In this document: one piece after another, positions 1 through 58,231 of the stretch | Numbering within the stretch: the first letter of the stretch is position 1 | How the letters are laid out: every line of letters starts with the position of its first letter | From: Zoogloeaceae bacterium | GTDB taxonomy: Bacteria; Pseudomonadota; Gammaproteobacteria; Burkholderiales; Rhodocyclaceae | Direction of reading: 5' to 3' | Assembly (NCBI GenBank): GCA_015657735.1 | Contig: SSSX01000392.1 | Coordinates: 1-58,231 of the forward strand | DNA: 58,231 bases | The notes under the pieces: model-generated | Database searches by the model: none | What the model saw: only the letters and a program-made list of their open reading frames with translations | Told to the model about the DNA's origin: nothing | Program-made: the position numbers and the translations under genes

Positions 1-1
1 C

Positions 2-445
2 CTCATCGACACCGCCGGCCGGCGTCACGGCGGCGGCCTCGCCTGCTATCCGGACGCCGCCGACGTGGCCCGCCTCGACGAAACGGCGCTGCGCGGCGCC
101 GGCTTGTCGACCACCAAGGCGCAGACCCTGCTCAACGTCGCCCGCCTCGTCGTCGACGGCCACCTGCCGCTGGACGACTGGCTCACCGCGCCGGCCGATG
201 AAATCCGCGCCCGCCTCGCCACGCTGCGCGGCATCGGGCCGTGGACGATCAACTACACGCTGCTGCGCGGCTTCGCGTCGATGGACGGCTCGCTGCACGG
301 CGACGCCGCGGTGCGCCACCAGCTGCAGGCCCTGCTCGGTCGCGCCGACAAAATCGGCGCCAACGAAGCGCAAACCTGGCTGGCCCGCTTCGCCCCGTGG
401 CGGGCCCTCGCCGCCGCCCATCTGTGGGCCGCGCAAACGCCCTGA
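2..445 (+). CDS. alkA: DNA-3-methyladenine glycosylase II (AlkA family), C-terminal part; 5' end outside the window
   Basis: Open frame from base 2. Helix-hairpin-helix motif LATLRGIGPWT and AlkA-type C-terminus FAPWRALAAAHLW. Confidence 0.8.
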   Translation, partial: LIDTAGRRHGGGLACYPDAADVARLDETALRGAGLSTTKAQTLLNVARLVVDGHLPLDDWLTAPADEIRARLATLRGIGPWTINYTLLRGFASMDGSLHGDAAVRHQLQALLGRADKIGANEAQTWLARFAPWRALAAAHLWAAQTP

Positions 446-465
446 GGCCGGCACGCCACAAAGCA

Positions 466-489
466 GAAGCCGGCCCAGCGGCCGGCTTC
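466..489. terminator. Hairpin between convergent genes; probable intrinsic, possibly bidirectional, terminator
   Basis: GAAGCCGGCC-cagc-GGCCGGCTTC, a perfect 10-bp stem between the alkA stop (445) and the dctP stop (515). Confidence 0.65.
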
Positions 490-514
490 GTTGCTGCTGC
501 GGGGCCGCGCCCGC

Positions 515-1561
515 TTACTTGGCCTTCGCGGCCTTGTCGATCTCGGCGAACATTTCCTTGGCGGTCTGCTCGCCGTACTGCTTGGCGTACTTGTCGATCA
601 GCGGCCGGGTCTTGTCCTTCATCTTGGCGATTTCTTCGGGCGGCATCACGTTGACCGTCATCTTGGTCTTCAGGAAAGCCAGCGCCTCGGCACCGTATTT
701 CTGCGACAGCTGGCGCTGGTAATCGCGGGCCTCGAGCGCCGCCTCGTTGAGGATCGCCTTCTCGTCGGCGGAGAGCTTGTCGTAGACCTTCTTGCTCATC
801 AGCAGGATCTGCGGGTTGTACATGTGGTTGGTCACCGTCACGTACTTCTGCACTTCATAGAACTTGCTCTGCTGCAGGTTGATGAAGGTCTGGTTGCCGC
901 CATCGACGGTGTGCTGCTCGAGCGCGGTGTACACCTCGACGAAGGGCAGCGGCACCGGATTGGCGCCCAGCGCGGTCTGGAAGTCGATCTGCAGCGGCGT
1001 TTCGGTCACGCGAATCTTCTGGCCGGCGATGTCCTCGACCTTCTGGATCGGCTTCTTGCCGGTGTGGTAGTTGAGGTAGCCCATCTCCCACCACCCCAGG
1101 CCGACGAGGCCCTTCTCCTGCAGCTTGGCGGCCAGCTTGGTGCCCCATTCGCCGTCCAGCACCTTGTAGGCGATCTTCTCGTTGGCGAAGGCGAACGGGA
1201 AGTCGAGCACGCCGAAATCCTTCACCAGCCCGGTCAGCAGGTTGGCGTTCATGATGCCCATCTCGATCACCCCGCCCTGCATCGACGACACCACCGCGGT
1301 GTCCTTGCCCAGCGCGCTGCCGCCGTACATCTTGGCCTTCATCTTGCCGCCGCTCTTCTTCTCGAGCAGCTCGCAGAACTTCACGCCGCCGTCGTAGTGG
1401 GCGGTGCCGGCGTTCACCGCGATCGACACCTTGAAGTTGCGGTTCTGCGCGTCGGCCGCCGACGCCGGCAGCGACACCGCGGCCAGCAGGCCCAGCGACA
1501 CCATCGCGGCAACGGCGCGCCGGACGGACTGGGCGCCACGGCTGGATTGATCGGTTTTCAT
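515..1561 (-). CDS. dctP: TRAP transporter substrate-binding protein (DctP family)
   Basis: Signal peptide ending ASAADA; motifs GQKIRV, LGANPVPLPFVEVYTALEQHTVDG, FYEVQKY. GGAG RBS supports the ATG at 1561. Confidence 0.85.
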   Translation of the reverse strand: MKTDQSSRGAQSVRRAVAAMVSLGLLAAVSLPASAADAQNRNFKVSIAVNAGTAHYDGGVKFCELLEKKSGGKMKAKMYGGSALGKDTAVVSSMQGGVIEMGIMNANLLTGLVKDFGVLDFPFAFANEKIAYKVLDGEWGTKLAAKLQEKGLVGLGWWEMGYLNYHTGKKPIQKVEDIAGQKIRVTETPLQIDFQTALGANPVPLPFVEVYTALEQHTVDGGNQTFINLQQSKFYEVQKYVTVTNHMYNPQILLMSKKVYDKLSADEKAILNEAALEARDYQRQLSQKYGAEALAFLKTKMTVNVMPPEEIAKMKDKTRPLIDKYAKQYGEQTAKEMFAEIDKAAKAK

Positions 1562-1741
1562 GTTGTCTCCTTTGTTTTGGGGGCGGCGGGGCGCCGGAAA
1601 AGTGTGCTTCGGGAACGGCTCAACGCTGTGCATGGTAGCGAATCGCCACGCCGGCAAAACGGGCATGCCCGGCGATCTGCGCGATCTTCGGACAGTCAGG
1701 GCGAATTGCGCGCGATTTGGCGCCGTCCGCCGCCGCCCGCC

Positions 1742-1781
1742 GTTCCATCAAACCGCAACACAGCCATCACGGCGGCTTCAT
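1742..1781 (+). promoter_or_regulatory. Putative degenerate Pho box (four half-sites at 11-bp spacing)
   Basis: GTTCCAT (1742), CCGCAAC (1753), CCATCAC (1764) and GCTTCAT (1775) compared with consensus CTGTCAT; just upstream of the plcP-like ATG. Confidence 0.45.
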
Positions 1782-1803
1782 CTTCGGCCGCCAGCATGGC
1801 GAC

Positions 1804-2619
1804 ATGCAGCGCGTCCGCACCCTGTTCCTCTCCGACATCCACCTCGGCACCCGGGCCTGCCAGGCCGGGCACCTGCTCGAATTCCTGCGCGACCATCCCG
1901 CCGAGCAGACCTATCTGATCGGCGACATCATCGACTTCTGGGCCATGCACCGCGGCATCTGCTGGCCGCCGTCGCACAACACGGTGATCCAGAAGCTGCT
2001 GCGCCGGGCCCGTCACGGCGAGCGCATCGTGTTCATCCCCGGCAACCACGACGAGGTGCTGCGCGACTACGTCGGCCATTCCTTCGGCGGCATCGAGGTG
2101 CAGGACGAGGCGATCCACGAAACCGCCGACGGCCGCCGGCTACTGCTGATCCACGGCGACATCTTCGACCAGGTGACCCGTCACCACCGCTGGGTCGCGG
2201 TGCTCGGCGACGTCGCCTACACCCAGCTGGTACGCCTCAACCTGTGGCTGTCGTGGGTGCGCCGCAAGCTCGGCCGCTCGGGCTACTGGTCGCTGGCCGG
2301 CTACGCCAAGCGCAAGGTCAAGACGGCCCTCAACTTCATCTTCGACTTCGAGGATTCGGCGATCCGCCACGCCCGCGAGCGCGGCCTCGACGGCGTCGTC
2401 TGCGGCCACATCCACTGGGCCGCGATCAAGGACATCGACGGCCTGCTCTACGTGAATTGCGGCGACTGGGTCGATTCCTGCACCGCCATCGTCGAACACT
2501 TCGACGGCCGCCTCGAACTGCGCAGCTGGGGCGCCCGCCTGCCGGCCGCGCTGCCGGCCCCCGCCCCTGCCGAGTCCGCAGCGACGGCGGCCGGCGCCAT
2601 CCTGAAAGCCCGCCGATGA
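1804..2619 (+). CDS. Calcineurin-like metallophosphoesterase, LpxH2/PlcP (phospholipase C) type
   Basis: Motifs SDIHLG, GDIID, GNHD, IHGD, CGHIH, YVNCGDWV; ATGA-coupled to a GT4 gene. Confidence 0.8.
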   Translation: MQRVRTLFLSDIHLGTRACQAGHLLEFLRDHPAEQTYLIGDIIDFWAMHRGICWPPSHNTVIQKLLRRARHGERIVFIPGNHDEVLRDYVGHSFGGIEVQDEAIHETADGRRLLLIHGDIFDQVTRHHRWVAVLGDVAYTQLVRLNLWLSWVRRKLGRSGYWSLAGYAKRKVKTALNFIFDFEDSAIRHARERGLDGVVCGHIHWAAIKDIDGLLYVNCGDWVDSCTAIVEHFDGRLELRSWGARLPAALPAPAPAESAATAAGAILKARR

Positions 2620-3803
2620 TCCGCGTCCTGATGGTTTCCGATGTGTATTTCCCGCGCATCAACGGCGTGTCGACGTCGATCGAAACCTTCCGCCGCGCGC
2701 TGGCCGGCCATGGTGTCGACGTGCGTCTGGTGGTGCCGCGCTACGGCAACGAGGCCGACGAGGCCGGCATCGTCCGCGTTGCCGGCCGGCGCCTGCCCAA
2801 CGACCCGGAAGACCGCCTCGTGTCGTGGCGCGGCATGCACCGCGCGGTCGACGAGGCTGCCGCCGGCTGCGACCTGATCCACGTCCAGACCCCCTTCGTC
2901 GCCCACTACGCCGGCCTCGCCGCCGCGCGCCGCCGCGGCCTGCCGGTGCTCGTCAGCTATCACACCCTGTTCGAGGAATACCTCCACCACTACGTGCCGC
3001 TGCTGCCGGCCGGCTGGCTGCGCGCGCTGGCGCGGCGTTTCTCGCGCCGCCAGTGCAACGCGGTCGACGCGGTGGTCGTACCTTCGTCGGCGATGGCCGC
3101 GCGGCTGGCCGGCTACGGCGTCGCCACGCCGCTGGAGATCGTGCCCACCGGCATTCCGCTGGCCCGCTTCGGCGGCGGCGACGGCGCCGCCTTCCGGGCC
3201 CGCCACGGCATCGCGGCGGACCAGCCGCTGGCCCTTTTCGTCGGCCGCGTGGCGCACGAGAAGAACATCGGCTTCCTGCTCGACGCCCTCGTCGATGCCC
3301 GCCGCCACCGCCCCGACATCCTGCTGCTGATCACCGGCGAAGGCCCGGCAATGGACGCATTGCGGCGCCACGCGGCACGCCTCGGCCTCGCCGACGCGGT
3401 GCGCTTCCTCGGCTATCTCGACCGCCAACGCGAGCTGCCCGACTGTTACGCGGCCGCCACGCTGTTCACCTTCGCCTCGCGCACCGAAACCCAGGGCCTG
3501 GTGCTGATCGAAGCCCTCGCCGCCGGCCTGCCGGTGGTCGCACTGTCGGCGATGGGCACCGCCGACATCCTCGCCGACGCCCCCGGCTGCATCGCCGCGC
3601 CCGACGACCCGGCCGCCTTCGGCGACATCGTCGGGCGGCTCCTCGCCGACCCCGCCGCCTGCGCCGCACTCGCCCTCCGGGCGCGCAGCGGCGCCGAACG
3701 CTGGTCCGACAACGCCCTCGCCGCCCGCCTCGCCGACTTCTACCGCCAGACCGTCGCCACCGCGCCCGCCGGCACGCCCTGCGCGGCGACCGGACATTCC
3801 TGA
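2616..3803 (+). CDS. Glycosyltransferase family 4 (probable diacylglycerol glycosyltransferase)
   Basis: SDVYFPRINGVSTS N-terminus, FVGRVAHEKNI, and ETQGLVLIE (E-x7-E) motif. Confidence 0.85.
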   Translation: MIRVLMVSDVYFPRINGVSTSIETFRRALAGHGVDVRLVVPRYGNEADEAGIVRVAGRRLPNDPEDRLVSWRGMHRAVDEAAAGCDLIHVQTPFVAHYAGLAAARRRGLPVLVSYHTLFEEYLHHYVPLLPAGWLRALARRFSRRQCNAVDAVVVPSSAMAARLAGYGVATPLEIVPTGIPLARFGGGDGAAFRARHGIAADQPLALFVGRVAHEKNIGFLLDALVDARRHRPDILLLITGEGPAMDALRRHAARLGLADAVRFLGYLDRQRELPDCYAAATLFTFASRTETQGLVLIEALAAGLPVVALSAMGTADILADAPGCIAAPDDPAAFGDIVGRLLADPAACAALALRARSGAERWSDNALAARLADFYRQTVATAPAGTPCAATGHS

Positions 3804-3811
3804 GCGCTGGC

Positions 3812-4063
3812 GACAAGCTCGTTCCGGCGCCTCGCAAGACGGTTACGCTTCGTCGTATCGTGATTACGGACGTGCGTATCAAGATACCGGCGCATCGGAT
3901 TACCGTTTCGATGCGACGCAATACGATTACGACTCACCGTATGAAGGTTACGACGCGCCGCAAGACGATAGCGGCGCCACCGATGATGATTCCGGTGCGT
4001 CGTATCGGTATATCGATCCGCCGCAGCAAGCTGACGGATGCTCGTAACGACACAACGCAGCCC
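3812..4063. repeat. Degenerate tandem array of twelve 21-bp units
   Basis: Units start at 3812+21n. Position 4 = A in 12/12, positions 14-15 = CG in 12/12, position 11 = T in 11/12, positions 1-2 = CG in 10/12. GC visibly lower than the flanks. Confidence 0.8.
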
Positions 4064-4134
4064 CATCACCCGGCGCGGCCCGTCCGGATCACGCAAGCGC
4101 CCTGCCGGCTGCGCCAAACCGCCGCCCGCGCCGC

Positions 4135-4464
4135 TCAGTGCCCGCCGCGAACCGCGTTGCGCAGGCCCGCCCAGCCCTCGGCGCGCGGTGCCGGCGCGAG
4201 GCCGATGTCGCGGCCCAGGTCGCGGGTGAAGGTGGTGCACGCCACGCCGGGACGCCCGTCGATGAGCACGCTGCAGGTGTTGCAGGCGCCGGCGTGGCAG
4301 TGGAAGGCGCGCTGCAGCAGCGGCGGCAGCGCGCCGTGGATTTCACGCAGCGCGCGCAGCACGGTCATGCCGGCGGTCTCGATCAGTTCGAAATCGTAGC
4401 TCCGGCCATCGACGGCCGGCAGATGCAGCCTGATGATGCGGCAATGGGACAAGGGGGCGTTCAT
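4135..4464 (-). CDS. Stand-alone 2Fe-2S protein resembling the N-terminal domain of SdhB/FrdB
   Basis: GMTVLRAL then C-HAGA-C-NT-C-x11-C (CHAGACNTCSVLIDGRPGVAC); GGAG RBS upstream of ATG 4464; 109 aa. Confidence 0.7.
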   Translation of the reverse strand: MNAPLSHCRIIRLHLPAVDGRSYDFELIETAGMTVLRALREIHGALPPLLQRAFHCHAGACNTCSVLIDGRPGVACTTFTRDLGRDIGLAPAPRAEGWAGLRNAVRGGH

Positions 4465-4686
4465 GATGGTGCGTCTCCGGCGCGCCCGCTCTTGCCGCGG
4501 CAGACCCGCGGGACGAAGCGCGCGACAGGCAGCCGGCGGCGCACGCCGCCGTTGCCATGCCCAGTGTCGATCTTCGCCGGCGCCGGTTCGAGGAATTCCG
4601 GCACACCGGCGCTCGACTGCGGCGGCGCCAGCCGGCGCCGCGGGCCGGGTTAGACTGAGGCCCCCGCCCACTTCCCGCCGTCCGCC

Positions 4687-5136
4687 ATGCAAATCTGGAT
4701 CGACGCCGACGCCTGCCCGGCGGTCGTCAAGGAAATCGTCTTCCGCGCCGCCGAACGGCTGGAGATTCCGACCATCCTGGTCGCCAACCGCCTGCTGCGC
4801 ACGCCGCCGTCGCGCTTCATCCGCGCCATCCAGGTAGCGTCGGGATTCGACGTCGCCGACGCCCACATCGTCGACCAGCTCACCGCCGGCGATCTGGTGA
4901 TCACCGCCGACGTTCCGCTCGCCGCCGCGGTGCTCGAACGCCAGGCCCACGCGCTCAACCCGCGCGGCGAGATGTACACCGCCGCCAACATCGCCGAACG
5001 CCTGTCGATGCGCAACTTCCTCGAAGAACTGCGTTCGAGCGGCGTGCAGACCGGCGGGCCGGCCGCCTTCAGCCAGGCCGACCGGCAAGCCTTCGGCGGC
5101 GCCCTCGACCGCTTTCTGGCACGCCTCAGACGCTGA
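4687..5136 (+). CDS. yaiI: YaiI/YqxD family protein (DUF188)
   Basis: [29 protein letters not shown] and ERLSMRNF are typical of the family. Confidence 0.9.
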
Positions 5137-5146
5137 CGATCCGCCC

Positions 5147-6103
5147 TCAGCCGAGGCCCGCCGGCCCGGCGCAGCCGTCGTCCATTCCGTCGAGCTCGAT
5201 CTGGATGGTCGGATGGTGGATGTGGAAATGCCGTTCCAGCCCGCTCGCCACCGCGACCAGGAAAGCGTCGCCCGGATGGCCGCCGGGCATCACCAGATGC
5301 ACCGACAGCGCGGTTTCGGCGGTGCCGAGCGCCCACACGTGAAGGTCATGCACATTGCTGACCCCTGGCTGGCTGGCGAGCCAGGCGTGGACTTCGGCCA
5401 GATCGATGCCGTCGGGCACGCCGTCGAAGGCCAGGTGCAGCGACTGGCGGAACAGGCCCCAGGCGCCGGCGACGATGATCGCCGCGATGGCCAGACTGAC
5501 CGCCGGATCGAGCCAGCCCCAGCCGAAGCGCAGGTACAGCGCGCCGGCGGCGACCACCCCGAGCGACACCAGCGCATCGCCGGCCATGTGCAGGAAGGCC
5601 CCGCGGATGTTGAGGTCGGCCTTGCGGCCGGACATGAACAGCGCGGCGGTGAGGCCGTTGACGACCACCCCGCAGGCCGCCACGGCGATCACCGTCCACC
5701 CGCCGACCGGCTCGGGCGACTGCAGGCGCTGGAAGGCTTCGAGCGCCAGCGCCCCCATCGCGAACAGCAGCAGCATGCCGTTGGCCAGCGCGGCGAGGAT
5801 CGAGGCCCGCGCCCAGCCGTAGGTGCGCCGGTGGGTCGGCGGCAGGCGGCCGGCGGCGGCGGCGCCCCAGGCGAGGATCAGGCCGGCGACGTCGGACAGG
5901 TTGTGACCGGCGTCGGCGAGCAGCGCCAGCGAACCCGCCAGCCAGCCGAAGCCGGCTTCGACGACGACGAAACCGATGTTGAGGGCGATGCCGATCGCGA
6001 AGGCCCGGTCGTAGGACGCCGGACCATGAGGATGGCGGTGGCCGTGACCGTGGCCGGCGTGGTCGTGATGGTGGTCGTGGCCGCCGGCGTGGGCGTGGCT
6101 CAT
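5147..6103 (-). CDS. Cation diffusion facilitator (CzcD/ZitB-like Zn/Co/Cd exporter)
   Basis: His-rich N-terminus MSHAHAGGHDHHHDH; LLADAGHNLSD, AFLHMAGDA, VHDLHVW; ATGA overlap with the upstream nitroreductase stop. Confidence 0.9.
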   Translation of the reverse strand: MSHAHAGGHDHHHDHAGHGHGHRHPHGPASYDRAFAIGIALNIGFVVVEAGFGWLAGSLALLADAGHNLSDVAGLILAWGAAAAGRLPPTHRRTYGWARASILAALANGMLLLFAMGALALEAFQRLQSPEPVGGWTVIAVAACGVVVNGLTAALFMSGRKADLNIRGAFLHMAGDALVSLGVVAAGALYLRFGWGWLDPAVSLAIAAIIVAGAWGLFRQSLHLAFDGVPDGIDLAEVHAWLASQPGVSNVHDLHVWALGTAETALSVHLVMPGGHPGDAFLVAVASGLERHFHIHHPTIQIELDGMDDGCAGPAGLG

Positions 6104-7179
6104 CGGCCCGGCAGCATCAGCTCCTCGACGCTCTTGCGCAGCGAACGGGAGCGCGGCGCGTCGGAAACACCGACGCGGCAGAAGAAGGTCAGACCCTGGT
6201 CGGGGCCGAAGCCGCCGATGCGCTCGAACTCGCCGGCCAGCGCCAGCGCGCCGGCGGCAATCGCCGGCACCGCCGAGAAGGTTTGGCCGGCGCGGGCATA
6301 CCAGCGGAAGATCAGCGGCGTCATCTCGGGCTGCAGGTGCAGGCCGACCGCCGCGGCGGTGAGCCACAGGCGCTGCATCGCGATGCCGCCGCGGACATGC
6401 GCCTCGACGCCCTGCGCCGGCCGGTCGGGAACGATCAGCACGTGCGCGGCGCAGGCCAGCGCCGGAATGTAGTCGAGCTGGACGCGCGGCGCGATGGTGC
6501 CGCCGAGATACTTGTTGAAGAACTGCACCCGCCCCCAGCTGGCCATCACCCATTCCATCAGCCGCGCGGTGGCGCCGTCGACGCCGACCGCCTGCTCGGG
6601 AATGCGGTCCTTGCTGAAGCGGGTGCGCCACTCGATGATTTCCTTGTGCACCGGGTAGGCTTCCGGGCAGGTCAGGCGCAGGTAGGCGTTGCGCCACAGC
6701 AGGCCGGCAACCCGGCGGCGCTCGGCGCCCGACTCGAAGAAGCGCACCGCGTAGCCCGGCCCCGGCGCGGCGGCGAGGGCCGCGCGCTGTGCAGCGCTGA
6801 GCGGTGTGGTGCGCATCGGGCGGCGCTGCACGACGCGGCTTTCGATGAAGGGCAGCAGCGGGTCGGCGGCGAGGCCCGGCTGCGCAGCGAGACGCACGTC
6901 GAACACCGGCGCCTTGTCGCCGGCGCCGGCCCGCAGAGCCCAGGTGGCGGCGAGCCCCTCGCCGGTGGCGGCGATGCGCAGGGTTTCGAGCAGCGCGCCG
7001 TGGGCCATGTGGCTGGCGTGGCCGTTGAAGTCGTAGAGGCACCACTCGCGGGTGTCGTGGCCGTGGATCGCGAGGTGGTCGTCGGCGACGATCTCGAAGC
7101 GCCACGGCTGGGTGTTGTCGCCGCTCGGCGCCCAGCGCGCCAGGTCGAGGATCTTCAGCAGGGTGTCGCGGCTGGCCAT
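6100..7179 (-). CDS. Nitroreductase-fold FMN protein (Acg/MoeY-like)
   Basis: ARWAPSGDNTQPWRF, GALLETLRIAA, GIAMQRLWLTAAAVGLHLQP, C-terminal RSLR. Confidence 0.8.
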   Translation of the reverse strand: MASRDTLLKILDLARWAPSGDNTQPWRFEIVADDHLAIHGHDTREWCLYDFNGHASHMAHGALLETLRIAATGEGLAATWALRAGAGDKAPVFDVRLAAQPGLAADPLLPFIESRVVQRRPMRTTPLSAAQRAALAAAPGPGYAVRFFESGAERRRVAGLLWRNAYLRLTCPEAYPVHKEIIEWRTRFSKDRIPEQAVGVDGATARLMEWVMASWGRVQFFNKYLGGTIAPRVQLDYIPALACAAHVLIVPDRPAQGVEAHVRGGIAMQRLWLTAAAVGLHLQPEMTPLIFRWYARAGQTFSAVPAIAAGALALAGEFERIGGFGPDQGLTFFCRVGVSDAPRSRSLRKSVEELMLPGR

Positions 7180-7205
7180 CGGTCAGACTCCTCGGAAACG
7201 GAAAC

Positions 7206-8102
7206 TCAGGCCGTCTTGGCGAATTCGCCGCGGCGCATCGCGCGCAGCTGGCGGCGGGCGATGAACAGGCCGATCTGCTGGATCGGGTTGCGGTTGCCGC
7301 CGGGCCGCCAGGTTTTGACGTAGCGGTTGCGGTAGGCATCGAAGTGGAAGCCCCACGGCGCGCACAGCACCTTGCCGCGGCCGAGCAGGATCTTCAGCGA
7401 TTCGGTGGCCGTCACCCCGGCGCACAGCTGGCAGGCGGCGATGGTGCTGGGGCCGCGCTTGGCGTTGAAGTCGACCCGCGACGGATCGGCCAGGTAGCCG
7501 CGCTGCAGCATCGCCGGCGACAGGCCAAGCAGGAAGCGCACCGCCATCTCGTCGTCGTCGCAGCCGTCGAGGCGGAAGTATTCCTCGAACGACATCCGGC
7601 CGGGCAGGAAGGACAGCACCGCCGTGCCCATGCCCAGCGGCGCCGCGGTGACGGCCGGCACGCCAAGCCGGTGGCAGGCGTTGAAGGTGTCGCGGCGGGC
7701 GCGGAAAGCGAAGAAGTCGAGGCCGTCGACGTAAAGATCGACGCCGCCGAGAAAGTCGTCGAGGTTGCCGGCGTTCACACCCTGACCGAAGATGCGGATG
7801 TCGAGTTCGGGGTTGATGTCGCGCGCCATTGCGGCCATCACCTCGGCCTTCGGCCGGCCCACCGAGGACATCGAGGCGCCGGCCTGGCGGTTGAAGTTGA
7901 CGATGTCGAAGGTGTCCATGTCGGCGATGTTGAAGGCGCCGATGCCGAGGCGCACCAGCGTCAGCAGGTGCACGCCGCCGACACCGCCCATGCCGGCGAT
8001 CGCCACCCGCTTGCCGCGCAGCGCGGCCTGCTCGGCCTGGGTCACCCAGCCGATGTTGCGGGAGAAGGCTTCGTCATAACTGAATGCGCTGGCGTCAGAC
8101 AT
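7206..8102 (-). CDS. ThiF/E1-like adenylyltransferase
   Basis: FSRNIGW, VAIAGMGGVGG, DMDTFDIVNFNRQ, GRPKAE, DGLD; 298 aa from ATG 8102. Confidence 0.85.
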   Translation of the reverse strand: MSDASAFSYDEAFSRNIGWVTQAEQAALRGKRVAIAGMGGVGGVHLLTLVRLGIGAFNIADMDTFDIVNFNRQAGASMSSVGRPKAEVMAAMARDINPELDIRIFGQGVNAGNLDDFLGGVDLYVDGLDFFAFRARRDTFNACHRLGVPAVTAAPLGMGTAVLSFLPGRMSFEEYFRLDGCDDDEMAVRFLLGLSPAMLQRGYLADPSRVDFNAKRGPSTIAACQLCAGVTATESLKILLGRGKVLCAPWGFHFDAYRNRYVKTWRPGGNRNPIQQIGLFIARRQLRAMRRGEFAKTA

Positions 8103-8260
8103 GCACGTGTATCCGTCGGGCAGGGAAGCAGTATGATACGACAGTTCGGCGGGCTTCCCACGCAGCCGGGTCGCTCCGCCGCGTGCCGCGCCGGCGCTGC
8201 GCAAGCCCGCGCTTCCGGCCCTGTCCCCCGCCACCTCCACCCCGTCGTCCGCAGGCCGTC

Positions 8261-9475
8261 ATGTCGATCAAACTCGCCGTCCGCAACATCCTCCGCCAGA
8301 AGATCCGCACCGGGATGACCCTTGCCGCGATCATCTTCGGCGTGGTCAGCCTGGTGCTCGCCGGCGGCTTCGTGCAGGACATCTTCATCCAGCTCGGCGA
8401 AACCATCATCCATTCCCAGACCGGGCACCTGCAGCTGTTCAAGAAGGATTTTCTCGACAAGGGCACCCGCTACCCCGACCGCTTCCTGATCGACAAGCCG
8501 GACGACATCGCCCGCCGCATCGCCGGCCACCCCGAGGTGGACGCGGTGATGGGGCGGGTCTATTTTTCCGGCCTGGTGAACAACGGCCGCCGCGACCTGC
8601 CGATCGTCGGCGAAGGCGTCGAGCCCGACAAGGAAGCCAAGCTCGGCAGCTTCCTGAAGATCGTCGCCGGCAAGCAGCTGCACGACAAGGACGTGGACGG
8701 CATCCTGATCGGCCAGGGCGTCGCCCAGTCCCTCAACGTCAAGCCCGGCGACTCGCTGACGCTGGTCCTCAGCGCCGCCGAGGGCGCGATGAACACCCTC
8801 GATTTCCGCGTCGTCGGCATCTTCCAGAGCTTCTCGAAGGAATTCGACGCCCACGCGGTGCGCATCCCGCTGGCCGCCACCCACGAACTGCTGCAAACCC
8901 GTGGCGTCAACCAGATCGTCGTGGCGCTGCACCACACCGACGACACCGAGCGCATGCTCGCCGCCCTCGAGGCCGACTTCAAGGATGGCCCCTTCGACCT
9001 GCGCAGCTGGCGCACCCTCTCCGACTTCTACGACAAATCGGTGCAACTCTACGACGCCCAGTTCGGCGTGCTGCAGTTCATCATCCTGCTGATGGTGCTG
9101 CTGTCGGTGATCAACAGCGTCAACATGAGCGTCTTCGAGCGCCAGGGCGAATTCGGCACGATGCAGGCGATGGGCAACCGGCGCCGCGACATCATCCGGC
9201 TGATCGTCATCGAGTCGGCGATCATCGGCTTCGTCGGGGCGGTGATCGGCACCCTGCTCGGCATCGCGCTGGCGCTGATCATTTCGCGGATCGGCATCCC
9301 GATGCCGCCGCCGCCCAACGCCAACGTCGGCTACACCGCCTTCATCCGCGTCGTGCCGGCAACCGTGGCCGGCGCCTTCCTGGTCGGTTTCTTCGCCACC
9401 GTGCTGGCCTCGCTGTTTCCGGCATTCAAGGTCTCGCGGATTCCGGTCGTTGACGCCTTACGTCAGAACATTTGA
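8261..9475 (+). CDS. ABC transporter permease (FtsX/LolE/MacB-like)
   Basis: LAVRNILRQKIRT N-terminus, large periplasmic loop, ERQGEFGTMQAMG, three C-terminal TM helices, PVVDALR end. Confidence 0.85.
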   Translation: MSIKLAVRNILRQKIRTGMTLAAIIFGVVSLVLAGGFVQDIFIQLGETIIHSQTGHLQLFKKDFLDKGTRYPDRFLIDKPDDIARRIAGHPEVDAVMGRVYFSGLVNNGRRDLPIVGEGVEPDKEAKLGSFLKIVAGKQLHDKDVDGILIGQGVAQSLNVKPGDSLTLVLSAAEGAMNTLDFRVVGIFQSFSKEFDAHAVRIPLAATHELLQTRGVNQIVVALHHTDDTERMLAALEADFKDGPFDLRSWRTLSDFYDKSVQLYDAQFGVLQFIILLMVLLSVINSVNMSVFERQGEFGTMQAMGNRRRDIIRLIVIESAIIGFVGAVIGTLLGIALALIISRIGIPMPPPPNANVGYTAFIRVVPATVAGAFLVGFFATVLASLFPAFKVSRIPVVDALRQNI

Positions 9476-9492
9476 ACAGAGGCCGTGCTGCC

Positions 9493-10263
9493 ATGTCGTT
9501 ACTTGATCGATTCAGTCTGGGCGAAGGCTTCCGGAAATACTTCGAGGTCGTCGCCGCCTTCGACACCCCGCTGCGCAACGACGTCTACGGCATCCGCCAC
9601 GAGGTTTACTGCGAAGAACTCGGTTTCGAGCCGGTCCGCCCCGACCGGCTCGAAACCGACGACAACGACCGTCACAGCCTGCACTGCCTGATGCGCAGCT
9701 CGACCGAGCCGCGCACCCTGGTGGGCTGCAACCGCCTCGTGCTGGCGCGCCCCGAAGACCCGGCCCACCCGCTGCCCTTCGAGCACACCTGCCGCGCGAC
9801 CCTCGACCGCTCGATCATCGACCCGGCCAAAGAGCCCCGCGGCACCATCGCCGAAGTGTCGCGCCTCGCGGTGCGCGCCCACTACCGCCGCCGCAAGGGC
9901 GAAACCAAAACCGCGCTGGCGCTCAGCGACGACGATTTCGGCACCAAGGAACAGCCCCGCTTCCCGTACATCCCGATCGGCCTGTACCTGGCCGTCGTCG
10001 CGCTGGCCCGGCGGGAAGGCATCGAAACCCTGTTCATGCTCACCGAACCGCGCCTCGCCGACCACTTTTCGAAACTCGGCGTGAAGATCACCCAGATCGG
10101 CGGCCCGGTCGAGCACCGGGGCATCCGCGTGCCGTCGATGATGAGCGTCGACAGCGTCGTCAAGGGGCTGCGCTTCTTCGTCAGACCCATCTGGCGGGTC
10201 GTCCTCGAGGAGATCGAGGCCGGCTACTCCCCCGGCCGCCCGGCTTTCCTGCCGCCGGCCTGA
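9493..10263 (+). CDS. PEP-CTERM/exosortase-associated acyltransferase (ExoAT/FeeM-like N-acyl amino acid synthase, GNAT fold)
   Basis: VYGIRHEVYCEELGFE, ETDDNDRHSLHCL, AEVSRLAVRAHYRRRKGE, MLTEPRLA, GGPVEHRGIRVP. Confidence 0.8.
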   Translation: MSLLDRFSLGEGFRKYFEVVAAFDTPLRNDVYGIRHEVYCEELGFEPVRPDRLETDDNDRHSLHCLMRSSTEPRTLVGCNRLVLARPEDPAHPLPFEHTCRATLDRSIIDPAKEPRGTIAEVSRLAVRAHYRRRKGETKTALALSDDDFGTKEQPRFPYIPIGLYLAVVALARREGIETLFMLTEPRLADHFSKLGVKITQIGGPVEHRGIRVPSMMSVDSVVKGLRFFVRPIWRVVLEEIEAGYSPGRPAFLPPA

Positions 10264-10550
10264 GGCGTCCGCCCGGCCCCTTCCTTCAGCGCCGCCCGCG
10301 CCAGCAGGTGCGAGGCGACCGGCAGCGTGACCAGCAGTACGGCGAACACCGCCAGCGCACGCAACATCCATTCCAGGCTGCCACCGCGCAGCGCCACGCC
10401 GGCCAGCAGCACCGCCAGCGCCAGCGTGGCGGCCTTGGTCGCCGCGTGCTGGCGCGACAGCGCGTCGGGCAGACGCAGCACCCCGACCGCGGCGACCACC
10501 AGCAGCACGACGCCGAGCAGCATCAGCCCCACAGCGAGTCCCTCAAGCAC
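10224..10550 (-). CDS. mrpG: Mrp/Mnh cation:proton antiporter subunit G
   Basis: GVLRLPDALSRQHAATKAATL, TLPVASHLLARAA; last gene of the operon; 3' end overlaps the convergent acyltransferase by 40 nt. Confidence 0.85.
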   Translation of the reverse strand: MLEGLAVGLMLLGVVLLVVAAVGVLRLPDALSRQHAATKAATLALAVLLAGVALRGGSLEWMLRALAVFAVLLVTLPVASHLLARAALKEGAGRTPQAGGRKAGRPGE

Positions 10551-10803
10551 GCCGCGCTCCCCGTTTCTCCACCGCCCGCGCCCACGCCAGCGTGCCGACG
10601 AACGCCACCAGCGCGACGCCCAGCGCCACGTCGAGGTACAGCACCCGCCCGCTCAGCGCCGCAGCCAGCACGCAGGCCGCAATGGCGCACGCCGACAACA
10701 GGTCGAAGGCGACGATGCGGTCGGCGTCGGTCGGCCCGCGGACCAGCCGGATCGCCCCCAGCAGCATCGCCAGCGCCAGCAGGCCGATCAGCACGCCGTT
10801 CAT
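10543..10803 (-). CDS. mrpF: Mrp antiporter subunit F
   Basis: RLVRGPTDADRIVAFD, YLDVALGVALVAFVGT; 86 aa. Confidence 0.85.
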   Translation of the reverse strand: MNGVLIGLLALAMLLGAIRLVRGPTDADRIVAFDLLSACAIAACVLAAALSGRVLYLDVALGVALVAFVGTLAWARAVEKRGARRA

Positions 10804-11147
10804 GCCGGCCTCCCGCACAAAACCCTCACGTGACGCTCGAAATGGCGGCGGATGGCGTCGGCGGTGGCCGCGCCGTCGGCGCCGTCGAGCACGTGCAGCA
10901 GCAGGCTGCGCGAGGCCATGTCGATGTCGACGACGGTGGTCCCCGGCGTCAGCGTCACCAGGCAGGCCAGCAGCGCCGCGCCCGCCTCGCTCATCGGCGC
11001 GAACTCGTAGCGCAGCAGCGCCGGCCGCGCCGCCAGCCGCGGCGACAGGATGATGCGCAGCGTCGCCATCCCCGACAGCAACAGCTGCCAGACGAACGAT
11101 GCCAGCAGGACCGTCAGCGCCGCCGGCCACCGCATGAGCCGCATCAT
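10800..11147 (-). CDS. mrpE: Mrp antiporter subunit E (short form)
   Basis: LVTLTPGTTVVD, LLLHVLD; ATGA overlaps on both sides. Confidence 0.85.
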   Translation of the reverse strand: MMRLMRWPAALTVLLASFVWQLLLSGMATLRIILSPRLAARPALLRYEFAPMSEAGAALLACLVTLTPGTTVVDIDMASRSLLLHVLDGADGAATADAIRRHFERHVRVLCGRPA

Positions 11148-12598
11148 CGCGCCGCCTCCGCCGCCAGTCCGGCCGCAGCCTGCTCGGCCAGGCCGAGCAG
11201 GGTCTGCGGGCAAAGGCCGATCCACACCGTCAGCGCGGCCAGCGCGGTCACCGCCAGCAGCGCCGCGGCGGGCAGCGGCCGCAGCGCCGGCGCGGCCGGA
11301 TGGGGCTTCCAGAACGCCTCGAGCCAGATCTTGCTCATCGAGTAGAGCGTCAGCACGCCGGTCGCCAGCGCCGCGCCGGCCCACATCCAGTGGCCGCCGG
11401 CGAAGCTCTCGCGCAGCACCAGGAACTTGGCCCAGAAGCCCGACAGCGGCGGAATGCCCACCAGCGACAGGGCCGGCACCGCGAAGACGATGGCCAGCAG
11501 CGGCCGGGCCGCGGCCACGCCGCCGATGCGGCGCAGGTCGTAGCTGCCGGCAACCCGGCAGACCAGCGCGGCGAGCAGGAACAGATTGGCCTTCACGACG
11601 ATGTGGTGGACCGTGTAGAAGATCGCCGCGGCGTGGCCGGCCGGGCTCGCCAGCGCCACCGCGAGCAGCAGGTAGCCGATCTGGCTGACGATGTGGAAGG
11701 CCAGGATGCGCCGCAAGTCCCAGTGATACGCCGCACCGAGCGCGCCGGCCACCATCGTGGCCACCGCCAGCGCTCCCAGCAGCGGCTGCCAGCCGGCCAG
11801 CGCGGCCGGAAAAACCTGCCCGAACAGCCGCAGCAGCGCATACACGCCGACCTTGCTGAGCAGCCCGGCGAACAGCGCCAGCAGCGGCGCCGGCAGCACA
11901 TGGTAGGCCGCCGGCAGCCACGAGAACAGCGGAAAGGCCGCCGCCTTGGCGAGGAAGGCCACCGCCAGCAGGCCGACCCCGGCGGCCAGCAGCGGATCGC
12001 TGCCGGCCCGCGCGAGGGCGACGAAATTGAGTTGCCCGGTCGCGCCATACACCACCGCGATGCCGACCAGCAGCACCAGCGTCCCGACCATGTTCAGCAC
12101 CAGATAGCGCAGCGTGCCGTCGAGCTCCGCCACCCGGCCGCGGTGGGCGAGCAGGCCGAGCGCGGCGATCAGCATCACCTCGAACCACACGTACAGGTTG
12201 AACAGGTCGCCGGTGGCGAAGGCGCCGCCGACGCCGGCCATCAGCCCATGCACCAGCGCCAGCGTCGCCGGGCGGCGCGCCGCCGGATCGACCCGCGCCG
12301 CCTGAAAGACGAGGCACACCAGGGCGATCAGCGCCGACACCGCGATGAGCACCGCCGACAGCCGGTCGACGGCGAAGGCGATGCCGAACGGCCACGCCCA
12401 GTCGCCGAGGATCAGCGCCAGCCGGCCGTGCGCGCCGACCGCCTGCAGGATCGCCAGCGCGGCCACCAGGTTGGCGGCGGCGGCGGCCAGGCTGAAAGCT
12501 TCCGCCACCCGCGCGCGGCCGGCCAGCAGCACGCAGCCGACGGCGCCGGCCAGCGGCAGCAGCACCGGCGCCAGGGCCAGGTTGGCGGCGCCCGTCAC
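11144..12598 (-). CDS. mrpD: Mrp antiporter subunit D
   Basis: DLFNLYVWFEVMLIA, KAAAFPLFSWLP, GIPPLSGFWAK; GTG start overlapping the mrpC stop. Confidence 0.9.
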   Translation of the reverse strand: MTGAANLALAPVLLPLAGAVGCVLLAGRARVAEAFSLAAAAANLVAALAILQAVGAHGRLALILGDWAWPFGIAFAVDRLSAVLIAVSALIALVCLVFQAARVDPAARRPATLALVHGLMAGVGGAFATGDLFNLYVWFEVMLIAALGLLAHRGRVAELDGTLRYLVLNMVGTLVLLVGIAVVYGATGQLNFVALARAGSDPLLAAGVGLLAVAFLAKAAAFPLFSWLPAAYHVLPAPLLALFAGLLSKVGVYALLRLFGQVFPAALAGWQPLLGALAVATMVAGALGAAYHWDLRRILAFHIVSQIGYLLLAVALASPAGHAAAIFYTVHHIVVKANLFLLAALVCRVAGSYDLRRIGGVAAARPLLAIVFAVPALSLVGIPPLSGFWAKFLVLRESFAGGHWMWAGAALATGVLTLYSMSKIWLEAFWKPHPAAPALRPLPAAALLAVTALAALTVWIGLCPQTLLGLAEQAAAGLAAEAAR

Positions 12599-12996
12599 GC
12601 CCGCCGCTCCGCGTCGAAGGGCTGCGGCTTGCGGTCGGCGCCGGGGCCGGGTTCGGCGTCGGCCAGCGCGTCGACGTCGCCCTCCGGGCGCTTCGCCAGC
12701 AGCGCGGCGACCAGCACCAGCGCGAAGCAGACGAACGCAAAGCCGATCACGATGGCGGTCAGCACCAGCGCCTGGGGCAGCGGATTGGCGGCCGTGGCGG
12801 CCAGCACGCGCTCGCCGTCGGCGAGGATCGCCGGCACGCCGCTGCCGATGCGCCCGGCGATCAGCACGAAGAGGTTCACCGCGGTGCCGGCCAGCGCCAG
12901 CCCGACGACCACGCGCAGCAGGTCGCGGGCGAGGATCAGCCACACCGCGGCGCCGCCGCAGACGCCGATGGCCAGCGCCAGCAGCCAGGCGTTCAT
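12595..12996 (-). CDS. mrpC: Mrp antiporter subunit C
   Basis: AVNLFVLIAG, NPLPQALVLTAIVIGFA. Confidence 0.9.
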   Translation of the reverse strand: MNAWLLALAIGVCGGAAVWLILARDLLRVVVGLALAGTAVNLFVLIAGRIGSGVPAILADGERVLAATAANPLPQALVLTAIVIGFAFVCFALVLVAALLAKRPEGDVDALADAEPGPGADRKPQPFDAERRA

Positions 12997-13415
12997 GCGC
13001 GCCTCCCCAGCGCCAGCACCAGCGCCGCCAGCCCGCCCCACACGCAGCACATCACGCCGAGGTCGAAGAGCATCACCGTCGACCACGGTAGCGTCACGCC
13101 GGCGACCGCGATCTCGCCGCTGAAATGGGTCAGGAAAGGCCGCCCGGCGACCACCGCCGGCAGCCCGGCCAGCACGCCCAGCGCGACGCCGACCGCCGTC
13201 AGGCTCTCCGGCCGCAGCGGCAGACGCGCCCGCGCCGCCCGTTCGCCGAAGGCCAGCGCGTAGCCGGCAGTGGCCGCCACCGCCAGCAGGCCGGCGATGA
13301 AACCGCCGCCCGGCGCATTGTGACCGCGCAGCCAGACGACCAGCGCCGCCACCAGCAGCGGCCGGTAGAGGCGGCCGACGAGCTGCTCGACGAGCACCTC
13401 GCGCCGGCCGATCAC
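12993..13415 (-). CDS. mrpB: Mrp antiporter subunit B
   Basis: RGHNAPGGGFIAGL, MLFDLGV; GTG start overlapping the mrpA stop. Confidence 0.85.
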   Translation of the reverse strand: MIGRREVLVEQLVGRLYRPLLVAALVVWLRGHNAPGGGFIAGLLAVAATAGYALAFGERAARARLPLRPESLTAVGVALGVLAGLPAVVAGRPFLTHFSGEIAVAGVTLPWSTVMLFDLGVMCCVWGGLAALVLALGRRA

Positions 13416-15727
13416 CGCGCCCTCCCGAGCCGCCGCAGGATGCCGACCGAGGCCAGCGCGGCCAGCATCACGACGGCGATCTCGCCGAGGGTGTCGAGGC
13501 CGCGGAAGTCGACGATGATGACGTTGACCACGTTGCGCCCGTGGGCCGCCGCGAGGGACCGCGCGCCGAAGAAATCGGACAGCGCGGCGTCGAACGGCGC
13601 AGCGCTGATGCCCAGCGCCAGCAGCGTCAGCGCGCTGCCGGTGAGTACCGCGGCGACCACCCCGAGCAACGGCCGGCCGTGGGGCAGCACGCCCGGCGAG
13701 TTCTTCTCGAGCCGGCCGATCAGCGCCGCGACGACCGCCGCGAACACCGCATCCACCGCCAGCTGCGTAAAGGCCAGATCCGGCGCACCGCGGAACAGGA
13801 AGACCAGCACCGCCCCGAGCCCGGCGACGCCGCTCAGCAGCAGCAGCGCCAGGCGCCGCCGCAGCACGGCGCAGGCCAGCGCCGCCAGCGCCACCAGCAG
13901 CGCCCCGGCCGCCAGCCCGGCGTCGATGTCGCCGGCGGGTGCCGGCCGGCCGAGTTCCGCCAGCCACGGCAGCAGCGCCAGCCCGGCGGCGGCCAGCAGC
14001 GTCGCCACGTAAAGCGGCAGGCGGCCGTGCTGCAGGCCGCGGGTCACGACGCCGGCCAGCGCCGCCAGCCCGCCCAGCGCGCGCTCGAAACCGCGCTGGC
14101 CGCTCGGCCCGGCGGACGGGTCGCGGTCGTGCAGCCCACGCTCGCGCTGCAGCCGGAAGTACAGCCCGATCCCGCCGGCAAAGGCCACCGCGCTCATCAG
14201 CAACGGCAGGTTGAAGCCGTGCCACAGCGCGATGTTCACCGCCGGCATCGGCGCACCGGTGAGCGCCGGCACCGCCACCTGGAGCAGCGGGCCGAAAGTC
14301 TGCATCGGCAGCAGGCCGACCACCACGCAGACCAGCACCAGCAGATCGACCGGCACCCGCATCCACACCGGCGGCTCGTGGGGCAGGCGGTCGAGGCCGA
14401 CCGGCTCGCCGTGGAAGAAGGTGTCGTGGATAAAGCGCATCGAGTAGGCCACGCCGAGCAGGCCGGCCAGCACCGCGCCGGCCGGCACCAGCCAGGCGAA
14501 CAGTGGGTGGCTCACTTCCAGCGCCTCGGCGAAGAACATCTCCTTCGACAGGAAGCCGTTGAGCAGCGGCACGCCGGCCATCGCCGCGGCGGCAGCGATG
14601 GCCAGCGCCGACGTCCACGGCATGTAGCGCACGAGGCCGTTGATGCGGCGCAGATCGCGGGTGCCGCATTCGTGGTCGATGATGCCGGCGGCCATGAAGA
14701 GGCTGGCCTTGAAGGTGGCGTGGTTGAGGATGTGGAACACCGCGGCGACCACCGCCAGCTCCGAGCCCAGCCCGAGCAGCAGCGTGATCAGCCCCAGGTG
14801 CGACAGCGTCGAGTAGGCCAGCAGCCCCTTCAGATCGTGCTGGAACAGCGCGTACCAGGCGCCGACCAGCAGCGTCGCCAGCCCGGTGAGGCTGACCGCG
14901 TAGAACCAGCCGTCGGAACCCGCCAGCACCGGGTAGAGGCGGGCCAGCAGGAACACGCCGGCCTTGACCATCGTCGCCGAGTGCAGGAAGGCCGACACCG
15001 GCGTCGGCGCGGCCATCGCGTGGGGCAGCCAGAAGTGGAACGGGAACTGGGCGCTCTTGGTGAAGGCGCCGAGCAGGATCAGCGCGAGGATCGCCGGGTA
15101 GCGCGGGTCGGCGCGCACCGCCGGACCGGCGGCGAGCACCGCGTCGAGATCGTAGCTGCCGGCCACCTGGCCGAGCAGGATCAGCCCGGCGAGCAGGCAC
15201 AGGCCGCCGCCGGCGGTGATCGTCAGCGCCATGCGGGCGCCGCGGCGGGCGTCGTCGCGGTGGGTCCAGAAGCCGATCAGCAGGAAGGAGGCGACGCTGG
15301 TCAGCTCCCAGAACACCAGCAGCACGATGAGATTGCCGGCCGTGACGACGCCGAGCATCGCCCCGGCGAAGGCCACCAGGAAGGCCAGGAAGCGCGGCTC
15401 GGAATCCTCCGCCGACAGATAGTAGTGGGCGTACAGCACCACCAGCGCGCCGATCACCGAGATCAGCAGACAGAAAATCCACGCCAGCCCGTCGACGCGG
15501 ATCGTGTAGTCGATGCCGGCGAGCCACGGCGACGAGGCCTTCAGCACCGCCCCGCCGAACACCGCCGGCGCCATCGCGGCGGTCATTGCGCCGGCCGCCA
15601 GCAGCGCCGCCGCCGCCAGCCACGCCGACAGCCGCCGCCGTCCGGCCGGCAACGCGCCGATGCCGCAGGCGGCCGCGAAGGGCAGCAGCGGCAGCCACGG
15701 CAGGAGGTGCAGGACGGCGGGATTCAC
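13412..15727 (-). CDS. mrpA: Mrp antiporter subunit A
   Basis: FWELTSVASFLLIGFW, KSAQFPFHFWLPHAMAAPTPVSAFLHSATMVKAG, NVVNVIIVDFRGLDTLGEI. Confidence 0.9.
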   Translation of the reverse strand: MNPAVLHLLPWLPLLPFAAACGIGALPAGRRRLSAWLAAAALLAAGAMTAAMAPAVFGGAVLKASSPWLAGIDYTIRVDGLAWIFCLLISVIGALVVLYAHYYLSAEDSEPRFLAFLVAFAGAMLGVVTAGNLIVLLVFWELTSVASFLLIGFWTHRDDARRGARMALTITAGGGLCLLAGLILLGQVAGSYDLDAVLAAGPAVRADPRYPAILALILLGAFTKSAQFPFHFWLPHAMAAPTPVSAFLHSATMVKAGVFLLARLYPVLAGSDGWFYAVSLTGLATLLVGAWYALFQHDLKGLLAYSTLSHLGLITLLLGLGSELAVVAAVFHILNHATFKASLFMAAGIIDHECGTRDLRRINGLVRYMPWTSALAIAAAAAMAGVPLLNGFLSKEMFFAEALEVSHPLFAWLVPAGAVLAGLLGVAYSMRFIHDTFFHGEPVGLDRLPHEPPVWMRVPVDLLVLVCVVVGLLPMQTFGPLLQVAVPALTGAPMPAVNIALWHGFNLPLLMSAVAFAGGIGLYFRLQRERGLHDRDPSAGPSGQRGFERALGGLAALAGVVTRGLQHGRLPLYVATLLAAAGLALLPWLAELGRPAPAGDIDAGLAAGALLVALAALACAVLRRRLALLLLSGVAGLGAVLVFLFRGAPDLAFTQLAVDAVFAAVVAALIGRLEKNSPGVLPHGRPLLGVVAAVLTGSALTLLALGISAAPFDAALSDFFGARSLAAAHGRNVVNVIIVDFRGLDTLGEIAVVMLAALASVGILRRLGRAR

Positions 15728-15947
15728 CGGACGGATCGTAACAGCGGACGGGGCGGGCGGCTAAGTCGAAAAATCGGACCTCACGCTGCGAAAAATGCGC
15801 AACCGGCCGTCGCCGCCGATTCGACCATATCCAGCAACAAAATAATCGCTATTGTTTCAATTTAAGCAACAAACCGCCGCCGCCCGTCATCCTCCTGCAA
15901 CGCGCGAGGCCTAGCCTGACGGGCCCGCCTTCCTCCCGGAGATCGCC

Positions 15948-16562
15948 ATGTACCTGTCCCCCGCCGACATCCAGCAAACCCGCCTGCACACCATCGACCA
16001 CCTGCACGCCGCGTCGCGCGTGTGGGTCGAGGCGACCGAGAGGCTGTCCGAACTGAGCCTGCGCGCCGGCCGCCAGGCGCTCGAGGAAGGCCGCCTGCAT
16101 CTGGCGGAACTGGCCGATTCCCACCCGCTCGGCTTCGCCCCGCTGCCGATCGAGCGCCTCGCCGACTGGCGCAGCGGGTCGGCGGACCTGGTCAGCGAAT
16201 GCTTCGACATCATCGGCGACGCCCAGCAGGCGATCCTGCAGATGGCCCGCGACCAGGTCGCCGCGCTCGACAAGGTGCTGCTGCGCCAGCTGGACCGTGC
16301 CGCGCTGCACGCCGACGCCACCGGCGAGGCCGCCATCGGCCACATGAAGACCGCCATCGGCCAGGCCGAAGCCCATTTCAACGACCTCGCCGACGCGGCG
16401 GTCCGCGGTGGCGAACTGGTCGAGGAGCAGGTCCGGCAGGTGGCCGGCGCACTCGCCGACAATGGCGAAGAGGCGCCCGAGGCCGATCCGGCCGACGACA
16501 TCGCGACCACCCCGCCGGCCCGCAGCCGCCTCAGCCGCCGCAGCCGCAGCCGCGCCGACTGA
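15948..16562 (+). CDS. Phasin-like (PHA granule-associated) protein
   Basis: GGAG RBS; all-helical Ala/Glu/Leu-rich sequence with ERLSELSLRAGRQAL, similar to the phasin core; basic low-complexity tail. Confidence 0.5.
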   Translation: MYLSPADIQQTRLHTIDHLHAASRVWVEATERLSELSLRAGRQALEEGRLHLAELADSHPLGFAPLPIERLADWRSGSADLVSECFDIIGDAQQAILQMARDQVAALDKVLLRQLDRAALHADATGEAAIGHMKTAIGQAEAHFNDLADAAVRGGELVEEQVRQVAGALADNGEEAPEADPADDIATTPPARSRLSRRSRSRAD

Positions 16563-16643
16563 ACCGCGCGGCGCGGCCCGCGCTAGAATCGAAAACCCGA
16601 TCGCGGGCGGACCTCCGCCCGCGCGCCCGTTTTCAGGAATCCC

Positions 16644-17465
16644 ATGAGCAACCGCGCCTCCCTCTACCAGACCCGCTACGGCTCGCCCGACATGGCCGTG
16701 CCGGCCGCCGGCTCGCCGATCATCGACCACCTCCTGGCCCACCGCTCGGTGCGCGCCTACCTGCCCGACCCGGTCGGCGACGACCAGCTCGCCGCGATTG
16801 TCGCGGCCGCCCAGTCGGCGGCCAGCTCATCGAACCTGCACGCCTGGAGCGTCGTCGCGGTGCGCGACCCGGCCCGCAAGGCGCGCCTCGCCGAACTGGC
16901 CGGCGACCAGGCCCACATCGGCCAGGCGCCGCTGCTGCTGGTGTGGCTGGCCGATCTGGCGCGACTCGAGCAGGTGGCGCGGAAGGTCGGCGAGGCGCAC
17001 GTCGCGCTCGACTATCTCGAGATGTTCGAGGTGGGCGTCATCGACGCCGCGCTGGCTGCCCAGAACGCCGTCGCCGCCGCCGAATCCCTCGGTCTCGGCA
17101 CGGTTTACATCGGCGCGATGCGCAACCGGCCCGAAGACGTCGCCGCCGAACTGCAACTGCCGCCGCGGGTCGTCGCGGTATTCGGCCTGTGCGTCGGCAC
17201 CCCCGACCCGGCCCAGCCCGCCGCCGTCAAGCCGCGCCCGCCGCAGTCGGTCGTGCTGCACCACGAAACCTACTCGCTGCCCCGCCAGGCCGCCGGACTT
17301 GAGCAGTACGACGGCGCGATGGCGGCCTTCTACGCCAGCCAGGGCATGCAGGTCCGCGGCAGCTGGTCGAACCACTCGGCCAAACGGGTCCGCGACACCG
17401 CCGCGCTGTCGGGCCGCGACCGGCTGGTGGCAGCCCTCAACGCCCTCGGTTTTCCGCTGCGCTGA
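16644..17465 (+). CDS. NADPH-dependent flavin reductase/nitroreductase (NfsA/Frp family)
   Basis: HRSVRAY, AQSAASSSN, IDAALAAQN, ESLGLGTVYIGAMRN, VKPRPPQ. Confidence 0.88.
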   Translation: MSNRASLYQTRYGSPDMAVPAAGSPIIDHLLAHRSVRAYLPDPVGDDQLAAIVAAAQSAASSSNLHAWSVVAVRDPARKARLAELAGDQAHIGQAPLLLVWLADLARLEQVARKVGEAHVALDYLEMFEVGVIDAALAAQNAVAAAESLGLGTVYIGAMRNRPEDVAAELQLPPRVVAVFGLCVGTPDPAQPAAVKPRPPQSVVLHHETYSLPRQAAGLEQYDGAMAAFYASQGMQVRGSWSNHSAKRVRDTAALSGRDRLVAALNALGFPLR

Positions 17466-17570
17466 GGCCGTACCCATAAGCCTGTCAAACCCCCTGAAGC
17501 CGCAGGTATCCGCAGCGTATATGGATTATAGTTTTCGGCCCTGCCACTTCCGCCGAAAGCTTCCGTTGCC

Positions 17571-18563
17571 ATGATTCCACCCCGCATGCTCCGCGCCGGC
17601 CTGCTGCTCGCCGGCCTGTTCACCGCCTCGGCTGCCTCGGCCGGCTATTCCGGCCTGTACGTGTTCGGTGACAGCGACTCCGACGCCGGCAATCTGGCGG
17701 CCATGGGGGTGCCGCTGCAGACCGGCGCCGACATCGTCTCGCCGGTGTCCGTCGCGGGGGCCTACAGCCCGTCGCTGACGGCGTCCAACGGCGCGGTGTG
17801 GTCCCAGCAACTGAGCGCCCGGCTCGGCCTCGGCCCGCTCACGGCGTCGCTGGCCGGCGGCACCGACTACGCGACCAGCGGCGCCTTCCTGAGCACTACC
17901 GCGCTCAGCCCGCTGCCCAGCGTCAGCCAGCAGGTGGACAGCTTCGTCGCCCAGCCGGGCGCGGCATCCGGTTCGGCGCTGTATGTGATCGAAGGCGGCA
18001 CCAACGATTTCCGCATGGCGGCCAAGGATGCGCTGCAGGTGATCATGGGTGGCGGCGACCCGACCGGCGTGATCACCGCCTTCATCGCCCAGTACGTCAG
18101 CGAGACGGCCAGCATGATCGGCAAGCTGAAGGCCGACGGCGCCCAGCACATCCTCGTCTGGAACCTGCCCGACGTGACGCGTTCGCCGGTCTATATCGCG
18201 ACGACCCCGTCGGCCTCGCTGCTGAGTGCCATGCAGGCGGCGCTGATGGCGGCCAACGCCACGCTGCAGGCGCAGCTCGGCGGCATCCCGGGCGTGACCA
18301 TCCTCGACGCCTTCGGCATCCTCACCGATCTGGTCGACAACCCCGGCCAGCACGGTCTGGCCAACGTCAGCGACCCCTGCTACGACGGCACCTGCGACAC
18401 CTCGACCAACCTGTTCTGGGATGGCATGCACCTCACCAGCGCCGGCTACCAGGCCTTTGCCGACGCCGCCTACGACGCCGTCGCGATCCCCGAACCGGGG
18501 ACCCTGGCGCTGAGCCTCGCCGGCCTGGCACTCACCGGACGGCGCCTGCGCCGCCGCGGCTGA
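17571..18563 (+). CDS. Secreted SGNH/GDSL hydrolase with C-terminal PEP-CTERM sorting signal
   Basis: Signal peptide; block I FGDSDSDAG, block III GGTND, block V FWDGMHLT; ends IPEPGTLALSLAGLALTGRRLRRRG. Confidence 0.88.
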   Translation: MIPPRMLRAGLLLAGLFTASAASAGYSGLYVFGDSDSDAGNLAAMGVPLQTGADIVSPVSVAGAYSPSLTASNGAVWSQQLSARLGLGPLTASLAGGTDYATSGAFLSTTALSPLPSVSQQVDSFVAQPGAASGSALYVIEGGTNDFRMAAKDALQVIMGGGDPTGVITAFIAQYVSETASMIGKLKADGAQHILVWNLPDVTRSPVYIATTPSASLLSAMQAALMAANATLQAQLGGIPGVTILDAFGILTDLVDNPGQHGLANVSDPCYDGTCDTSTNLFWDGMHLTSAGYQAFADAAYDAVAIPEPGTLALSLAGLALTGRRLRRRG

Positions 18564-18618
18564 CTCGCCTCACTCCACCCGGCCCGGCCGCCGGCGCGGG
18601 GTGGTGGCGGCCTGCAGG

Positions 18619-19410
18619 TCAGGCCGCCCTTTTCATCTGCTTCTGGTACAGGAACTCGAGGATCGCCGCGCGGTAGCCGGCGAACTCCGGGTTGTGGGCC
18701 AGCTGCAGGCGGTCGCGGGGCTTGGCGAGCTCGACCTCGAGAATCTCGCCGATGGTCGCCGCCGGGCCGTTGGTCATCATCACCACGCGGTCCGACAGCA
18801 GCACCGCCTCGTCCACGTCGTGGGTCACCATCACCACGGTGGCGCCGGTCTTCTCCATCACGCCGATCAGTTCGTCCTGCAGCGCCGCGCGGGTCAGCGC
18901 GTCGAGGGCGCCGAAGGGCTCGTCCATCAGCAGGATTTGCGGCTCCATCGCAAAGGCGCGGGCGATGCCGATGCGCTGCTTCATGCCGCCGGAGATTTCG
19001 TGGGGCAGCTTCTGGGCAGCGTGGGCCATGTGCACCATCTCGAGGGCGGCAAGGGTGCGCGCCTTCAGCTGCTCCTTGCCCTCCTTCGCGCCGAACACCC
19101 GTTCGACCGCCAGATGCACGTTCTCGAAGCAGTTGAGCCACGGCAGCAGCGAGTGGTTCTGGAAGACCACCGCGCGCTCCGGGCCGGGTCCGCCGATCTC
19201 GCGGCCGTTGCACAGCATGACGCCCGAAGTGGGCAGCGTAAGCCCGGCGATCAGGTTGAGCAGCGTCGATTTGCCGCAGCCCGAGTGTCCGATCAGCGCC
19301 ACCACCTCGCCGCGGCGGACTTGCAGATTGACGTCGCGCAGGGCGACGAAGCGACCCTTGCGGGTCTCGAAGGCCATGCCGACGTTTTCGACCTTGACGA
19401 TTGCGTTCAT
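18619..19410 (-). CDS. Nitrate/nitrite/cyanate ABC transporter ATP-binding protein (NrtD/NasD-like)
   Basis: GHSGCGKST, VFQNHSLLPW, ISGGMKQR, MMTNGPAATIGEIL. Confidence 0.9.
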   Translation of the reverse strand: MNAIVKVENVGMAFETRKGRFVALRDVNLQVRRGEVVALIGHSGCGKSTLLNLIAGLTLPTSGVMLCNGREIGGPGPERAVVFQNHSLLPWLNCFENVHLAVERVFGAKEGKEQLKARTLAALEMVHMAHAAQKLPHEISGGMKQRIGIARAFAMEPQILLMDEPFGALDALTRAALQDELIGVMEKTGATVVMVTHDVDEAVLLSDRVVMMTNGPAATIGEILEVELAKPRDRLQLAHNPEFAGYRAAILEFLYQKQMKRAA

Positions 19411-19432
19411 TCGATTTCTCCTCGACGCGGAA

Positions 19433-20350
19433 TCAGTTGGAGCCGTAGCTGAAGCGGCGGGCCACCAGCAGCAGGAGCTGTTCGAGCAGCAGGCCGACGA
19501 TGCCGATCACGAAGATGGCGATGATGATGTGCTCGACCTTGAGGTTGTTCCACTCGTCCCACACCCAGAAGCCGATGCCGACGCCGCCGGTGAGCATCTC
19601 GGCCGCCACGATGACCAGCCAGGCGGTGCCGATCGACAGGCGGATGCCGGTCAGCATGTAAGGCAGCACGGCCGGAAAGAGGATCTTGGTGATGATCCGG
19701 AACTCCGACAGGTTGAGCACCCGCGCCACATTGAGGTAATCCTGCGGCACGCGCTGCACGCCCTGGGCGGTGTTGAGGATCATCGGCCAGATCGAGCAGA
19801 TGAAGATCGTCCAGGTCGACGCCGGGTCGGCCGCCTTGAACACCATCAGGCCGATCGGCAGCCAGGCCAGCGGCGACACCGGGCGCAGGATGCTGATGAT
19901 CGGTTCGAGCATGCTGTTCATGAACGCGAAGCGGCCGATGATGAAGCCCAGCGGAATGCCGACCAGCGCGGCGACGCCGAAGCCGATCGCGACCCGCTTG
20001 AGGGACGACAGGATGTTCCAGCCGATGCCCTGGTCGTTCGGGCCGTTCTGGTAGAACGGATCGGCGAACAGCGCCAGCGCCGCCTCGAAGGTCTTGACCG
20101 GGCCGGGGAAGTCGGCCGACTTCATCGCCACCAGCGCCCACACGCCGACCACGAAGGCGAAGCCGAGCAGCGGCGGGATCACACGGCGCATCAACGCGCC
20201 GAGGCGCTCGCCGAAGCCAGGGCCGCGCTCGGCCGGGGCGGACACGGCATCGGCAACGGGAGCGGTCGCGGCCGGCTCCTTCGGCGTGCCGGCCGACGCT
20301 GCGGCGGGCACCGGCCGTTCAAACTCTGCGGGGAATGTCGCGGTAGTCAT
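19433..20350 (-). CDS. Nitrate/nitrite/cyanate ABC transporter permease (NrtB/NasE-like)
   Basis: PFYQNGPNDQGIGW, LRPVSPLAWLPIG, WLVIVAAEMLTGGVGIGFWVWDEWNNL; GGAG supports ATG 20350. Confidence 0.9.
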   Translation of the reverse strand: MTTATFPAEFERPVPAAASAGTPKEPAATAPVADAVSAPAERGPGFGERLGALMRRVIPPLLGFAFVVGVWALVAMKSADFPGPVKTFEAALALFADPFYQNGPNDQGIGWNILSSLKRVAIGFGVAALVGIPLGFIIGRFAFMNSMLEPIISILRPVSPLAWLPIGLMVFKAADPASTWTIFICSIWPMILNTAQGVQRVPQDYLNVARVLNLSEFRIITKILFPAVLPYMLTGIRLSIGTAWLVIVAAEMLTGGVGIGFWVWDEWNNLKVEHIIIAIFVIGIVGLLLEQLLLLVARRFSYGSN

Positions 20351-20367
20351 GTTGATCTCCATTCATG

Positions 20368-21624
20368 TCAGGCATGGATCTTGAAACCTGCGGCGTACTT
20401 CTTCGGGTCCTTGCCGTCCCACACCACGCCGTCGATCAGCTTGGCGCTGCGGAAGTCGGACTTCGGCACCGCCACCCCGACCAGGCTGGCGGCCTGCTTG
20501 TACAGCTCGGTCTGGTTGATCGCCTTGGCCACCGCGAGGTAATCGACGTCCTGCTTGAGCAGGCCCCAGCGGCGATGCTGGGTGAGGAACCACATGCCGT
20601 CCGACAAGTAGGGGAAATTCACCGCGCCGTCGTTGAAGAACTTCATCGAGTTCTTGTCCGACCAGCTCTTGCCGAGGCCGTTTTCGTACTGGCCGATCAT
20701 GCGGCTGCGGATCACATCGACGTCGGTATTCACATAGCTCTTGGCGGCCACCGTTTCGGCGGTCTTGCTGCGGTTGGCGGCGCTGGCGTCGATCCAGCGC
20801 GAGGCCTCGAGGATCGCGCAGATCATCGCGCGGGCGGTGTTGGGGTACTTGGCGGCAAATTCGGCGGTGGCGCCGAGCACCTTCTCGGGGTGGTCGGTCC
20901 AGATGTCCTGGGTGGTCACCGCGGTGAAGCCGATCTTGTCGACGATCGCCCGCTGGTTCCACGGTTCGCCGACGCAGTAGCCGTCCATATTGCCGACGCG
21001 CATGTTGGCCACCATCTGCGGGGGCGGCACGACGATGTTCTTGACGTCCTTGAACGGGTCGATGCCGTGCGCCGCCAGCCAGTAGTAGAGCCACATGGCG
21101 TGGGTGCCGGTGGGGAAGGTCTGGGCGAAGATGTATTCCTTCTCCTTCTTCGCGACGACCTTGGCCAGCGAGGCGCCATCGACGGCGCCCTTCTCCTTGA
21201 GGCCGTTCGACAGCGTGATCGCCTGGCCGTTGTTGTTCAGTGTCATCAGCACGGCCATATCCTTCTTCGGCCCGCCGATGCCCAGGTGCAGGCCATACAC
21301 CAGGCCGTACAGCACGTGCGCCGCATGCAGCTCGCCATTGGCCAGCTTGTCGCGCACGCCGGCCCACGACGCTTCCTTGCTCGGCGTGATCTTGATCCCG
21401 TATTTCTTGTCGAAGCCCATCACCGACGCCATCACCACCGACGAACAGTCGGTCAGCGGGATGAAGCCGATCTTCACTTCTTCCAGTTCGGGCTTGTCCG
21501 AACCGGCAGCCCAGACGCCGCCTGCGGGAAGCATGGTGCCCATTGCCGCCAATCCTCCGAGGGTTGCCCCAGCCTTGAGAAAGCCGCGGCGGGAAAGAAA
21601 CGTGTCGTCGTATCGCTTGCTCAT
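20368..21624 (-). CDS. CmpA/NrtA-family ABC substrate-binding protein with Tat signal
   Basis: SRRGFLK twin-arginine motif; GFIPLTDC, FPTGTHAMW, PPPQMVANMR, GEPWN, DHPEKV. Confidence 0.9.
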   Translation of the reverse strand: MSKRYDDTFLSRRGFLKAGATLGGLAAMGTMLPAGGVWAAGSDKPELEEVKIGFIPLTDCSSVVMASVMGFDKKYGIKITPSKEASWAGVRDKLANGELHAAHVLYGLVYGLHLGIGGPKKDMAVLMTLNNNGQAITLSNGLKEKGAVDGASLAKVVAKKEKEYIFAQTFPTGTHAMWLYYWLAAHGIDPFKDVKNIVVPPPQMVANMRVGNMDGYCVGEPWNQRAIVDKIGFTAVTTQDIWTDHPEKVLGATAEFAAKYPNTARAMICAILEASRWIDASAANRSKTAETVAAKSYVNTDVDVIRSRMIGQYENGLGKSWSDKNSMKFFNDGAVNFPYLSDGMWFLTQHRRWGLLKQDVDYLAVAKAINQTELYKQAASLVGVAVPKSDFRSAKLIDGVVWDGKDPKKYAAGFKIHA

Positions 21625-21654
21625 AGCTCGCCCCTGATCCCGAAATCCGTAGTC

Positions 21655-21709
21655 AAAAAAAGAGGGCGCCACATCACCCCGCGATAGCCCTGCGAGGGAT
21701 GGACGCCCT
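21655..21709 (-). terminator. Leader (attenuator) terminator overlapping ANTAR hairpin 2
   Basis: Minus strand AGGGCGTCCA...TGGCGCCCTC followed by seven T, ending 30 nt upstream of the nrtA-like ATG. Confidence 0.8.
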
Positions 21710-21753
21710 TGTCCAAGTGAGATCGCCTGATCGAGCCGGCCCGCCGTTGGACC
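21700..21753 (-). promoter_or_regulatory. ANTAR dual-hairpin antitermination motif
   Basis: Minus strand hairpin 1 GGTCC-AACGGC-GGGCC (21738-21753) and hairpin 2 TGGAC-AAGGGC-GTCCA (21700-21715). Both hexaloops have A1 and G4. An ANTAR protein gene is adjacent. Confidence 0.85.
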
Positions 21754-21769
21754 GACTCAAGCGATCTAT

Positions 21770-21785
21770 AGCGAGGAGCGTGCCA
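21770..21785 (-). promoter_or_regulatory. Sigma-54 (-24/-12) promoter of the nrt operon
   Basis: Minus strand TGGCAC-GCTCC-TCGCT (GG-N10-GC). Confidence 0.8.
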
Positions 21786-21792
21786 GGAGAAC

Positions 21793-21805
21793 CAAGAGAT
21801 TGATT
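21793..21805 (-). promoter_or_regulatory. IHF binding site
   Basis: Minus strand AATCAATCTCTTG matches WATCAANNNNTTR exactly and lies between the promoter and the enhancer. Confidence 0.65.
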
Positions 21806-21872
21806 TGAATCACGAAAATCAAAACCGGGGAATTCCTACCTCCTTGTGGGTAGATTTGAATACCCCTTCCGG

Positions 21873-21920
21873 CGCACTGTTGCAGTGCAGCACGCCTGCC
21901 TCCTGCACCATCACGGCCCA
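21873..21920. promoter_or_regulatory. Tandem NtrC-like enhancer sites
   Basis: CGCACTGTTGCAGTGCA (21873-21889) and TGCACCATCACGGCCCA (21904-21920), 31 bp apart, compared with consensus TGCACCA-N3-TGGTGCA. Confidence 0.65.
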
Positions 21921-22022
21921 TCGGCGATCGTCGGGCCGCAACGGAATCGGGGCGGCAGCGCCAGCGCGCCCCGCCCCGATCCACCGCCCGCCGACGCCGC
22001 CAAGCGTCGCCTGCCGGTCAGC

Positions 22023-22598
22023 TCACAGCAACAGATTGGCCATGTCGATCACGTCCTGGGCCACGTCGGCCAGTTTGCGTCCGCGCTCCATCGCCAGTTT
22101 GCGCAGCGCGTGGTAGGCGGCGTCCTCGTCGAGGCCGCGGGCTTTCATCAGCAGGCCCTTGGCCTTATCCACGGTGATCCGCTCGGTGAGCCGGCGGGTC
22201 GCGTCGTCCCGTTCGGCACGCAGGTGCTGGAAGGCCTCGAACTGGGCGAGCGCCACCTCGAACAGCGCATCGAGGCGCTCCGGCGACACCGAATCGACCA
22301 CGTAGGACGACACCCCGGCCTTCACGGCGCGGCGGATCTGCTGCGAATCGGCATCCTGCGAGAACAGCAACACCGGCCGCGGGCAATCGCGGTTCATGAT
22401 CGCCAGATGTTCCAGCGTGTCGCGGCTCGGCGAATCGGCCTGGATGAAGATCACGTCGGGCTTCGTCGCCAGCACCTGCCCGGACAGTTCGAGGGCGCTC
22501 GACAACACCGCCGCGACCTGATGACCGGCGAGGGCGAGGGCTGCACAGACATCGGCAGCGCGCTCGCGGGAAGAATCGACTACCAGCACTCGGAGCAT
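22023..22598 (-). CDS. nasT: ANTAR-domain antiterminator with pseudo-receiver domain (NasT-like)
   Basis: Receiver-like N-terminus with DSPSRDTLE and AVKAGVSSYVVD; ANTAR C-terminus VDKAKGLLMKARGLDEDAAYHALRKLAM. Confidence 0.85.
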   Translation of the reverse strand: MLRVLVVDSSRERAADVCAALALAGHQVAAVLSSALELSGQVLATKPDVIFIQADSPSRDTLEHLAIMNRDCPRPVLLFSQDADSQQIRRAVKAGVSSYVVDSVSPERLDALFEVALAQFEAFQHLRAERDDATRRLTERITVDKAKGLLMKARGLDEDAAYHALRKLAMERGRKLADVAQDVIDMANLLL

Positions 22599-22681
22599 GG
22601 ACAACACACGCGAAACTGAAACAGCCTAAACCCAAGCAAGAAACGATCCCGCCTCACCAAGCGCCCTCCCCGTCCGGTCGA

Positions 22682-24241
22682 CTACGCCGTGCTGGTCGCG
22701 GTTCCGTTCTGGCAGTCGAGGATCAGCACCGACACGTCGTCGCCGGCCGGCTGGCGGCCCAGATGGGCGGTCAGCGCCTGACGCAGGCCGGCCACCCGGG
22801 AAGCTTTCGGGGTGCGCTGCAGGGCCTGTTCCAGCCCACGCGTGCCGAACGCTTCGCCGGCCGCGCTCTCGGCCTCGGTCAGACCGTCCGAGCACAGCAC
22901 GATCTGGCACGGCTCGCTCCAGTTGAATTCCTCGTGTTCGATGCCGGCCTCGGCCGACGGCAGGATGCCGAGCGGCAGCTGTTTCGAGACGAAACGCTGG
23001 AGCACCGTCCCGTCGTCGCCGACGCGCAGCACGTCGGGCACCCCGCCGACCCAGATTTGGCCGGCCCGCCTGGCCGCCTCGAGCCGCACCAGCGATGCGG
23101 CGACGAAACGCCCGCGCGGCAGCAGCCCGCACAGCAGACCGTTGAGCTCGGTGACGAGGGCCGACAGCGGCTGGTTGCCGGCGGCGCCGCGGTAGAACGC
23201 GCCGAGGGCCGGTAGCACGCTGACCGCCGCCGCCAGGCCGTGGCCGGTGGCGTCGGCGAGCATCGCGTACAGCGCGCCCTGCGGCGAGCGGGCCACCGCC
23301 ACCACGTCGCCGGAGAAGTTGCGCGCCGGCATCACCGCGTACTGCACCGCGCCGTCGCGCAGCCAGTCGCTGCGCACCTGGCGCTCCATGATCGCCATCG
23401 CCAGCTCCTGCTCGCGCTCGGATTCGTCGTGGTACTGCTGCAGGCGCGCCGCGTCCTCGGCGAGCTGGTGCTGGATGCGGCGCATCTCGGAGACGTCGCG
23501 CACGACGCCGATGAACATCCGCCGGTTGGGCAGGGTGATGTCCGACACACCCAGTTCCAGCGGAAACTGGCTGCCATCCTTGCGCACCCCGGTCAGCTCG
23601 CGGATCTGGCCGATCGTCCGTTTGACGCCGGTTTCCCGGTAGCGCTGGAGATAACCGTCGTGCGCCTCCCGGTCGGGCGAGGGCATCAGCATGCGCAGAT
23701 TCTGGCCGACCATCTCGTTGGCGGTATAGCCGAAGATCTGGGTCGCCGAGCGGTTCACCGACAGGATCGTGCCCTGCTCGTCGGCCGACACGAGGCCGTC
23801 GATGACCCCGTTGGCCACCGCCCGCACCTGCTCCAGCGCCCCCGACAGGCGGCGCTGCATGTCGAGCAGGCGGCGCAGGGCCTTGAAGCGGGCGGCGAAG
23901 ACCGGGAAGGACAGGGGTTTGGTCAGATAGTCGTCGGCGCCGATGTCCAGCCCATGCACGACATCGCCCTCGCCCGACAGCGCCGACAGGATGATGATCG
24001 GCACCCACTGGTCGTCCGCCATCGCGCGGATCTGCTTGATCGCCTCGAAGCCATCCATGCGCGGCATCATCAGGTCCATCAGGACCACATCGGGGGCTTC
24101 CTGCCGGAACAGCTGCACCGCCTCGACGCCGTCGGTGGCGTAGATCGGTGTGCAGTTCAGGTGGGCGAGGAAGGCCCCCACGATGGTTCGGTTGGATGCG
24201 ATGTCGTCGGCGACCAGCACCCGCAACTGTTTTTCAGCCAT
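22682..24241 (-). CDS. Response regulator with REC-PAS-PP2C (SpoIIE/RsbU-type phosphatase) domains
   Basis: VLVADD...MDLMMP...KP; PAS segment NRSATQIFGY...RKDGSQFP; PP2C motifs SGD, LADATGHG, SDGLTEA, DDVSVL. Confidence 0.88.
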   Translation of the reverse strand: MAEKQLRVLVADDIASNRTIVGAFLAHLNCTPIYATDGVEAVQLFRQEAPDVVLMDLMMPRMDGFEAIKQIRAMADDQWVPIIILSALSGEGDVVHGLDIGADDYLTKPLSFPVFAARFKALRRLLDMQRRLSGALEQVRAVANGVIDGLVSADEQGTILSVNRSATQIFGYTANEMVGQNLRMLMPSPDREAHDGYLQRYRETGVKRTIGQIRELTGVRKDGSQFPLELGVSDITLPNRRMFIGVVRDVSEMRRIQHQLAEDAARLQQYHDESEREQELAMAIMERQVRSDWLRDGAVQYAVMPARNFSGDVVAVARSPQGALYAMLADATGHGLAAAVSVLPALGAFYRGAAGNQPLSALVTELNGLLCGLLPRGRFVAASLVRLEAARRAGQIWVGGVPDVLRVGDDGTVLQRFVSKQLPLGILPSAEAGIEHEEFNWSEPCQIVLCSDGLTEAESAAGEAFGTRGLEQALQRTPKASRVAGLRQALTAHLGRQPAGDDVSVLILDCQNGTATSTA

Positions 24242-24345
24242 CTACCAGTCTCTACGCTTGGCCGACGCCGGCCTGTGCCGACGTCCGCGGAGTCGATCGG
24301 TGGCAGGCCAGGCGGCCCGCCGGGTATTCCGGTGCGCCCGCACTA

Positions 24346-25278
24346 TCAGGGCGCTTCATCTCCGGTGGCGAGCAAAGCGCTCGCCGGCCCCCGCGGCACG
24401 GTCACGATGACCAGATTGCCGGGCGGAATGTAGGTCAGACTCGCAAAGGACAGCTGGCGCGACAGGGCGATGCCGCGGCCATTGGGCGCGAAGGCCCGTT
24501 CCGGATCGAAATCGAGAAAGCGCCGCCAGTCGAAACCCGGCCCGTCGTCACGGATCTCGAACAGCCAGCGTTCAGGCTGGCGACACACCCGCAGGCTGAC
24601 GCGCTTGTCGCGGTTCTCGGGCAGCATCAGGCGGCGTTCGATCTCGCTCTCCCAGCAGTCGGCCTCGCGCAGCCGGCTTTTCTCGGCGAAGTCGATGCCC
24701 AGGTTGCCATGCTCGACGCCATTCACCAGCAGCTCCGACAGCCCCATCGCCAGCGTTTCCGGCTGCGGGCCGAGCAGCGCGACGAAGGACGCCAGCTTGT
24801 GGGCCTCGTCGAGGGTCCGGATCACGAACGTCCCCTCGCCGATGCAGGCCAGCGCCTGCGCATGGTCGCTCAGGTTGGCATTCAACTCGCGCCGCGTGCG
24901 CATGTCGTCGAGCGCCGAGCGGATGATGGTCTGCAGCGCCTCGCCCTCGAAGGGCTTGGTGAGGTAGTAGAAGGCCCCCGCCGCCAGCCCCTCGCGCACC
25001 TGCTCGGGCGAGGTGGCGGCGGTCTGCATGATGACCGGGATCGCCCGCAGGCGCTCGTCGGCCTTCATCTTGCGCAGCACCATGATGCCATCCATGCCCG
25101 GCATCATCCGGTCGAGCAGCACCAGGTCGAAATTGGAATCGGGATGGATCAACGCCTCCCACGCCTCTTCGCCGGACTCGACCATCACCAGCTCGAAATC
25201 CATTTCGTCGAGGTACTCGGCGACGATGTCCAGATTGAAGGGTTCGTCGTCGACGACCAGTATCTTTGCCATGCTCAT
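24346..25278 (-). CDS. Response regulator with RsbW-like (HATPase) Ser-kinase/anti-sigma output domain
   Basis: ILVVDDE...LLDRMMP...TKPF; LSELLVNGVEHGNLG, DDGPGFD, NGRGIAL. Confidence 0.85.
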   Translation of the reverse strand: MSMAKILVVDDEPFNLDIVAEYLDEMDFELVMVESGEEAWEALIHPDSNFDLVLLDRMMPGMDGIMVLRKMKADERLRAIPVIMQTAATSPEQVREGLAAGAFYYLTKPFEGEALQTIIRSALDDMRTRRELNANLSDHAQALACIGEGTFVIRTLDEAHKLASFVALLGPQPETLAMGLSELLVNGVEHGNLGIDFAEKSRLREADCWESEIERRLMLPENRDKRVSLRVCRQPERWLFEIRDDGPGFDWRRFLDFDPERAFAPNGRGIALSRQLSFASLTYIPPGNLVIVTVPRGPASALLATGDEAP

Positions 25279-28200
25279 CCAGTTTCTCCCTCTGCCACGA
25301 CGGCAGCTTGCGCGGCGGGCAGTGCTTCGCCCACCGGCAGATCGACGATGAATTCCGCCCCGCCGGCGGCATTGTTGCGGGCCACGATACGCCCTTGATG
25401 AGCCTCGACGATCTCGCGGCAGATCGCCAGCCCAAGGCCCGTCCCGCCTGCGCCGGTACGCGTGCGGGAACTCTGCACGAACTTGTCGAACACCGCATCG
25501 AACTCGTCCGGCGGAATACCGACGCCCTCGTCCGACACGCCGAGCGACACCGCCGGGCGACCGTCAGGCAGGCTGCCCGCGGCAAGGTGGACGTGGATCG
25601 TCCGCCCGTCGGGCGTGAACTTGACCGCATTGGAAAGGAGGTTGCGCACCACCTGACCGATCCGCGCCGCATCGCCGATGCTGGCCGGCAGCGGGCCGTC
25701 GTCCTGCAGGTCGATGTGCAGCCGGCGCGTGTGCACGATCAGGTCGAACTCGCCGATCACATCGTGCACGACCACGTCGAGCTGCAGCGGCCCGAGATTG
25801 AGAACCATCTGTCCGGACTCGAGCTTGGACAGGTCGAGCAGATCGTTCACCAGCAGCATCAGGCGGTCGCCGCTGACCCGGATGCGGCTGAAGTAGCTGC
25901 GCAGCTTCTCGTGCCCGGTGGTGGCGACGCGCGATTCGCCGAGGCGCGCGTAGCTGAGGATGCCGTGCATCGGCGTACGCAGTTCGTGGGACATGTTGGC
26001 GAGGAACGCCGACTTGGCCTCGTTGGCCGCCTCCGCCGCCTCCTTGGCGGCACACAGATCCTTGGTGCGTTCGGCCACCATCGTCGCCAGATTCAGGTTG
26101 TGATCGAGAATCTGCGCCTCCCGCGCCTTGACGTCGTCGATGTCCGAGGTGGTGCCGATCATGCGCAGCGGACGCCCCTCGGCGTCGCGCTCGACGACCA
26201 GCCCGCGCGCCAGGATCCACTTGTAGTGGCCGTCCTTGCAGCGCACCCGCGCCTCGTGCGAGAACGACGGCGACTCGCCGCGCAGATGGGCTTCCTCGAT
26301 GGCCCGCACGACCGGCAGATCGTCCGGGTGGACGCGCGACAACCATTCGTCCAGCTGCTCGTCCATCTCGCCCGGCTGGTAGCCCAGCATCGTGTGCCAG
26401 CGCTGCGAGCGGAACACCTTGCCGGCCGGAATGTTCCAGTCCCACACCCCGTCGCCGGCGCCGTCGAGGGCGAACTGCCAGCGCGCCTCGCTCTCCCGCA
26501 GCGCCAGTTCGGTTTCCTTCAGTTCGGTCATGTCGCGGATCACCACCAGCGTGCCGCCGGTGCGCACCGCGCGCAGGCGCGCCTCGAAGTGACGCACGCG
26601 CCCGCCGCGCGCCGACGAATACTCGATGCGCTGCACCTGCCCGCTGCGCACCGCCGCCAGCGCCGCGTTGCCGAAGTTGCGCGCCATGCCGGGCGACAGC
26701 ACGTCGTCGATGCGCCTGCCGAGGAAGTCGTCCGGCGCCATCGACAGATCCATCCGGTCGGCGTGGTGGCGGACGATGCGCAGCTCGCCGTCCAGCTGGA
26801 AGAGCATGTCGGGCATCGCGGCGATCAGCGACTCGTTGGTCGCGTTGGCCTCCTGGATCGCCCGCTGCTCGAGCTTGCGCACCGTCACGTCCTCGACGAT
26901 GACCCAGCGGTGGGCGCCGTCGCTGCCGCCGACGGCGGTGGTCGTCACGACCACCGGCACCCGCCGCCCGTCCTTGCGGATGTATTCCTTCTCGTACGAC
27001 TGGGCGCGGGCGCCCAGGCACGCATCGACGACGGCCTTGGTATCCCGCGCCGCGTATTCGGACGGCGTCAGCACCAGACGCTCGTCGCTGCACAACTCGG
27101 CCTCGGTGTAGCCGACGATCCGGCAGAACTCCGAGTTGGCCTGCAGGTAGCGGCCCTTCCCATCCACCAGCGCCATGCCCAGCGAGGCATGGCGGTACAG
27201 CGCGTCGAGCCGGGCGTGGGAGTCGATCACCTCCTGCTGGGCGCGCCGCAGTCCGGTCACGTCGCCGGCCGCGCCGGCCGTGCGGAGGGGTCGCCCGGCG
27301 GCATCGAATTCGGTCTGCCCGGCCAGATGGAACCAGCCGACGCTGCCGTCGGCACGACCGATAGGCAGCACGCAGTCGAGGGCGCCCTGGCCGTGCAGGT
27401 GACGGCGCAGCGCCAGCATGAAGGCGTGCCGCGCCGGCGCGGTGAGCAGGCGCAGAATGCCGCGTCCGCTGCGCGGCAGGCCGCCGTCCGGATAACCGAG
27501 CAGGCGGTCGCAGCGCGGCGACAGGAACAGCCAGCGCCGTCCGGCCTGCCATTCCCAGATGCCGTCCTCGGTCGCCGACACCGCCAGCTCGAAGCGCTTC
27601 TCGCTCAGGCGGTACTCCCCGGTCATGATCTCGGCGATCCGCTGGGCCCGCCGCTGCTGGCCCGACAGGCTGGCCAGCAGGAAAGCCACCAGCGCGCTGC
27701 CGGCCAGCCCGCCGACGCCGGCCAGCGTCGACGCCGCCAGCGTCCGCGCCGGCGCCGGCGCCAGCAGCGACAGCCGCCACACCCGACCGCCGAAGCGGAA
27801 CTCGCGCAGCACGACGCGCTCCGGCAGCACCGTCCCGTCGCCCGAGTTGTAAACCCGCCGCGACGCCGGCCCGGTGATGTCCTCGACGATCAGTTCGTGG
27901 CCCGGCGCCACCGACTGGCGCAGGTCGTCGAACAGGCGGGCGACGTCGATGCCCAGCGCCACCAGACTGTCCTGCACGGCCATCGGGCTCGAATCGTCCA
28001 GCGATCGCGCGACCCGGTAGAGCAGCACGCCGTTCACGTTCTGCCTGGCTTCGAGCATCCGCAGCGGCAGCAGCTCGGTCATCGCCATCTCGCCGGTTGC
28101 GAGTGCCGCGTCGATGGCCTGGCGGCGCAGCGGAATCACATAGCCGTCGTAGCCGAGCGCCTTGAGCGCCTGCTCATCCGTCGGCCAGATGTAGACGATC

Positions 28201-28676
28201 GGAAAGGCGACGTCCGAACGCGCCGGATCAAGTGCCGGCTGGATGCGGATGTCGCGGTCGTAGGCCGCCGACAGCAGCGCCTCGATGGCGGCGAAGCGGT
28301 TCGTCTCGACGCGCCGCAGCAGCGCGATGCCGATGACTTCGGGCAGCGCCCCGGACAGCTTCAGGCCGTCGACGTAGCTTTCGAACTCGCGCCGTTCGAC
28401 CATCGCCTGCACCGAAAACAGCCCGGTGACGCCCCGCAGGATGAAGTCCACCTTGCCGAGGCGCTCGTTGAGCTGGTGCTGCAGGCGGTCGGCGGCGGCT
28501 TCGTGGTAGGCCCGCTCCAGGTCGCGCTCGCGGTCGCGCAGGTGGCTCCAGCCCAGCGCCGTGACCAGGATGCCCAGCACCAGGGCCGCAAAGAACCACC
28601 GCCCTTCGACATCCGGCAGGCGGCCGGAACGCCGAAGGGCGCCAATCTTTGAAAAGGGAGCGGTGCTCGGGTCCAT
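25275..28676 (-). CDS. Sensor histidine kinase: TM-CHASE-TM, multiple PAS domains, HisKA-HATPase (start uncertain)
   Basis: CHASE-like PIVYIWP...ALGYD; PAS repeats DGIWEW and DGVWDW; FLANMSHELRTP, NLLSNAVKFT, GGTGLGLAIC. Confidence 0.88.
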   Translation of the reverse strand: MDPSTAPFSKIGALRRSGRLPDVEGRWFFAALVLGILVTALGWSHLRDRERDLERAYHEAAADRLQHQLNERLGKVDFILRGVTGLFSVQAMVERREFESYVDGLKLSGALPEVIGIALLRRVETNRFAAIEALLSAAYDRDIRIQPALDPARSDVAFPIVYIWPTDEQALKALGYDGYVIPLRRQAIDAALATGEMAMTELLPLRMLEARQNVNGVLLYRVARSLDDSSPMAVQDSLVALGIDVARLFDDLRQSVAPGHELIVEDITGPASRRVYNSGDGTVLPERVVLREFRFGGRVWRLSLLAPAPARTLAASTLAGVGGLAGSALVAFLLASLSGQQRRAQRIAEIMTGEYRLSEKRFELAVSATEDGIWEWQAGRRWLFLSPRCDRLLGYPDGGLPRSGRGILRLLTAPARHAFMLALRRHLHGQGALDCVLPIGRADGSVGWFHLAGQTEFDAAGRPLRTAGAAGDVTGLRRAQQEVIDSHARLDALYRHASLGMALVDGKGRYLQANSEFCRIVGYTEAELCSDERLVLTPSEYAARDTKAVVDACLGARAQSYEKEYIRKDGRRVPVVVTTTAVGGSDGAHRWVIVEDVTVRKLEQRAIQEANATNESLIAAMPDMLFQLDGELRIVRHHADRMDLSMAPDDFLGRRIDDVLSPGMARNFGNAALAAVRSGQVQRIEYSSARGGRVRHFEARLRAVRTGGTLVVIRDMTELKETELALRESEARWQFALDGAGDGVWDWNIPAGKVFRSQRWHTMLGYQPGEMDEQLDEWLSRVHPDDLPVVRAIEEAHLRGESPSFSHEARVRCKDGHYKWILARGLVVERDAEGRPLRMIGTTSDIDDVKAREAQILDHNLNLATMVAERTKDLCAAKEAAEAANEAKSAFLANMSHELRTPMHGILSYARLGESRVATTGHEKLRSYFSRIRVSGDRLMLLVNDLLDLSKLESGQMVLNLGPLQLDVVVHDVIGEFDLIVHTRRLHIDLQDDGPLPASIGDAARIGQVVRNLLSNAVKFTPDGRTIHVHLAAGSLPDGRPAVSLGVSDEGVGIPPDEFDAVFDKFVQSSRTRTGAGGTGLGLAICREIVEAHQGRIVARNNAAGGAEFIVDLPVGEALPAAQAAVVAEGETG

Positions 28677-28744
28677 CTTCCGCGTGAACGGCCCCGGGCC
28701 ACAAAGCTTGAGGGCCCGCCCCAAGCTCCGTGATCAGAATGAAA

Positions 28745-28969
28745 TCAGGCGCAGCCTGGGCCGTCCTTGACGCCGAACCGGCGCAGGATGTTCTCGAGCG
28801 GACAGAAGCGGGTGAAACCGCTCTGGAACAGGTTGGCGCCGACGAAAGCGGTGAACCACAAGAACTTTGCGCTGACGAACAGCGGGCTGCCGTCGACGCC
28901 GAGGGCCAGTGAAATCAGCACGAAAGCGCCGGCAAAAATACGGACGCACTGGTTGATGGTCAGACTCAT
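28745..28969 (-). CDS. DUF2892 (YgaP-like) small membrane protein
   Basis: VRIFAGAFVL...FVGANLFQSGFTRFCPLENIL; 74 aa; ATGA overlap with the RND stop. Confidence 0.8.
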   Translation of the reverse strand: MSLTINQCVRIFAGAFVLISLALGVDGSPLFVSAKFLWFTAFVGANLFQSGFTRFCPLENILRRFGVKDGPGCA

Positions 28970-31900
28970 GACGTTTCTCCTTCGGCACGGGCACGGCGGC
29001 GATGCGTCGCCGCGTAATACAGGACGGGAATGACCACCAGCGTCAGCAGCGTCGACACCAGCACGCCGAACACCAGGCTGATCGCCAGCCCGTTGAAGAT
29101 CGGGTCGTCGAGGATGAACAGCGCGCCGATCATCGCCGCCAGCCCGGTCAGGCCGATCGGCTTGGCGCGCACCGCGGCGGCGTGGATCGTGGCCTCGGCG
29201 AAGGACGTGCCGGCCGCCACCTGCTGGTCGATGAAATCCACCAGCAGGATCGAGTTGCGCACGATGATGCCGGCCAGCGCGATCATGCCGATCATGCTGG
29301 TGGCGGTGAACTGGCTCTGCAAAAGCGCATGGCCCGGCATCACGCCGATGATGGTCAGCGGAATCGGCGCCATGATGATCAGCGGCACCAGATAGCTCCT
29401 GAACTGCGCCACCACCAGCACGTAGATCAGCACCAGCCCCACCGCGTAGGCGGCGCCCATGTCGCGGAAGGTTTCGTAGGTGATCTGCCATTCGCCGTCC
29501 CACTTGACCGCGTAGGCGGCGAAGGGGTCGGCCGGTGCGCGGATGAACCACTCGTCGAGCGTGCCGGCGAGGCGCTCGCCGGCCAGCGGCAGGTCCTTCA
29601 CCCGGCTGCGGATGTCGAACATGCCGTACAGCGGCGAATCCAGCTTGCCGCCCATGTCGCCGGTCACGTACACCACCGGCAGCAGATCCTTGTGGTAGAT
29701 CACCTGCTCGCGCCGGGTCGGCTGCACCTGCACCAGTTCCGACACCGGCACCAGCGCCCCGCCGGCTTCCGGCAGACGCGCCCGCACCTTCATCTGCAGC
29801 AGCCGGTCGACCGACGACAGGCTTTCCGGCGGCAGCGTGAGGCGCACCGGAATCTCGTACTTGTTGTCGCCGCCGTGCACCGGCGTCACGTTCTCGCCGC
29901 CGAGGCCGAGGCGCACCACCTCGACAACATCTGCCTGGGCCACGCCGAGCCGGGCGGCCTTGGCCTGGTCGACGCGCAGCACCAGCTTGGGCGCTTCCTC
30001 GTCGACGGTGTCGTCCACCCCGACCACGTCGGCGGTGGCCTCGAAGGCCTGGCGCAGCCGGCCGGCCACCGCCACCTGACCGGCGTAGTCGGGGCCATAC
30101 ACCTCGGCGACGATCGGTGACAGCACCGGCGGGCCGGGCGGCACCTCGACGAGCTTGGCGTTGCCGCCGTGTTTCTTCGCGATGGCCGCCACCGCGTCGC
30201 GCACCGACACGGCGATCTCGTGGCTCTTGCGGCTGCGCCGGTGCTTGTCCACCAGATTCACCTGGATGTCGCCCATTTCGGGCAGCGCGCGCAGGTAATA
30301 CTGGCGCACCAGGCCATTGAAATTGATCGGCGCGGCGGTGCCGGCGTAGCTCTGGAAATCGGTCACCTCCGGCACCTGCGCCAGCTCGTCGCCGATCTCC
30401 CGCAGCACCTCGGCGGTGGCCTCGACCGGCGTGCCGACCGGCATGTCGAGCACCACCTGGAACTCGCTCTTGTTGTCGAAAGGCAGCATCTTCAGCACGA
30501 CGAGCTGCACCACCGCCAGCGACACCGACAGCGCGATCGCCAGCAGCACGCCGAGCCACAGTTTTGCCCGCGCCCGCGCACCGCCGCGCGCGTCGAGCAA
30601 GGGCGTCATCAGGCGCCGGAAGACGGCTTCGAGGCGCTGCGTCAGGCGGTCCGGGCCGTGATCGGCCGACGCGCCGTGGCCGCCGTCCTGCATCAGCCGG
30701 CCGGCCAGCCACGGCGTGACGACGAAGGCCACCGCCAGCGAGATGAACATCCCCATCGACGCGTTGATCGGGATCGGGCTCATGTACGGCCCCATCAGGC
30801 CGCTGACGAAGGCCATCGGCAACAGCGCCGCGATCACCGTGAAGGTGGCCAGGATGGTCGGCCCGCCGACCTCGTCGACCGCCTTCGGAATCAGCTGCCA
30901 CAGCGCCTTGTCCGGCTCCAGGCGGTGCCAGCGGTGGATGTTCTCGACGACCACGATGGCGTCGTCGACGAGGATGCCGATCGAGAAGATCAGCGCGAAC
31001 AGCGACACCCGGTTGAGCGTGAAGCCCCATGCCCACGACGCGAACAGGGTTGCCGCCAGCGTCAGCGTCACCGCCGCGCCGACGATCGCCGCCTCGCGCC
31101 GGCCCAGCGCGAAGAACACCAGCGCCACCACCGCCGAGGTGGCGAAGACCAGCTTGCCGATCAGCTTGTCGGCCTTCTCGGTGGCCGTCGCGCCGTAGTT
31201 GCGGGTCACCGTCACCCCGACGCCGTCGGGGACGATGCTGCCGCGCAGCTGGTCGAGGCGGCGGATCACCCCGTCGGCCACGTCGGCCGCGTTCTCGCCG
31301 GGCTTTTTGGAGACCGACAGGGTCACCGCCGGCAGACGCTCGCCGACCGCCCCGGCCGCCTCCGGCGCGCCCCGGCCGATGCCGTGCCAGACGTAGCGCG
31401 ACGGCTGATCCGGCCCGTCCACCACCGTCGCCACGTCGGCCATCGTCACCGGCCGGCCGCCCGACACGCCGACCACCAGCCGCCGCACATCGTCGGCGCT
31501 GGCGATGTAGGTGCCGGTCTGGACCAGCACCTCGCGGTTGCCGCCGACCAGCGTGCCGCTCGGCTGCGAGGCGTTGGCGAGCAGCAGCGCGCCTTTCAGA
31601 TCCTGCGGCGTGAGGCCGTAGGCGTTCATCCGGCCGGCGTCCATCAGCACCCGCAGCACATGGCCGGGGCCACCGATCGTGACCACGTCGCGGGTGCCCT
31701 TGACCCGCTTCAGCTCGACTTCCACCGCCCGCCCGACCTGTTGCAGCTCGAAGGCCGAGCGCGCCGGATCGCGCGTCCACAGCGTCAGCGCAACGATCGG
31801 CACATCGTCGATGCCCTTCGGCTTGATCAGCGGCTCGGCCACCCCCAGCTCGGGCGAAATCCAGTCGCGGTGGCTGTGGATGGTGTCGTACAAACGCACG

Positions 31901-32223
31901 ATGGCGTCCTGGTTCTTGACCCCCACCTTGAACTGCACGGTGATCACCGCCATACCCGGGCGCGACACGGAATACACGTGGTCCATGCCGGCGATGCGCG
32001 ACAGCACCTGCTCGGCCGGCCGCGCCACCAGCGCCTCGACGTCCTTCGCCGAGGCGCCGGGAAAGGCCACCATCACGTCGGCCATCGTCACGTCGATCTG
32101 CGGCTCCTCCTCCTTCGGCGTGACCAGCGTGGCGAACACGCCGAGGAGCAGCAGCACCACGGCCAGCAGGGGGGTGAGCGCGTTACGCTGGAACAGCGCC
32201 GCTATGCGTCCGGCAATGCCCAT
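28966..32223 (-). CDS. RND efflux transporter permease subunit
   Basis: 1085 aa; EEEPQIDV, GILVDDAIVVVENI, GIIVRNSILLVDF, RAKPIGLT. Confidence 0.92.
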   Translation of the reverse strand: MGIAGRIAALFQRNALTPLLAVVLLLLGVFATLVTPKEEEPQIDVTMADVMVAFPGASAKDVEALVARPAEQVLSRIAGMDHVYSVSRPGMAVITVQFKVGVKNQDAIVRLYDTIHSHRDWISPELGVAEPLIKPKGIDDVPIVALTLWTRDPARSAFELQQVGRAVEVELKRVKGTRDVVTIGGPGHVLRVLMDAGRMNAYGLTPQDLKGALLLANASQPSGTLVGGNREVLVQTGTYIASADDVRRLVVGVSGGRPVTMADVATVVDGPDQPSRYVWHGIGRGAPEAAGAVGERLPAVTLSVSKKPGENAADVADGVIRRLDQLRGSIVPDGVGVTVTRNYGATATEKADKLIGKLVFATSAVVALVFFALGRREAAIVGAAVTLTLAATLFASWAWGFTLNRVSLFALIFSIGILVDDAIVVVENIHRWHRLEPDKALWQLIPKAVDEVGGPTILATFTVIAALLPMAFVSGLMGPYMSPIPINASMGMFISLAVAFVVTPWLAGRLMQDGGHGASADHGPDRLTQRLEAVFRRLMTPLLDARGGARARAKLWLGVLLAIALSVSLAVVQLVVLKMLPFDNKSEFQVVLDMPVGTPVEATAEVLREIGDELAQVPEVTDFQSYAGTAAPINFNGLVRQYYLRALPEMGDIQVNLVDKHRRSRKSHEIAVSVRDAVAAIAKKHGGNAKLVEVPPGPPVLSPIVAEVYGPDYAGQVAVAGRLRQAFEATADVVGVDDTVDEEAPKLVLRVDQAKAARLGVAQADVVEVVRLGLGGENVTPVHGGDNKYEIPVRLTLPPESLSSVDRLLQMKVRARLPEAGGALVPVSELVQVQPTRREQVIYHKDLLPVVYVTGDMGGKLDSPLYGMFDIRSRVKDLPLAGERLAGTLDEWFIRAPADPFAAYAVKWDGEWQITYETFRDMGAAYAVGLVLIYVLVVAQFRSYLVPLIIMAPIPLTIIGVMPGHALLQSQFTATSMIGMIALAGIIVRNSILLVDFIDQQVAAGTSFAEATIHAAAVRAKPIGLTGLAAMIGALFILDDPIFNGLAISLVFGVLVSTLLTLVVIPVLYYAATHRRRARAEGETS

Positions 32224-32226
32224 GGT

Positions 32227-33309
32227 TCAGCGCGCCGAACGGACGAGGCCGGCACGCACCGGATCGAGGGCCACCGTCTCGCCCCCCGCCAGCCCGGCCA
32301 GCACCTCGACCGAACCATCCGCCAGCGGGCTGCCGACGCGCAGCTGGCGCAGGCTGAACCCGCCCTTGCCGTCGGCCACATAAACGCCGGTCAGCTCGCC
32401 GCGACGCAGGATCGCCGCCGCCGGCAGCGCCAGCCGCGGCGCCTCGCCGACCACGAAATGGACCCGCGCCGCCATGCCCGGCACCACGCCCGCCGCGTCG
32501 GCCGGCAAGTTCACGCGTACCCGCGCGGTGTGGGTGCGGGGGTCGGCCGACGGCAGCACGCTCACCGCCGCCGCGTCGAGCCAGCGCCCGCTCTCCGGAA
32601 ATTCGATGCGCGCCGTCAGCGCCGGGCTGCCCAGCTCGGCCAGTCTGGCCTGCGCCACGTCGGCCACCGCGCGCAGGCCGCCCGGCGCGTAGATCGTCAC
32701 CAGCGGCCGGCCCGGCTGGGCCATTTCGCCGGCTTCGGTGAGGCGCTGGGCGACGATGCCGTCGAGCGGCGCAGTAACCGTCGCGAACCCGCGCGACGCA
32801 TCGGCCTGCGCCCGCCCCGCCGCCGCGGCCTGATGCTGGGCGCTGGCGGCATCGAAGGCGGCCTGGGCCTGATCGACCGCCGCCGCGCTGACGAAATTGC
32901 GCGCGCGCAGGCTGCGCGTGCGTTCGAGGCTGGTCCGCGCCTCGACCAGCCGCGCCTGCGCCGCCGCCACGCCGGCTGTCGCCGCGGCCACCGCCTGATC
33001 GGCTTCGCGGGTGTCGATGCGCATCAGCAGATCGCCACGGCGTACCCGCGCGCCGGCATCGACGCGCACCTCGAGCACCCGGCCCTGCACCTGCGCGGCC
33101 ACCGTCGCCTGACGCACTGCCTCGATGGTGGCGTCAGTGGTGTAGGTCTGGGCGCGCGGCTGCACGCCGATGCGCACGGTCGGAATCCCGCTAGGCGCGT
33201 CGGCGCCCGCGGCGGCCGGCACGGCCAGCACGCAGCACGCCGCCAGCAGGCCGGCGGACAGCGACGGGGAAAAAGGCAGGAAACGGGAAACGGAAGGGCG
33301 TCGATTCAT
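32227..33309 (-). CDS. RND efflux periplasmic adaptor (membrane fusion protein)
   Basis: Signal-like N-terminus, VAAQVQGRV, helical hairpin, VTAPLDGIV, PGMAARV, VLAGLAGGETV. Confidence 0.88.
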   Translation of the reverse strand: MNRRPSVSRFLPFSPSLSAGLLAACCVLAVPAAAGADAPSGIPTVRIGVQPRAQTYTTDATIEAVRQATVAAQVQGRVLEVRVDAGARVRRGDLLMRIDTREADQAVAAATAGVAAAQARLVEARTSLERTRSLRARNFVSAAAVDQAQAAFDAASAQHQAAAAGRAQADASRGFATVTAPLDGIVAQRLTEAGEMAQPGRPLVTIYAPGGLRAVADVAQARLAELGSPALTARIEFPESGRWLDAAAVSVLPSADPRTHTARVRVNLPADAAGVVPGMAARVHFVVGEAPRLALPAAAILRRGELTGVYVADGKGGFSLRQLRVGSPLADGSVEVLAGLAGGETVALDPVRAGLVRSAR

Positions 33310-33343
33310 AATATAAGAATACACTTATATTGCAAATCGTCAA
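33310..33343 (-). promoter_or_regulatory. Sigma-70-like promoter overlapped by a palindromic operator
   Basis: Minus strand TTGACG-N16-TATTCT-N6-ATG; perfect inverted repeat AATATAAG-N6-CTTATATT at 33310-33331. Confidence 0.65.
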
Positions 33344-33377
33344 GGCGGCGGCCCGTCCCGCCGCCGGCCAGCGGCGC

Positions 33378-34220
33378 TCAGACCGCCATGCCGACGGCCG
33401 CCAGCCGGCGCACGATGCCCTCGACGCAGCGCCCGCCGTCGAGGAACACCAGATCGGGAAAAGCCAGCAGGCGGGCGATCGCGATGCCGCGACCGTGCGG
33501 TTCGACCGAGCGGGCCGGATTGAGATGAAGGTAGGGCGCCGGGTCGAAGCCCTCGCCCTGGTCGTGGATCAGGAAGCGCACCTCCCGCGGCCGGCACTCG
33601 ACGCGCAGGTAGGCAAAACGGTCGAGCTGCTCGGGCAGGTCGAGCAGCCGCTCGACTTCGTTGCGCCACACGCCGCCGTTCATCAGCTCGCCCTTGCGCG
33701 CGAAACCGAGGCCCAGGTTGCCGTGTTCGATGGCGTTCAGCATGAGTTCGGAAAGGGCGATCTGCACCACCTCCGCATCCGGGCACAGGCCGGCCACCAG
33801 CTGCGACAGGCCGGTCACATCCTCCAGCGTGCGGAACGGAAAATAGCCTCCCGCCGGCACGCTGATGCCCTTCGACGGCAGCGCCAGCGTCGCCAGCACC
33901 GCCTGCGGTTCGAGCGGCTTGACGAGGAAACCCGACACCGCGGCATGCAGGCCGGTTTCCACCGCCAGCAGATCCTCGGCCTCGAGCAGCAGCAGCACCG
34001 GCAGCCCGGCTTCGCGGAACGGCGTCAGCAGATCGAGCGCACCGCCCTGCGAACTGGCGTCGACGACGACCCGTTCCACATCCGGCCGACCGGCGACCAG
34101 ACGCACCCCGGCCTCGGCGGTGCGCACGCGCTCACATTCATAACCGGCCGGCGCCAGCCAAGCTTCGAGCTGTTCCGCCAACCGGGGATCGTCTCCCACC
34201 AGCCAGATGCGACAAGCCAT
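33378..34220 (-). CDS. Divergent REC + RsbW-like HATPase protein (paralogue of 24346-25278)
   Basis: Degenerate receiver (WLVGDD...VVVD...VKPL); LSELMLNAIEHGNLG, DQGEGFD, HGRGIAI. Confidence 0.75.
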   Translation of the reverse strand: MACRIWLVGDDPRLAEQLEAWLAPAGYECERVRTAEAGVRLVAGRPDVERVVVDASSQGGALDLLTPFREAGLPVLLLLEAEDLLAVETGLHAAVSGFLVKPLEPQAVLATLALPSKGISVPAGGYFPFRTLEDVTGLSQLVAGLCPDAEVVQIALSELMLNAIEHGNLGLGFARKGELMNGGVWRNEVERLLDLPEQLDRFAYLRVECRPREVRFLIHDQGEGFDPAPYLHLNPARSVEPHGRGIAIARLLAFPDLVFLDGGRCVEGIVRRLAAVGMAV

Positions 34221-34263
34221 CGAAACCCCGATCTCCCCTATCTCCAAGTCAGGCGCGGACCCT

Positions 34264-34629
34264 TCAGCCCCCCGCCGAATACCGCGCCATCGCGTGCACC
34301 ACGCCGGCGTCCTCGCCGACCGCCGCCGCCAGCTCGATCCGGCAGCCCGGATGGCGGGCCCGCGCCGCCTCGAGCAGCACCGGCACGTCGCGCTGCAGGT
34401 GGCCGCCCTGGGCCAGGAACAGCGGCACGATGCGCAGCCGCGTCGCCCCCGCCGCCGCCGCGGCGTCCACCGCCTCGGCGAGGCTCGGCGCCATCAACTC
34501 GAGAAAGGCGACGCTGACCGACGCCTCCGGGCGCAGCTTCTGCACCTCGGCCGCCACCCGCCGGGCGGGCAGCGCCCAGGCCGGATCGCGGGCTCCGTGG
34601 GCGAACAGCACGATTGCTTCCTGCGACAT
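34264..34629 (-). CDS. cbiX: CbiX/SirB-family chelatase, single-domain form
   Basis: LFAHGARDP, AFLELMAPSL, PLFLAQGGHLQRDVP; 121 aa. Confidence 0.82.
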   Translation of the reverse strand: MSQEAIVLFAHGARDPAWALPARRVAAEVQKLRPEASVSVAFLELMAPSLAEAVDAAAAAGATRLRIVPLFLAQGGHLQRDVPVLLEAARARHPGCRIELAAAVGEDAGVVHAMARYSAGG

Positions 34630-34791
34630 TCCGTCACCCTCCGCACGCCGGCAACCGGCAGCCGGACACCGGCCGGCCCTGCGGGGCAATGGTCCCGCAA
34701 CGCGCACTAAGTTAGTCTTTACAGGATGTTAAACCGACAGCCGCGCCGTTCATGATCAAATTCGCGTCCGCGCGTCCAACTTCCTGCCGCC

Positions 34792-35652
34792 ATGTGTGAA
34801 ATAGTCCCTCTGAAAAAGCAATTCCTGCCTCAAGTTTTACTCTGCGCTGCCGCCGCGTGCCTCGTGGCGCAGCCGGCGCAGGCCCAGCTGCGCGCCGAAT
34901 CCGTCCCCGGCGGAGTGGCCGAAATCGCCGTCGCGCCGGCCGCCGCGCCGCGTCCGCAAGTCCGTTTCGGCGGCCATCCGGTGTTGCTGCAGCAGCGCCG
35001 CGACGGCTGGTACGCGCTGGTCGGCCTGCCCCTCGACACCCCGGTCGGCGAACAGCAGCTGGAACTCGGCCCCGAAGGCGACAGCCGTCCGCTGCCCTTC
35101 ACGGTGGCGGCAAAAAACTATCCGGTGCAGAAGCTGACCATCAAGAATCCCAAAATGGTCACCCCCGACCCGGCCGACCTGGCCCGCATCGAGGCCGAAC
35201 GCGCGCGCCAGATCGACATCCGCAGCCGTTTTCGCGACGTGCCGGTGAGCCGCACCGATCTTGCGCTGCCGGCCGACGGCCGCCTGTCGAGCCGCTTCGG
35301 CCTGCGCCGGGTGTTCAACGGCGAACCCCGCGCGCCCCACACCGGCCTCGACGTGGCGGTGCCCGCCGGCACCCCGATCCGCGCCCCGGCCGACGGCGTC
35401 GTGAGCCTGGTGGACGACCTCTACTTCAACGGCAAGACGGTGTTCGTCGACCACGGCCAGGGCTTCGTCAGCATGGTCTGCCATCTGGAGCAGGCCGGCG
35501 TCCAAGCCGGCCAGACGGTGCGCCGCGGCGAGGTGGTCGGGCGCTCCGGCAGCAGCGGCCGCGCCACCGGCCCGCACCTGCACTGGAGCGTCTATCTGAA
35601 CGGCGCGGCGGTCGACCCGGCCCTCTTCATCGGCCCGCCGCCAGCGCGTTGA
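34792..35652 (+). CDS. M23 family metallopeptidase (start uncertain)
   Basis: SRFGLRRVFNGEPRAPHTGLD (HxxxD), GRATGPHLHW (HxH); N-terminal VPGGVA domain. Confidence 0.88.
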   Translation: MCEIVPLKKQFLPQVLLCAAAACLVAQPAQAQLRAESVPGGVAEIAVAPAAAPRPQVRFGGHPVLLQQRRDGWYALVGLPLDTPVGEQQLELGPEGDSRPLPFTVAAKNYPVQKLTIKNPKMVTPDPADLARIEAERARQIDIRSRFRDVPVSRTDLALPADGRLSSRFGLRRVFNGEPRAPHTGLDVAVPAGTPIRAPADGVVSLVDDLYFNGKTVFVDHGQGFVSMVCHLEQAGVQAGQTVRRGEVVGRSGSSGRATGPHLHWSVYLNGAAVDPALFIGPPPAR

Positions 35653-36415
35653 TCGCCCGCGCCGCGGCGAACAGCCCGACGCAGGCGGTCACCGTCACCA
35701 CCGAACCGAAGCCGGCGCAGTTGAGGCCGGCCGGCCCGCCCACCGACACCTCGCAGGCCACGTCGGTGGCCGGGTAGCGCAGCGGCTCGGTGGAATACAC
35801 CGCCTCGACGCCGAACTTCTTCTTCGGATCGCGGGCAAAACCATGGGCCTTGCGCAGCTGGCCGCGCACCTTGGCCAGCAGCGGGTCCTGGATCGTCCGC
35901 GCCAGGTCGTCCACGCGGATCTGCGTCGGATCGATCTGCCCGCCGGCCGCTCCGCAGGTGACGACCGGCACCCCCGCGCGGCGGCAGAAGGCGACCATCG
36001 CCACCTTCACGCGCACCGCATCGATGGCATCGACGACGTAGTCGAAGCCGGCGCCGAGCAGTTCGGCGCAGTTGTCGGCGGTGACGAAATCGTCCACCAC
36101 CCGCACCCGGCAATCCGGGCTGAAACCGGCGATCCGCTCGCGCATCGCGTCCACCTTGGCCTGCCCGAGCGTCGCGTCGCCGGCGTGGATCTGGCGGTTG
36201 ATGTTCGACTCCGCGACGTGGTCGAGGTCGATCAGCGTGAGCTGCCCGACGCCGCTGCGCGCCAGCCCCTCGGCCGCCCACGAGCCGACCCCGCCGATAC
36301 CGACCACGCACACCCGCGCCGCCGCCAGCCGCGCCCGCCCGGCCTCGCCGTAGAGGCGCGCAATGCCGCCGAAGCGGCGGGAGTCGTCGGAGGCATCGGG
36401 AGCGGTCGGTTCCAT
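35627..36415 (-). CDS. tcdA: tRNA threonylcarbamoyladenosine dehydratase
   Basis: RRFGGIARLYG, VVGIGGVGSWAAEGLARSG, ESNINRQIH, DPLLAKVR, VYSTE, LNCAGFGS. Confidence 0.88.
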   Translation of the reverse strand: MEPTAPDASDDSRRFGGIARLYGEAGRARLAAARVCVVGIGGVGSWAAEGLARSGVGQLTLIDLDHVAESNINRQIHAGDATLGQAKVDAMRERIAGFSPDCRVRVVDDFVTADNCAELLGAGFDYVVDAIDAVRVKVAMVAFCRRAGVPVVTCGAAGGQIDPTQIRVDDLARTIQDPLLAKVRGQLRKAHGFARDPKKKFGVEAVYSTEPLRYPATDVACEVSVGGPAGLNCAGFGSVVTVTACVGLFAAARAINALAAGR

Positions 36416-36513
36416 GGCGGCACACAGTGAGTCTGAGTCGGGGCGCCCAAATATAACCGAGCAGTGGATAATTCCGCCTTCCACACACCACGTCGCGCCG
36501 GCGGCGCCTGCCC

Positions 36514-37170
36514 ATGCCCCGCTACCAGCACATCCTGTTCGACCTCGACGGCACCCTGATCGACTCCGCGCCGGCGATCCTCGCCAGCTTCCGCGACGCC
36601 TTCGCGCGCACCGGCATCGCCCCGGTCAGCGCCATCGACGAGAGCATCATCGGCCCGCCGCTGCTCGAAACGCTGCAACTGCTCAGCGGCAGCCGCGACA
36701 CGGCGCTCATCGAACGCCTCGCCGACGCCTTCAAGGCCAGCTACGACAGCGAAGGCTACAAGCAGACCGCCGCCTACGCCGGCGTCGGCGAGATGCTGAC
36801 GCAGCTGCGCGGCGCCGGCCGGCAGCTCTCCATCGCCACCAACAAACGCATCCTGCCGACGCGCCTGATCCTCGCCCACCTCGGCTGGCTCGACCACTTC
36901 GACCACATCTACGCCCTCGACCTGTTCGCCCCGCGCCTGCCCGACAAAGCCGCGATGATCGCCCGCCTGCTGGCCGACCACGAGATTGCGCAGGACGCCT
37001 CGATCTACATCGGCGACCGCAGCGAGGACGGCGAATCCGCCGACGCCAACCAACTGCCCTTCATCGCCGCCACCTGGGGCTACGGCAGCATCGCCGCCGC
37101 CGACATGCCGACCCGCTGGCGCGCCGCCGCCACCCCCGCCGCGATGGCCGGGCTGCTGCTGGCCGGCTGA
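36514..37170 (+). CDS. HAD-family phosphatase
   Basis: FDLDGTLIDS, IATNK, YIGDRSED, WGYG. Confidence 0.88.
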   Translation: MPRYQHILFDLDGTLIDSAPAILASFRDAFARTGIAPVSAIDESIIGPPLLETLQLLSGSRDTALIERLADAFKASYDSEGYKQTAAYAGVGEMLTQLRGAGRQLSIATNKRILPTRLILAHLGWLDHFDHIYALDLFAPRLPDKAAMIARLLADHEIAQDASIYIGDRSEDGESADANQLPFIAATWGYGSIAAADMPTRWRAAATPAAMAGLLLAG

Positions 37171-37347
37171 AGCGCCGCCGCGCCGATTGAAAAATCTGCG
37201 CAGCGGCCGGCACTTTCCCATCACCGACGAGGACTACGCCGCAACCCGGCGCCCGGCCCGGTGGCAGAATACGCGCCGGCCCCGCCGTCCCGCTCGCGCG
37301 GGCGGCCCGGCCGATGCCAACCAACCGGGCAACAGGACAGCCGCGTC

Positions 37348-38463
37348 ATGCACAGAACAATCAGGGGATTCGACGGAATACGCGCACTGGCGGTGATCGC
37401 CGTCGTCCTGACCCACCTCGGCGCGTATGTGGCGCTGGGCGACGCCGGGCTGCTGCCGCGCGCGCTGCTGCCGATGATCCACGGCGGCACCGGCGTGCAG
37501 GCCTTCTTCGTGCTGTCGGGCTTCCTGATCACCACGCTGCTGATCAACGAGCACCGCGCCAGCGGCACCATCTCGATCCGCAACTTCATCCTGCGCCGCA
37601 CGCTGCGGATCTTCCCGCTCTACATCCTGTTCCTCGTCATCGCCACGCTGCTGCACGTGTTCGGCCACAACGTCACGTCGTGGGATTCCCTGCTCTACGC
37701 CTACCTCTATTCCTACAACTTCGTCCCGCGGGAGCTCTACACCGGCTTCATGGGACACACCTGGTCGCTGGCCGTCGAGGAACACTTCTATCTCGTCTGG
37801 CCGACGGTCTTCCTGCTGCTCTTCGGGCGGCGCCGGCCGGCCCTGGTGGCATTGGTCGTGACCTTCATCGCCAGCGCCCCCTTCGTCCACCTGCTGCTGA
37901 TCAAGGCCGGGCTGTCCGAGCGCTACTTCGTCGACCGCTGGTCCTTCGTGGCCGGCGCCGCCATCGCGGTGGGCTGCCTGCTGGCCCTCGCGATCGGCAG
38001 CGAGCGCAGCGCCGCCGGCCCGCTGCGACGCCTGGCCGGCCACCCCGCCAGCCTGGCCATCGGCGCCCTGCTCTACGCCAATTCCCTCTACCTCACCAGC
38101 GACTCGTGGTTCGTGCACAACATCGGCGCCAACTACCTGCGCACCTTCGGCATCGCGCTGGCCATCGCGTGGATCTACTTCAACCCGGCGAGCCGCCTCG
38201 TGGCGCTGCTCGAAGTGCCGCCGCTCAAGTACATCGGCCTCATTTCCTACGGCATCTACATGTACCAGGGCCTGTTCCTCGACACCGGACCGGCACGTGA
38301 CCCCGGCCAGAGCTGGCCGCCCGACCCGGCCACCGGCTTCGTGCTGCTGCTCGTCGCCGCGCCGCTGTCCTACCACTACTTCGAGAAACCCTTCCTGCGC
38401 CTCAAGCACCGCTACGCCGCAGCCAAGGCGCCGGCCCCGCTCGCCGCCGCGACAGCCCGCTGA
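37348..38463 (+). CDS. Acyltransferase family 3 (OafA-like O-acyltransferase)
   Basis: DGIRALAV, FFVLSGFLIT, RRTLRIFP, HTWSLAVEEHFY, ISYGIY, SYHYFEKP. Confidence 0.9.
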   Translation: MHRTIRGFDGIRALAVIAVVLTHLGAYVALGDAGLLPRALLPMIHGGTGVQAFFVLSGFLITTLLINEHRASGTISIRNFILRRTLRIFPLYILFLVIATLLHVFGHNVTSWDSLLYAYLYSYNFVPRELYTGFMGHTWSLAVEEHFYLVWPTVFLLLFGRRRPALVALVVTFIASAPFVHLLLIKAGLSERYFVDRWSFVAGAAIAVGCLLALAIGSERSAAGPLRRLAGHPASLAIGALLYANSLYLTSDSWFVHNIGANYLRTFGIALAIAWIYFNPASRLVALLEVPPLKYIGLISYGIYMYQGLFLDTGPARDPGQSWPPDPATGFVLLLVAAPLSYHYFEKPFLRLKHRYAAAKAPAPLAAATAR

Positions 38464-38576
38464 GGCCCGCCGGGCCACCCCGGCCCTCGGCAGAATTACC
38501 CCCCCTTTTCCCCGCTGTTCCGCCCTAAGCCCCTTCCCCGCCACGCATAACATCGTCTCCATCCCCCATTGGAGCG

Positions 38577-39350
38577 ATGATGAAAGCCGTGATCCTCGCG
38601 GGTGGCCTGGGCACCCGTATCAGCGAAGAGACCGTCAACCGGCCCAAGCCGATGATCGGCATCGGCGGCCGGCCGATCCTCTGGCACATCATGAAGATCT
38701 ACTCCAGCCACGGCATCCACGATTTCGTGATCTGCTGCGGCTACATGGGTTACGTGATCAAGGAGTACTTCGCCAACTACTTCCTGCACATGTCGGACGT
38801 CACCTTCGACATGACCCACAACCGCATGGAAATCCACGAGCGCCACGCCGAACCGTGGCGCGTCACCCTCGTCGACACCGGCGACAACACCCAGACCGGC
38901 GGCCGCCTCGGCCGCGTGCGGCAATACCTGCAGGACGAGGAAGCCTTCTGCTTCACCTATGGCGACGGCGTCGCCGACATCGACATCGGCGCCGAGATCG
39001 CCTTCCACCGCGCCCACGGCAAGCTCGCCACGGTCGCCGCGGTGCAGCCGCCGGGGCGCTTCGGGGCCCTCGAACTGCAGGGCGACGACGTCCGTGCCTT
39101 CGTCGAAAAACCCCTCGGCGACGGCGGTTTCATCAACGGCGGCTTCTTCGTGCTGTCGCCCACCGTGCTCGACTTCATCGGCGACGACCAGACCATCTTC
39201 GAAGGCCCGGTCATCGGCGAACTGATCGCCCGCCAACAACTCGCCGCCTTCCAGCACACCGGCTTCTGGCGCCCGATGGACACCCTGCGCGACAAGACCC
39301 TCCTCGAAGACCTGTGGAACAGCGGAGCCGCCCCATGGAAAAGCTGGTGA
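38577..39350 (+). CDS. rfbF: Glucose-1-phosphate cytidylyltransferase
   Basis: [39 protein letters not shown]-x-PMDTLRDK, APWKSW. Confidence 0.93.
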
Positions 39351-40402
39351 ATCCGCACTTCTGGGCCGGCCGGCGGGTTTTCGTCACCGGCCACACCGGC
39401 TTCAAGGGCGGCTGGCTCAGCCTGTGGCTGCAGCAGCTCGGCGCCGACGTGCATGGCTACGCGCTGCCGCCGGCGACGCTGCCGGCGCTCTTCGACGAAG
39501 CCCGCGTCGCCGACGGCATGCAGTCCACCTTCGGCGACGTGCGCGACTACCCGGCCCTCGCCGAAGCCGTGGCCGCCGCCCGCCCCGAGATCGTCCTGCA
39601 CCTGGCGGCCCAGCCGCTGGTGCCGCTGTCGTACGCCGAACCGGTCGCCACCTTCGCCACCAACGCGATGGGCACCGTGCACCTGCTCGAAGCCGTCCGC
39701 CACACCCCCGGCGTGCGCGCGGTGGTAGTGGTGAGCAGCGACAAGTGCTACGAAAACCGCGAATGGGTGTGGGGCTACCGCGAGACCGACCCGCTCGGCG
39801 GCCACGACCCCTACTCGGCGAGCAAGGGCTGCACCGAGCTGATCGTCGCCGCCTACCGCCGCGCCTTCCTGGCCGAACTCGGCATTCCGGTGGCCAGCGC
39901 CCGCGCCGGCAACGTCATCGGCGGCGGCGACTGGACCACCAGCCGGCTGGTCCCCGACGTGCTCGCCGCCTTCGCCGCCGGCACCCCGGTCAGCCTGCGC
40001 AACCCCGGCGCGATCCGGCCCTGGCAGCATGTCCTCGAACCGCTGTCGGGCTACCTCGCGCTGGCCCAGCGGCTCGCCGACGAGGGCGCGGCGTGGGCCG
40101 ACGCGTGGAACTTCGGCCCCCACGAGGCCGACGCCCGAACCGTCACCTGGGTCGTCGACCGCCTCGCCCGCGGCTGGGGCCCCGACGCCCGGTGGACCAC
40201 CGCCATCGAAGCCCTGCCCCACGAAGCCCACACCCTCAAGCTCGACTGCAGCAAGGCCCACAGCCGCCTCGGCTGGCAGCCGCGCTGGAACGCCGACACC
40301 GCCATCGCCCGCAGCCTGGCCTGGCACCAGGCGTGGCGCAGCGGCGCCGACATGCAGCGCTACACCCTCGACGAAATCGCCGCCTTCGGAAGCTCCTCAT
40401 GA
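39347..40402 (+). CDS. rfbG: CDP-glucose 4,6-dehydratase
   Basis: [49 protein letters not shown]. Confidence 0.93.
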
Positions 40403-41772
40403 CCCTCCTGCGCCAGACTCTCCGCGCCGATGCCGACGGCCGCCTGCAGCTCGATCTGGCGGCCCGGCCCGACCTCGCCGGCCAGACCCTCGAAGTCATC
40501 GTCCGCCCCGCCCGGCCGGACGCCGCCGCCGGCGCATGGCGGCCCGGCATCGACCCGGTGCCGCCGTCCGGCAAGGTCGTCGGCGACGCCGAGAAGGACG
40601 CCATGATCGACGCCGCACTCGACGCCTGGCTCACCACCGGCCGCTTCAACGATGCCTTCGAAGCGCGCCTGGCCCGCTTCGTCGGCGTCGACCACGCACT
40701 GACCGTCAACTCCGGCTCGTCGGCCAACCTCGTCGCCTTCTCGACGCTCACGTCGCCCAAACTGGGCGAGCGGGCGATCCGCCCCGGCGACGAAGTCATC
40801 ACCGTCGCCGCCGGCTTCCCGACCACCGTCAACCCGATCCTCCAGAACGGCGCGGTGCCGGTCTTCGTCGACGTCACGCTGCCCGGCTACAACATCGACG
40901 TGGCGCTGCTCGAAGCGGCGCTGTCGCCGCGCACCAAGGCGATCGTGATCGCCCACACCCTCGGCAACCCCTTCGACCTCGACGCCGTCTGCGCCTTCGC
41001 CAAAGCCCACGGCCTGTGGCTGGTCGAAGACTGCTGCGACGCCCTCGGCTCGACCTGGCGCGGCCGCAAGGTCGGCACCTTCGGCGACCTCGCCACGCTG
41101 TCGTTCTACCCCGCCCACCACATCACGATGGGCGAAGGCGGCGCCGTGCTGACGAGCGACCCGCAGCTCCGCCAGATCGCCGAATCCTTCCGCGACTGGG
41201 GCCGCGACTGCTGGTGCAAGCCCGGCTGCGACAACACCTGCGGCAAGCGCTTCGGCTGGCAGCTCGGCAGCCTGCCGGCCGGCTACGACCACAAATACAC
41301 CTACAGCCACATCGGCTACAACCTCAAGATCACCGACATGCAGGCCGCCTGCGGGCTGGCCCAGCTCGACCGGCTCGAGGGCTTCATCGCCGCCCGCAAA
41401 CGCAACTTCGCCCACCTCACCGAACGCCTCGCCGCCGCCCGCGACTTCCTGATCCTGCCCGAAGCCACCCCGGGCAGCGACCCGGCCTGGTTCGGCTACC
41501 CGGTCACCTTGCGGCCGGAAGCCGGCGTCAATCGCGTCGACCTGCTCGAATACCTCGACCAGCACCGGATCGGCACCCGCCTGCTGTTCGCCGGCAATCT
41601 CGTCCGCCAGCCGTCGATGGCCGGGCGCAACTTCCGCGTCGTCGGCGCGCTGCCGGTGGCCGACCGCATCATGCGCGACACCTTCTGGATCGGCCTGTGG
41701 CCCGGGCTCAGCACCGCCCAGCTCGACTACGCGGCCGACATGACCAGCCAGTTCCTCGGCGTCGGACTGTAG
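40399..41772 (+). CDS. rfbH: CDP-4-keto-6-deoxyglucose 3-dehydrase (E1, DdhC/RfbH)
   Basis: [28 protein letters not shown] (His in place of the usual PLP Lys), [13 protein letters not shown] cysteine cluster, YDHKY. Confidence 0.92.
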
Positions 41773-41787
41773 CCCGGCACCCGCGCC

Positions 41788-42987
41788 ATGCTCGCTGCAC
41801 TCCACCGCCCCTGCCCGCTGTGCGGCAACCGCGACCCGGAAGTGCTGGCCGAACTCGTCCTGCCCCAGCCGAGCAGTTCGCCGCTGCCGGCCGGCTACCG
41901 GCTGGTGGCCTGCGCGCCCTGCGACTTCGCGTGGGCCGACACGCCGGCCCCGCAGAGCGCCTACGACCGCTACTACCGCGACCTCGCCAAGTACGGCGGC
42001 CCCACCGGCACCGGAGCCGGCCAGGACCCGGCCGACCAGCGTCGCCTGGAAACCCTCGCCGGGCGTCTGGAACGCGATCTGCCGGGCCACGGCGCCGCCA
42101 TCCTCGACATCGGCTGCGGCGCCGGCGGGCTGCTGCAGGTGCTCGCCGCCCGCGGCTATCCGCACGCCGAAGGACTCGACCCCGATCCGGCGGCGGTTCT
42201 GCTGGCCAACCGGAAAGGCCTCGATGTCAGCGAGGGCCTCGCCAGCCAGGCCCCGGCCCGCTACGCCGGCCGGCAGTTCGACCTCATCGTGCTGTCCCAT
42301 GTCGCCGAACACCTGTGCGACCTCGGCTGGCTGCGCGGGCTGCCGGCCCTGCTCGCCCCCGGCGGCGCCCTTTACATCGAAGTCCCCGACCCCCGCGGCT
42401 ACCGCTGCGAGCCACGCCCGCCCTTCTATTATTTCGACAGCGAGCACATCAACCACTTCAGCCCGCTGGCGCTGGCCCGCCTGTTCACCGCCATCGGCCT
42501 GCCCGGCCAGCGCTTCGTCGACTGCACCCTCACCCTGCCCGACGGCAGCCCCTATCCGGCCTTCGCCGGCATCGGCCGGGCGGCGGCGGCGCCGTCACTG
42601 CCGCCGCCGCCCGCAGCGCTCGCGGAGCTGCGCGCCTACCTCGCCGACAGCCGGCAGCGCGCCGCCGGCGCCGTCGCCATCGACCCGCCGCTGCACGCCA
42701 GCGCCCCGCTGCTGGTGTGGGGCGCCGGCTCGTGGGCCCAGCGCCTGCTCGGCCAGGGGGCGATTCCGCTGGACCGGGTGCGCGCCTTCCTCGACGGTGC
42801 CCCGAACAAGCAGGGCCACACCCTCGCCGGCAAGCCCGTCGTTGCCCCCGCCTTGGGGTTACATCGTCACCCGGAGGCACAAGTTCTGGTCTGCGTCGCC
42901 GTAAACCCTCACCAGATCGAGGCCGAAGTCGGCCGCATCGAGCCGGGCCACCCCCGCAGCCTGCACTTCATCACCGAACGCAAATGA
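41788..42987 (+). CDS. Class I SAM-dependent methyltransferase with N-terminal CxxC...CxxC and C-terminal Rossmann-like domain
   Basis: CPLC, CAPC, ILDIGCGAG, SHVAEHL, YIEVPD, EHINHFS, VWGAG. Confidence 0.8.
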   Translation: MLAALHRPCPLCGNRDPEVLAELVLPQPSSSPLPAGYRLVACAPCDFAWADTPAPQSAYDRYYRDLAKYGGPTGTGAGQDPADQRRLETLAGRLERDLPGHGAAILDIGCGAGGLLQVLAARGYPHAEGLDPDPAAVLLANRKGLDVSEGLASQAPARYAGRQFDLIVLSHVAEHLCDLGWLRGLPALLAPGGALYIEVPDPRGYRCEPRPPFYYFDSEHINHFSPLALARLFTAIGLPGQRFVDCTLTLPDGSPYPAFAGIGRAAAAPSLPPPPAALAELRAYLADSRQRAAGAVAIDPPLHASAPLLVWGAGSWAQRLLGQGAIPLDRVRAFLDGAPNKQGHTLAGKPVVAPALGLHRHPEAQVLVCVAVNPHQIEAEVGRIEPGHPRSLHFITERK

Positions 42988-44786
42988 ATCTTTCCGAACG
43001 CATCGCCGACTGGCTGGCCGACCACGGCATCGAGCAGGTGTTCACCGTCACCGGCGGCGGCGCCATGTATCTCAACCAGGCCCTCGCCAACCACCCGCGC
43101 CTCACCTGCACCTTCATGCACCACGAGCAGGCCTGTGCGATGGCCGCCGAAGGCTACGCGCGCATCGCCGGCAAGCCGGCGGTGGTGATGGTCACCACCG
43201 GCCCCGGCGGCATCAACGCCCTCAACGGCGTGTTCGGCGCCTACACCGACTCGATCCCGATGCTGGTCATCGGCGGTCAGGTCAAGCGCGCCACCTGCCT
43301 CGACTACACCCCGGTGCCCGGCCTGCGCCAGCTCGGCGACCAGGAAGGCCCGGTCCTCGCGATGGCCCGGCCGGTCACCAAGCTGGCGGAAAGCGTCGCC
43401 AGCCCGGAAGCCCTGGCCGAACTGCTGCCCCGCGCCCTCGCCACCGCCGTCGGCGGACGCCCCGGCCCGGTGTGGCTCGACATTCCCCTCGATGTGCAGG
43501 CCGCCGAGTGCGGCCCGCTGCCGCCCGCCGCGCTGCTGCCGCCAGCCGCCCCGGCTGGCCTCGACGAAGCCTGCCGGCACGTCGCCGCGCGCCTGCGCGC
43601 CGCCCACCGCCCGCTGATCCTCGCCGGCACCGGCGTGCGCCTGGCCGCCGCCGAAAAGGCCCTGCTGGCCTTCGCCGAGGCCCACGGCATCCCGGTCGCC
43701 ACCGCCTGGACCCACGACCTCATCGCCAGCGACCATCCGCTCTTCGCCGGCCGCCCCGGTACCATCGGCACCCGCGCCGGCAATTTCTGCGCCCAGAACG
43801 CCGACTGCGTGATCGTCGTCGGCTCCCGCCTCAACATCCGCCAGGTCAGCTACAACTGGGACAGCTTCGCCCGCCACGCCTTCGTCGCCCACGTCGACGT
43901 GGACCCGGCCGAGCTGGCCAAACCCTTCGCCCAGCCCGATCTGCGCATCCCCTGCGATGCCGGTCTGTTCCTCGACGGCCTCGCCGCCGCCTGCGCCGCC
44001 GGCCTGCCCGACTTCTCGCCGTGGGCCGCCTGGTGCCGCGACATCCGCGCCCGCTACCCGGTCGCCGGCGCGCCCGCCGACGGCCCCCGCCTGCACCCCT
44101 ACGCGCTGGTCGAACGCGTGTTCAGCCAGCTGCGCGACGACGACATCGTCGTCTGCGGCAACGCCTCGGCGTGCATCCTGCCGTTCCAGGCCGGCCGGCT
44201 GAAGGCCGGTCAGCGGCTGTTCAGCAATTCCGGCTCGGCGTCGATGGGCTACGACCTGCCGGCAGCCATCGGCGCCGCCCGCGCCGCCGGCCGGCGGCGG
44301 GTGATCTGCTTCGCCGGCGACGGCAGCCTGCAGATGAACGTGCAGGAACTGCAGACCCTCAAGACCCTCGGCCTCGACGTGGTCATCGTGCTCATCGACA
44401 ACGGCGGCTACCTCTCGATCCGCCAGACCCACGACAACTTCTTCGGCCGCATCGTCGGCGCCACCCCGGCCTCGGGAGTCGACTTTCCCGACTTCGCGCA
44501 GGTCGCTCGCGCCTACGGCCTGAGCGCCATCACCATCGCCTCGCCGGCCGACCTGCCGGCGCTCGACGCCACCCTCGCGCGCCGCGGGCCGATCCTGATC
44601 TCGGCCCACGTCGACCCGGCACCCGGCTTCGAACCGCGCATCAAGTCGCGCGCACTGCCCGAAGGCGGCTTCGCGACCCCTGAACTCGACGACATGTTCC
44701 CCTTCCTGCCGCCTGCCGAACTGGCCGCCGTGCGCGCCGAGGCCGCCGGCCTGCAGGCGCTCCCCCCGAAAGGAATGTCCGCATGA
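42984..44786 (+). CDS. Thiamine diphosphate-dependent enzyme (YerE/acetolactate-synthase-like carboligase)
   Basis: TGGGAMYLN, HHEQACAMAAEGYAR, TTGPGGIN, GQVKR, SMGYDLPAAIG, GDGSLQMNVQELQT...DNGGYLSI. Confidence 0.88.
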   Translation: MNLSERIADWLADHGIEQVFTVTGGGAMYLNQALANHPRLTCTFMHHEQACAMAAEGYARIAGKPAVVMVTTGPGGINALNGVFGAYTDSIPMLVIGGQVKRATCLDYTPVPGLRQLGDQEGPVLAMARPVTKLAESVASPEALAELLPRALATAVGGRPGPVWLDIPLDVQAAECGPLPPAALLPPAAPAGLDEACRHVAARLRAAHRPLILAGTGVRLAAAEKALLAFAEAHGIPVATAWTHDLIASDHPLFAGRPGTIGTRAGNFCAQNADCVIVVGSRLNIRQVSYNWDSFARHAFVAHVDVDPAELAKPFAQPDLRIPCDAGLFLDGLAAACAAGLPDFSPWAAWCRDIRARYPVAGAPADGPRLHPYALVERVFSQLRDDDIVVCGNASACILPFQAGRLKAGQRLFSNSGSASMGYDLPAAIGAARAAGRRRVICFAGDGSLQMNVQELQTLKTLGLDVVIVLIDNGGYLSIRQTHDNFFGRIVGATPASGVDFPDFAQVARAYGLSAITIASPADLPALDATLARRGPILISAHVDPAPGFEPRIKSRALPEGGFATPELDDMFPFLPPAELAAVRAEAAGLQALPPKGMSA

Positions 44787-45883
44787 CCCCGACGCCGTTC
44801 CCCTCCCTGACCTTCGCGCCCGACACCGCGCGTCTGGCCGACGCCCGCCACAGCGGCATCGTGATCTTCGGCTGCGGCAACTTCGCCCGCGATCTGCTGC
44901 GCGCCGCCGGGCGCATCGGCCTGACGGTGCACGGCTTCGTCGTCTCGACCGGCCAGCCGACGACCTACGCCAACCTGCCGGTCGCCACGCTCGCCGACCT
45001 GCCCGCGGCGTGGCTCGCCCTCCCGCTGTGGATCGGCGTCTTCAACCACCTGCCGTCAGCGAACTACGCCGCCATCCGCGCCACCTGCGCGCAGCGCGGC
45101 TTCACGCGCGTGCTGCTGCCGCAGGAATATTTCGAAGCCGTCGCCGCGCCGATGGGCTGGCGCTACTGGCTGACCGGACGCACCGACTACGCCGCCCACG
45201 AGGCCGAACTGCGCGCCGCCTTCGCCCAGCTCAGCGACGAGGAAAGCCGTCGCCTGCTGGCCGACACGCTGCGCTTCCGCCTCGGCGCGATCGCCACCAT
45301 CCCCGGTACGCCGGTCGAGGCCACCCATTACTTCCCGGAGTTCCTGAACGGCGCGCGCAGCGGCCCCCTCGGTCTGGTCGACGCCGGCGCCTACGACGGC
45401 GACACCCTCGCCCAGGCGCTGACCCGGCTGCCGCTGCGCGAAGCGTGGGCCTTCGAACCCGACCCACTCAATTTCGCGCGCCTCGCCGAGCGGGCGCGCA
45501 CCCTGCCGGTGCCGACGGTGTGCTTTCCGTGCGGACTGTCGTCGGCGACGGCCAGCGTCGCCTTCTCCAGCGGCAACGGCGAAGCCAGCGCCATCGGCGG
45601 CGACGGCAACATGCACATCCAGGTCGTCAGGCTCGACGACTGCCTGCCCAACGCCCGCGCCGACTACCTGAAGTTCGACGTCGAAGGCCACGAGATCGAG
45701 GCCCTGCGCGGCGCCACCGCGCTGGTGCAACGCAACCGCCCGATCCTGGCGATCGCCGGCTACCACCGCTGGGACGACCTGTGGCGCATCCCCGCCTGGA
45801 TCGCCAGCCTCGGACTCGACTACCGGCTCAGCTTCCGCATCCACACCCACAATTCCTTCGAAGCGGTCTTCTACGCCTACTGA
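44783..45883 (+). CDS. FkbM family methyltransferase
   Basis: VDAGAYDGDT, AFEPDP, KFDVEGHEIEALRGA, YH-x-x-DDLW. Confidence 0.85.
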   Translation: MTPTPFPSLTFAPDTARLADARHSGIVIFGCGNFARDLLRAAGRIGLTVHGFVVSTGQPTTYANLPVATLADLPAAWLALPLWIGVFNHLPSANYAAIRATCAQRGFTRVLLPQEYFEAVAAPMGWRYWLTGRTDYAAHEAELRAAFAQLSDEESRRLLADTLRFRLGAIATIPGTPVEATHYFPEFLNGARSGPLGLVDAGAYDGDTLAQALTRLPLREAWAFEPDPLNFARLAERARTLPVPTVCFPCGLSSATASVAFSSGNGEASAIGGDGNMHIQVVRLDDCLPNARADYLKFDVEGHEIEALRGATALVQRNRPILAIAGYHRWDDLWRIPAWIASLGLDYRLSFRIHTHNSFEAVFYAY

Positions 45884-45893
45884 GGTCTGCATC

Positions 45894-46985
45894 ATGAACA
45901 ACGCCATCTTCGAAAACCTGTTCGTCCTCGAACTCGCCAACAACCACTGGGGCCGCCTCGACCGCGGCCTGCGCATCGTCCACGAGTTTGCCCAGGTGGC
46001 CCGCTTCAACAACGTGCGGGTGGCCATCAAACTGCAGTTCCGCGAGGTGGATCACTTCATCCACAAGGATTTCCGCGGCCGCGACGACATCCGCTACATC
46101 AAGAAGACCGAGGCCACCCGCCTCACCAAGGCCGAATACCGGACGCTGGTGAAAGCCATCCGCGAGCGCAACTGCATCCCGATGGCCACCGCCTTCGACG
46201 AAGCCTCCGTCGACCTGTGCGAGGAACTCGACCTGCCGATCATCAAGATCGCCAGCTCCGACATCAACGACTGGTTCCTCATCGAGCGCATCGCCGCCAC
46301 GCGCAAGCCGGTCATCGTGTCGACCGGCGGCTCGACGCAGAAGGACATCGACGACATGGTGACCTACTTCGCCAACCGCAACATCCCGCTGGCGGTCAAT
46401 CACTGCGTGTCGATCTACCCCAGCGAGGACGACGAGCTGGAGCTCAACCAGATCGACTTCCTGCGCCAGCGCTACCCCCGCAACGTGGTCGGCCTGTCCA
46501 CCCACGAATACCACGACTGGACCGCGTCGATGCTGCTCTCCTACGCCAAGGGCGCGCGCACCTGGGAGCGCCACATCGACGTCGAGGAGGAAGGCATCCC
46601 GGTCTCCCCGTACTGCTCGCTGCCCCACCAGATCGACGAATGGTTCAAGGCCTTCCACAAGGCCGTCGAGATGTGCGGCGGCCCCGGCACCTCCAAGCGC
46701 GTCCCGAAAAAGAAGGAAACCGAATACCTCGACGCGCTGGTCCGCGGCGTCTACGCCAGGAAGGATCTGCCGGTCGGCTACGAACTGCAGCACCAGAACT
46801 CCGACGACGACTTCTACCTCGCCATTCCGCTGCAGAAGGGCCAGCTGTCGTGCCGCGAGGCGATGACCGGCCTCAGGCTGGTCCGCCCGGTCGCCAAGGA
46901 TTCGCCGCTGACCATCGACGATCTGGACAGCCCCTACGCCCAAAACGACGCCCTGCGCCGGACCATCTACGGCCGTGGCCTCTGA
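45894..46985 (+). CDS. N-acetylneuraminate-synthase (NeuB/SpsE) family PEP-dependent synthase with SAF domain
   Basis: ELANNHWG, IKLQF, TAFD, KIASSD, IVSTGG, HCVSIYP, GLSTHE, ERH; C-terminal RGVYARKDL. Confidence 0.85.
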   Translation: MNNAIFENLFVLELANNHWGRLDRGLRIVHEFAQVARFNNVRVAIKLQFREVDHFIHKDFRGRDDIRYIKKTEATRLTKAEYRTLVKAIRERNCIPMATAFDEASVDLCEELDLPIIKIASSDINDWFLIERIAATRKPVIVSTGGSTQKDIDDMVTYFANRNIPLAVNHCVSIYPSEDDELELNQIDFLRQRYPRNVVGLSTHEYHDWTASMLLSYAKGARTWERHIDVEEEGIPVSPYCSLPHQIDEWFKAFHKAVEMCGGPGTSKRVPKKKETEYLDALVRGVYARKDLPVGYELQHQNSDDDFYLAIPLQKGQLSCREAMTGLRLVRPVAKDSPLTIDDLDSPYAQNDALRRTIYGRGL

Positions 46986-48021
46986 CCTCCGCACCTTGCT
47001 CCCCGCACCGGGCAGCCCCGCCGTCCAGGGCCGCCTCGCGGCGCTGCTCGCGCACCTCGACAGCGACGCCTTTGCCGGCCGCACGGTGTTCGTCACCGGC
47101 GGCACCGGCTTCTTCGGCTACTGGCTGCTGAGCCTCTTCGACCTGCTCCGCCAGCGCGGTTGCGACGTCCGCGTGCGTCTGCTGTCGCGCGATCCGGACG
47201 CCTTCCTGGCCCGCGCGCCGGCGTTCGCCGGCCAGCCGTGGATCGGCTGGGTGCGCGGCAACGTCCGCAGCTTCCGCGACGACACGCCGGCCGACTTCGT
47301 CCTGCACGCCGCCACCGACACCGACCCCGACGCCCACCGCCAGCCGCTGGCGATCATGGACGACGTGCTGCTCGGCACCCGCCACACCCTCGCCCACGCC
47401 CTCGCCTGCGGTGCCCGCCGCGCCCTCTACGTCAGCTCGGGCGCCATCTACGGCCCCCAGCCGGCCGGCGTCGAGCGGCTCTCCGAAAGCGCCGCCTGCG
47501 CCTGCGACGCCTGCCACCCGGCCAGCGCCTACGGCGAGGCCAAGCGCGCCGCCGAGCAGTGGAGCCTGCAATTCGGCCTGCAGCACGGCATCGCCATCCC
47601 GGTTGCGCGCTGCTTCGCCTTCGTCGGCGCCGGCCTGCCCCTCGACGGCCACTTCGCCATCGGCAACTTCATCGGCGACGCCCTCGCCGGCCGGCCGATC
47701 CGCGTCGGCGGCGACGGCACCCCGCTGCGCAGCTACCTCTACGGCGCCGATCTGGCGGTGTGGCTGCTGCACCTGCTCGCCCGCGGCAGCCACGGTCGCG
47801 CCTACAACGTCGGCTCCGACCAGGCGCTGTCGATCCGCCAGCTCGCCGAAACCGTCCGCGACACCCTGTCCCCGGCCCAGCCCGTCCGGATCACCTGCAG
47901 CGCCCCCGACAACGCCCTGCGCTCGCGCTACATCCCGGCCATCGAGCGGGCCCGCGACGAACTCGGACTCGACGCCTGGACCCCGCTGGCCGAGGCGATC
48001 CGCCTCACCGCCGCCACCTGA
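46975..48021 (+). CDS. NAD-dependent epimerase/dehydratase/reductase (extended SDR)
   Basis: TGGTGFFG, SSGAIYG, YGEAK (YxxxK), ARCFAFVG, GDGTPLRSYLY. Confidence 0.88.
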   Translation: MASDLRTLLPAPGSPAVQGRLAALLAHLDSDAFAGRTVFVTGGTGFFGYWLLSLFDLLRQRGCDVRVRLLSRDPDAFLARAPAFAGQPWIGWVRGNVRSFRDDTPADFVLHAATDTDPDAHRQPLAIMDDVLLGTRHTLAHALACGARRALYVSSGAIYGPQPAGVERLSESAACACDACHPASAYGEAKRAAEQWSLQFGLQHGIAIPVARCFAFVGAGLPLDGHFAIGNFIGDALAGRPIRVGGDGTPLRSYLYGADLAVWLLHLLARGSHGRAYNVGSDQALSIRQLAETVRDTLSPAQPVRITCSAPDNALRSRYIPAIERARDELGLDAWTPLAEAIRLTAAT

Positions 48022-48035
48022 TCCTGACTGCCGCC

Positions 48036-51000
48036 ATGCCCGTCCGCCCCCACATTTTCGAGACGCCGCGCCGCCCCTACTACATCGAGGCGCCCCCCTA
48101 CCGCCGCACCTCGGCCGGCATCAAGGTGCTGCATCTGCTGTGCCACGCCCTCAACCGCATCGGCGAGGACGCCTACGTCTACACCCCGGTCACCGACCCC
48201 CAGCTCGACACCCCGACGCTCAGCCCCGAGCTCATCGAGCAGCACCGCCAGGCCGGCCGCCAGCCGATCGTCGTCTATCCCGAGATCGTTCCCGGCAATC
48301 CGCGCCAGGCGGCGTCGGTGGTGCGCTACGTCCTCAACCGGGCCGGACTGATCGGCGGCGACGCCGCCTTCGCCGACACCGAACTCGTTTTCGGCTACGG
48401 CCGCAACATCCTCCCCGACGGCGCCGACCCCGCCAACGTCCTGTTCCTGCCGCCCATCGACACGCGCATCTTCAACAACCTCGACAATCCCCACGACGGC
48501 GCCCGCAGCGGCGTGCTGCTCTATCCGGGCCGCCATCAGGCCAGCCTCGCCGACCATCCCGACCTCGCCGCCCGCGCCACCCTGATCACCGCCGACTGGC
48601 CCGAAACCCACGCCGCGCTGGCCGATCTGTTCCGCCGCAGCGAAGCCGTTTACTGCTTCGAGTCCACCGCCATCGCCCTCGAAGCCACGCTCTGCGGCTG
48701 CCCGGCAATCATCCTGCCGTCCCCGTTCTTCAACGGCACCCTGCTCAGCGACGGCGAAGTCGGCCGCGACGGTCTGGCCCTCAACGACTCCGCCGAAGAA
48801 ATCGCCTACGCCAGACGCAGCGTCGGCCAGATGTGGGACCGCTACCGCGCCACCGAGGATCGCTTCTGGCAGCAGCTCGACCGCTTCGTCGAGCTGACCC
48901 AGGCCATGCCGGTCCACGCCGCCCCGGCCGCGCCGGCCACCCACGCCGCCCAGCAGGAGTCCGACACCCTCTACGCCACCTGGCGAGCCCGCCGCACGCT
49001 GCAGGAGATCGACGCCCAGCTGCTCGCCGAGCGCATGGTCCTGACCTGGTCCACCCGCCCCGGCATCCATCTGCTGATGACCGTCCTGCCCGGCGAGGAA
49101 GCGCTCCTTGCCGACACCCTCGACAGCCTCGCCGTGCAGCTCTACCCCGAATGGCTGCTCACCGTCGCCACCCCGCTCGACACCCCCGAAGGCCTCGCCG
49201 ACATCCCCAACCTGCAGTGGCTGACCCTGCGCGACGCCGCCCACCTCGACTACGTCATCGACGAAATGGCCGCCGCCTCGCCGGGCAGCTGGCTGGCCCG
49301 CATCGAGCCGGGCCTCACCTTCGAGGCGCACGCCCTGCAGGTCATCGCCGACTACATCAACCTCAAGCACGACTGGCGCCTGATCTACACCGACGAGGAC
49401 ACCGTCGAACCCGACGGCCGCTACACCCAGCCGTGCTTCAAGCCCGACCTCAACCTCGACCTGCTGCGCGCGCAGGCCTATTTCGGCAGCTTCGTGCTCG
49501 TCGAGAAACAGGCCTTCCTCGCCTGCGGGCGCTTCGGCAACCTCCCCGGCGCCGAAAACTACGACCTCGGCCTGCGCCTGCTCGACCATGCCGGCGACGC
49601 CGCCGTCGGCCACATCGACCAGATGCTCGCCCACCTGCCCCGCGCCTCCCGGCGTGCCATGCACCCGGGCGCCGAAAAATCCGCCCTCCTCGCCCACCTC
49701 GCCCGCCGCGGCCTCGACGCCACGGTCCATGACGGCGCCACCTTCGGCACCCGGCGCGTGCAATACCACTGGTCCGACGCCCCGCTCGCCAGCCTCGTCA
49801 TCCAGACCCGCGACCGCGAGGAATACCTGCGCCCGCTGCTCGACAGCATCCTCGAACGCACCCGCTACCCGAACTACGAGATCGTCGTCGTCGACAACGA
49901 CAGCACCGACCCCGACGCCCTCGCCTACCTGGCCGGCCTGGAACGCGACGCCCCGTGGGCCGGACGGGCCCGCATCGTGCGCTGCCCCGGCGAATTCAGT
50001 CACGCCCGCGGCGCCAACGCCGGTGCCGCCGCCGCCCGCGGCGACTACCTGCTGTTCCTCGACAACGACACCCACGTCGTGCAGGACGAATGGCTCGACC
50101 GCCTGATGGACATCGCCATGCGCCCCGAAGTCGGCATCGTCGGCCCGCGCCTCACCTACCCCGAAACCGCCAAGGTCCAGCAGACTGGCTGGGTCCTCGG
50201 CCTGCGCGGCAGCGCCGGCAGCGCCTGGAACAACGACCTCGAGATCACCGACCCCGGCTACATGGGCCGCGCCCTGTGCGACCAGAACGTCAGCGCGGTG
50301 AGCGGCTCGGCGCTACTCATCCGGCGCAGCGTGTTCGAGCAGCTCGGCGGCATGGACGCCGGCCGCTTCCCGCTCGCCCACGGCACCCTCGACCTGTGCC
50401 TGCGGGCCGGCGAACTCGGCCACAAGATCGTGTGGACGCCCTACGCGATGCTCATCCACTACGACGCCGTGTCGCTCAAGGCCCGTCAGCGCAAACCCGA
50501 CGGCGCGCTGGCCGACCTCAACGCGGCCCTCGCCGCCAACGACCGCCTGCTCGAGCGCTGGCTGCCGCGCCTTGCCCACGACCCGGCCTACAACCGCAAT
50601 CTCAGCCTCGCCGACCCCTTCAAGCCCGAGCATGTCGCCCCCATCGACTGGGACACCCACTTCCACGACCGCCCGCGCATTCTCGGCGTGCCGCTCACCG
50701 GCGGCGCCGGCGAATACCGCCTGCGCGCGCCGCTGCGCGCCATCGGCCAGGCCGGCCTCGCCCAGACGATGATCTGCGAACCGCCCAAAGCCTTCTCGGT
50801 GCGCATCCTGTCGCCGGTCGAACTGGCCCGCGCTGCGCCCGACACCATCGTCCTGCACCAACCCCTCGACGACCCGCAGACCGACGCCCTCGAAAGCTAC
50901 GCCCGCTTCCTGCCGCAGGTGCGCCGCATCGTCACCATCGACGACCTGATTACTGCCATCCCGCGCAAGAACTCGTTCTACAAGGCCGGCTTCAAGGACG

Positions 51001-51668
51001 CCCGCCCGCGCCTGCGCCGCACCCTCGGTCTGGTCAACCGCCTGGTGGTCAGCACCCGGCCGCTCGCCGACTTCTGCGCCGACATGATCGGCGACGTGCG
51101 CATCATGCCCAACTGCCTCGAAGGCGCGCTGTGGAACGACGTGGCCCCGGCCCGCCTGCCGCGCCGCAAACCCCGCGTCGGCTGGGCCGGCGCCCAGCAA
51201 CACCTGGGCGACCTGGAACTCATCTACCCGGTCGTCGAAGCGCTGGCCGACGAGGTGGACTGGATCTTCATGGGCATGTGTCCCGAGCCGCTGAAACCCT
51301 TCGTGCATGAATCCCACGGTTTCGAGCTGGACTTCCGCGCCTACCCGAAGGCGCTGGCCCGTCTCGACCTCGACCTGGCCATCGCCCCCCTCGAAATCCA
51401 CGCCTTCAACGAAGCCAAAAGCAACCTGCGGCTGCTCGAATATGGCGCGATGGGCTGGCCGGTGATCTGCACCGACATCCACCCCTACCAGAACGCCCCG
51501 GTCACCCGCCTGCCCAACGACCCCGAAAAGTGGATCAGGACGATCCGCGAACAGCTCGCCGAGCCCGCCGCCCTGCATGCCGCCGGGCTCGCCCTCCAGC
51601 AATGGGTGCGCAACGGCTTCATCCTCGAAAGCCACGCCGCCAGCTGGTTTGCCGCCTACGGACCATGA
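48036..51668 (+). CDS. Large multi-domain glycosyltransferase (N-terminal GT-like, two GT2-type and C-terminal GT-B-like modules); probable flagellin glycosyltransferase
   Basis: 1210 aa; IYTDED...FKPD, VVVDNDSTD, LFLDND, VGWAG...HLGDL, KSNLRLLEYG; immediately upstream of fliC. Confidence 0.85.
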   Translation: MPVRPHIFETPRRPYYIEAPPYRRTSAGIKVLHLLCHALNRIGEDAYVYTPVTDPQLDTPTLSPELIEQHRQAGRQPIVVYPEIVPGNPRQAASVVRYVLNRAGLIGGDAAFADTELVFGYGRNILPDGADPANVLFLPPIDTRIFNNLDNPHDGARSGVLLYPGRHQASLADHPDLAARATLITADWPETHAALADLFRRSEAVYCFESTAIALEATLCGCPAIILPSPFFNGTLLSDGEVGRDGLALNDSAEEIAYARRSVGQMWDRYRATEDRFWQQLDRFVELTQAMPVHAAPAAPATHAAQQESDTLYATWRARRTLQEIDAQLLAERMVLTWSTRPGIHLLMTVLPGEEALLADTLDSLAVQLYPEWLLTVATPLDTPEGLADIPNLQWLTLRDAAHLDYVIDEMAAASPGSWLARIEPGLTFEAHALQVIADYINLKHDWRLIYTDEDTVEPDGRYTQPCFKPDLNLDLLRAQAYFGSFVLVEKQAFLACGRFGNLPGAENYDLGLRLLDHAGDAAVGHIDQMLAHLPRASRRAMHPGAEKSALLAHLARRGLDATVHDGATFGTRRVQYHWSDAPLASLVIQTRDREEYLRPLLDSILERTRYPNYEIVVVDNDSTDPDALAYLAGLERDAPWAGRARIVRCPGEFSHARGANAGAAAARGDYLLFLDNDTHVVQDEWLDRLMDIAMRPEVGIVGPRLTYPETAKVQQTGWVLGLRGSAGSAWNNDLEITDPGYMGRALCDQNVSAVSGSALLIRRSVFEQLGGMDAGRFPLAHGTLDLCLRAGELGHKIVWTPYAMLIHYDAVSLKARQRKPDGALADLNAALAANDRLLERWLPRLAHDPAYNRNLSLADPFKPEHVAPIDWDTHFHDRPRILGVPLTGGAGEYRLRAPLRAIGQAGLAQTMICEPPKAFSVRILSPVELARAAPDTIVLHQPLDDPQTDALESYARFLPQVRRIVTIDDLITAIPRKNSFYKAGFKDARPRLRRTLGLVNRLVVSTRPLADFCADMIGDVRIMPNCLEGALWNDVAPARLPRRKPRVGWAGAQQHLGDLELIYPVVEALADEVDWIFMGMCPEPLKPFVHESHGFELDFRAYPKALARLDLDLAIAPLEIHAFNEAKSNLRLLEYGAMGWPVICTDIHPYQNAPVTRLPNDPEKWIRTIREQLAEPAALHAAGLALQQWVRNGFILESHAASWFAAYGP

Positions 51669-51741
51669 AGGGCGTCGCACTCCACCCTGAAAGCATATTG
51701 CCGACCGGCCGGAAATCCCGGCCGCTTCGTGATTTTGGTGC

Positions 51742-51768
51742 TAAAGCTTTGATTTTCTGCGCCGCTAT
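51742..51768 (+). promoter_or_regulatory. Sigma-28 promoter, distal
   Basis: TAAA-N15-GCCGCTAT compared with consensus TAAA-N15-GCCGATAA. Confidence 0.55.
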
Positions 51769-51836
51769 CACAAGCCAAGCGGTAGTCCGGCAATATTTTC
51801 AACCAGCACATAAAATCAAAAAAGTCAACGATTTTC

Positions 51837-51863
51837 TAAAGTCCTTCCGGCCAGTTCCGTTAA
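51837..51863 (+). promoter_or_regulatory. Sigma-28 promoter, proximal to fliC
   Basis: TAAA-N15-TCCGTTAA, ending 94 nt upstream of the fliC ATG. Confidence 0.65.
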
Positions 51864-51956
51864 TGATTTCAACGGCGGTTGCCTTACACACACCGGGCAA
51901 GGCGAACCAAAGTTAAGCCTAAACGCTTATCTTGAACGGAATTAAGGAGAATCAAA

Positions 51957-52781
51957 ATGGCTGCCACTATCAACACCAATGCGATGTCGCTGAATGCGCA
52001 ACGCAACCTTTCGACCTCGCAATCGAGCTTGGCCACGTCGGTGCAGCGCCTGTCCTCCGGCCTGCGCGTGAATAGCGCCAAGGACGATGCCGCCGGTCTG
52101 GCCATTGCCGACCGCATGAACTCCCAGGCCAAGGGCTTCGACGTCGCGATCCGCAATGCCAACGACGGCATCTCGATGGCGCAGACCGCCGAAAGCGCGA
52201 TGCAGGCCATCACCGACAACCTGCAACGGATGCGCGAACTGGCCGTCCAGTCGGCCAACGGCACCTACACCTCGGGCGACCAGGCCAACCTGGACACCGA
52301 ATTCCAGCAACTGCAGCAGGAAATCCAGCGCGTCGTCGGCGGCACCACCTTCAACGGTCAGAATGTGTTGAACCTGACCTCCGCCGTGACCTTCCAGGTC
52401 GGCGCCGGCACCGCCGCGACCGACACCATCCAGGTGCAGGGCAGCGCGGTTTCGCTGTCCGGCGTGTCCGCCGCTGTCACCGGCAGCGTGTCGGCAGCCG
52501 GCGCGGCCACTGCAGCGATCGCCAGCATCGACACGCAGCTGAACAACCTGAACACCGCCCGTGCCACCTGGGGCGCCGTCCAGAACCGCTTCAGCTCGGT
52601 GGTGCAGACCCTGCAGGTGGCCTCCGAAAACGCCCAGGCGTCGCGCGGCCGGATCATGGACGCCGACTTCGCCAAGGAAACCGCCAACATGACCCGCGCG
52701 CAGATTCTGCAGCAGGCCGGTACCGCGATGGTCTCGCAGGCCAACAGCATGCCCAACAACGTGCTGTCCCTGCTCAAGTAA
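51957..52781 (+). CDS. fliC: Flagellin (short, 274 aa)
   Basis: [56 protein letters not shown]; AAGGAG RBS. Confidence 0.97.
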
Positions 52782-52805
52782 GACGATTCAACCGTAACCC
52801 GGCGC

Positions 52806-52832
52806 GCGCTGCCACCGTAACGGTGGCAGCGC
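52806..52832 (+). terminator. Strong hairpin between fliC and flaG (no U-tract; mRNA stabiliser or partial terminator)
   Basis: GCGCTGCCACCG-taa-CGGTGGCAGCGC, a perfect 12-bp stem. Confidence 0.6.
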
Positions 52833-52850
52833 CGTCGGCACAAAGGGGAG

Positions 52851-53243
52851 ATGAGCATGAGCATCCAGCCAGTCGGCGCGAGCACGGCGCAATACGTGCC
52901 GCCCGTCCAGACATCCGCCGGGGGCGCCCGTCCGGTCGAGGCATCTCCCGACACAAGCAAGATCCAGTCGCTCCGCGACACCGCCGGCGTGAAGGCCGCC
53001 GAGACATCGGCGGTGCCCAGCAGCGAGCAACTGACCCAGGCCGTCAACCAGATCCAGGACGTGATCAAGCAGACCGCCAACAGCCTGCAGTTCTCCATCG
53101 ACAAGGACAGCGGCACGACCATCGTCAAGGTCGTCGACACCGAGTCCAAGAAAGTCATCCGCCAGATTCCGTCGGAAGAAGTCCTGGCCATCGCCAAGGC
53201 GCTCGACAAATTGCAGGGTCTGCTCGTCAAGCAGCAGGCCTGA
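52851..53243 (+). CDS. flaG: Flagellar protein FlaG
   Basis: LQFSIDKDSG, VKVVD, VIRQIPSEEVL; located between fliC and fliD. Confidence 0.92.
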   Translation: MSMSIQPVGASTAQYVPPVQTSAGGARPVEASPDTSKIQSLRDTAGVKAAETSAVPSSEQLTQAVNQIQDVIKQTANSLQFSIDKDSGTTIVKVVDTESKKVIRQIPSEEVLAIAKALDKLQGLLVKQQA

Positions 53244-53283
53244 GCTTTTCCCCAGTCGCCAGGCCCTCCCTGGCGTACCTTAG

Positions 53284-53309
53284 ATCCCACCCTCGCGGTG
53301 GGATTTTTT
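53284..53309 (+). terminator. Intrinsic terminator after flaG
   Basis: ATCCCACC-ctcgc-GGTGGGAT followed by a T run. Confidence 0.75.
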
Positions 53310-53335
53310 CGGCCGCGCGCATGCCGTCCGCAGAC

Positions 53336-53351
53336 TGGCATGCATTCTGCT
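53336..53351 (+). promoter_or_regulatory. Putative sigma-54 promoter upstream of fliD
   Basis: TGGCAT-GCATT-CTGCT (GG-N10-GC). Confidence 0.55.
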
Positions 53352-53377
53352 TGAAATCTGCCAACGACACGCGGCGC

Positions 53378-53404
53378 TCAAGTTTTCCGCGACGCGGTCG
53401 TAAT
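53378..53404 (+). promoter_or_regulatory. Putative sigma-28 promoter upstream of fliD
   Basis: TCAA-N15-GTCGTAAT, a weak -10 match. Confidence 0.45.
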
Positions 53405-53442
53405 CCAAACAAACTGCAATCCAGCAACACAAGGGGTGCATC

Positions 53443-54840
53443 ATGGCCACAATCTCATCGGCAGGAGTCGGCTCCGGCATCAATGTCGAGTCCCTCGTCA
53501 GTTCGCTGATGTCGGTTGAAAAGCAGCCACTCACCAAACTGCAGGCGCAGCAGACCAGCTATCAATCGAAGATTTCGGCGCTCGGCACGCTGAAGAGCGG
53601 GCTGTCCGCACTGCAGACCGCCGCCAAGGCCCTGACGCCGGCAACCGGCAGCACTGCAACGGCATCTTTTTCCGCCTACAAGGCAAGTCTTGCCGATTCG
53701 ACGATCGCCACCGCCACGACGACCAACGCCGCCGTCGCCGGCAGCTATTCGCTCGAAGTCACTGCCCTCGCCACCAGCCAGCGCCTCGCCCTTGGCAAAA
53801 CCTACGCCCCCGGCGCCGCGGTGCTCGACTTCGGCTCCGACAGCACCCGCACGCTGACCATCACCAAAGGCAGCACCGCCACCAACATCACCCTCGACAC
53901 CAGCCAGAACAGCCTGGCCGGCGTCCGCGACGCCATCAACAAGGCCGAGGCCGGAGTCAGCGCCTCGATCGTCACCGACACCTCAGGCAAGCAGAACCTG
54001 CTCCTCACCGCCACCACCGGCGGCACCGCCAACGCGGTCAGCATCTCCGGCACCGCCGAGTTCATCGACCCCGCCGCCTCCGGCAGCCCGATCGCCGCCG
54101 CCAGCGCCTTCACCCAGACCCAGGCTGCCACCGACGCCGCGGTAAAGATCCAGGGCGTATCGATCGCCACCAGCGGCAACACGATCAGCAACGCCATCGA
54201 CGGCATCACCCTCGAACTGGCCAAGACCGGCACCACGACCCTCACCGTGGCCCGCGACAACACCGACCTGAAAAGCAAGCTCGACAGCTTCGTCAGCGCC
54301 TACAACAGCCTCAACACCTCGATCAAGAGCCTCGGCGCCTACAACGCCGCGACCAAGACCGGCGCAGTCCTGAACGGCGACTCGACGCTGCGCAGCATCC
54401 AGTCGCAGCTGCGCAGCGCACTCACCAGCGTCCCCGGCAGCCTCAGCGGCGCCAGCTACAAGGTGCTCAGCGACATCGGGATCGCCTTCCAGAGCGACGG
54501 CAGCCTGAAGATCGACAGCACCAAGTTCGACAAGGCGGCCAGCACCAACTTCTCGGCCACCGCGGCGGCCATCGGCGCCTACGGCAGCGCGCTGAAGACG
54601 ACCACCACCAACCTGCTCGCCAGCAACGGCGTGATCGCCAGCCGCACCGACGGACTCAACAGCAGCATCAAGTCGATCGGCAACCAGATCGACGCGTTCG
54701 AGACGCGCCTGACCGCGGTCGAAAAAACCTACCGCGCCAAGTTCACCGCCCTCGACACCACCATGACGAGCATGAGCACGACCAGCAGCTATCTGTCGCA
54801 GCAACTGACGCTCCTCAGCAACATGACGAGCAACGCCTAA
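53443..54840 (+). CDS. fliD: Flagellar filament cap protein
   Basis: ISSAGVGSGINV, GSYSLEV, FVSAYN, LNGDSTLR, YRAKFTALD, SSYLSQQL. Confidence 0.93.
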   Translation: MATISSAGVGSGINVESLVSSLMSVEKQPLTKLQAQQTSYQSKISALGTLKSGLSALQTAAKALTPATGSTATASFSAYKASLADSTIATATTTNAAVAGSYSLEVTALATSQRLALGKTYAPGAAVLDFGSDSTRTLTITKGSTATNITLDTSQNSLAGVRDAINKAEAGVSASIVTDTSGKQNLLLTATTGGTANAVSISGTAEFIDPAASGSPIAAASAFTQTQAATDAAVKIQGVSIATSGNTISNAIDGITLELAKTGTTTLTVARDNTDLKSKLDSFVSAYNSLNTSIKSLGAYNAATKTGAVLNGDSTLRSIQSQLRSALTSVPGSLSGASYKVLSDIGIAFQSDGSLKIDSTKFDKAASTNFSATAAAIGAYGSALKTTTTNLLASNGVIASRTDGLNSSIKSIGNQIDAFETRLTAVEKTYRAKFTALDTTMTSMSTTSSYLSQQLTLLSNMTSNA

Positions 54841-54861
54841 ACCCGACCGGAGAACCACGAG

Positions 54862-55275
54862 ATGTCGTTTGGCCTGGCTGCCAGCCGCGGAGCCGCCGCC
54901 TACAGCGCGGTCGGCGTCGAAACCGGAGTGTCCACCGCGGACCCCCACAAACTGATCCTGATGCTCTTCGAAGGCGCCCTGCTGCAGGTCGGCACGGCCG
55001 CCGCCGCGCTTGAGAACAAGGACGTACCCGCCAAGGGCAGCGCCATCTCGAAGGCCATCGACATCATCCTCAACGGCCTCAAGGTCAGCCTCGACTACGA
55101 GGCCGGCGGCGAACTCGCGCAGCGCCTGGGCGCCCTCTACGACTACATGACACAGCGGCTTCTCTACGCTAACCTGCACAACAGCCGGCCCGCGATGGAC
55201 GAGGTCACCTCCCTGCTCACCGACCTGAAAGACGCCTGGGCCTCGATCGGCAGCCCCGACCAGGCCAACAGCTAA
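54862..55275 (+). CDS. fliS: Flagellin export chaperone
   Basis: ADPHKLILMLFEGA, ISKAIDII, LGALYDYM, LKDAW. Confidence 0.95.
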   Translation: MSFGLAASRGAAAYSAVGVETGVSTADPHKLILMLFEGALLQVGTAAAALENKDVPAKGSAISKAIDIILNGLKVSLDYEAGGELAQRLGALYDYMTQRLLYANLHNSRPAMDEVTSLLTDLKDAWASIGSPDQANS

Positions 55276-55293
55276 GCCTCGCGGAGACCATTC

Positions 55294-55641
55294 ATGAGTT
55301 CCCTTGCCCTCCTGGAACAGATGAGCCACTACTCCACCGAAATGGTGGACGCGGCCCGTGCCAACGACTGGGATCGCCTGACCCGCCTCGAGAAGCAGGT
55401 CGCCTCGCTGCGCGACCGCATCGGCGTCGAAGAAGCGCTGGCCTTCCCGAGCCGCCCGCGACGCATGTCCGACGACGAACGCAGCCGCAAGATCGCGCTG
55501 ATCCGGCGCATCCTCGACGACGACAAGGAAGTGCGCACCCACACCGAACCGTGGATGGACAGCGTCCGCCAGCTGCTCTCGGGTGGCGTGCGCGAACGCA
55601 AGCTGCGCAACGCCTACGGCGACGAGGACAGCGGGGCCTGA
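55294..55641 (+). CDS. fliT: Flagellar chaperone FliT
   Basis: MVDAARANDWDRL, LIRRILDDDKEVR; follows fliS. Confidence 0.85.
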   Translation: MSSLALLEQMSHYSTEMVDAARANDWDRLTRLEKQVASLRDRIGVEEALAFPSRPRRMSDDERSRKIALIRRILDDDKEVRTHTEPWMDSVRQLLSGGVRERKLRNAYGDEDSGA

Positions 55642-55672
55642 CCCACCGCCGAGCGGCCGGCAGGGTCACGTC

Positions 55673-56767
55673 ATGATCCCCAGCGACCTGGCCTCCCGGC
55701 TGCGGATGCTCAGCGAGGCAAGCTTCTTCTCCGGCGAGCCGACCCTCGCGCCCCTCGCCCGCGTCAGGGCGATTCCCGGCAACCTGCCCGACTTCACCCC
55801 CGGCCAGCGCATCGTCGCCAACCTGCAGGCGCCGCGCGCCGACAACACCTACCAGGCCCGCGTCGACGGCCGCGAAGTGACCCTCGCGCTGCCGCAGACG
55901 GTCAAGGCCGGTGACACCCTCGAACTCGTCGTCAGCCACGTCACCGCGCAGGCCGTCTTCGCGACCCTCGCCCAGCCGGCCGCCGACGCCGCCGCCAGCA
56001 CCGCCCGCCTGCCGGCGCTGAGCCAAGCCGGCCGCCTGATCGGCTTCCTGCTCACCGGCCAGCCGGCGGCCGCTGCCGCCAGCCTCAACGGCGGCGAGCC
56101 GCTGCTCGCGGCGCCGCCGCAAGATGCCGGCGCCAGCGCCGCCCTCGCCGCCCGTCTCGGCAGCGCGGTCGGCCAGAGCGGCCTGTTTTACGAATCCCAC
56201 CAGGCCCGCTGGCTGGCCGGGCAGGTCGAGACCGCCGCGCTGCAGCAGGAACCCCAGGGGCGGATCGCCAGCCGCGCGGCCATCGCCGGCGAGCCGCCAG
56301 GCGTCGCCAGCCCCGCCCCGCCCGGCAGCCCCGAAACCTCCGCCAACCCCGCGGCCACCACCGCCCGCGCCGCCGCCGAGCCGGCCGCCCCGATCCCCGA
56401 GCGCCTGCTGCCCCTCGTGCATCAGCAGCTCGACGCCATCGCCACCCACCAGATCACGTGGCAGGGGCAGGTCTGGCCCGGCCAGACGATGGAATGGGAA
56501 ATCGAAGATCCACAGCAGGAGCGCGGCAATGCCGACGACACCGCCGAACCCTACTGGAACACCACGCTGCGCCTGAGTCTGCCCAGTCTGGGCGGCGTCG
56601 AAGCCAAACTTCACCTCACCCCGGCCGGCGTCGCGGTGCGCCTGATCGCCGACAGCGAAGCCACCCGCAGCACCCTCGACACCGCCCGGCAGCGCCTCGC
56701 CGACGCCCTCGACGCCGCCAATGTTCCGCTCACCGGCCTCGTCGCCGAACGTCGGAGCACACCGTGA
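55673..56767 (+). CDS. FliK-like (hook-length control domain) protein
   Basis: SGLFYESHQARW, WQGQVWPGQTMEWEI, WNTTLRLSLPSLG; typical neighbour of fliT and the FlhB-like gene. Confidence 0.75.
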   Translation: MIPSDLASRLRMLSEASFFSGEPTLAPLARVRAIPGNLPDFTPGQRIVANLQAPRADNTYQARVDGREVTLALPQTVKAGDTLELVVSHVTAQAVFATLAQPAADAAASTARLPALSQAGRLIGFLLTGQPAAAAASLNGGEPLLAAPPQDAGASAALAARLGSAVGQSGLFYESHQARWLAGQVETAALQQEPQGRIASRAAIAGEPPGVASPAPPGSPETSANPAATTARAAAEPAAPIPERLLPLVHQQLDAIATHQITWQGQVWPGQTMEWEIEDPQQERGNADDTAEPYWNTTLRLSLPSLGGVEAKLHLTPAGVAVRLIADSEATRSTLDTARQRLADALDAANVPLTGLVAERRSTP

Positions 56768-57081
56768 ATCGCCCCGAACACCCCGGCGAACAGCGCGCTG
56801 AAGCGGTCGCGCTGGCCTACAACGCCGGCCAGTCGGCCCCCACCGTGGTCGCCAAGGGGCGCGGCCTGATCGCCGCCGAGATCGTCTCGCGGGCCCGCGA
56901 GGCCGGCGTGTATGTTCACGAATCGCCCGAACTGGTCGCCTTGCTGATGCAGGTCGACCTCGACGCGCGCATTCCGCCCGAACTCTACGTCGCCGTCGCC
57001 GAGCTGCTGGCCTGGCTGTACAGCCTCGAAAGCGGCGCCCAAAAGCCGACGGCCCCGCAAACCGGGGCCGTCGGGGCGTGA
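56764..57081 (+). CDS. FlhB C-terminal-like (EscU/YscU family) protein
   Basis: AVALAY, APTVVAKGRG, IPPELYVAVAELLAW; GTG start overlapping the upstream stop. Confidence 0.88.
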   Translation: MNRPEHPGEQRAEAVALAYNAGQSAPTVVAKGRGLIAAEIVSRAREAGVYVHESPELVALLMQVDLDARIPPELYVAVAELLAWLYSLESGAQKPTAPQTGAVGA

Positions 57082-57097
57082 CGCGGAGAAACCGCGC

Positions 57098-57370
57098 TCA
57101 GTTGCTCGGCGGCACGTAGCCGCTGACCTGATCGGCACCGCCGCCGAAGAAATAGCGCTCCATCTGCTCGGCCAGATACTTGCGCGCCCGGGCATCCATC
57201 AAATTGAGGCGGTTTTCGTTGATCAGCATCGTCTGGTGCTTGACCCACTGCTGCCAGCCTTCCTTCGAGACGTTCTCGAAGACGCGCTTGCCGAGTTCGC
57301 CGGGAAGCGGCGGAACATCGAGACCTTCGGCCTCGCGACCGAGCTTCACACAATTCACCATCCGTGCCAT
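57098..57370 (-). CDS. yggX: Fe(II)-trafficking/oxidative damage protection protein
   Basis: [34 protein letters not shown]. Confidence 0.93.
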
Positions 57371-57451
57371 GTATCACCTCTTGAGTTGGAATTGCCGGAG
57401 CGGTTGGCCCGCGGCCGGCAAGGTGGCGAGATTCTAGCCTTCCGCGCCGCC

Positions 57452-58231
57452 TCAATCCACCGCCATGCGGGAGGTTTCCCGCGCAAACTCCCAGCAGTTG
57501 CCGCCGAGCGCCTTGGCCAGATACATGGCCCGGTCGGCGGCGCCGATCAGCGCCTCGGTGTCGTCGCCGTTGCGGGTGCTGAGGGCAATGCCGATGCTCG
57601 CCGAAACGCTGGCGGCATCGTTCTCGAACGAGAAACGCAGCCCGGCGATGCACGCGCACACCCGCCGCGCCAGTTCGGCCAGGCCCTGGGCCGCCGCCGA
57701 CGGCACGAGGATCGCGAACTCGTCGCCGCCCATCCGGAAGAACATCTCGTTGCGCCGCACCACGGCACCGACCGCGGCGGCCAGCCCGATCAGCACTTCG
57801 TCGCCGGCCGGGTGGCCGAAGCGGTCGTTGACCGGCTTGAAGCCGTCCAGGTCGATGGCCAGCAGGCCCACGCCCTCCCGGTGGCGCCGCCCGTCGGCCA
57901 GCATGCGCTCGAGCTCCTCGTGGAAGCGGCGGCGGTTGAAAAGATTGGTGAGCGGATCGCGTTCGGCCAGATGCAGCAGCTGGCGCGCCACCCGGCGCTG
58001 CTCGGTGATGTCCTCGAAAACCCAGATCCGCCCGATGGCACGGTTTCCGTCCGGCCCGGCGACGACGCGGGAGAAATCGGTGACGACCCGGCCGTCCTTG
58101 AAATGGAACTCGTAGGGCTCGGTCGGCTCCCGGCACTGCACCACCTCGGCCACATGCCGCAGGTAGCCGGCGCCGTCGTCGAGGAACTGCAGCACGTACT
58201 GCTGCAGCACCACGTCGCGCACGCCGACGAA
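57452..58231 (-). CDS. PAS-GGDEF diguanylate cyclase, C-terminal part; 5' end outside the window
   Basis: DPLTNLFNRR, DLDGFKPVNDRFGH, RMGGDEF, SASIG, ADRAMYLAK. Confidence 0.9.
   Translation of the reverse strand, partial: FVGVRDVVLQQYVLQFLDDGAGYLRHVAEVVQCREPTEPYEFHFKDGRVVTDFSRVVAGPDGNRAIGRIWVFEDITEQRRVARQLLHLAERDPLTNLFNRRRFHEELERMLADGRRHREGVGLLAIDLDGFKPVNDRFGHPAGDEVLIGLAAAVGAVVRRNEMFFRMGGDEFAILVPSAAAQGLAELARRVCACIAGLRFSFENDAASVSASIGIALSTRNGDDTEALIGAADRAMYLAKALGGNCWEFARETSRMAVD

What the first reader, a model, noticed from the sequence alone, without database searches (positions are those of the whole stretch)
6100..10263. Split ThiF + nitroreductase operon facing an N-acyl amino acid synthase: candidate two-protein oxazolone-synthetase-like cluster
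Seen: thiF (7206-8102) and a nitroreductase-fold gene (6100-7179) lie 26 nt apart on the minus strand, divergent from an ABC permease and an ExoAT/FeeM-like acyltransferase. No sulfur carrier, YcaO or precursor peptide is nearby. Known: the OxzAB system pairs an N-acyltransferase with a fused ThiF-nitroreductase that cyclises and oxidises N-acyl amino acids to oxazolones, and ExoAT enzymes make long-chain N-acyl amino acids and track with PEP-CTERM genomes. Inference: this locus is an unfused version with its own lipid-type permease. It may make an N-acyl-amino-acid-derived heterocycle, or activate acyl amino acids for envelope or PEP-CTERM protein modification.
Basis: partly seen in the sequence, partly recalled or inferred. 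Interest (0 to 1): 0.8.

Follow-up and report, generated by a model that had tools for sequence, protein, structure and literature searches.

The report
Split acyl-oxazolone genes tied to exosortase
Four genes in a Zoogloea-like bacterium likely make a fatty-acylated amino-acid lipid by an already published three-enzyme route and likely help export it; the less familiar point is that, in the genomes sampled, the activating enzyme occurs almost only where the PEP-CTERM surface-protein sorting system is present.

Summary
In detail: an FDO-type nitroreductase and a PRK08223 ThiF lie 26 nt apart, facing a LolE/MacB-type permease and an ExoAT acyltransferase; the closest named relatives are Zoogloea. 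The oxazolone reading is probably right but not new. A split acyltransferase + ThiF + FDO pathway is characterised (TyzABC), similar clusters are proposed in Massilia and Thalassotalea, and fused relatives are 65-75% identical in the ThiF half.

Two corrections. The permease is half of a pair that tracks exosortase and acyltransferase, not ThiF, and sits here in only 5 of 31 congeners. The FDO is optional: none was found in 5 of 31 congeners or in 14 of 15 tested marine relatives, while ThiF and acyltransferase stay together.

The ThiF co-occurs with an exosortase in 49 of 52 and 120 of 120 genomes in two samples. This keeps open that the activated acyl-amino acid is a donor for PEP-CTERM proteins or exopolysaccharide (about 30%). 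No activity was tested and the characterised enzymes could not be aligned. This scan noted the same module in other genomes before.

The parts
6100..7179 (-). Flavin-dependent oxidase (FDO, Acg-like monomeric nitroreductase fold), predicted N-acyl amino acid/oxazolone desaturase; optional member of the module
   Evidence: PF00881; PRK07877 profile 373-717 (E 4e-33, below cut-off); AF2 model pLDDT 87.9, best Foldseek hit Acg 2ymv E 4e-12, TMq 0.70; 40-58% identical to the C-half of 119 of 120 fused proteins
7180..7205 (-). 26-nt spacer with GAGGAG ribosome-binding site for the FDO gene
   Evidence: sequence
7206..8102 (-). PRK08223-family ThiF/E1-like adenylyltransferase, predicted N-acyl amino acid activator and cyclase; core of the module
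   Evidence: 473.6 bits vs cut-off 266; GxGGxG, D61, N69-x-N71-R72-Q73, K85, D126, D129 invariant in 16 homologues and aligned with TcdA/ThiF nucleotide-site motifs
8132..8146 (-). Conserved motif AACTGTCGTATCATA about 30 nt upstream of thiF, probably a -10-type promoter element of the divergent region (inferred)
   Evidence: CGTATCAT in 27 of 32 same-genus upstream regions, CGTATGAT in the other 5, absent in 4 of 4 other genera
8261..9475 (+). LolE/MacB-type ABC permease, one of two paralogues; the partner is on contig C891, the ATPase and LolA-like protein on C788
   Evidence: MacB_PCD + FtsX; paralogue 40% identical; PF17131 and LolD-like ATPase on C788
9493..10263 (+). ExoAT (TIGR03694) acyltransferase, predicted N-acyl amino acid synthase
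   Evidence: 249.3 bits vs cut-off 112; only over-cut-off copy in the assembly; a separate FeeM-type gene lies on C45

Best explanation
The four genes encode an ExoAT-family acyltransferase, a PRK08223 ThiF, an FDO-type flavoprotein and half of a LolCDE-like exporter, which likely make an acyl-oxazolone or dehydro-N-acyl-amino-acid lipid by the TyzABC/OxzAB route and likely deliver it to the exosortase/PEP-CTERM envelope layer. Shown here: gene identities, linkage, fused relatives and co-occurrence with exosortase. Inferred from the characterised systems: the acyltransferase joins a fatty acyl group to an amino acid (probably aromatic); ThiF adenylates the carboxylate with ATP and closes the oxazolone ring; the FDO desaturates it with FMN and O2; water opens the ring to the dehydro acid. 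Inferred from gene context only: the permease pair, ATPase, LolA-like carrier and DUF1302-like outer-membrane protein move the lipid outward, where it acts as a free envelope or floc-matrix lipid.
For: Same three enzyme classes as TyzA/TyzB/TyzC, with thiF-FDO in one operon on the strand opposite the acyltransferase; the TyzC subcluster (FDO-A23) is stated to include Betaproteobacteria (PMC10404671). Split clusters similar to TyzB/C are in Massilia kyonggiensis and Thalassotalea, producers of dehydro-N-acyl tyrosines (PMC12479983); a Massilia timonae ThiF is 69% identical to this one. 120 listed fused proteins are 65-75% identical in the ThiF half and 119 carry an FDO half behind it; split and fused forms intermix on a tree. 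A FeeM-ThiF-FDO triple fusion lies between the XrtA locus and three PEP-CTERM genes on the D. vulgaris plasmid. [quoted passage not shown] All 34 genomes with the permease subfamily have an exosortase and 32 of 33 tested have a synthase. In two congeners the ATPase, LolA-like and DUF1302-like genes head the XrtA polysaccharide operon.
Against: No activity was measured. OxzB, TyzB, TyzC and TrzS sequences could not be fetched, so subfamily membership and their tested catalytic residues are unchecked; the FDO is below cut-off for every full-length family. ThiF plus acyltransferase persist without a detectable FDO in 5 of 31 congeners (97-100% complete), 8 of 52 order genomes and 14 of 15 tested marine genomes; a saturated oxazolone would simply hydrolyse back, so a free end product explains their retention poorly (inference). 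30 of 52 ThiF genomes lack the permease subfamily and 12 of 34 permease genomes lack the ThiF. No oxazolone has been seen from the Massilia, Thalassotalea or Stieleria clusters. The assembly has a second, FeeM-type synthase that could be the real substrate source.
Confidence: 0.55

Rival explanations
1. The ThiF-activated N-acyl amino acid (adenylate or oxazolone) is not the end product but an acyl donor. It is transferred to an amine or hydroxyl of the exosortase system: a lipid or small amine that exosortase then uses to anchor PEP-CTERM proteins, the proteins themselves, or amino sugars of the exopolysaccharide. The FDO, methyltransferase and glycosyltransferase only tailor the group.
For: ThiF with exosortase in 49 of 52 genomes of the order and 120 of 120 in a marine family, with none in the 65 exosortase-negative genomes there. 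12 of 12 stand-alone marine loci hold an ExoAT homologue and a PEP-CTERM gene, and 11 of 12 have no FDO nearby. FDO loss or replacement is scattered over the congener ThiF tree. The permease locus has a PEP-CTERM gene within 4 kb in 15 of 17 loci against about 0.1 per 16 kb in the own genome. An ExoAT mutant of Methylomonas LW13 loses its polysaccharide band (PMC11072679). Oxazolones are opened by acids and alcohols (PMC12856293).
Against: No acceptor or transferase was identified. Free dehydro acids and oxazolones are the only products reported for related clusters. TyzA plus TyzB without TyzC gave no detectable cyclised intermediate in vivo. 28 of 77 exosortase-A-like genomes of the order and 66 of 186 exosortase genomes of the marine family lack the ThiF, so it is not needed for sorting. 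In Rubrivivax the ThiF and ABC genes lie in the psc1 biofilm locus but were not hit by the 25 insertions mapped there (non-saturating; PMC3684757). The LW13 mutant also failed to grow in the gradient, so its phenotype is unspecific. The Mtb systems work without any exosortase (recalled). Kin are not independent in these counts.
Confidence: 0.3
2. The genes make a free secondary metabolite (signal, surfactant or antimicrobial oxazolone) and merely travel with exosortase islands; the permease carries something else, such as the plain N-acyl amino acid or processed PEP-CTERM proteins.
For: OxzAB, TyzABC and TrzAS make free lipids with no known envelope role. In this window the genes lie far from the exosortase gene (contig C298). 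The permease is independent of ThiF among exosortase-A-like genomes (p=0.48). An exosortase-negative genome holds a distant fused form, 39% identical (L228).
Against: In the congeners the system is spread over three loci, yet ThiF and ExoAT are kept in 30-31 of 32 genomes at 74-92% identity, which hitch-hiking does not explain; 0 of 65 exosortase-negative marine genomes keep an over-cut-off ThiF.
Confidence: 0.12
3. The ThiF is a housekeeping E1-like enzyme (MoeB/ThiF sulfur-carrier activation or TcdA) or a RiPP enzyme, and the nitroreductase is an unrelated 'MoeY'.
For: Database names of relatives say 'molybdopterin biosynthesis protein MoeY' or 'thiamine biosynthesis protein ThiF'; the best PDB matches are TcdA and ThiF.
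Against: Those matches cover only the N-terminal nucleotide-binding half; MoeB, ThiF and TcdA models score 52-84 bits, far under cut-off; the genome has its own TcdA and a MoeB-like gene; no carrier or YcaO family rang in the window; 199 of 251 genomes of the order lack the family.
Confidence: 0.03

Closest known systems
TyzA/TyzB/TyzC (Rv2336, Rv2338c, Rv2337c) of Mycobacterium tuberculosis, C12:0-tyrazolone pathway (PMC10404671)
   Same: Separate ThiF and FDO genes in one operon, acyltransferase on the opposite strand, proteins of similar size (318/372 aa there, 298/359 here), Acg-like fold; the TyzC subcluster includes Betaproteobacteria.
   Different: The acyltransferase here is TIGR03694 ExoAT; the neighbouring transporter is LolE/MacB-type rather than MmpL9; the genome has exosortase A and PEP-CTERM proteins. 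Direct sequence identity was not testable.
OxzAB of Pseudoalteromonas rubra and four other proteobacteria (10.1101/2020.06.11.147165); TrzAS (PMC12856293)
   Same: N-acyltransferase plus ThiF plus nitroreductase-fold oxidase, ThiF first; fused relatives of these very proteins are common.
   Different: Fused there, split here; no exporter or exosortase link appears in the parts read.
Proposed kyonggic acid, thalassotalic acid and stieleriacine clusters (Massilia kyonggiensis, Thalassotalea sp. PP2-459, Stieleria; PMC12479983)
   Same: Split synthase + ThiF + nitroreductase in Gram-negative environmental bacteria; Massilia relatives of this ThiF are about 69% identical.
   Different: ThiF and nitroreductase roles are untested there, only dehydro acids were seen, and no permease is described in the sections read.
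ExoAT / TIGR03694 acyltransferases linked to PEP-CTERM/exosortase (Craig, Cherry and Brady 2011; seen only as a citation in PMC11072679 and PMC4897644)
   Same: The acyltransferase is a full member and the genome has exosortase A and at least 12 PEP-CTERM domains.
   Different: Here the link extends to the ThiF, the FDO and an ABC/LolA-like exporter; whether the 2011 paper says so could not be checked.

Membership tests
Acyl-oxazolone pathway (TyzABC/OxzAB/TrzAS) | ThiF adjacent or fused to an FDO and next to an N-acyltransferase | tested here: met
Acyl-oxazolone pathway (TyzABC/OxzAB/TrzAS) | ThiF keeps the ATP-binding and adenylation motifs and is not MoeB, ThiF or TcdA | tested here: met
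   invariant motifs; family scores; separate TcdA and MoeB-like genes
Acyl-oxazolone pathway (TyzABC/OxzAB/TrzAS) | Oxidase has the monomeric Acg-like FDO fold | tested here: met
   AF2 model and Foldseek, Acg 2ymv first at E 4e-12, next hit 4e-5
Acyl-oxazolone pathway (TyzABC/OxzAB/TrzAS) | Sequences fall in the TyzB/OxzB ThiF subcluster and FDO-A (A23/A8), with TrzS D217, R540, Q651 equivalents | not testable with these tools
   no tool returned the characterised sequences; the supplement of PMC10404671 lists no members; PRK07877 match is below cut-off
Acyl-oxazolone pathway (TyzABC/OxzAB/TrzAS) | ATP- and O2-dependent formation of acyl-oxazolone | not testable with these tools
   needs enzyme assay
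OxzB di-domain synthetase in the strict sense | ThiF and nitroreductase in one polypeptide | tested here: not met
   stop codon, 26-nt gap and own ribosome-binding site; separate genes 21-100 nt apart in 17 congeners
PRK08223 / NF006077 ThiF family | Score above curated cut-off | tested here: met
   473.6 vs 266 bits
ExoAT (TIGR03694) | Score above cut-off, in a genome with exosortase and PEP-CTERM proteins | tested here: met
   249.3 vs 112 bits; exosortase A 267 vs 208 bits; 12 PEP-CTERM matches
LolCDE lipoprotein-release transporter | LolC/LolE equivalog score above cut-off | tested here: not met
   118 vs 362 bits on TIGR02212; same architecture, with a second permease, ATPase and LolA-like partner elsewhere
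RiPP (YcaO/TOMM, MccB, PaaA) | YcaO or precursor peptide in the cluster | tested here: inconclusive
   no YcaO among ORFs scanned; short precursors are not excluded, but no conserved short ORF family stood out around ThiF (ORFs of 90 aa or more only)

The most novel reading that the evidence does not exclude
ExoAT plus the PRK08223 ThiF form the missing chemistry of the exosortase A system: they make an activated N-acyl amino acid that is covalently handed to PEP-CTERM proteins, their anchor lipid or the exopolysaccharide, turning soluble polymer into cell-bound floc matrix. The known free oxazolones and dehydro-N-acyl tyrosines would then be tailored offshoots or hydrolysed leftovers, and the Lol-like ABC system the carrier of the lipid or of lipidated proteins.
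Probability: 0.3. Interest if true: 0.8.

Novelty: new member of a known kind. Interest (0 to 1): 0.42.

Why it matters
As an oxazolone pathway it adds one more member to a family with characterised split and fused examples. Its value is in context. The physiological role of acyl-oxazolones is stated to be unresolved (PMC12856293), and what PEP-CTERM proteins become attached to is, to my knowledge, also unresolved (recalled). The near-strict dependence of this ThiF on exosortase, with the oxidase optional, joins the two questions and makes them testable with a few deletions in a floc-forming Zoogloea, a genus central to activated-sludge settling.

Tried and rejected
Craig et al. 2011 is not held. 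PDB sequence searches found no solved member of these subfamilies. RNA evidence: two metatranscriptome runs of one study hold 94% of sampled words, but as contigs that cover all 30 bins of a 17-kb stretch, so expression, strand and level are not shown. Own slips: the FeeM query was the wrong ORF (redone); several loci in the alignment had wrong coordinates (redone); the TcdA row in the tree was a shadow frame and is disregarded (TcdA identified), and that tree's bootstrap had not settled. No over-cut-off floc_PepA and no DUF1302-like partner were found in the own assembly, which has 900 contigs and is 92.5% complete; C788 ends just past the ATPase, where that gene lies in congeners. 'FDO absent in 9 congeners' was rejected after a profile search found divergent FDOs in 4 of them. 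Literature searches oxazolone + PEP-CTERM (1 paper, unrelated) and PEP-CTERM + ThiF (3 papers, one gene table read) found no statement of the link; most subscription papers and the bioRxiv supplement of the OxzB paper could not be seen and may contain it.
Full report
Observation. The ThiF is a full member of PRK08223 (473.6 bits, cut-off 266) and scores 52-84 bits on MoeB, ThiF and TcdA models. The acyltransferase is a full TIGR03694 ExoAT. The permease has MacB_PCD and FtsX domains. The oxidase matches the FDO part of the Rv1355c family and Acg below cut-off; its AlphaFold model (pLDDT 87.9, 9-row alignment) has Acg 2ymv as clear best match. The genome's TcdA is at window 35627-36484 and a MoeB-like gene is on C63. 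The closest named ThiF relatives, 86-92% identical, are mostly titled Zoogloea.

What is known. I read parts 1-3 of 5 of the OxzB preprint (supplement closed): OxzA makes N-acyl tyrosine and fused OxzB turns it into an oxazolone with ATP. I read the abstract, Results, Discussion and supplement text of PMC10404671: TyzA, TyzB and TyzC do the same as three separate proteins, tyzBC lie on the strand opposite tyzA, and the 83-member TyzC subcluster includes Betaproteobacteria, over half beside a ThiF gene. PMC12479983 (abstract, sections 6 and 10) proposes split clusters in Massilia, Thalassotalea and Stieleria, where only ring-open acids were found. PMC12856293 (passages, sections 7 and 8) shows cyclisation before desaturation in TrzS, either order in Tyz, and ring opening by acid or alcohol. 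PMC12596934, PMC4897644, PMC9850573 and PMC8776678 were seen as passages. So the 'unfused version' is already characterised.

Fusion evidence. A search for longer relatives gave 1916 hits; the 120 listed are 65-75% identical to the ThiF, and 119 carry an FDO half 40-58% identical to this oxidase, always behind the ThiF. On the Nitratidesulfovibrio vulgaris Hildenborough plasmid a 989-aa protein joins a FeeM-like domain, the ThiF (50%) and an FDO, between the XrtA polysaccharide genes and three PEP-CTERM genes.

Within the genus. ThiF was found in 31 of 32 congeners; the miss is 77% complete. ExoAT faces it in 30 of 31 loci, the FDO follows it in 17, and the permease lies between in 5. Of the other 14, five have a 55-57% FDO and four a divergent FDO at the permease locus, and five (G004, G013, G017, G019, G025; 97-100% complete) gave no match to a nine-row profile. 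These states are scattered on the ThiF tree, though 13 of 36 inner branches are open. The permease is usually a tandem pair near secA-argJ, with a PEP-CTERM gene within 4 kb in 15 of the 17 such loci fetched (of 30 congeners with the gene) and a variable set of FDO, methyltransferase, glycosyltransferase and acetyltransferase genes. In G022 and G025 the ATPase, LolA-like and DUF1302-like genes sit at the head of the XrtA polysaccharide operon. Thauera phenylacetica and one Rhodocyclaceae record show the fuller order ExoAT, permease, permease | thiF, FDO, so the window looks like a partial retention of that layout (inference).

Across the order. In 251 genomes at least 90% complete, 52 have the ThiF, 104 an exosortase and 77 a strong exosortase-A-like match; 49 of the 52 are among those 77. 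The 44 genomes with a strong FDO match all have the ThiF. The 34 with the permease subfamily all have an exosortase but only 22 have the ThiF, and among the 77 the two are not associated (p=0.48). The cut-offs for 'strong' (1e-60, 1e-22, 1e-70) were set by me after seeing the score gaps; four weak FDO matches and 15 weak permease matches were left out. In 80 of the 82 genomes positive for any marker, 50 of 51 ThiF genomes had an ExoAT or FeeM synthase (43 within 12 kb), as did 32 of 33 permease genomes (26 within 12 kb); 11 of the 12 permease genomes without ThiF have ExoAT. The exporter therefore follows the synthase and exosortase, not the ThiF. Kin are not independent, so p-values overstate.

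A second family. In 251 genomes of the family of G290 (record titled Alteromonas ponticola), 120 have an over-cut-off ThiF; all 120 have an exosortase, and none of the 65 without one does. Exosortase is common there (186 of 251). Of 15 top-scoring ThiF genomes tested, 14 gave no FDO match and one a weak match that proved real, so divergent FDOs can be missed. With a broader 20-row profile, 11 of 12 stand-alone loci (11-20 kb each, chosen from top hits, not at random) still had no FDO, while all 12 had an ExoAT homologue and a PEP-CTERM gene. Completeness figures were not shown for these genomes.

Mechanism. For this genome, which has the FDO, the most likely chemistry is the Tyz route: acylation, adenylation and ring closure, desaturation, giving an acyl-oxazolone or its ring-open dehydro acid (inferred; amino acid and chain length unknown). 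The context says the product serves the exosortase/PEP-CTERM layer. I put a free exported lipid first (0.55) because free lipids are the only products reported. I give a covalent-donor role 0.3 because ThiF and synthase are kept without the FDO, where a saturated oxazolone would hydrolyse back to substrate. Genetic hints are mixed: an ExoAT mutant of Methylomonas LW13 loses its polysaccharide band but also fails to grow in the gradient (PMC11072679, passages and section 20), and in Rubrivivax the ThiF and ABC genes lie inside the psc1 biofilm locus but were not among the genes hit by 25 insertions there (PMC3684757, passages and section 16).

Verdict. A real, conserved module and a new member of a known kind. 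The exosortase dependence was not found in print by two searches, but Craig et al. 2011 could not be read. Earlier notes of this scan reached the same reading in other genomes; my reading was set before I saw them, and they are not counted as support. Interest 0.42; the donor hypothesis would merit about 0.8 if shown.

Noticed in passing
window 5147-6103 (-): A CDF-family cation efflux gene starts on an ATGA overlap with the FDO stop codon, so it is probably co-transcribed; no functional link was sought.
   Followed up: partly
window 4135-4464 (-): A lone 109-aa 2Fe-2S (Fer2_3) ORF; many congeners carry a 659-aa and a 272-aa gene of succinate/fumarate-reductase type in this neighbourhood (naming from sequence appearance), which the window lacks here.
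   Followed up: no
window 17571-18563 (+): GDSL lipase/acylhydrolase with a PEP-CTERM-like tail (IPEP, hydrophobic stretch, basic end), 7 kb from the module; a surface acyl-hydrolase could act on acylated envelope material.
   Followed up: no
L146-L162 (congener secA-argJ region); own genome L169:97-921: A hypervariable cassette: a lineage-specific PEP-CTERM gene with swapped tailoring genes (FDO, SAM methyltransferase, EryCIII-like glycosyltransferase, hexapeptide acetyltransferase, an apparent GMC-type oxidoreductase) around the permease pair, reminiscent of pilin or flagellin glycosylation islands.
   Followed up: partly
L228 (G307:C41): Distant fused ThiF-FDO (39% identical, below the PRK08223 cut-off) in a genome with no exosortase match and no PEP-CTERM gene nearby; may represent a lineage freed from the sorting system.
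   Followed up: no
L171:8801-12864 (Bdellovibrio plasmid AP029178.1): ABC ATPase, a permease 32% identical to the window's and a ThiF 47% identical, in one run on a 48-kb plasmid: the ThiF-permease link outside Proteobacteria.
   Followed up: partly
L179:1784-2560 (own contig C45): A second, FeeM-type N-acyl amino acid synthase, unlinked to the module, between genes that look like queG and murI.
   Followed up: no
window 37261-57000: Flagellin locus with a glycosylation island (acyltransferase-3, nucleotidyl transferase, FkbM methyltransferase, NeuB, 1502-aa GT2) upstream of fliC, flaG, fliD, fliS.
   Followed up: no
PMC12479983: Stieleriacine C has a D-amino acid; epimerisation through a saturated oxazolone would give a ThiF a purpose without desaturation (my inference).
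   Followed up: no
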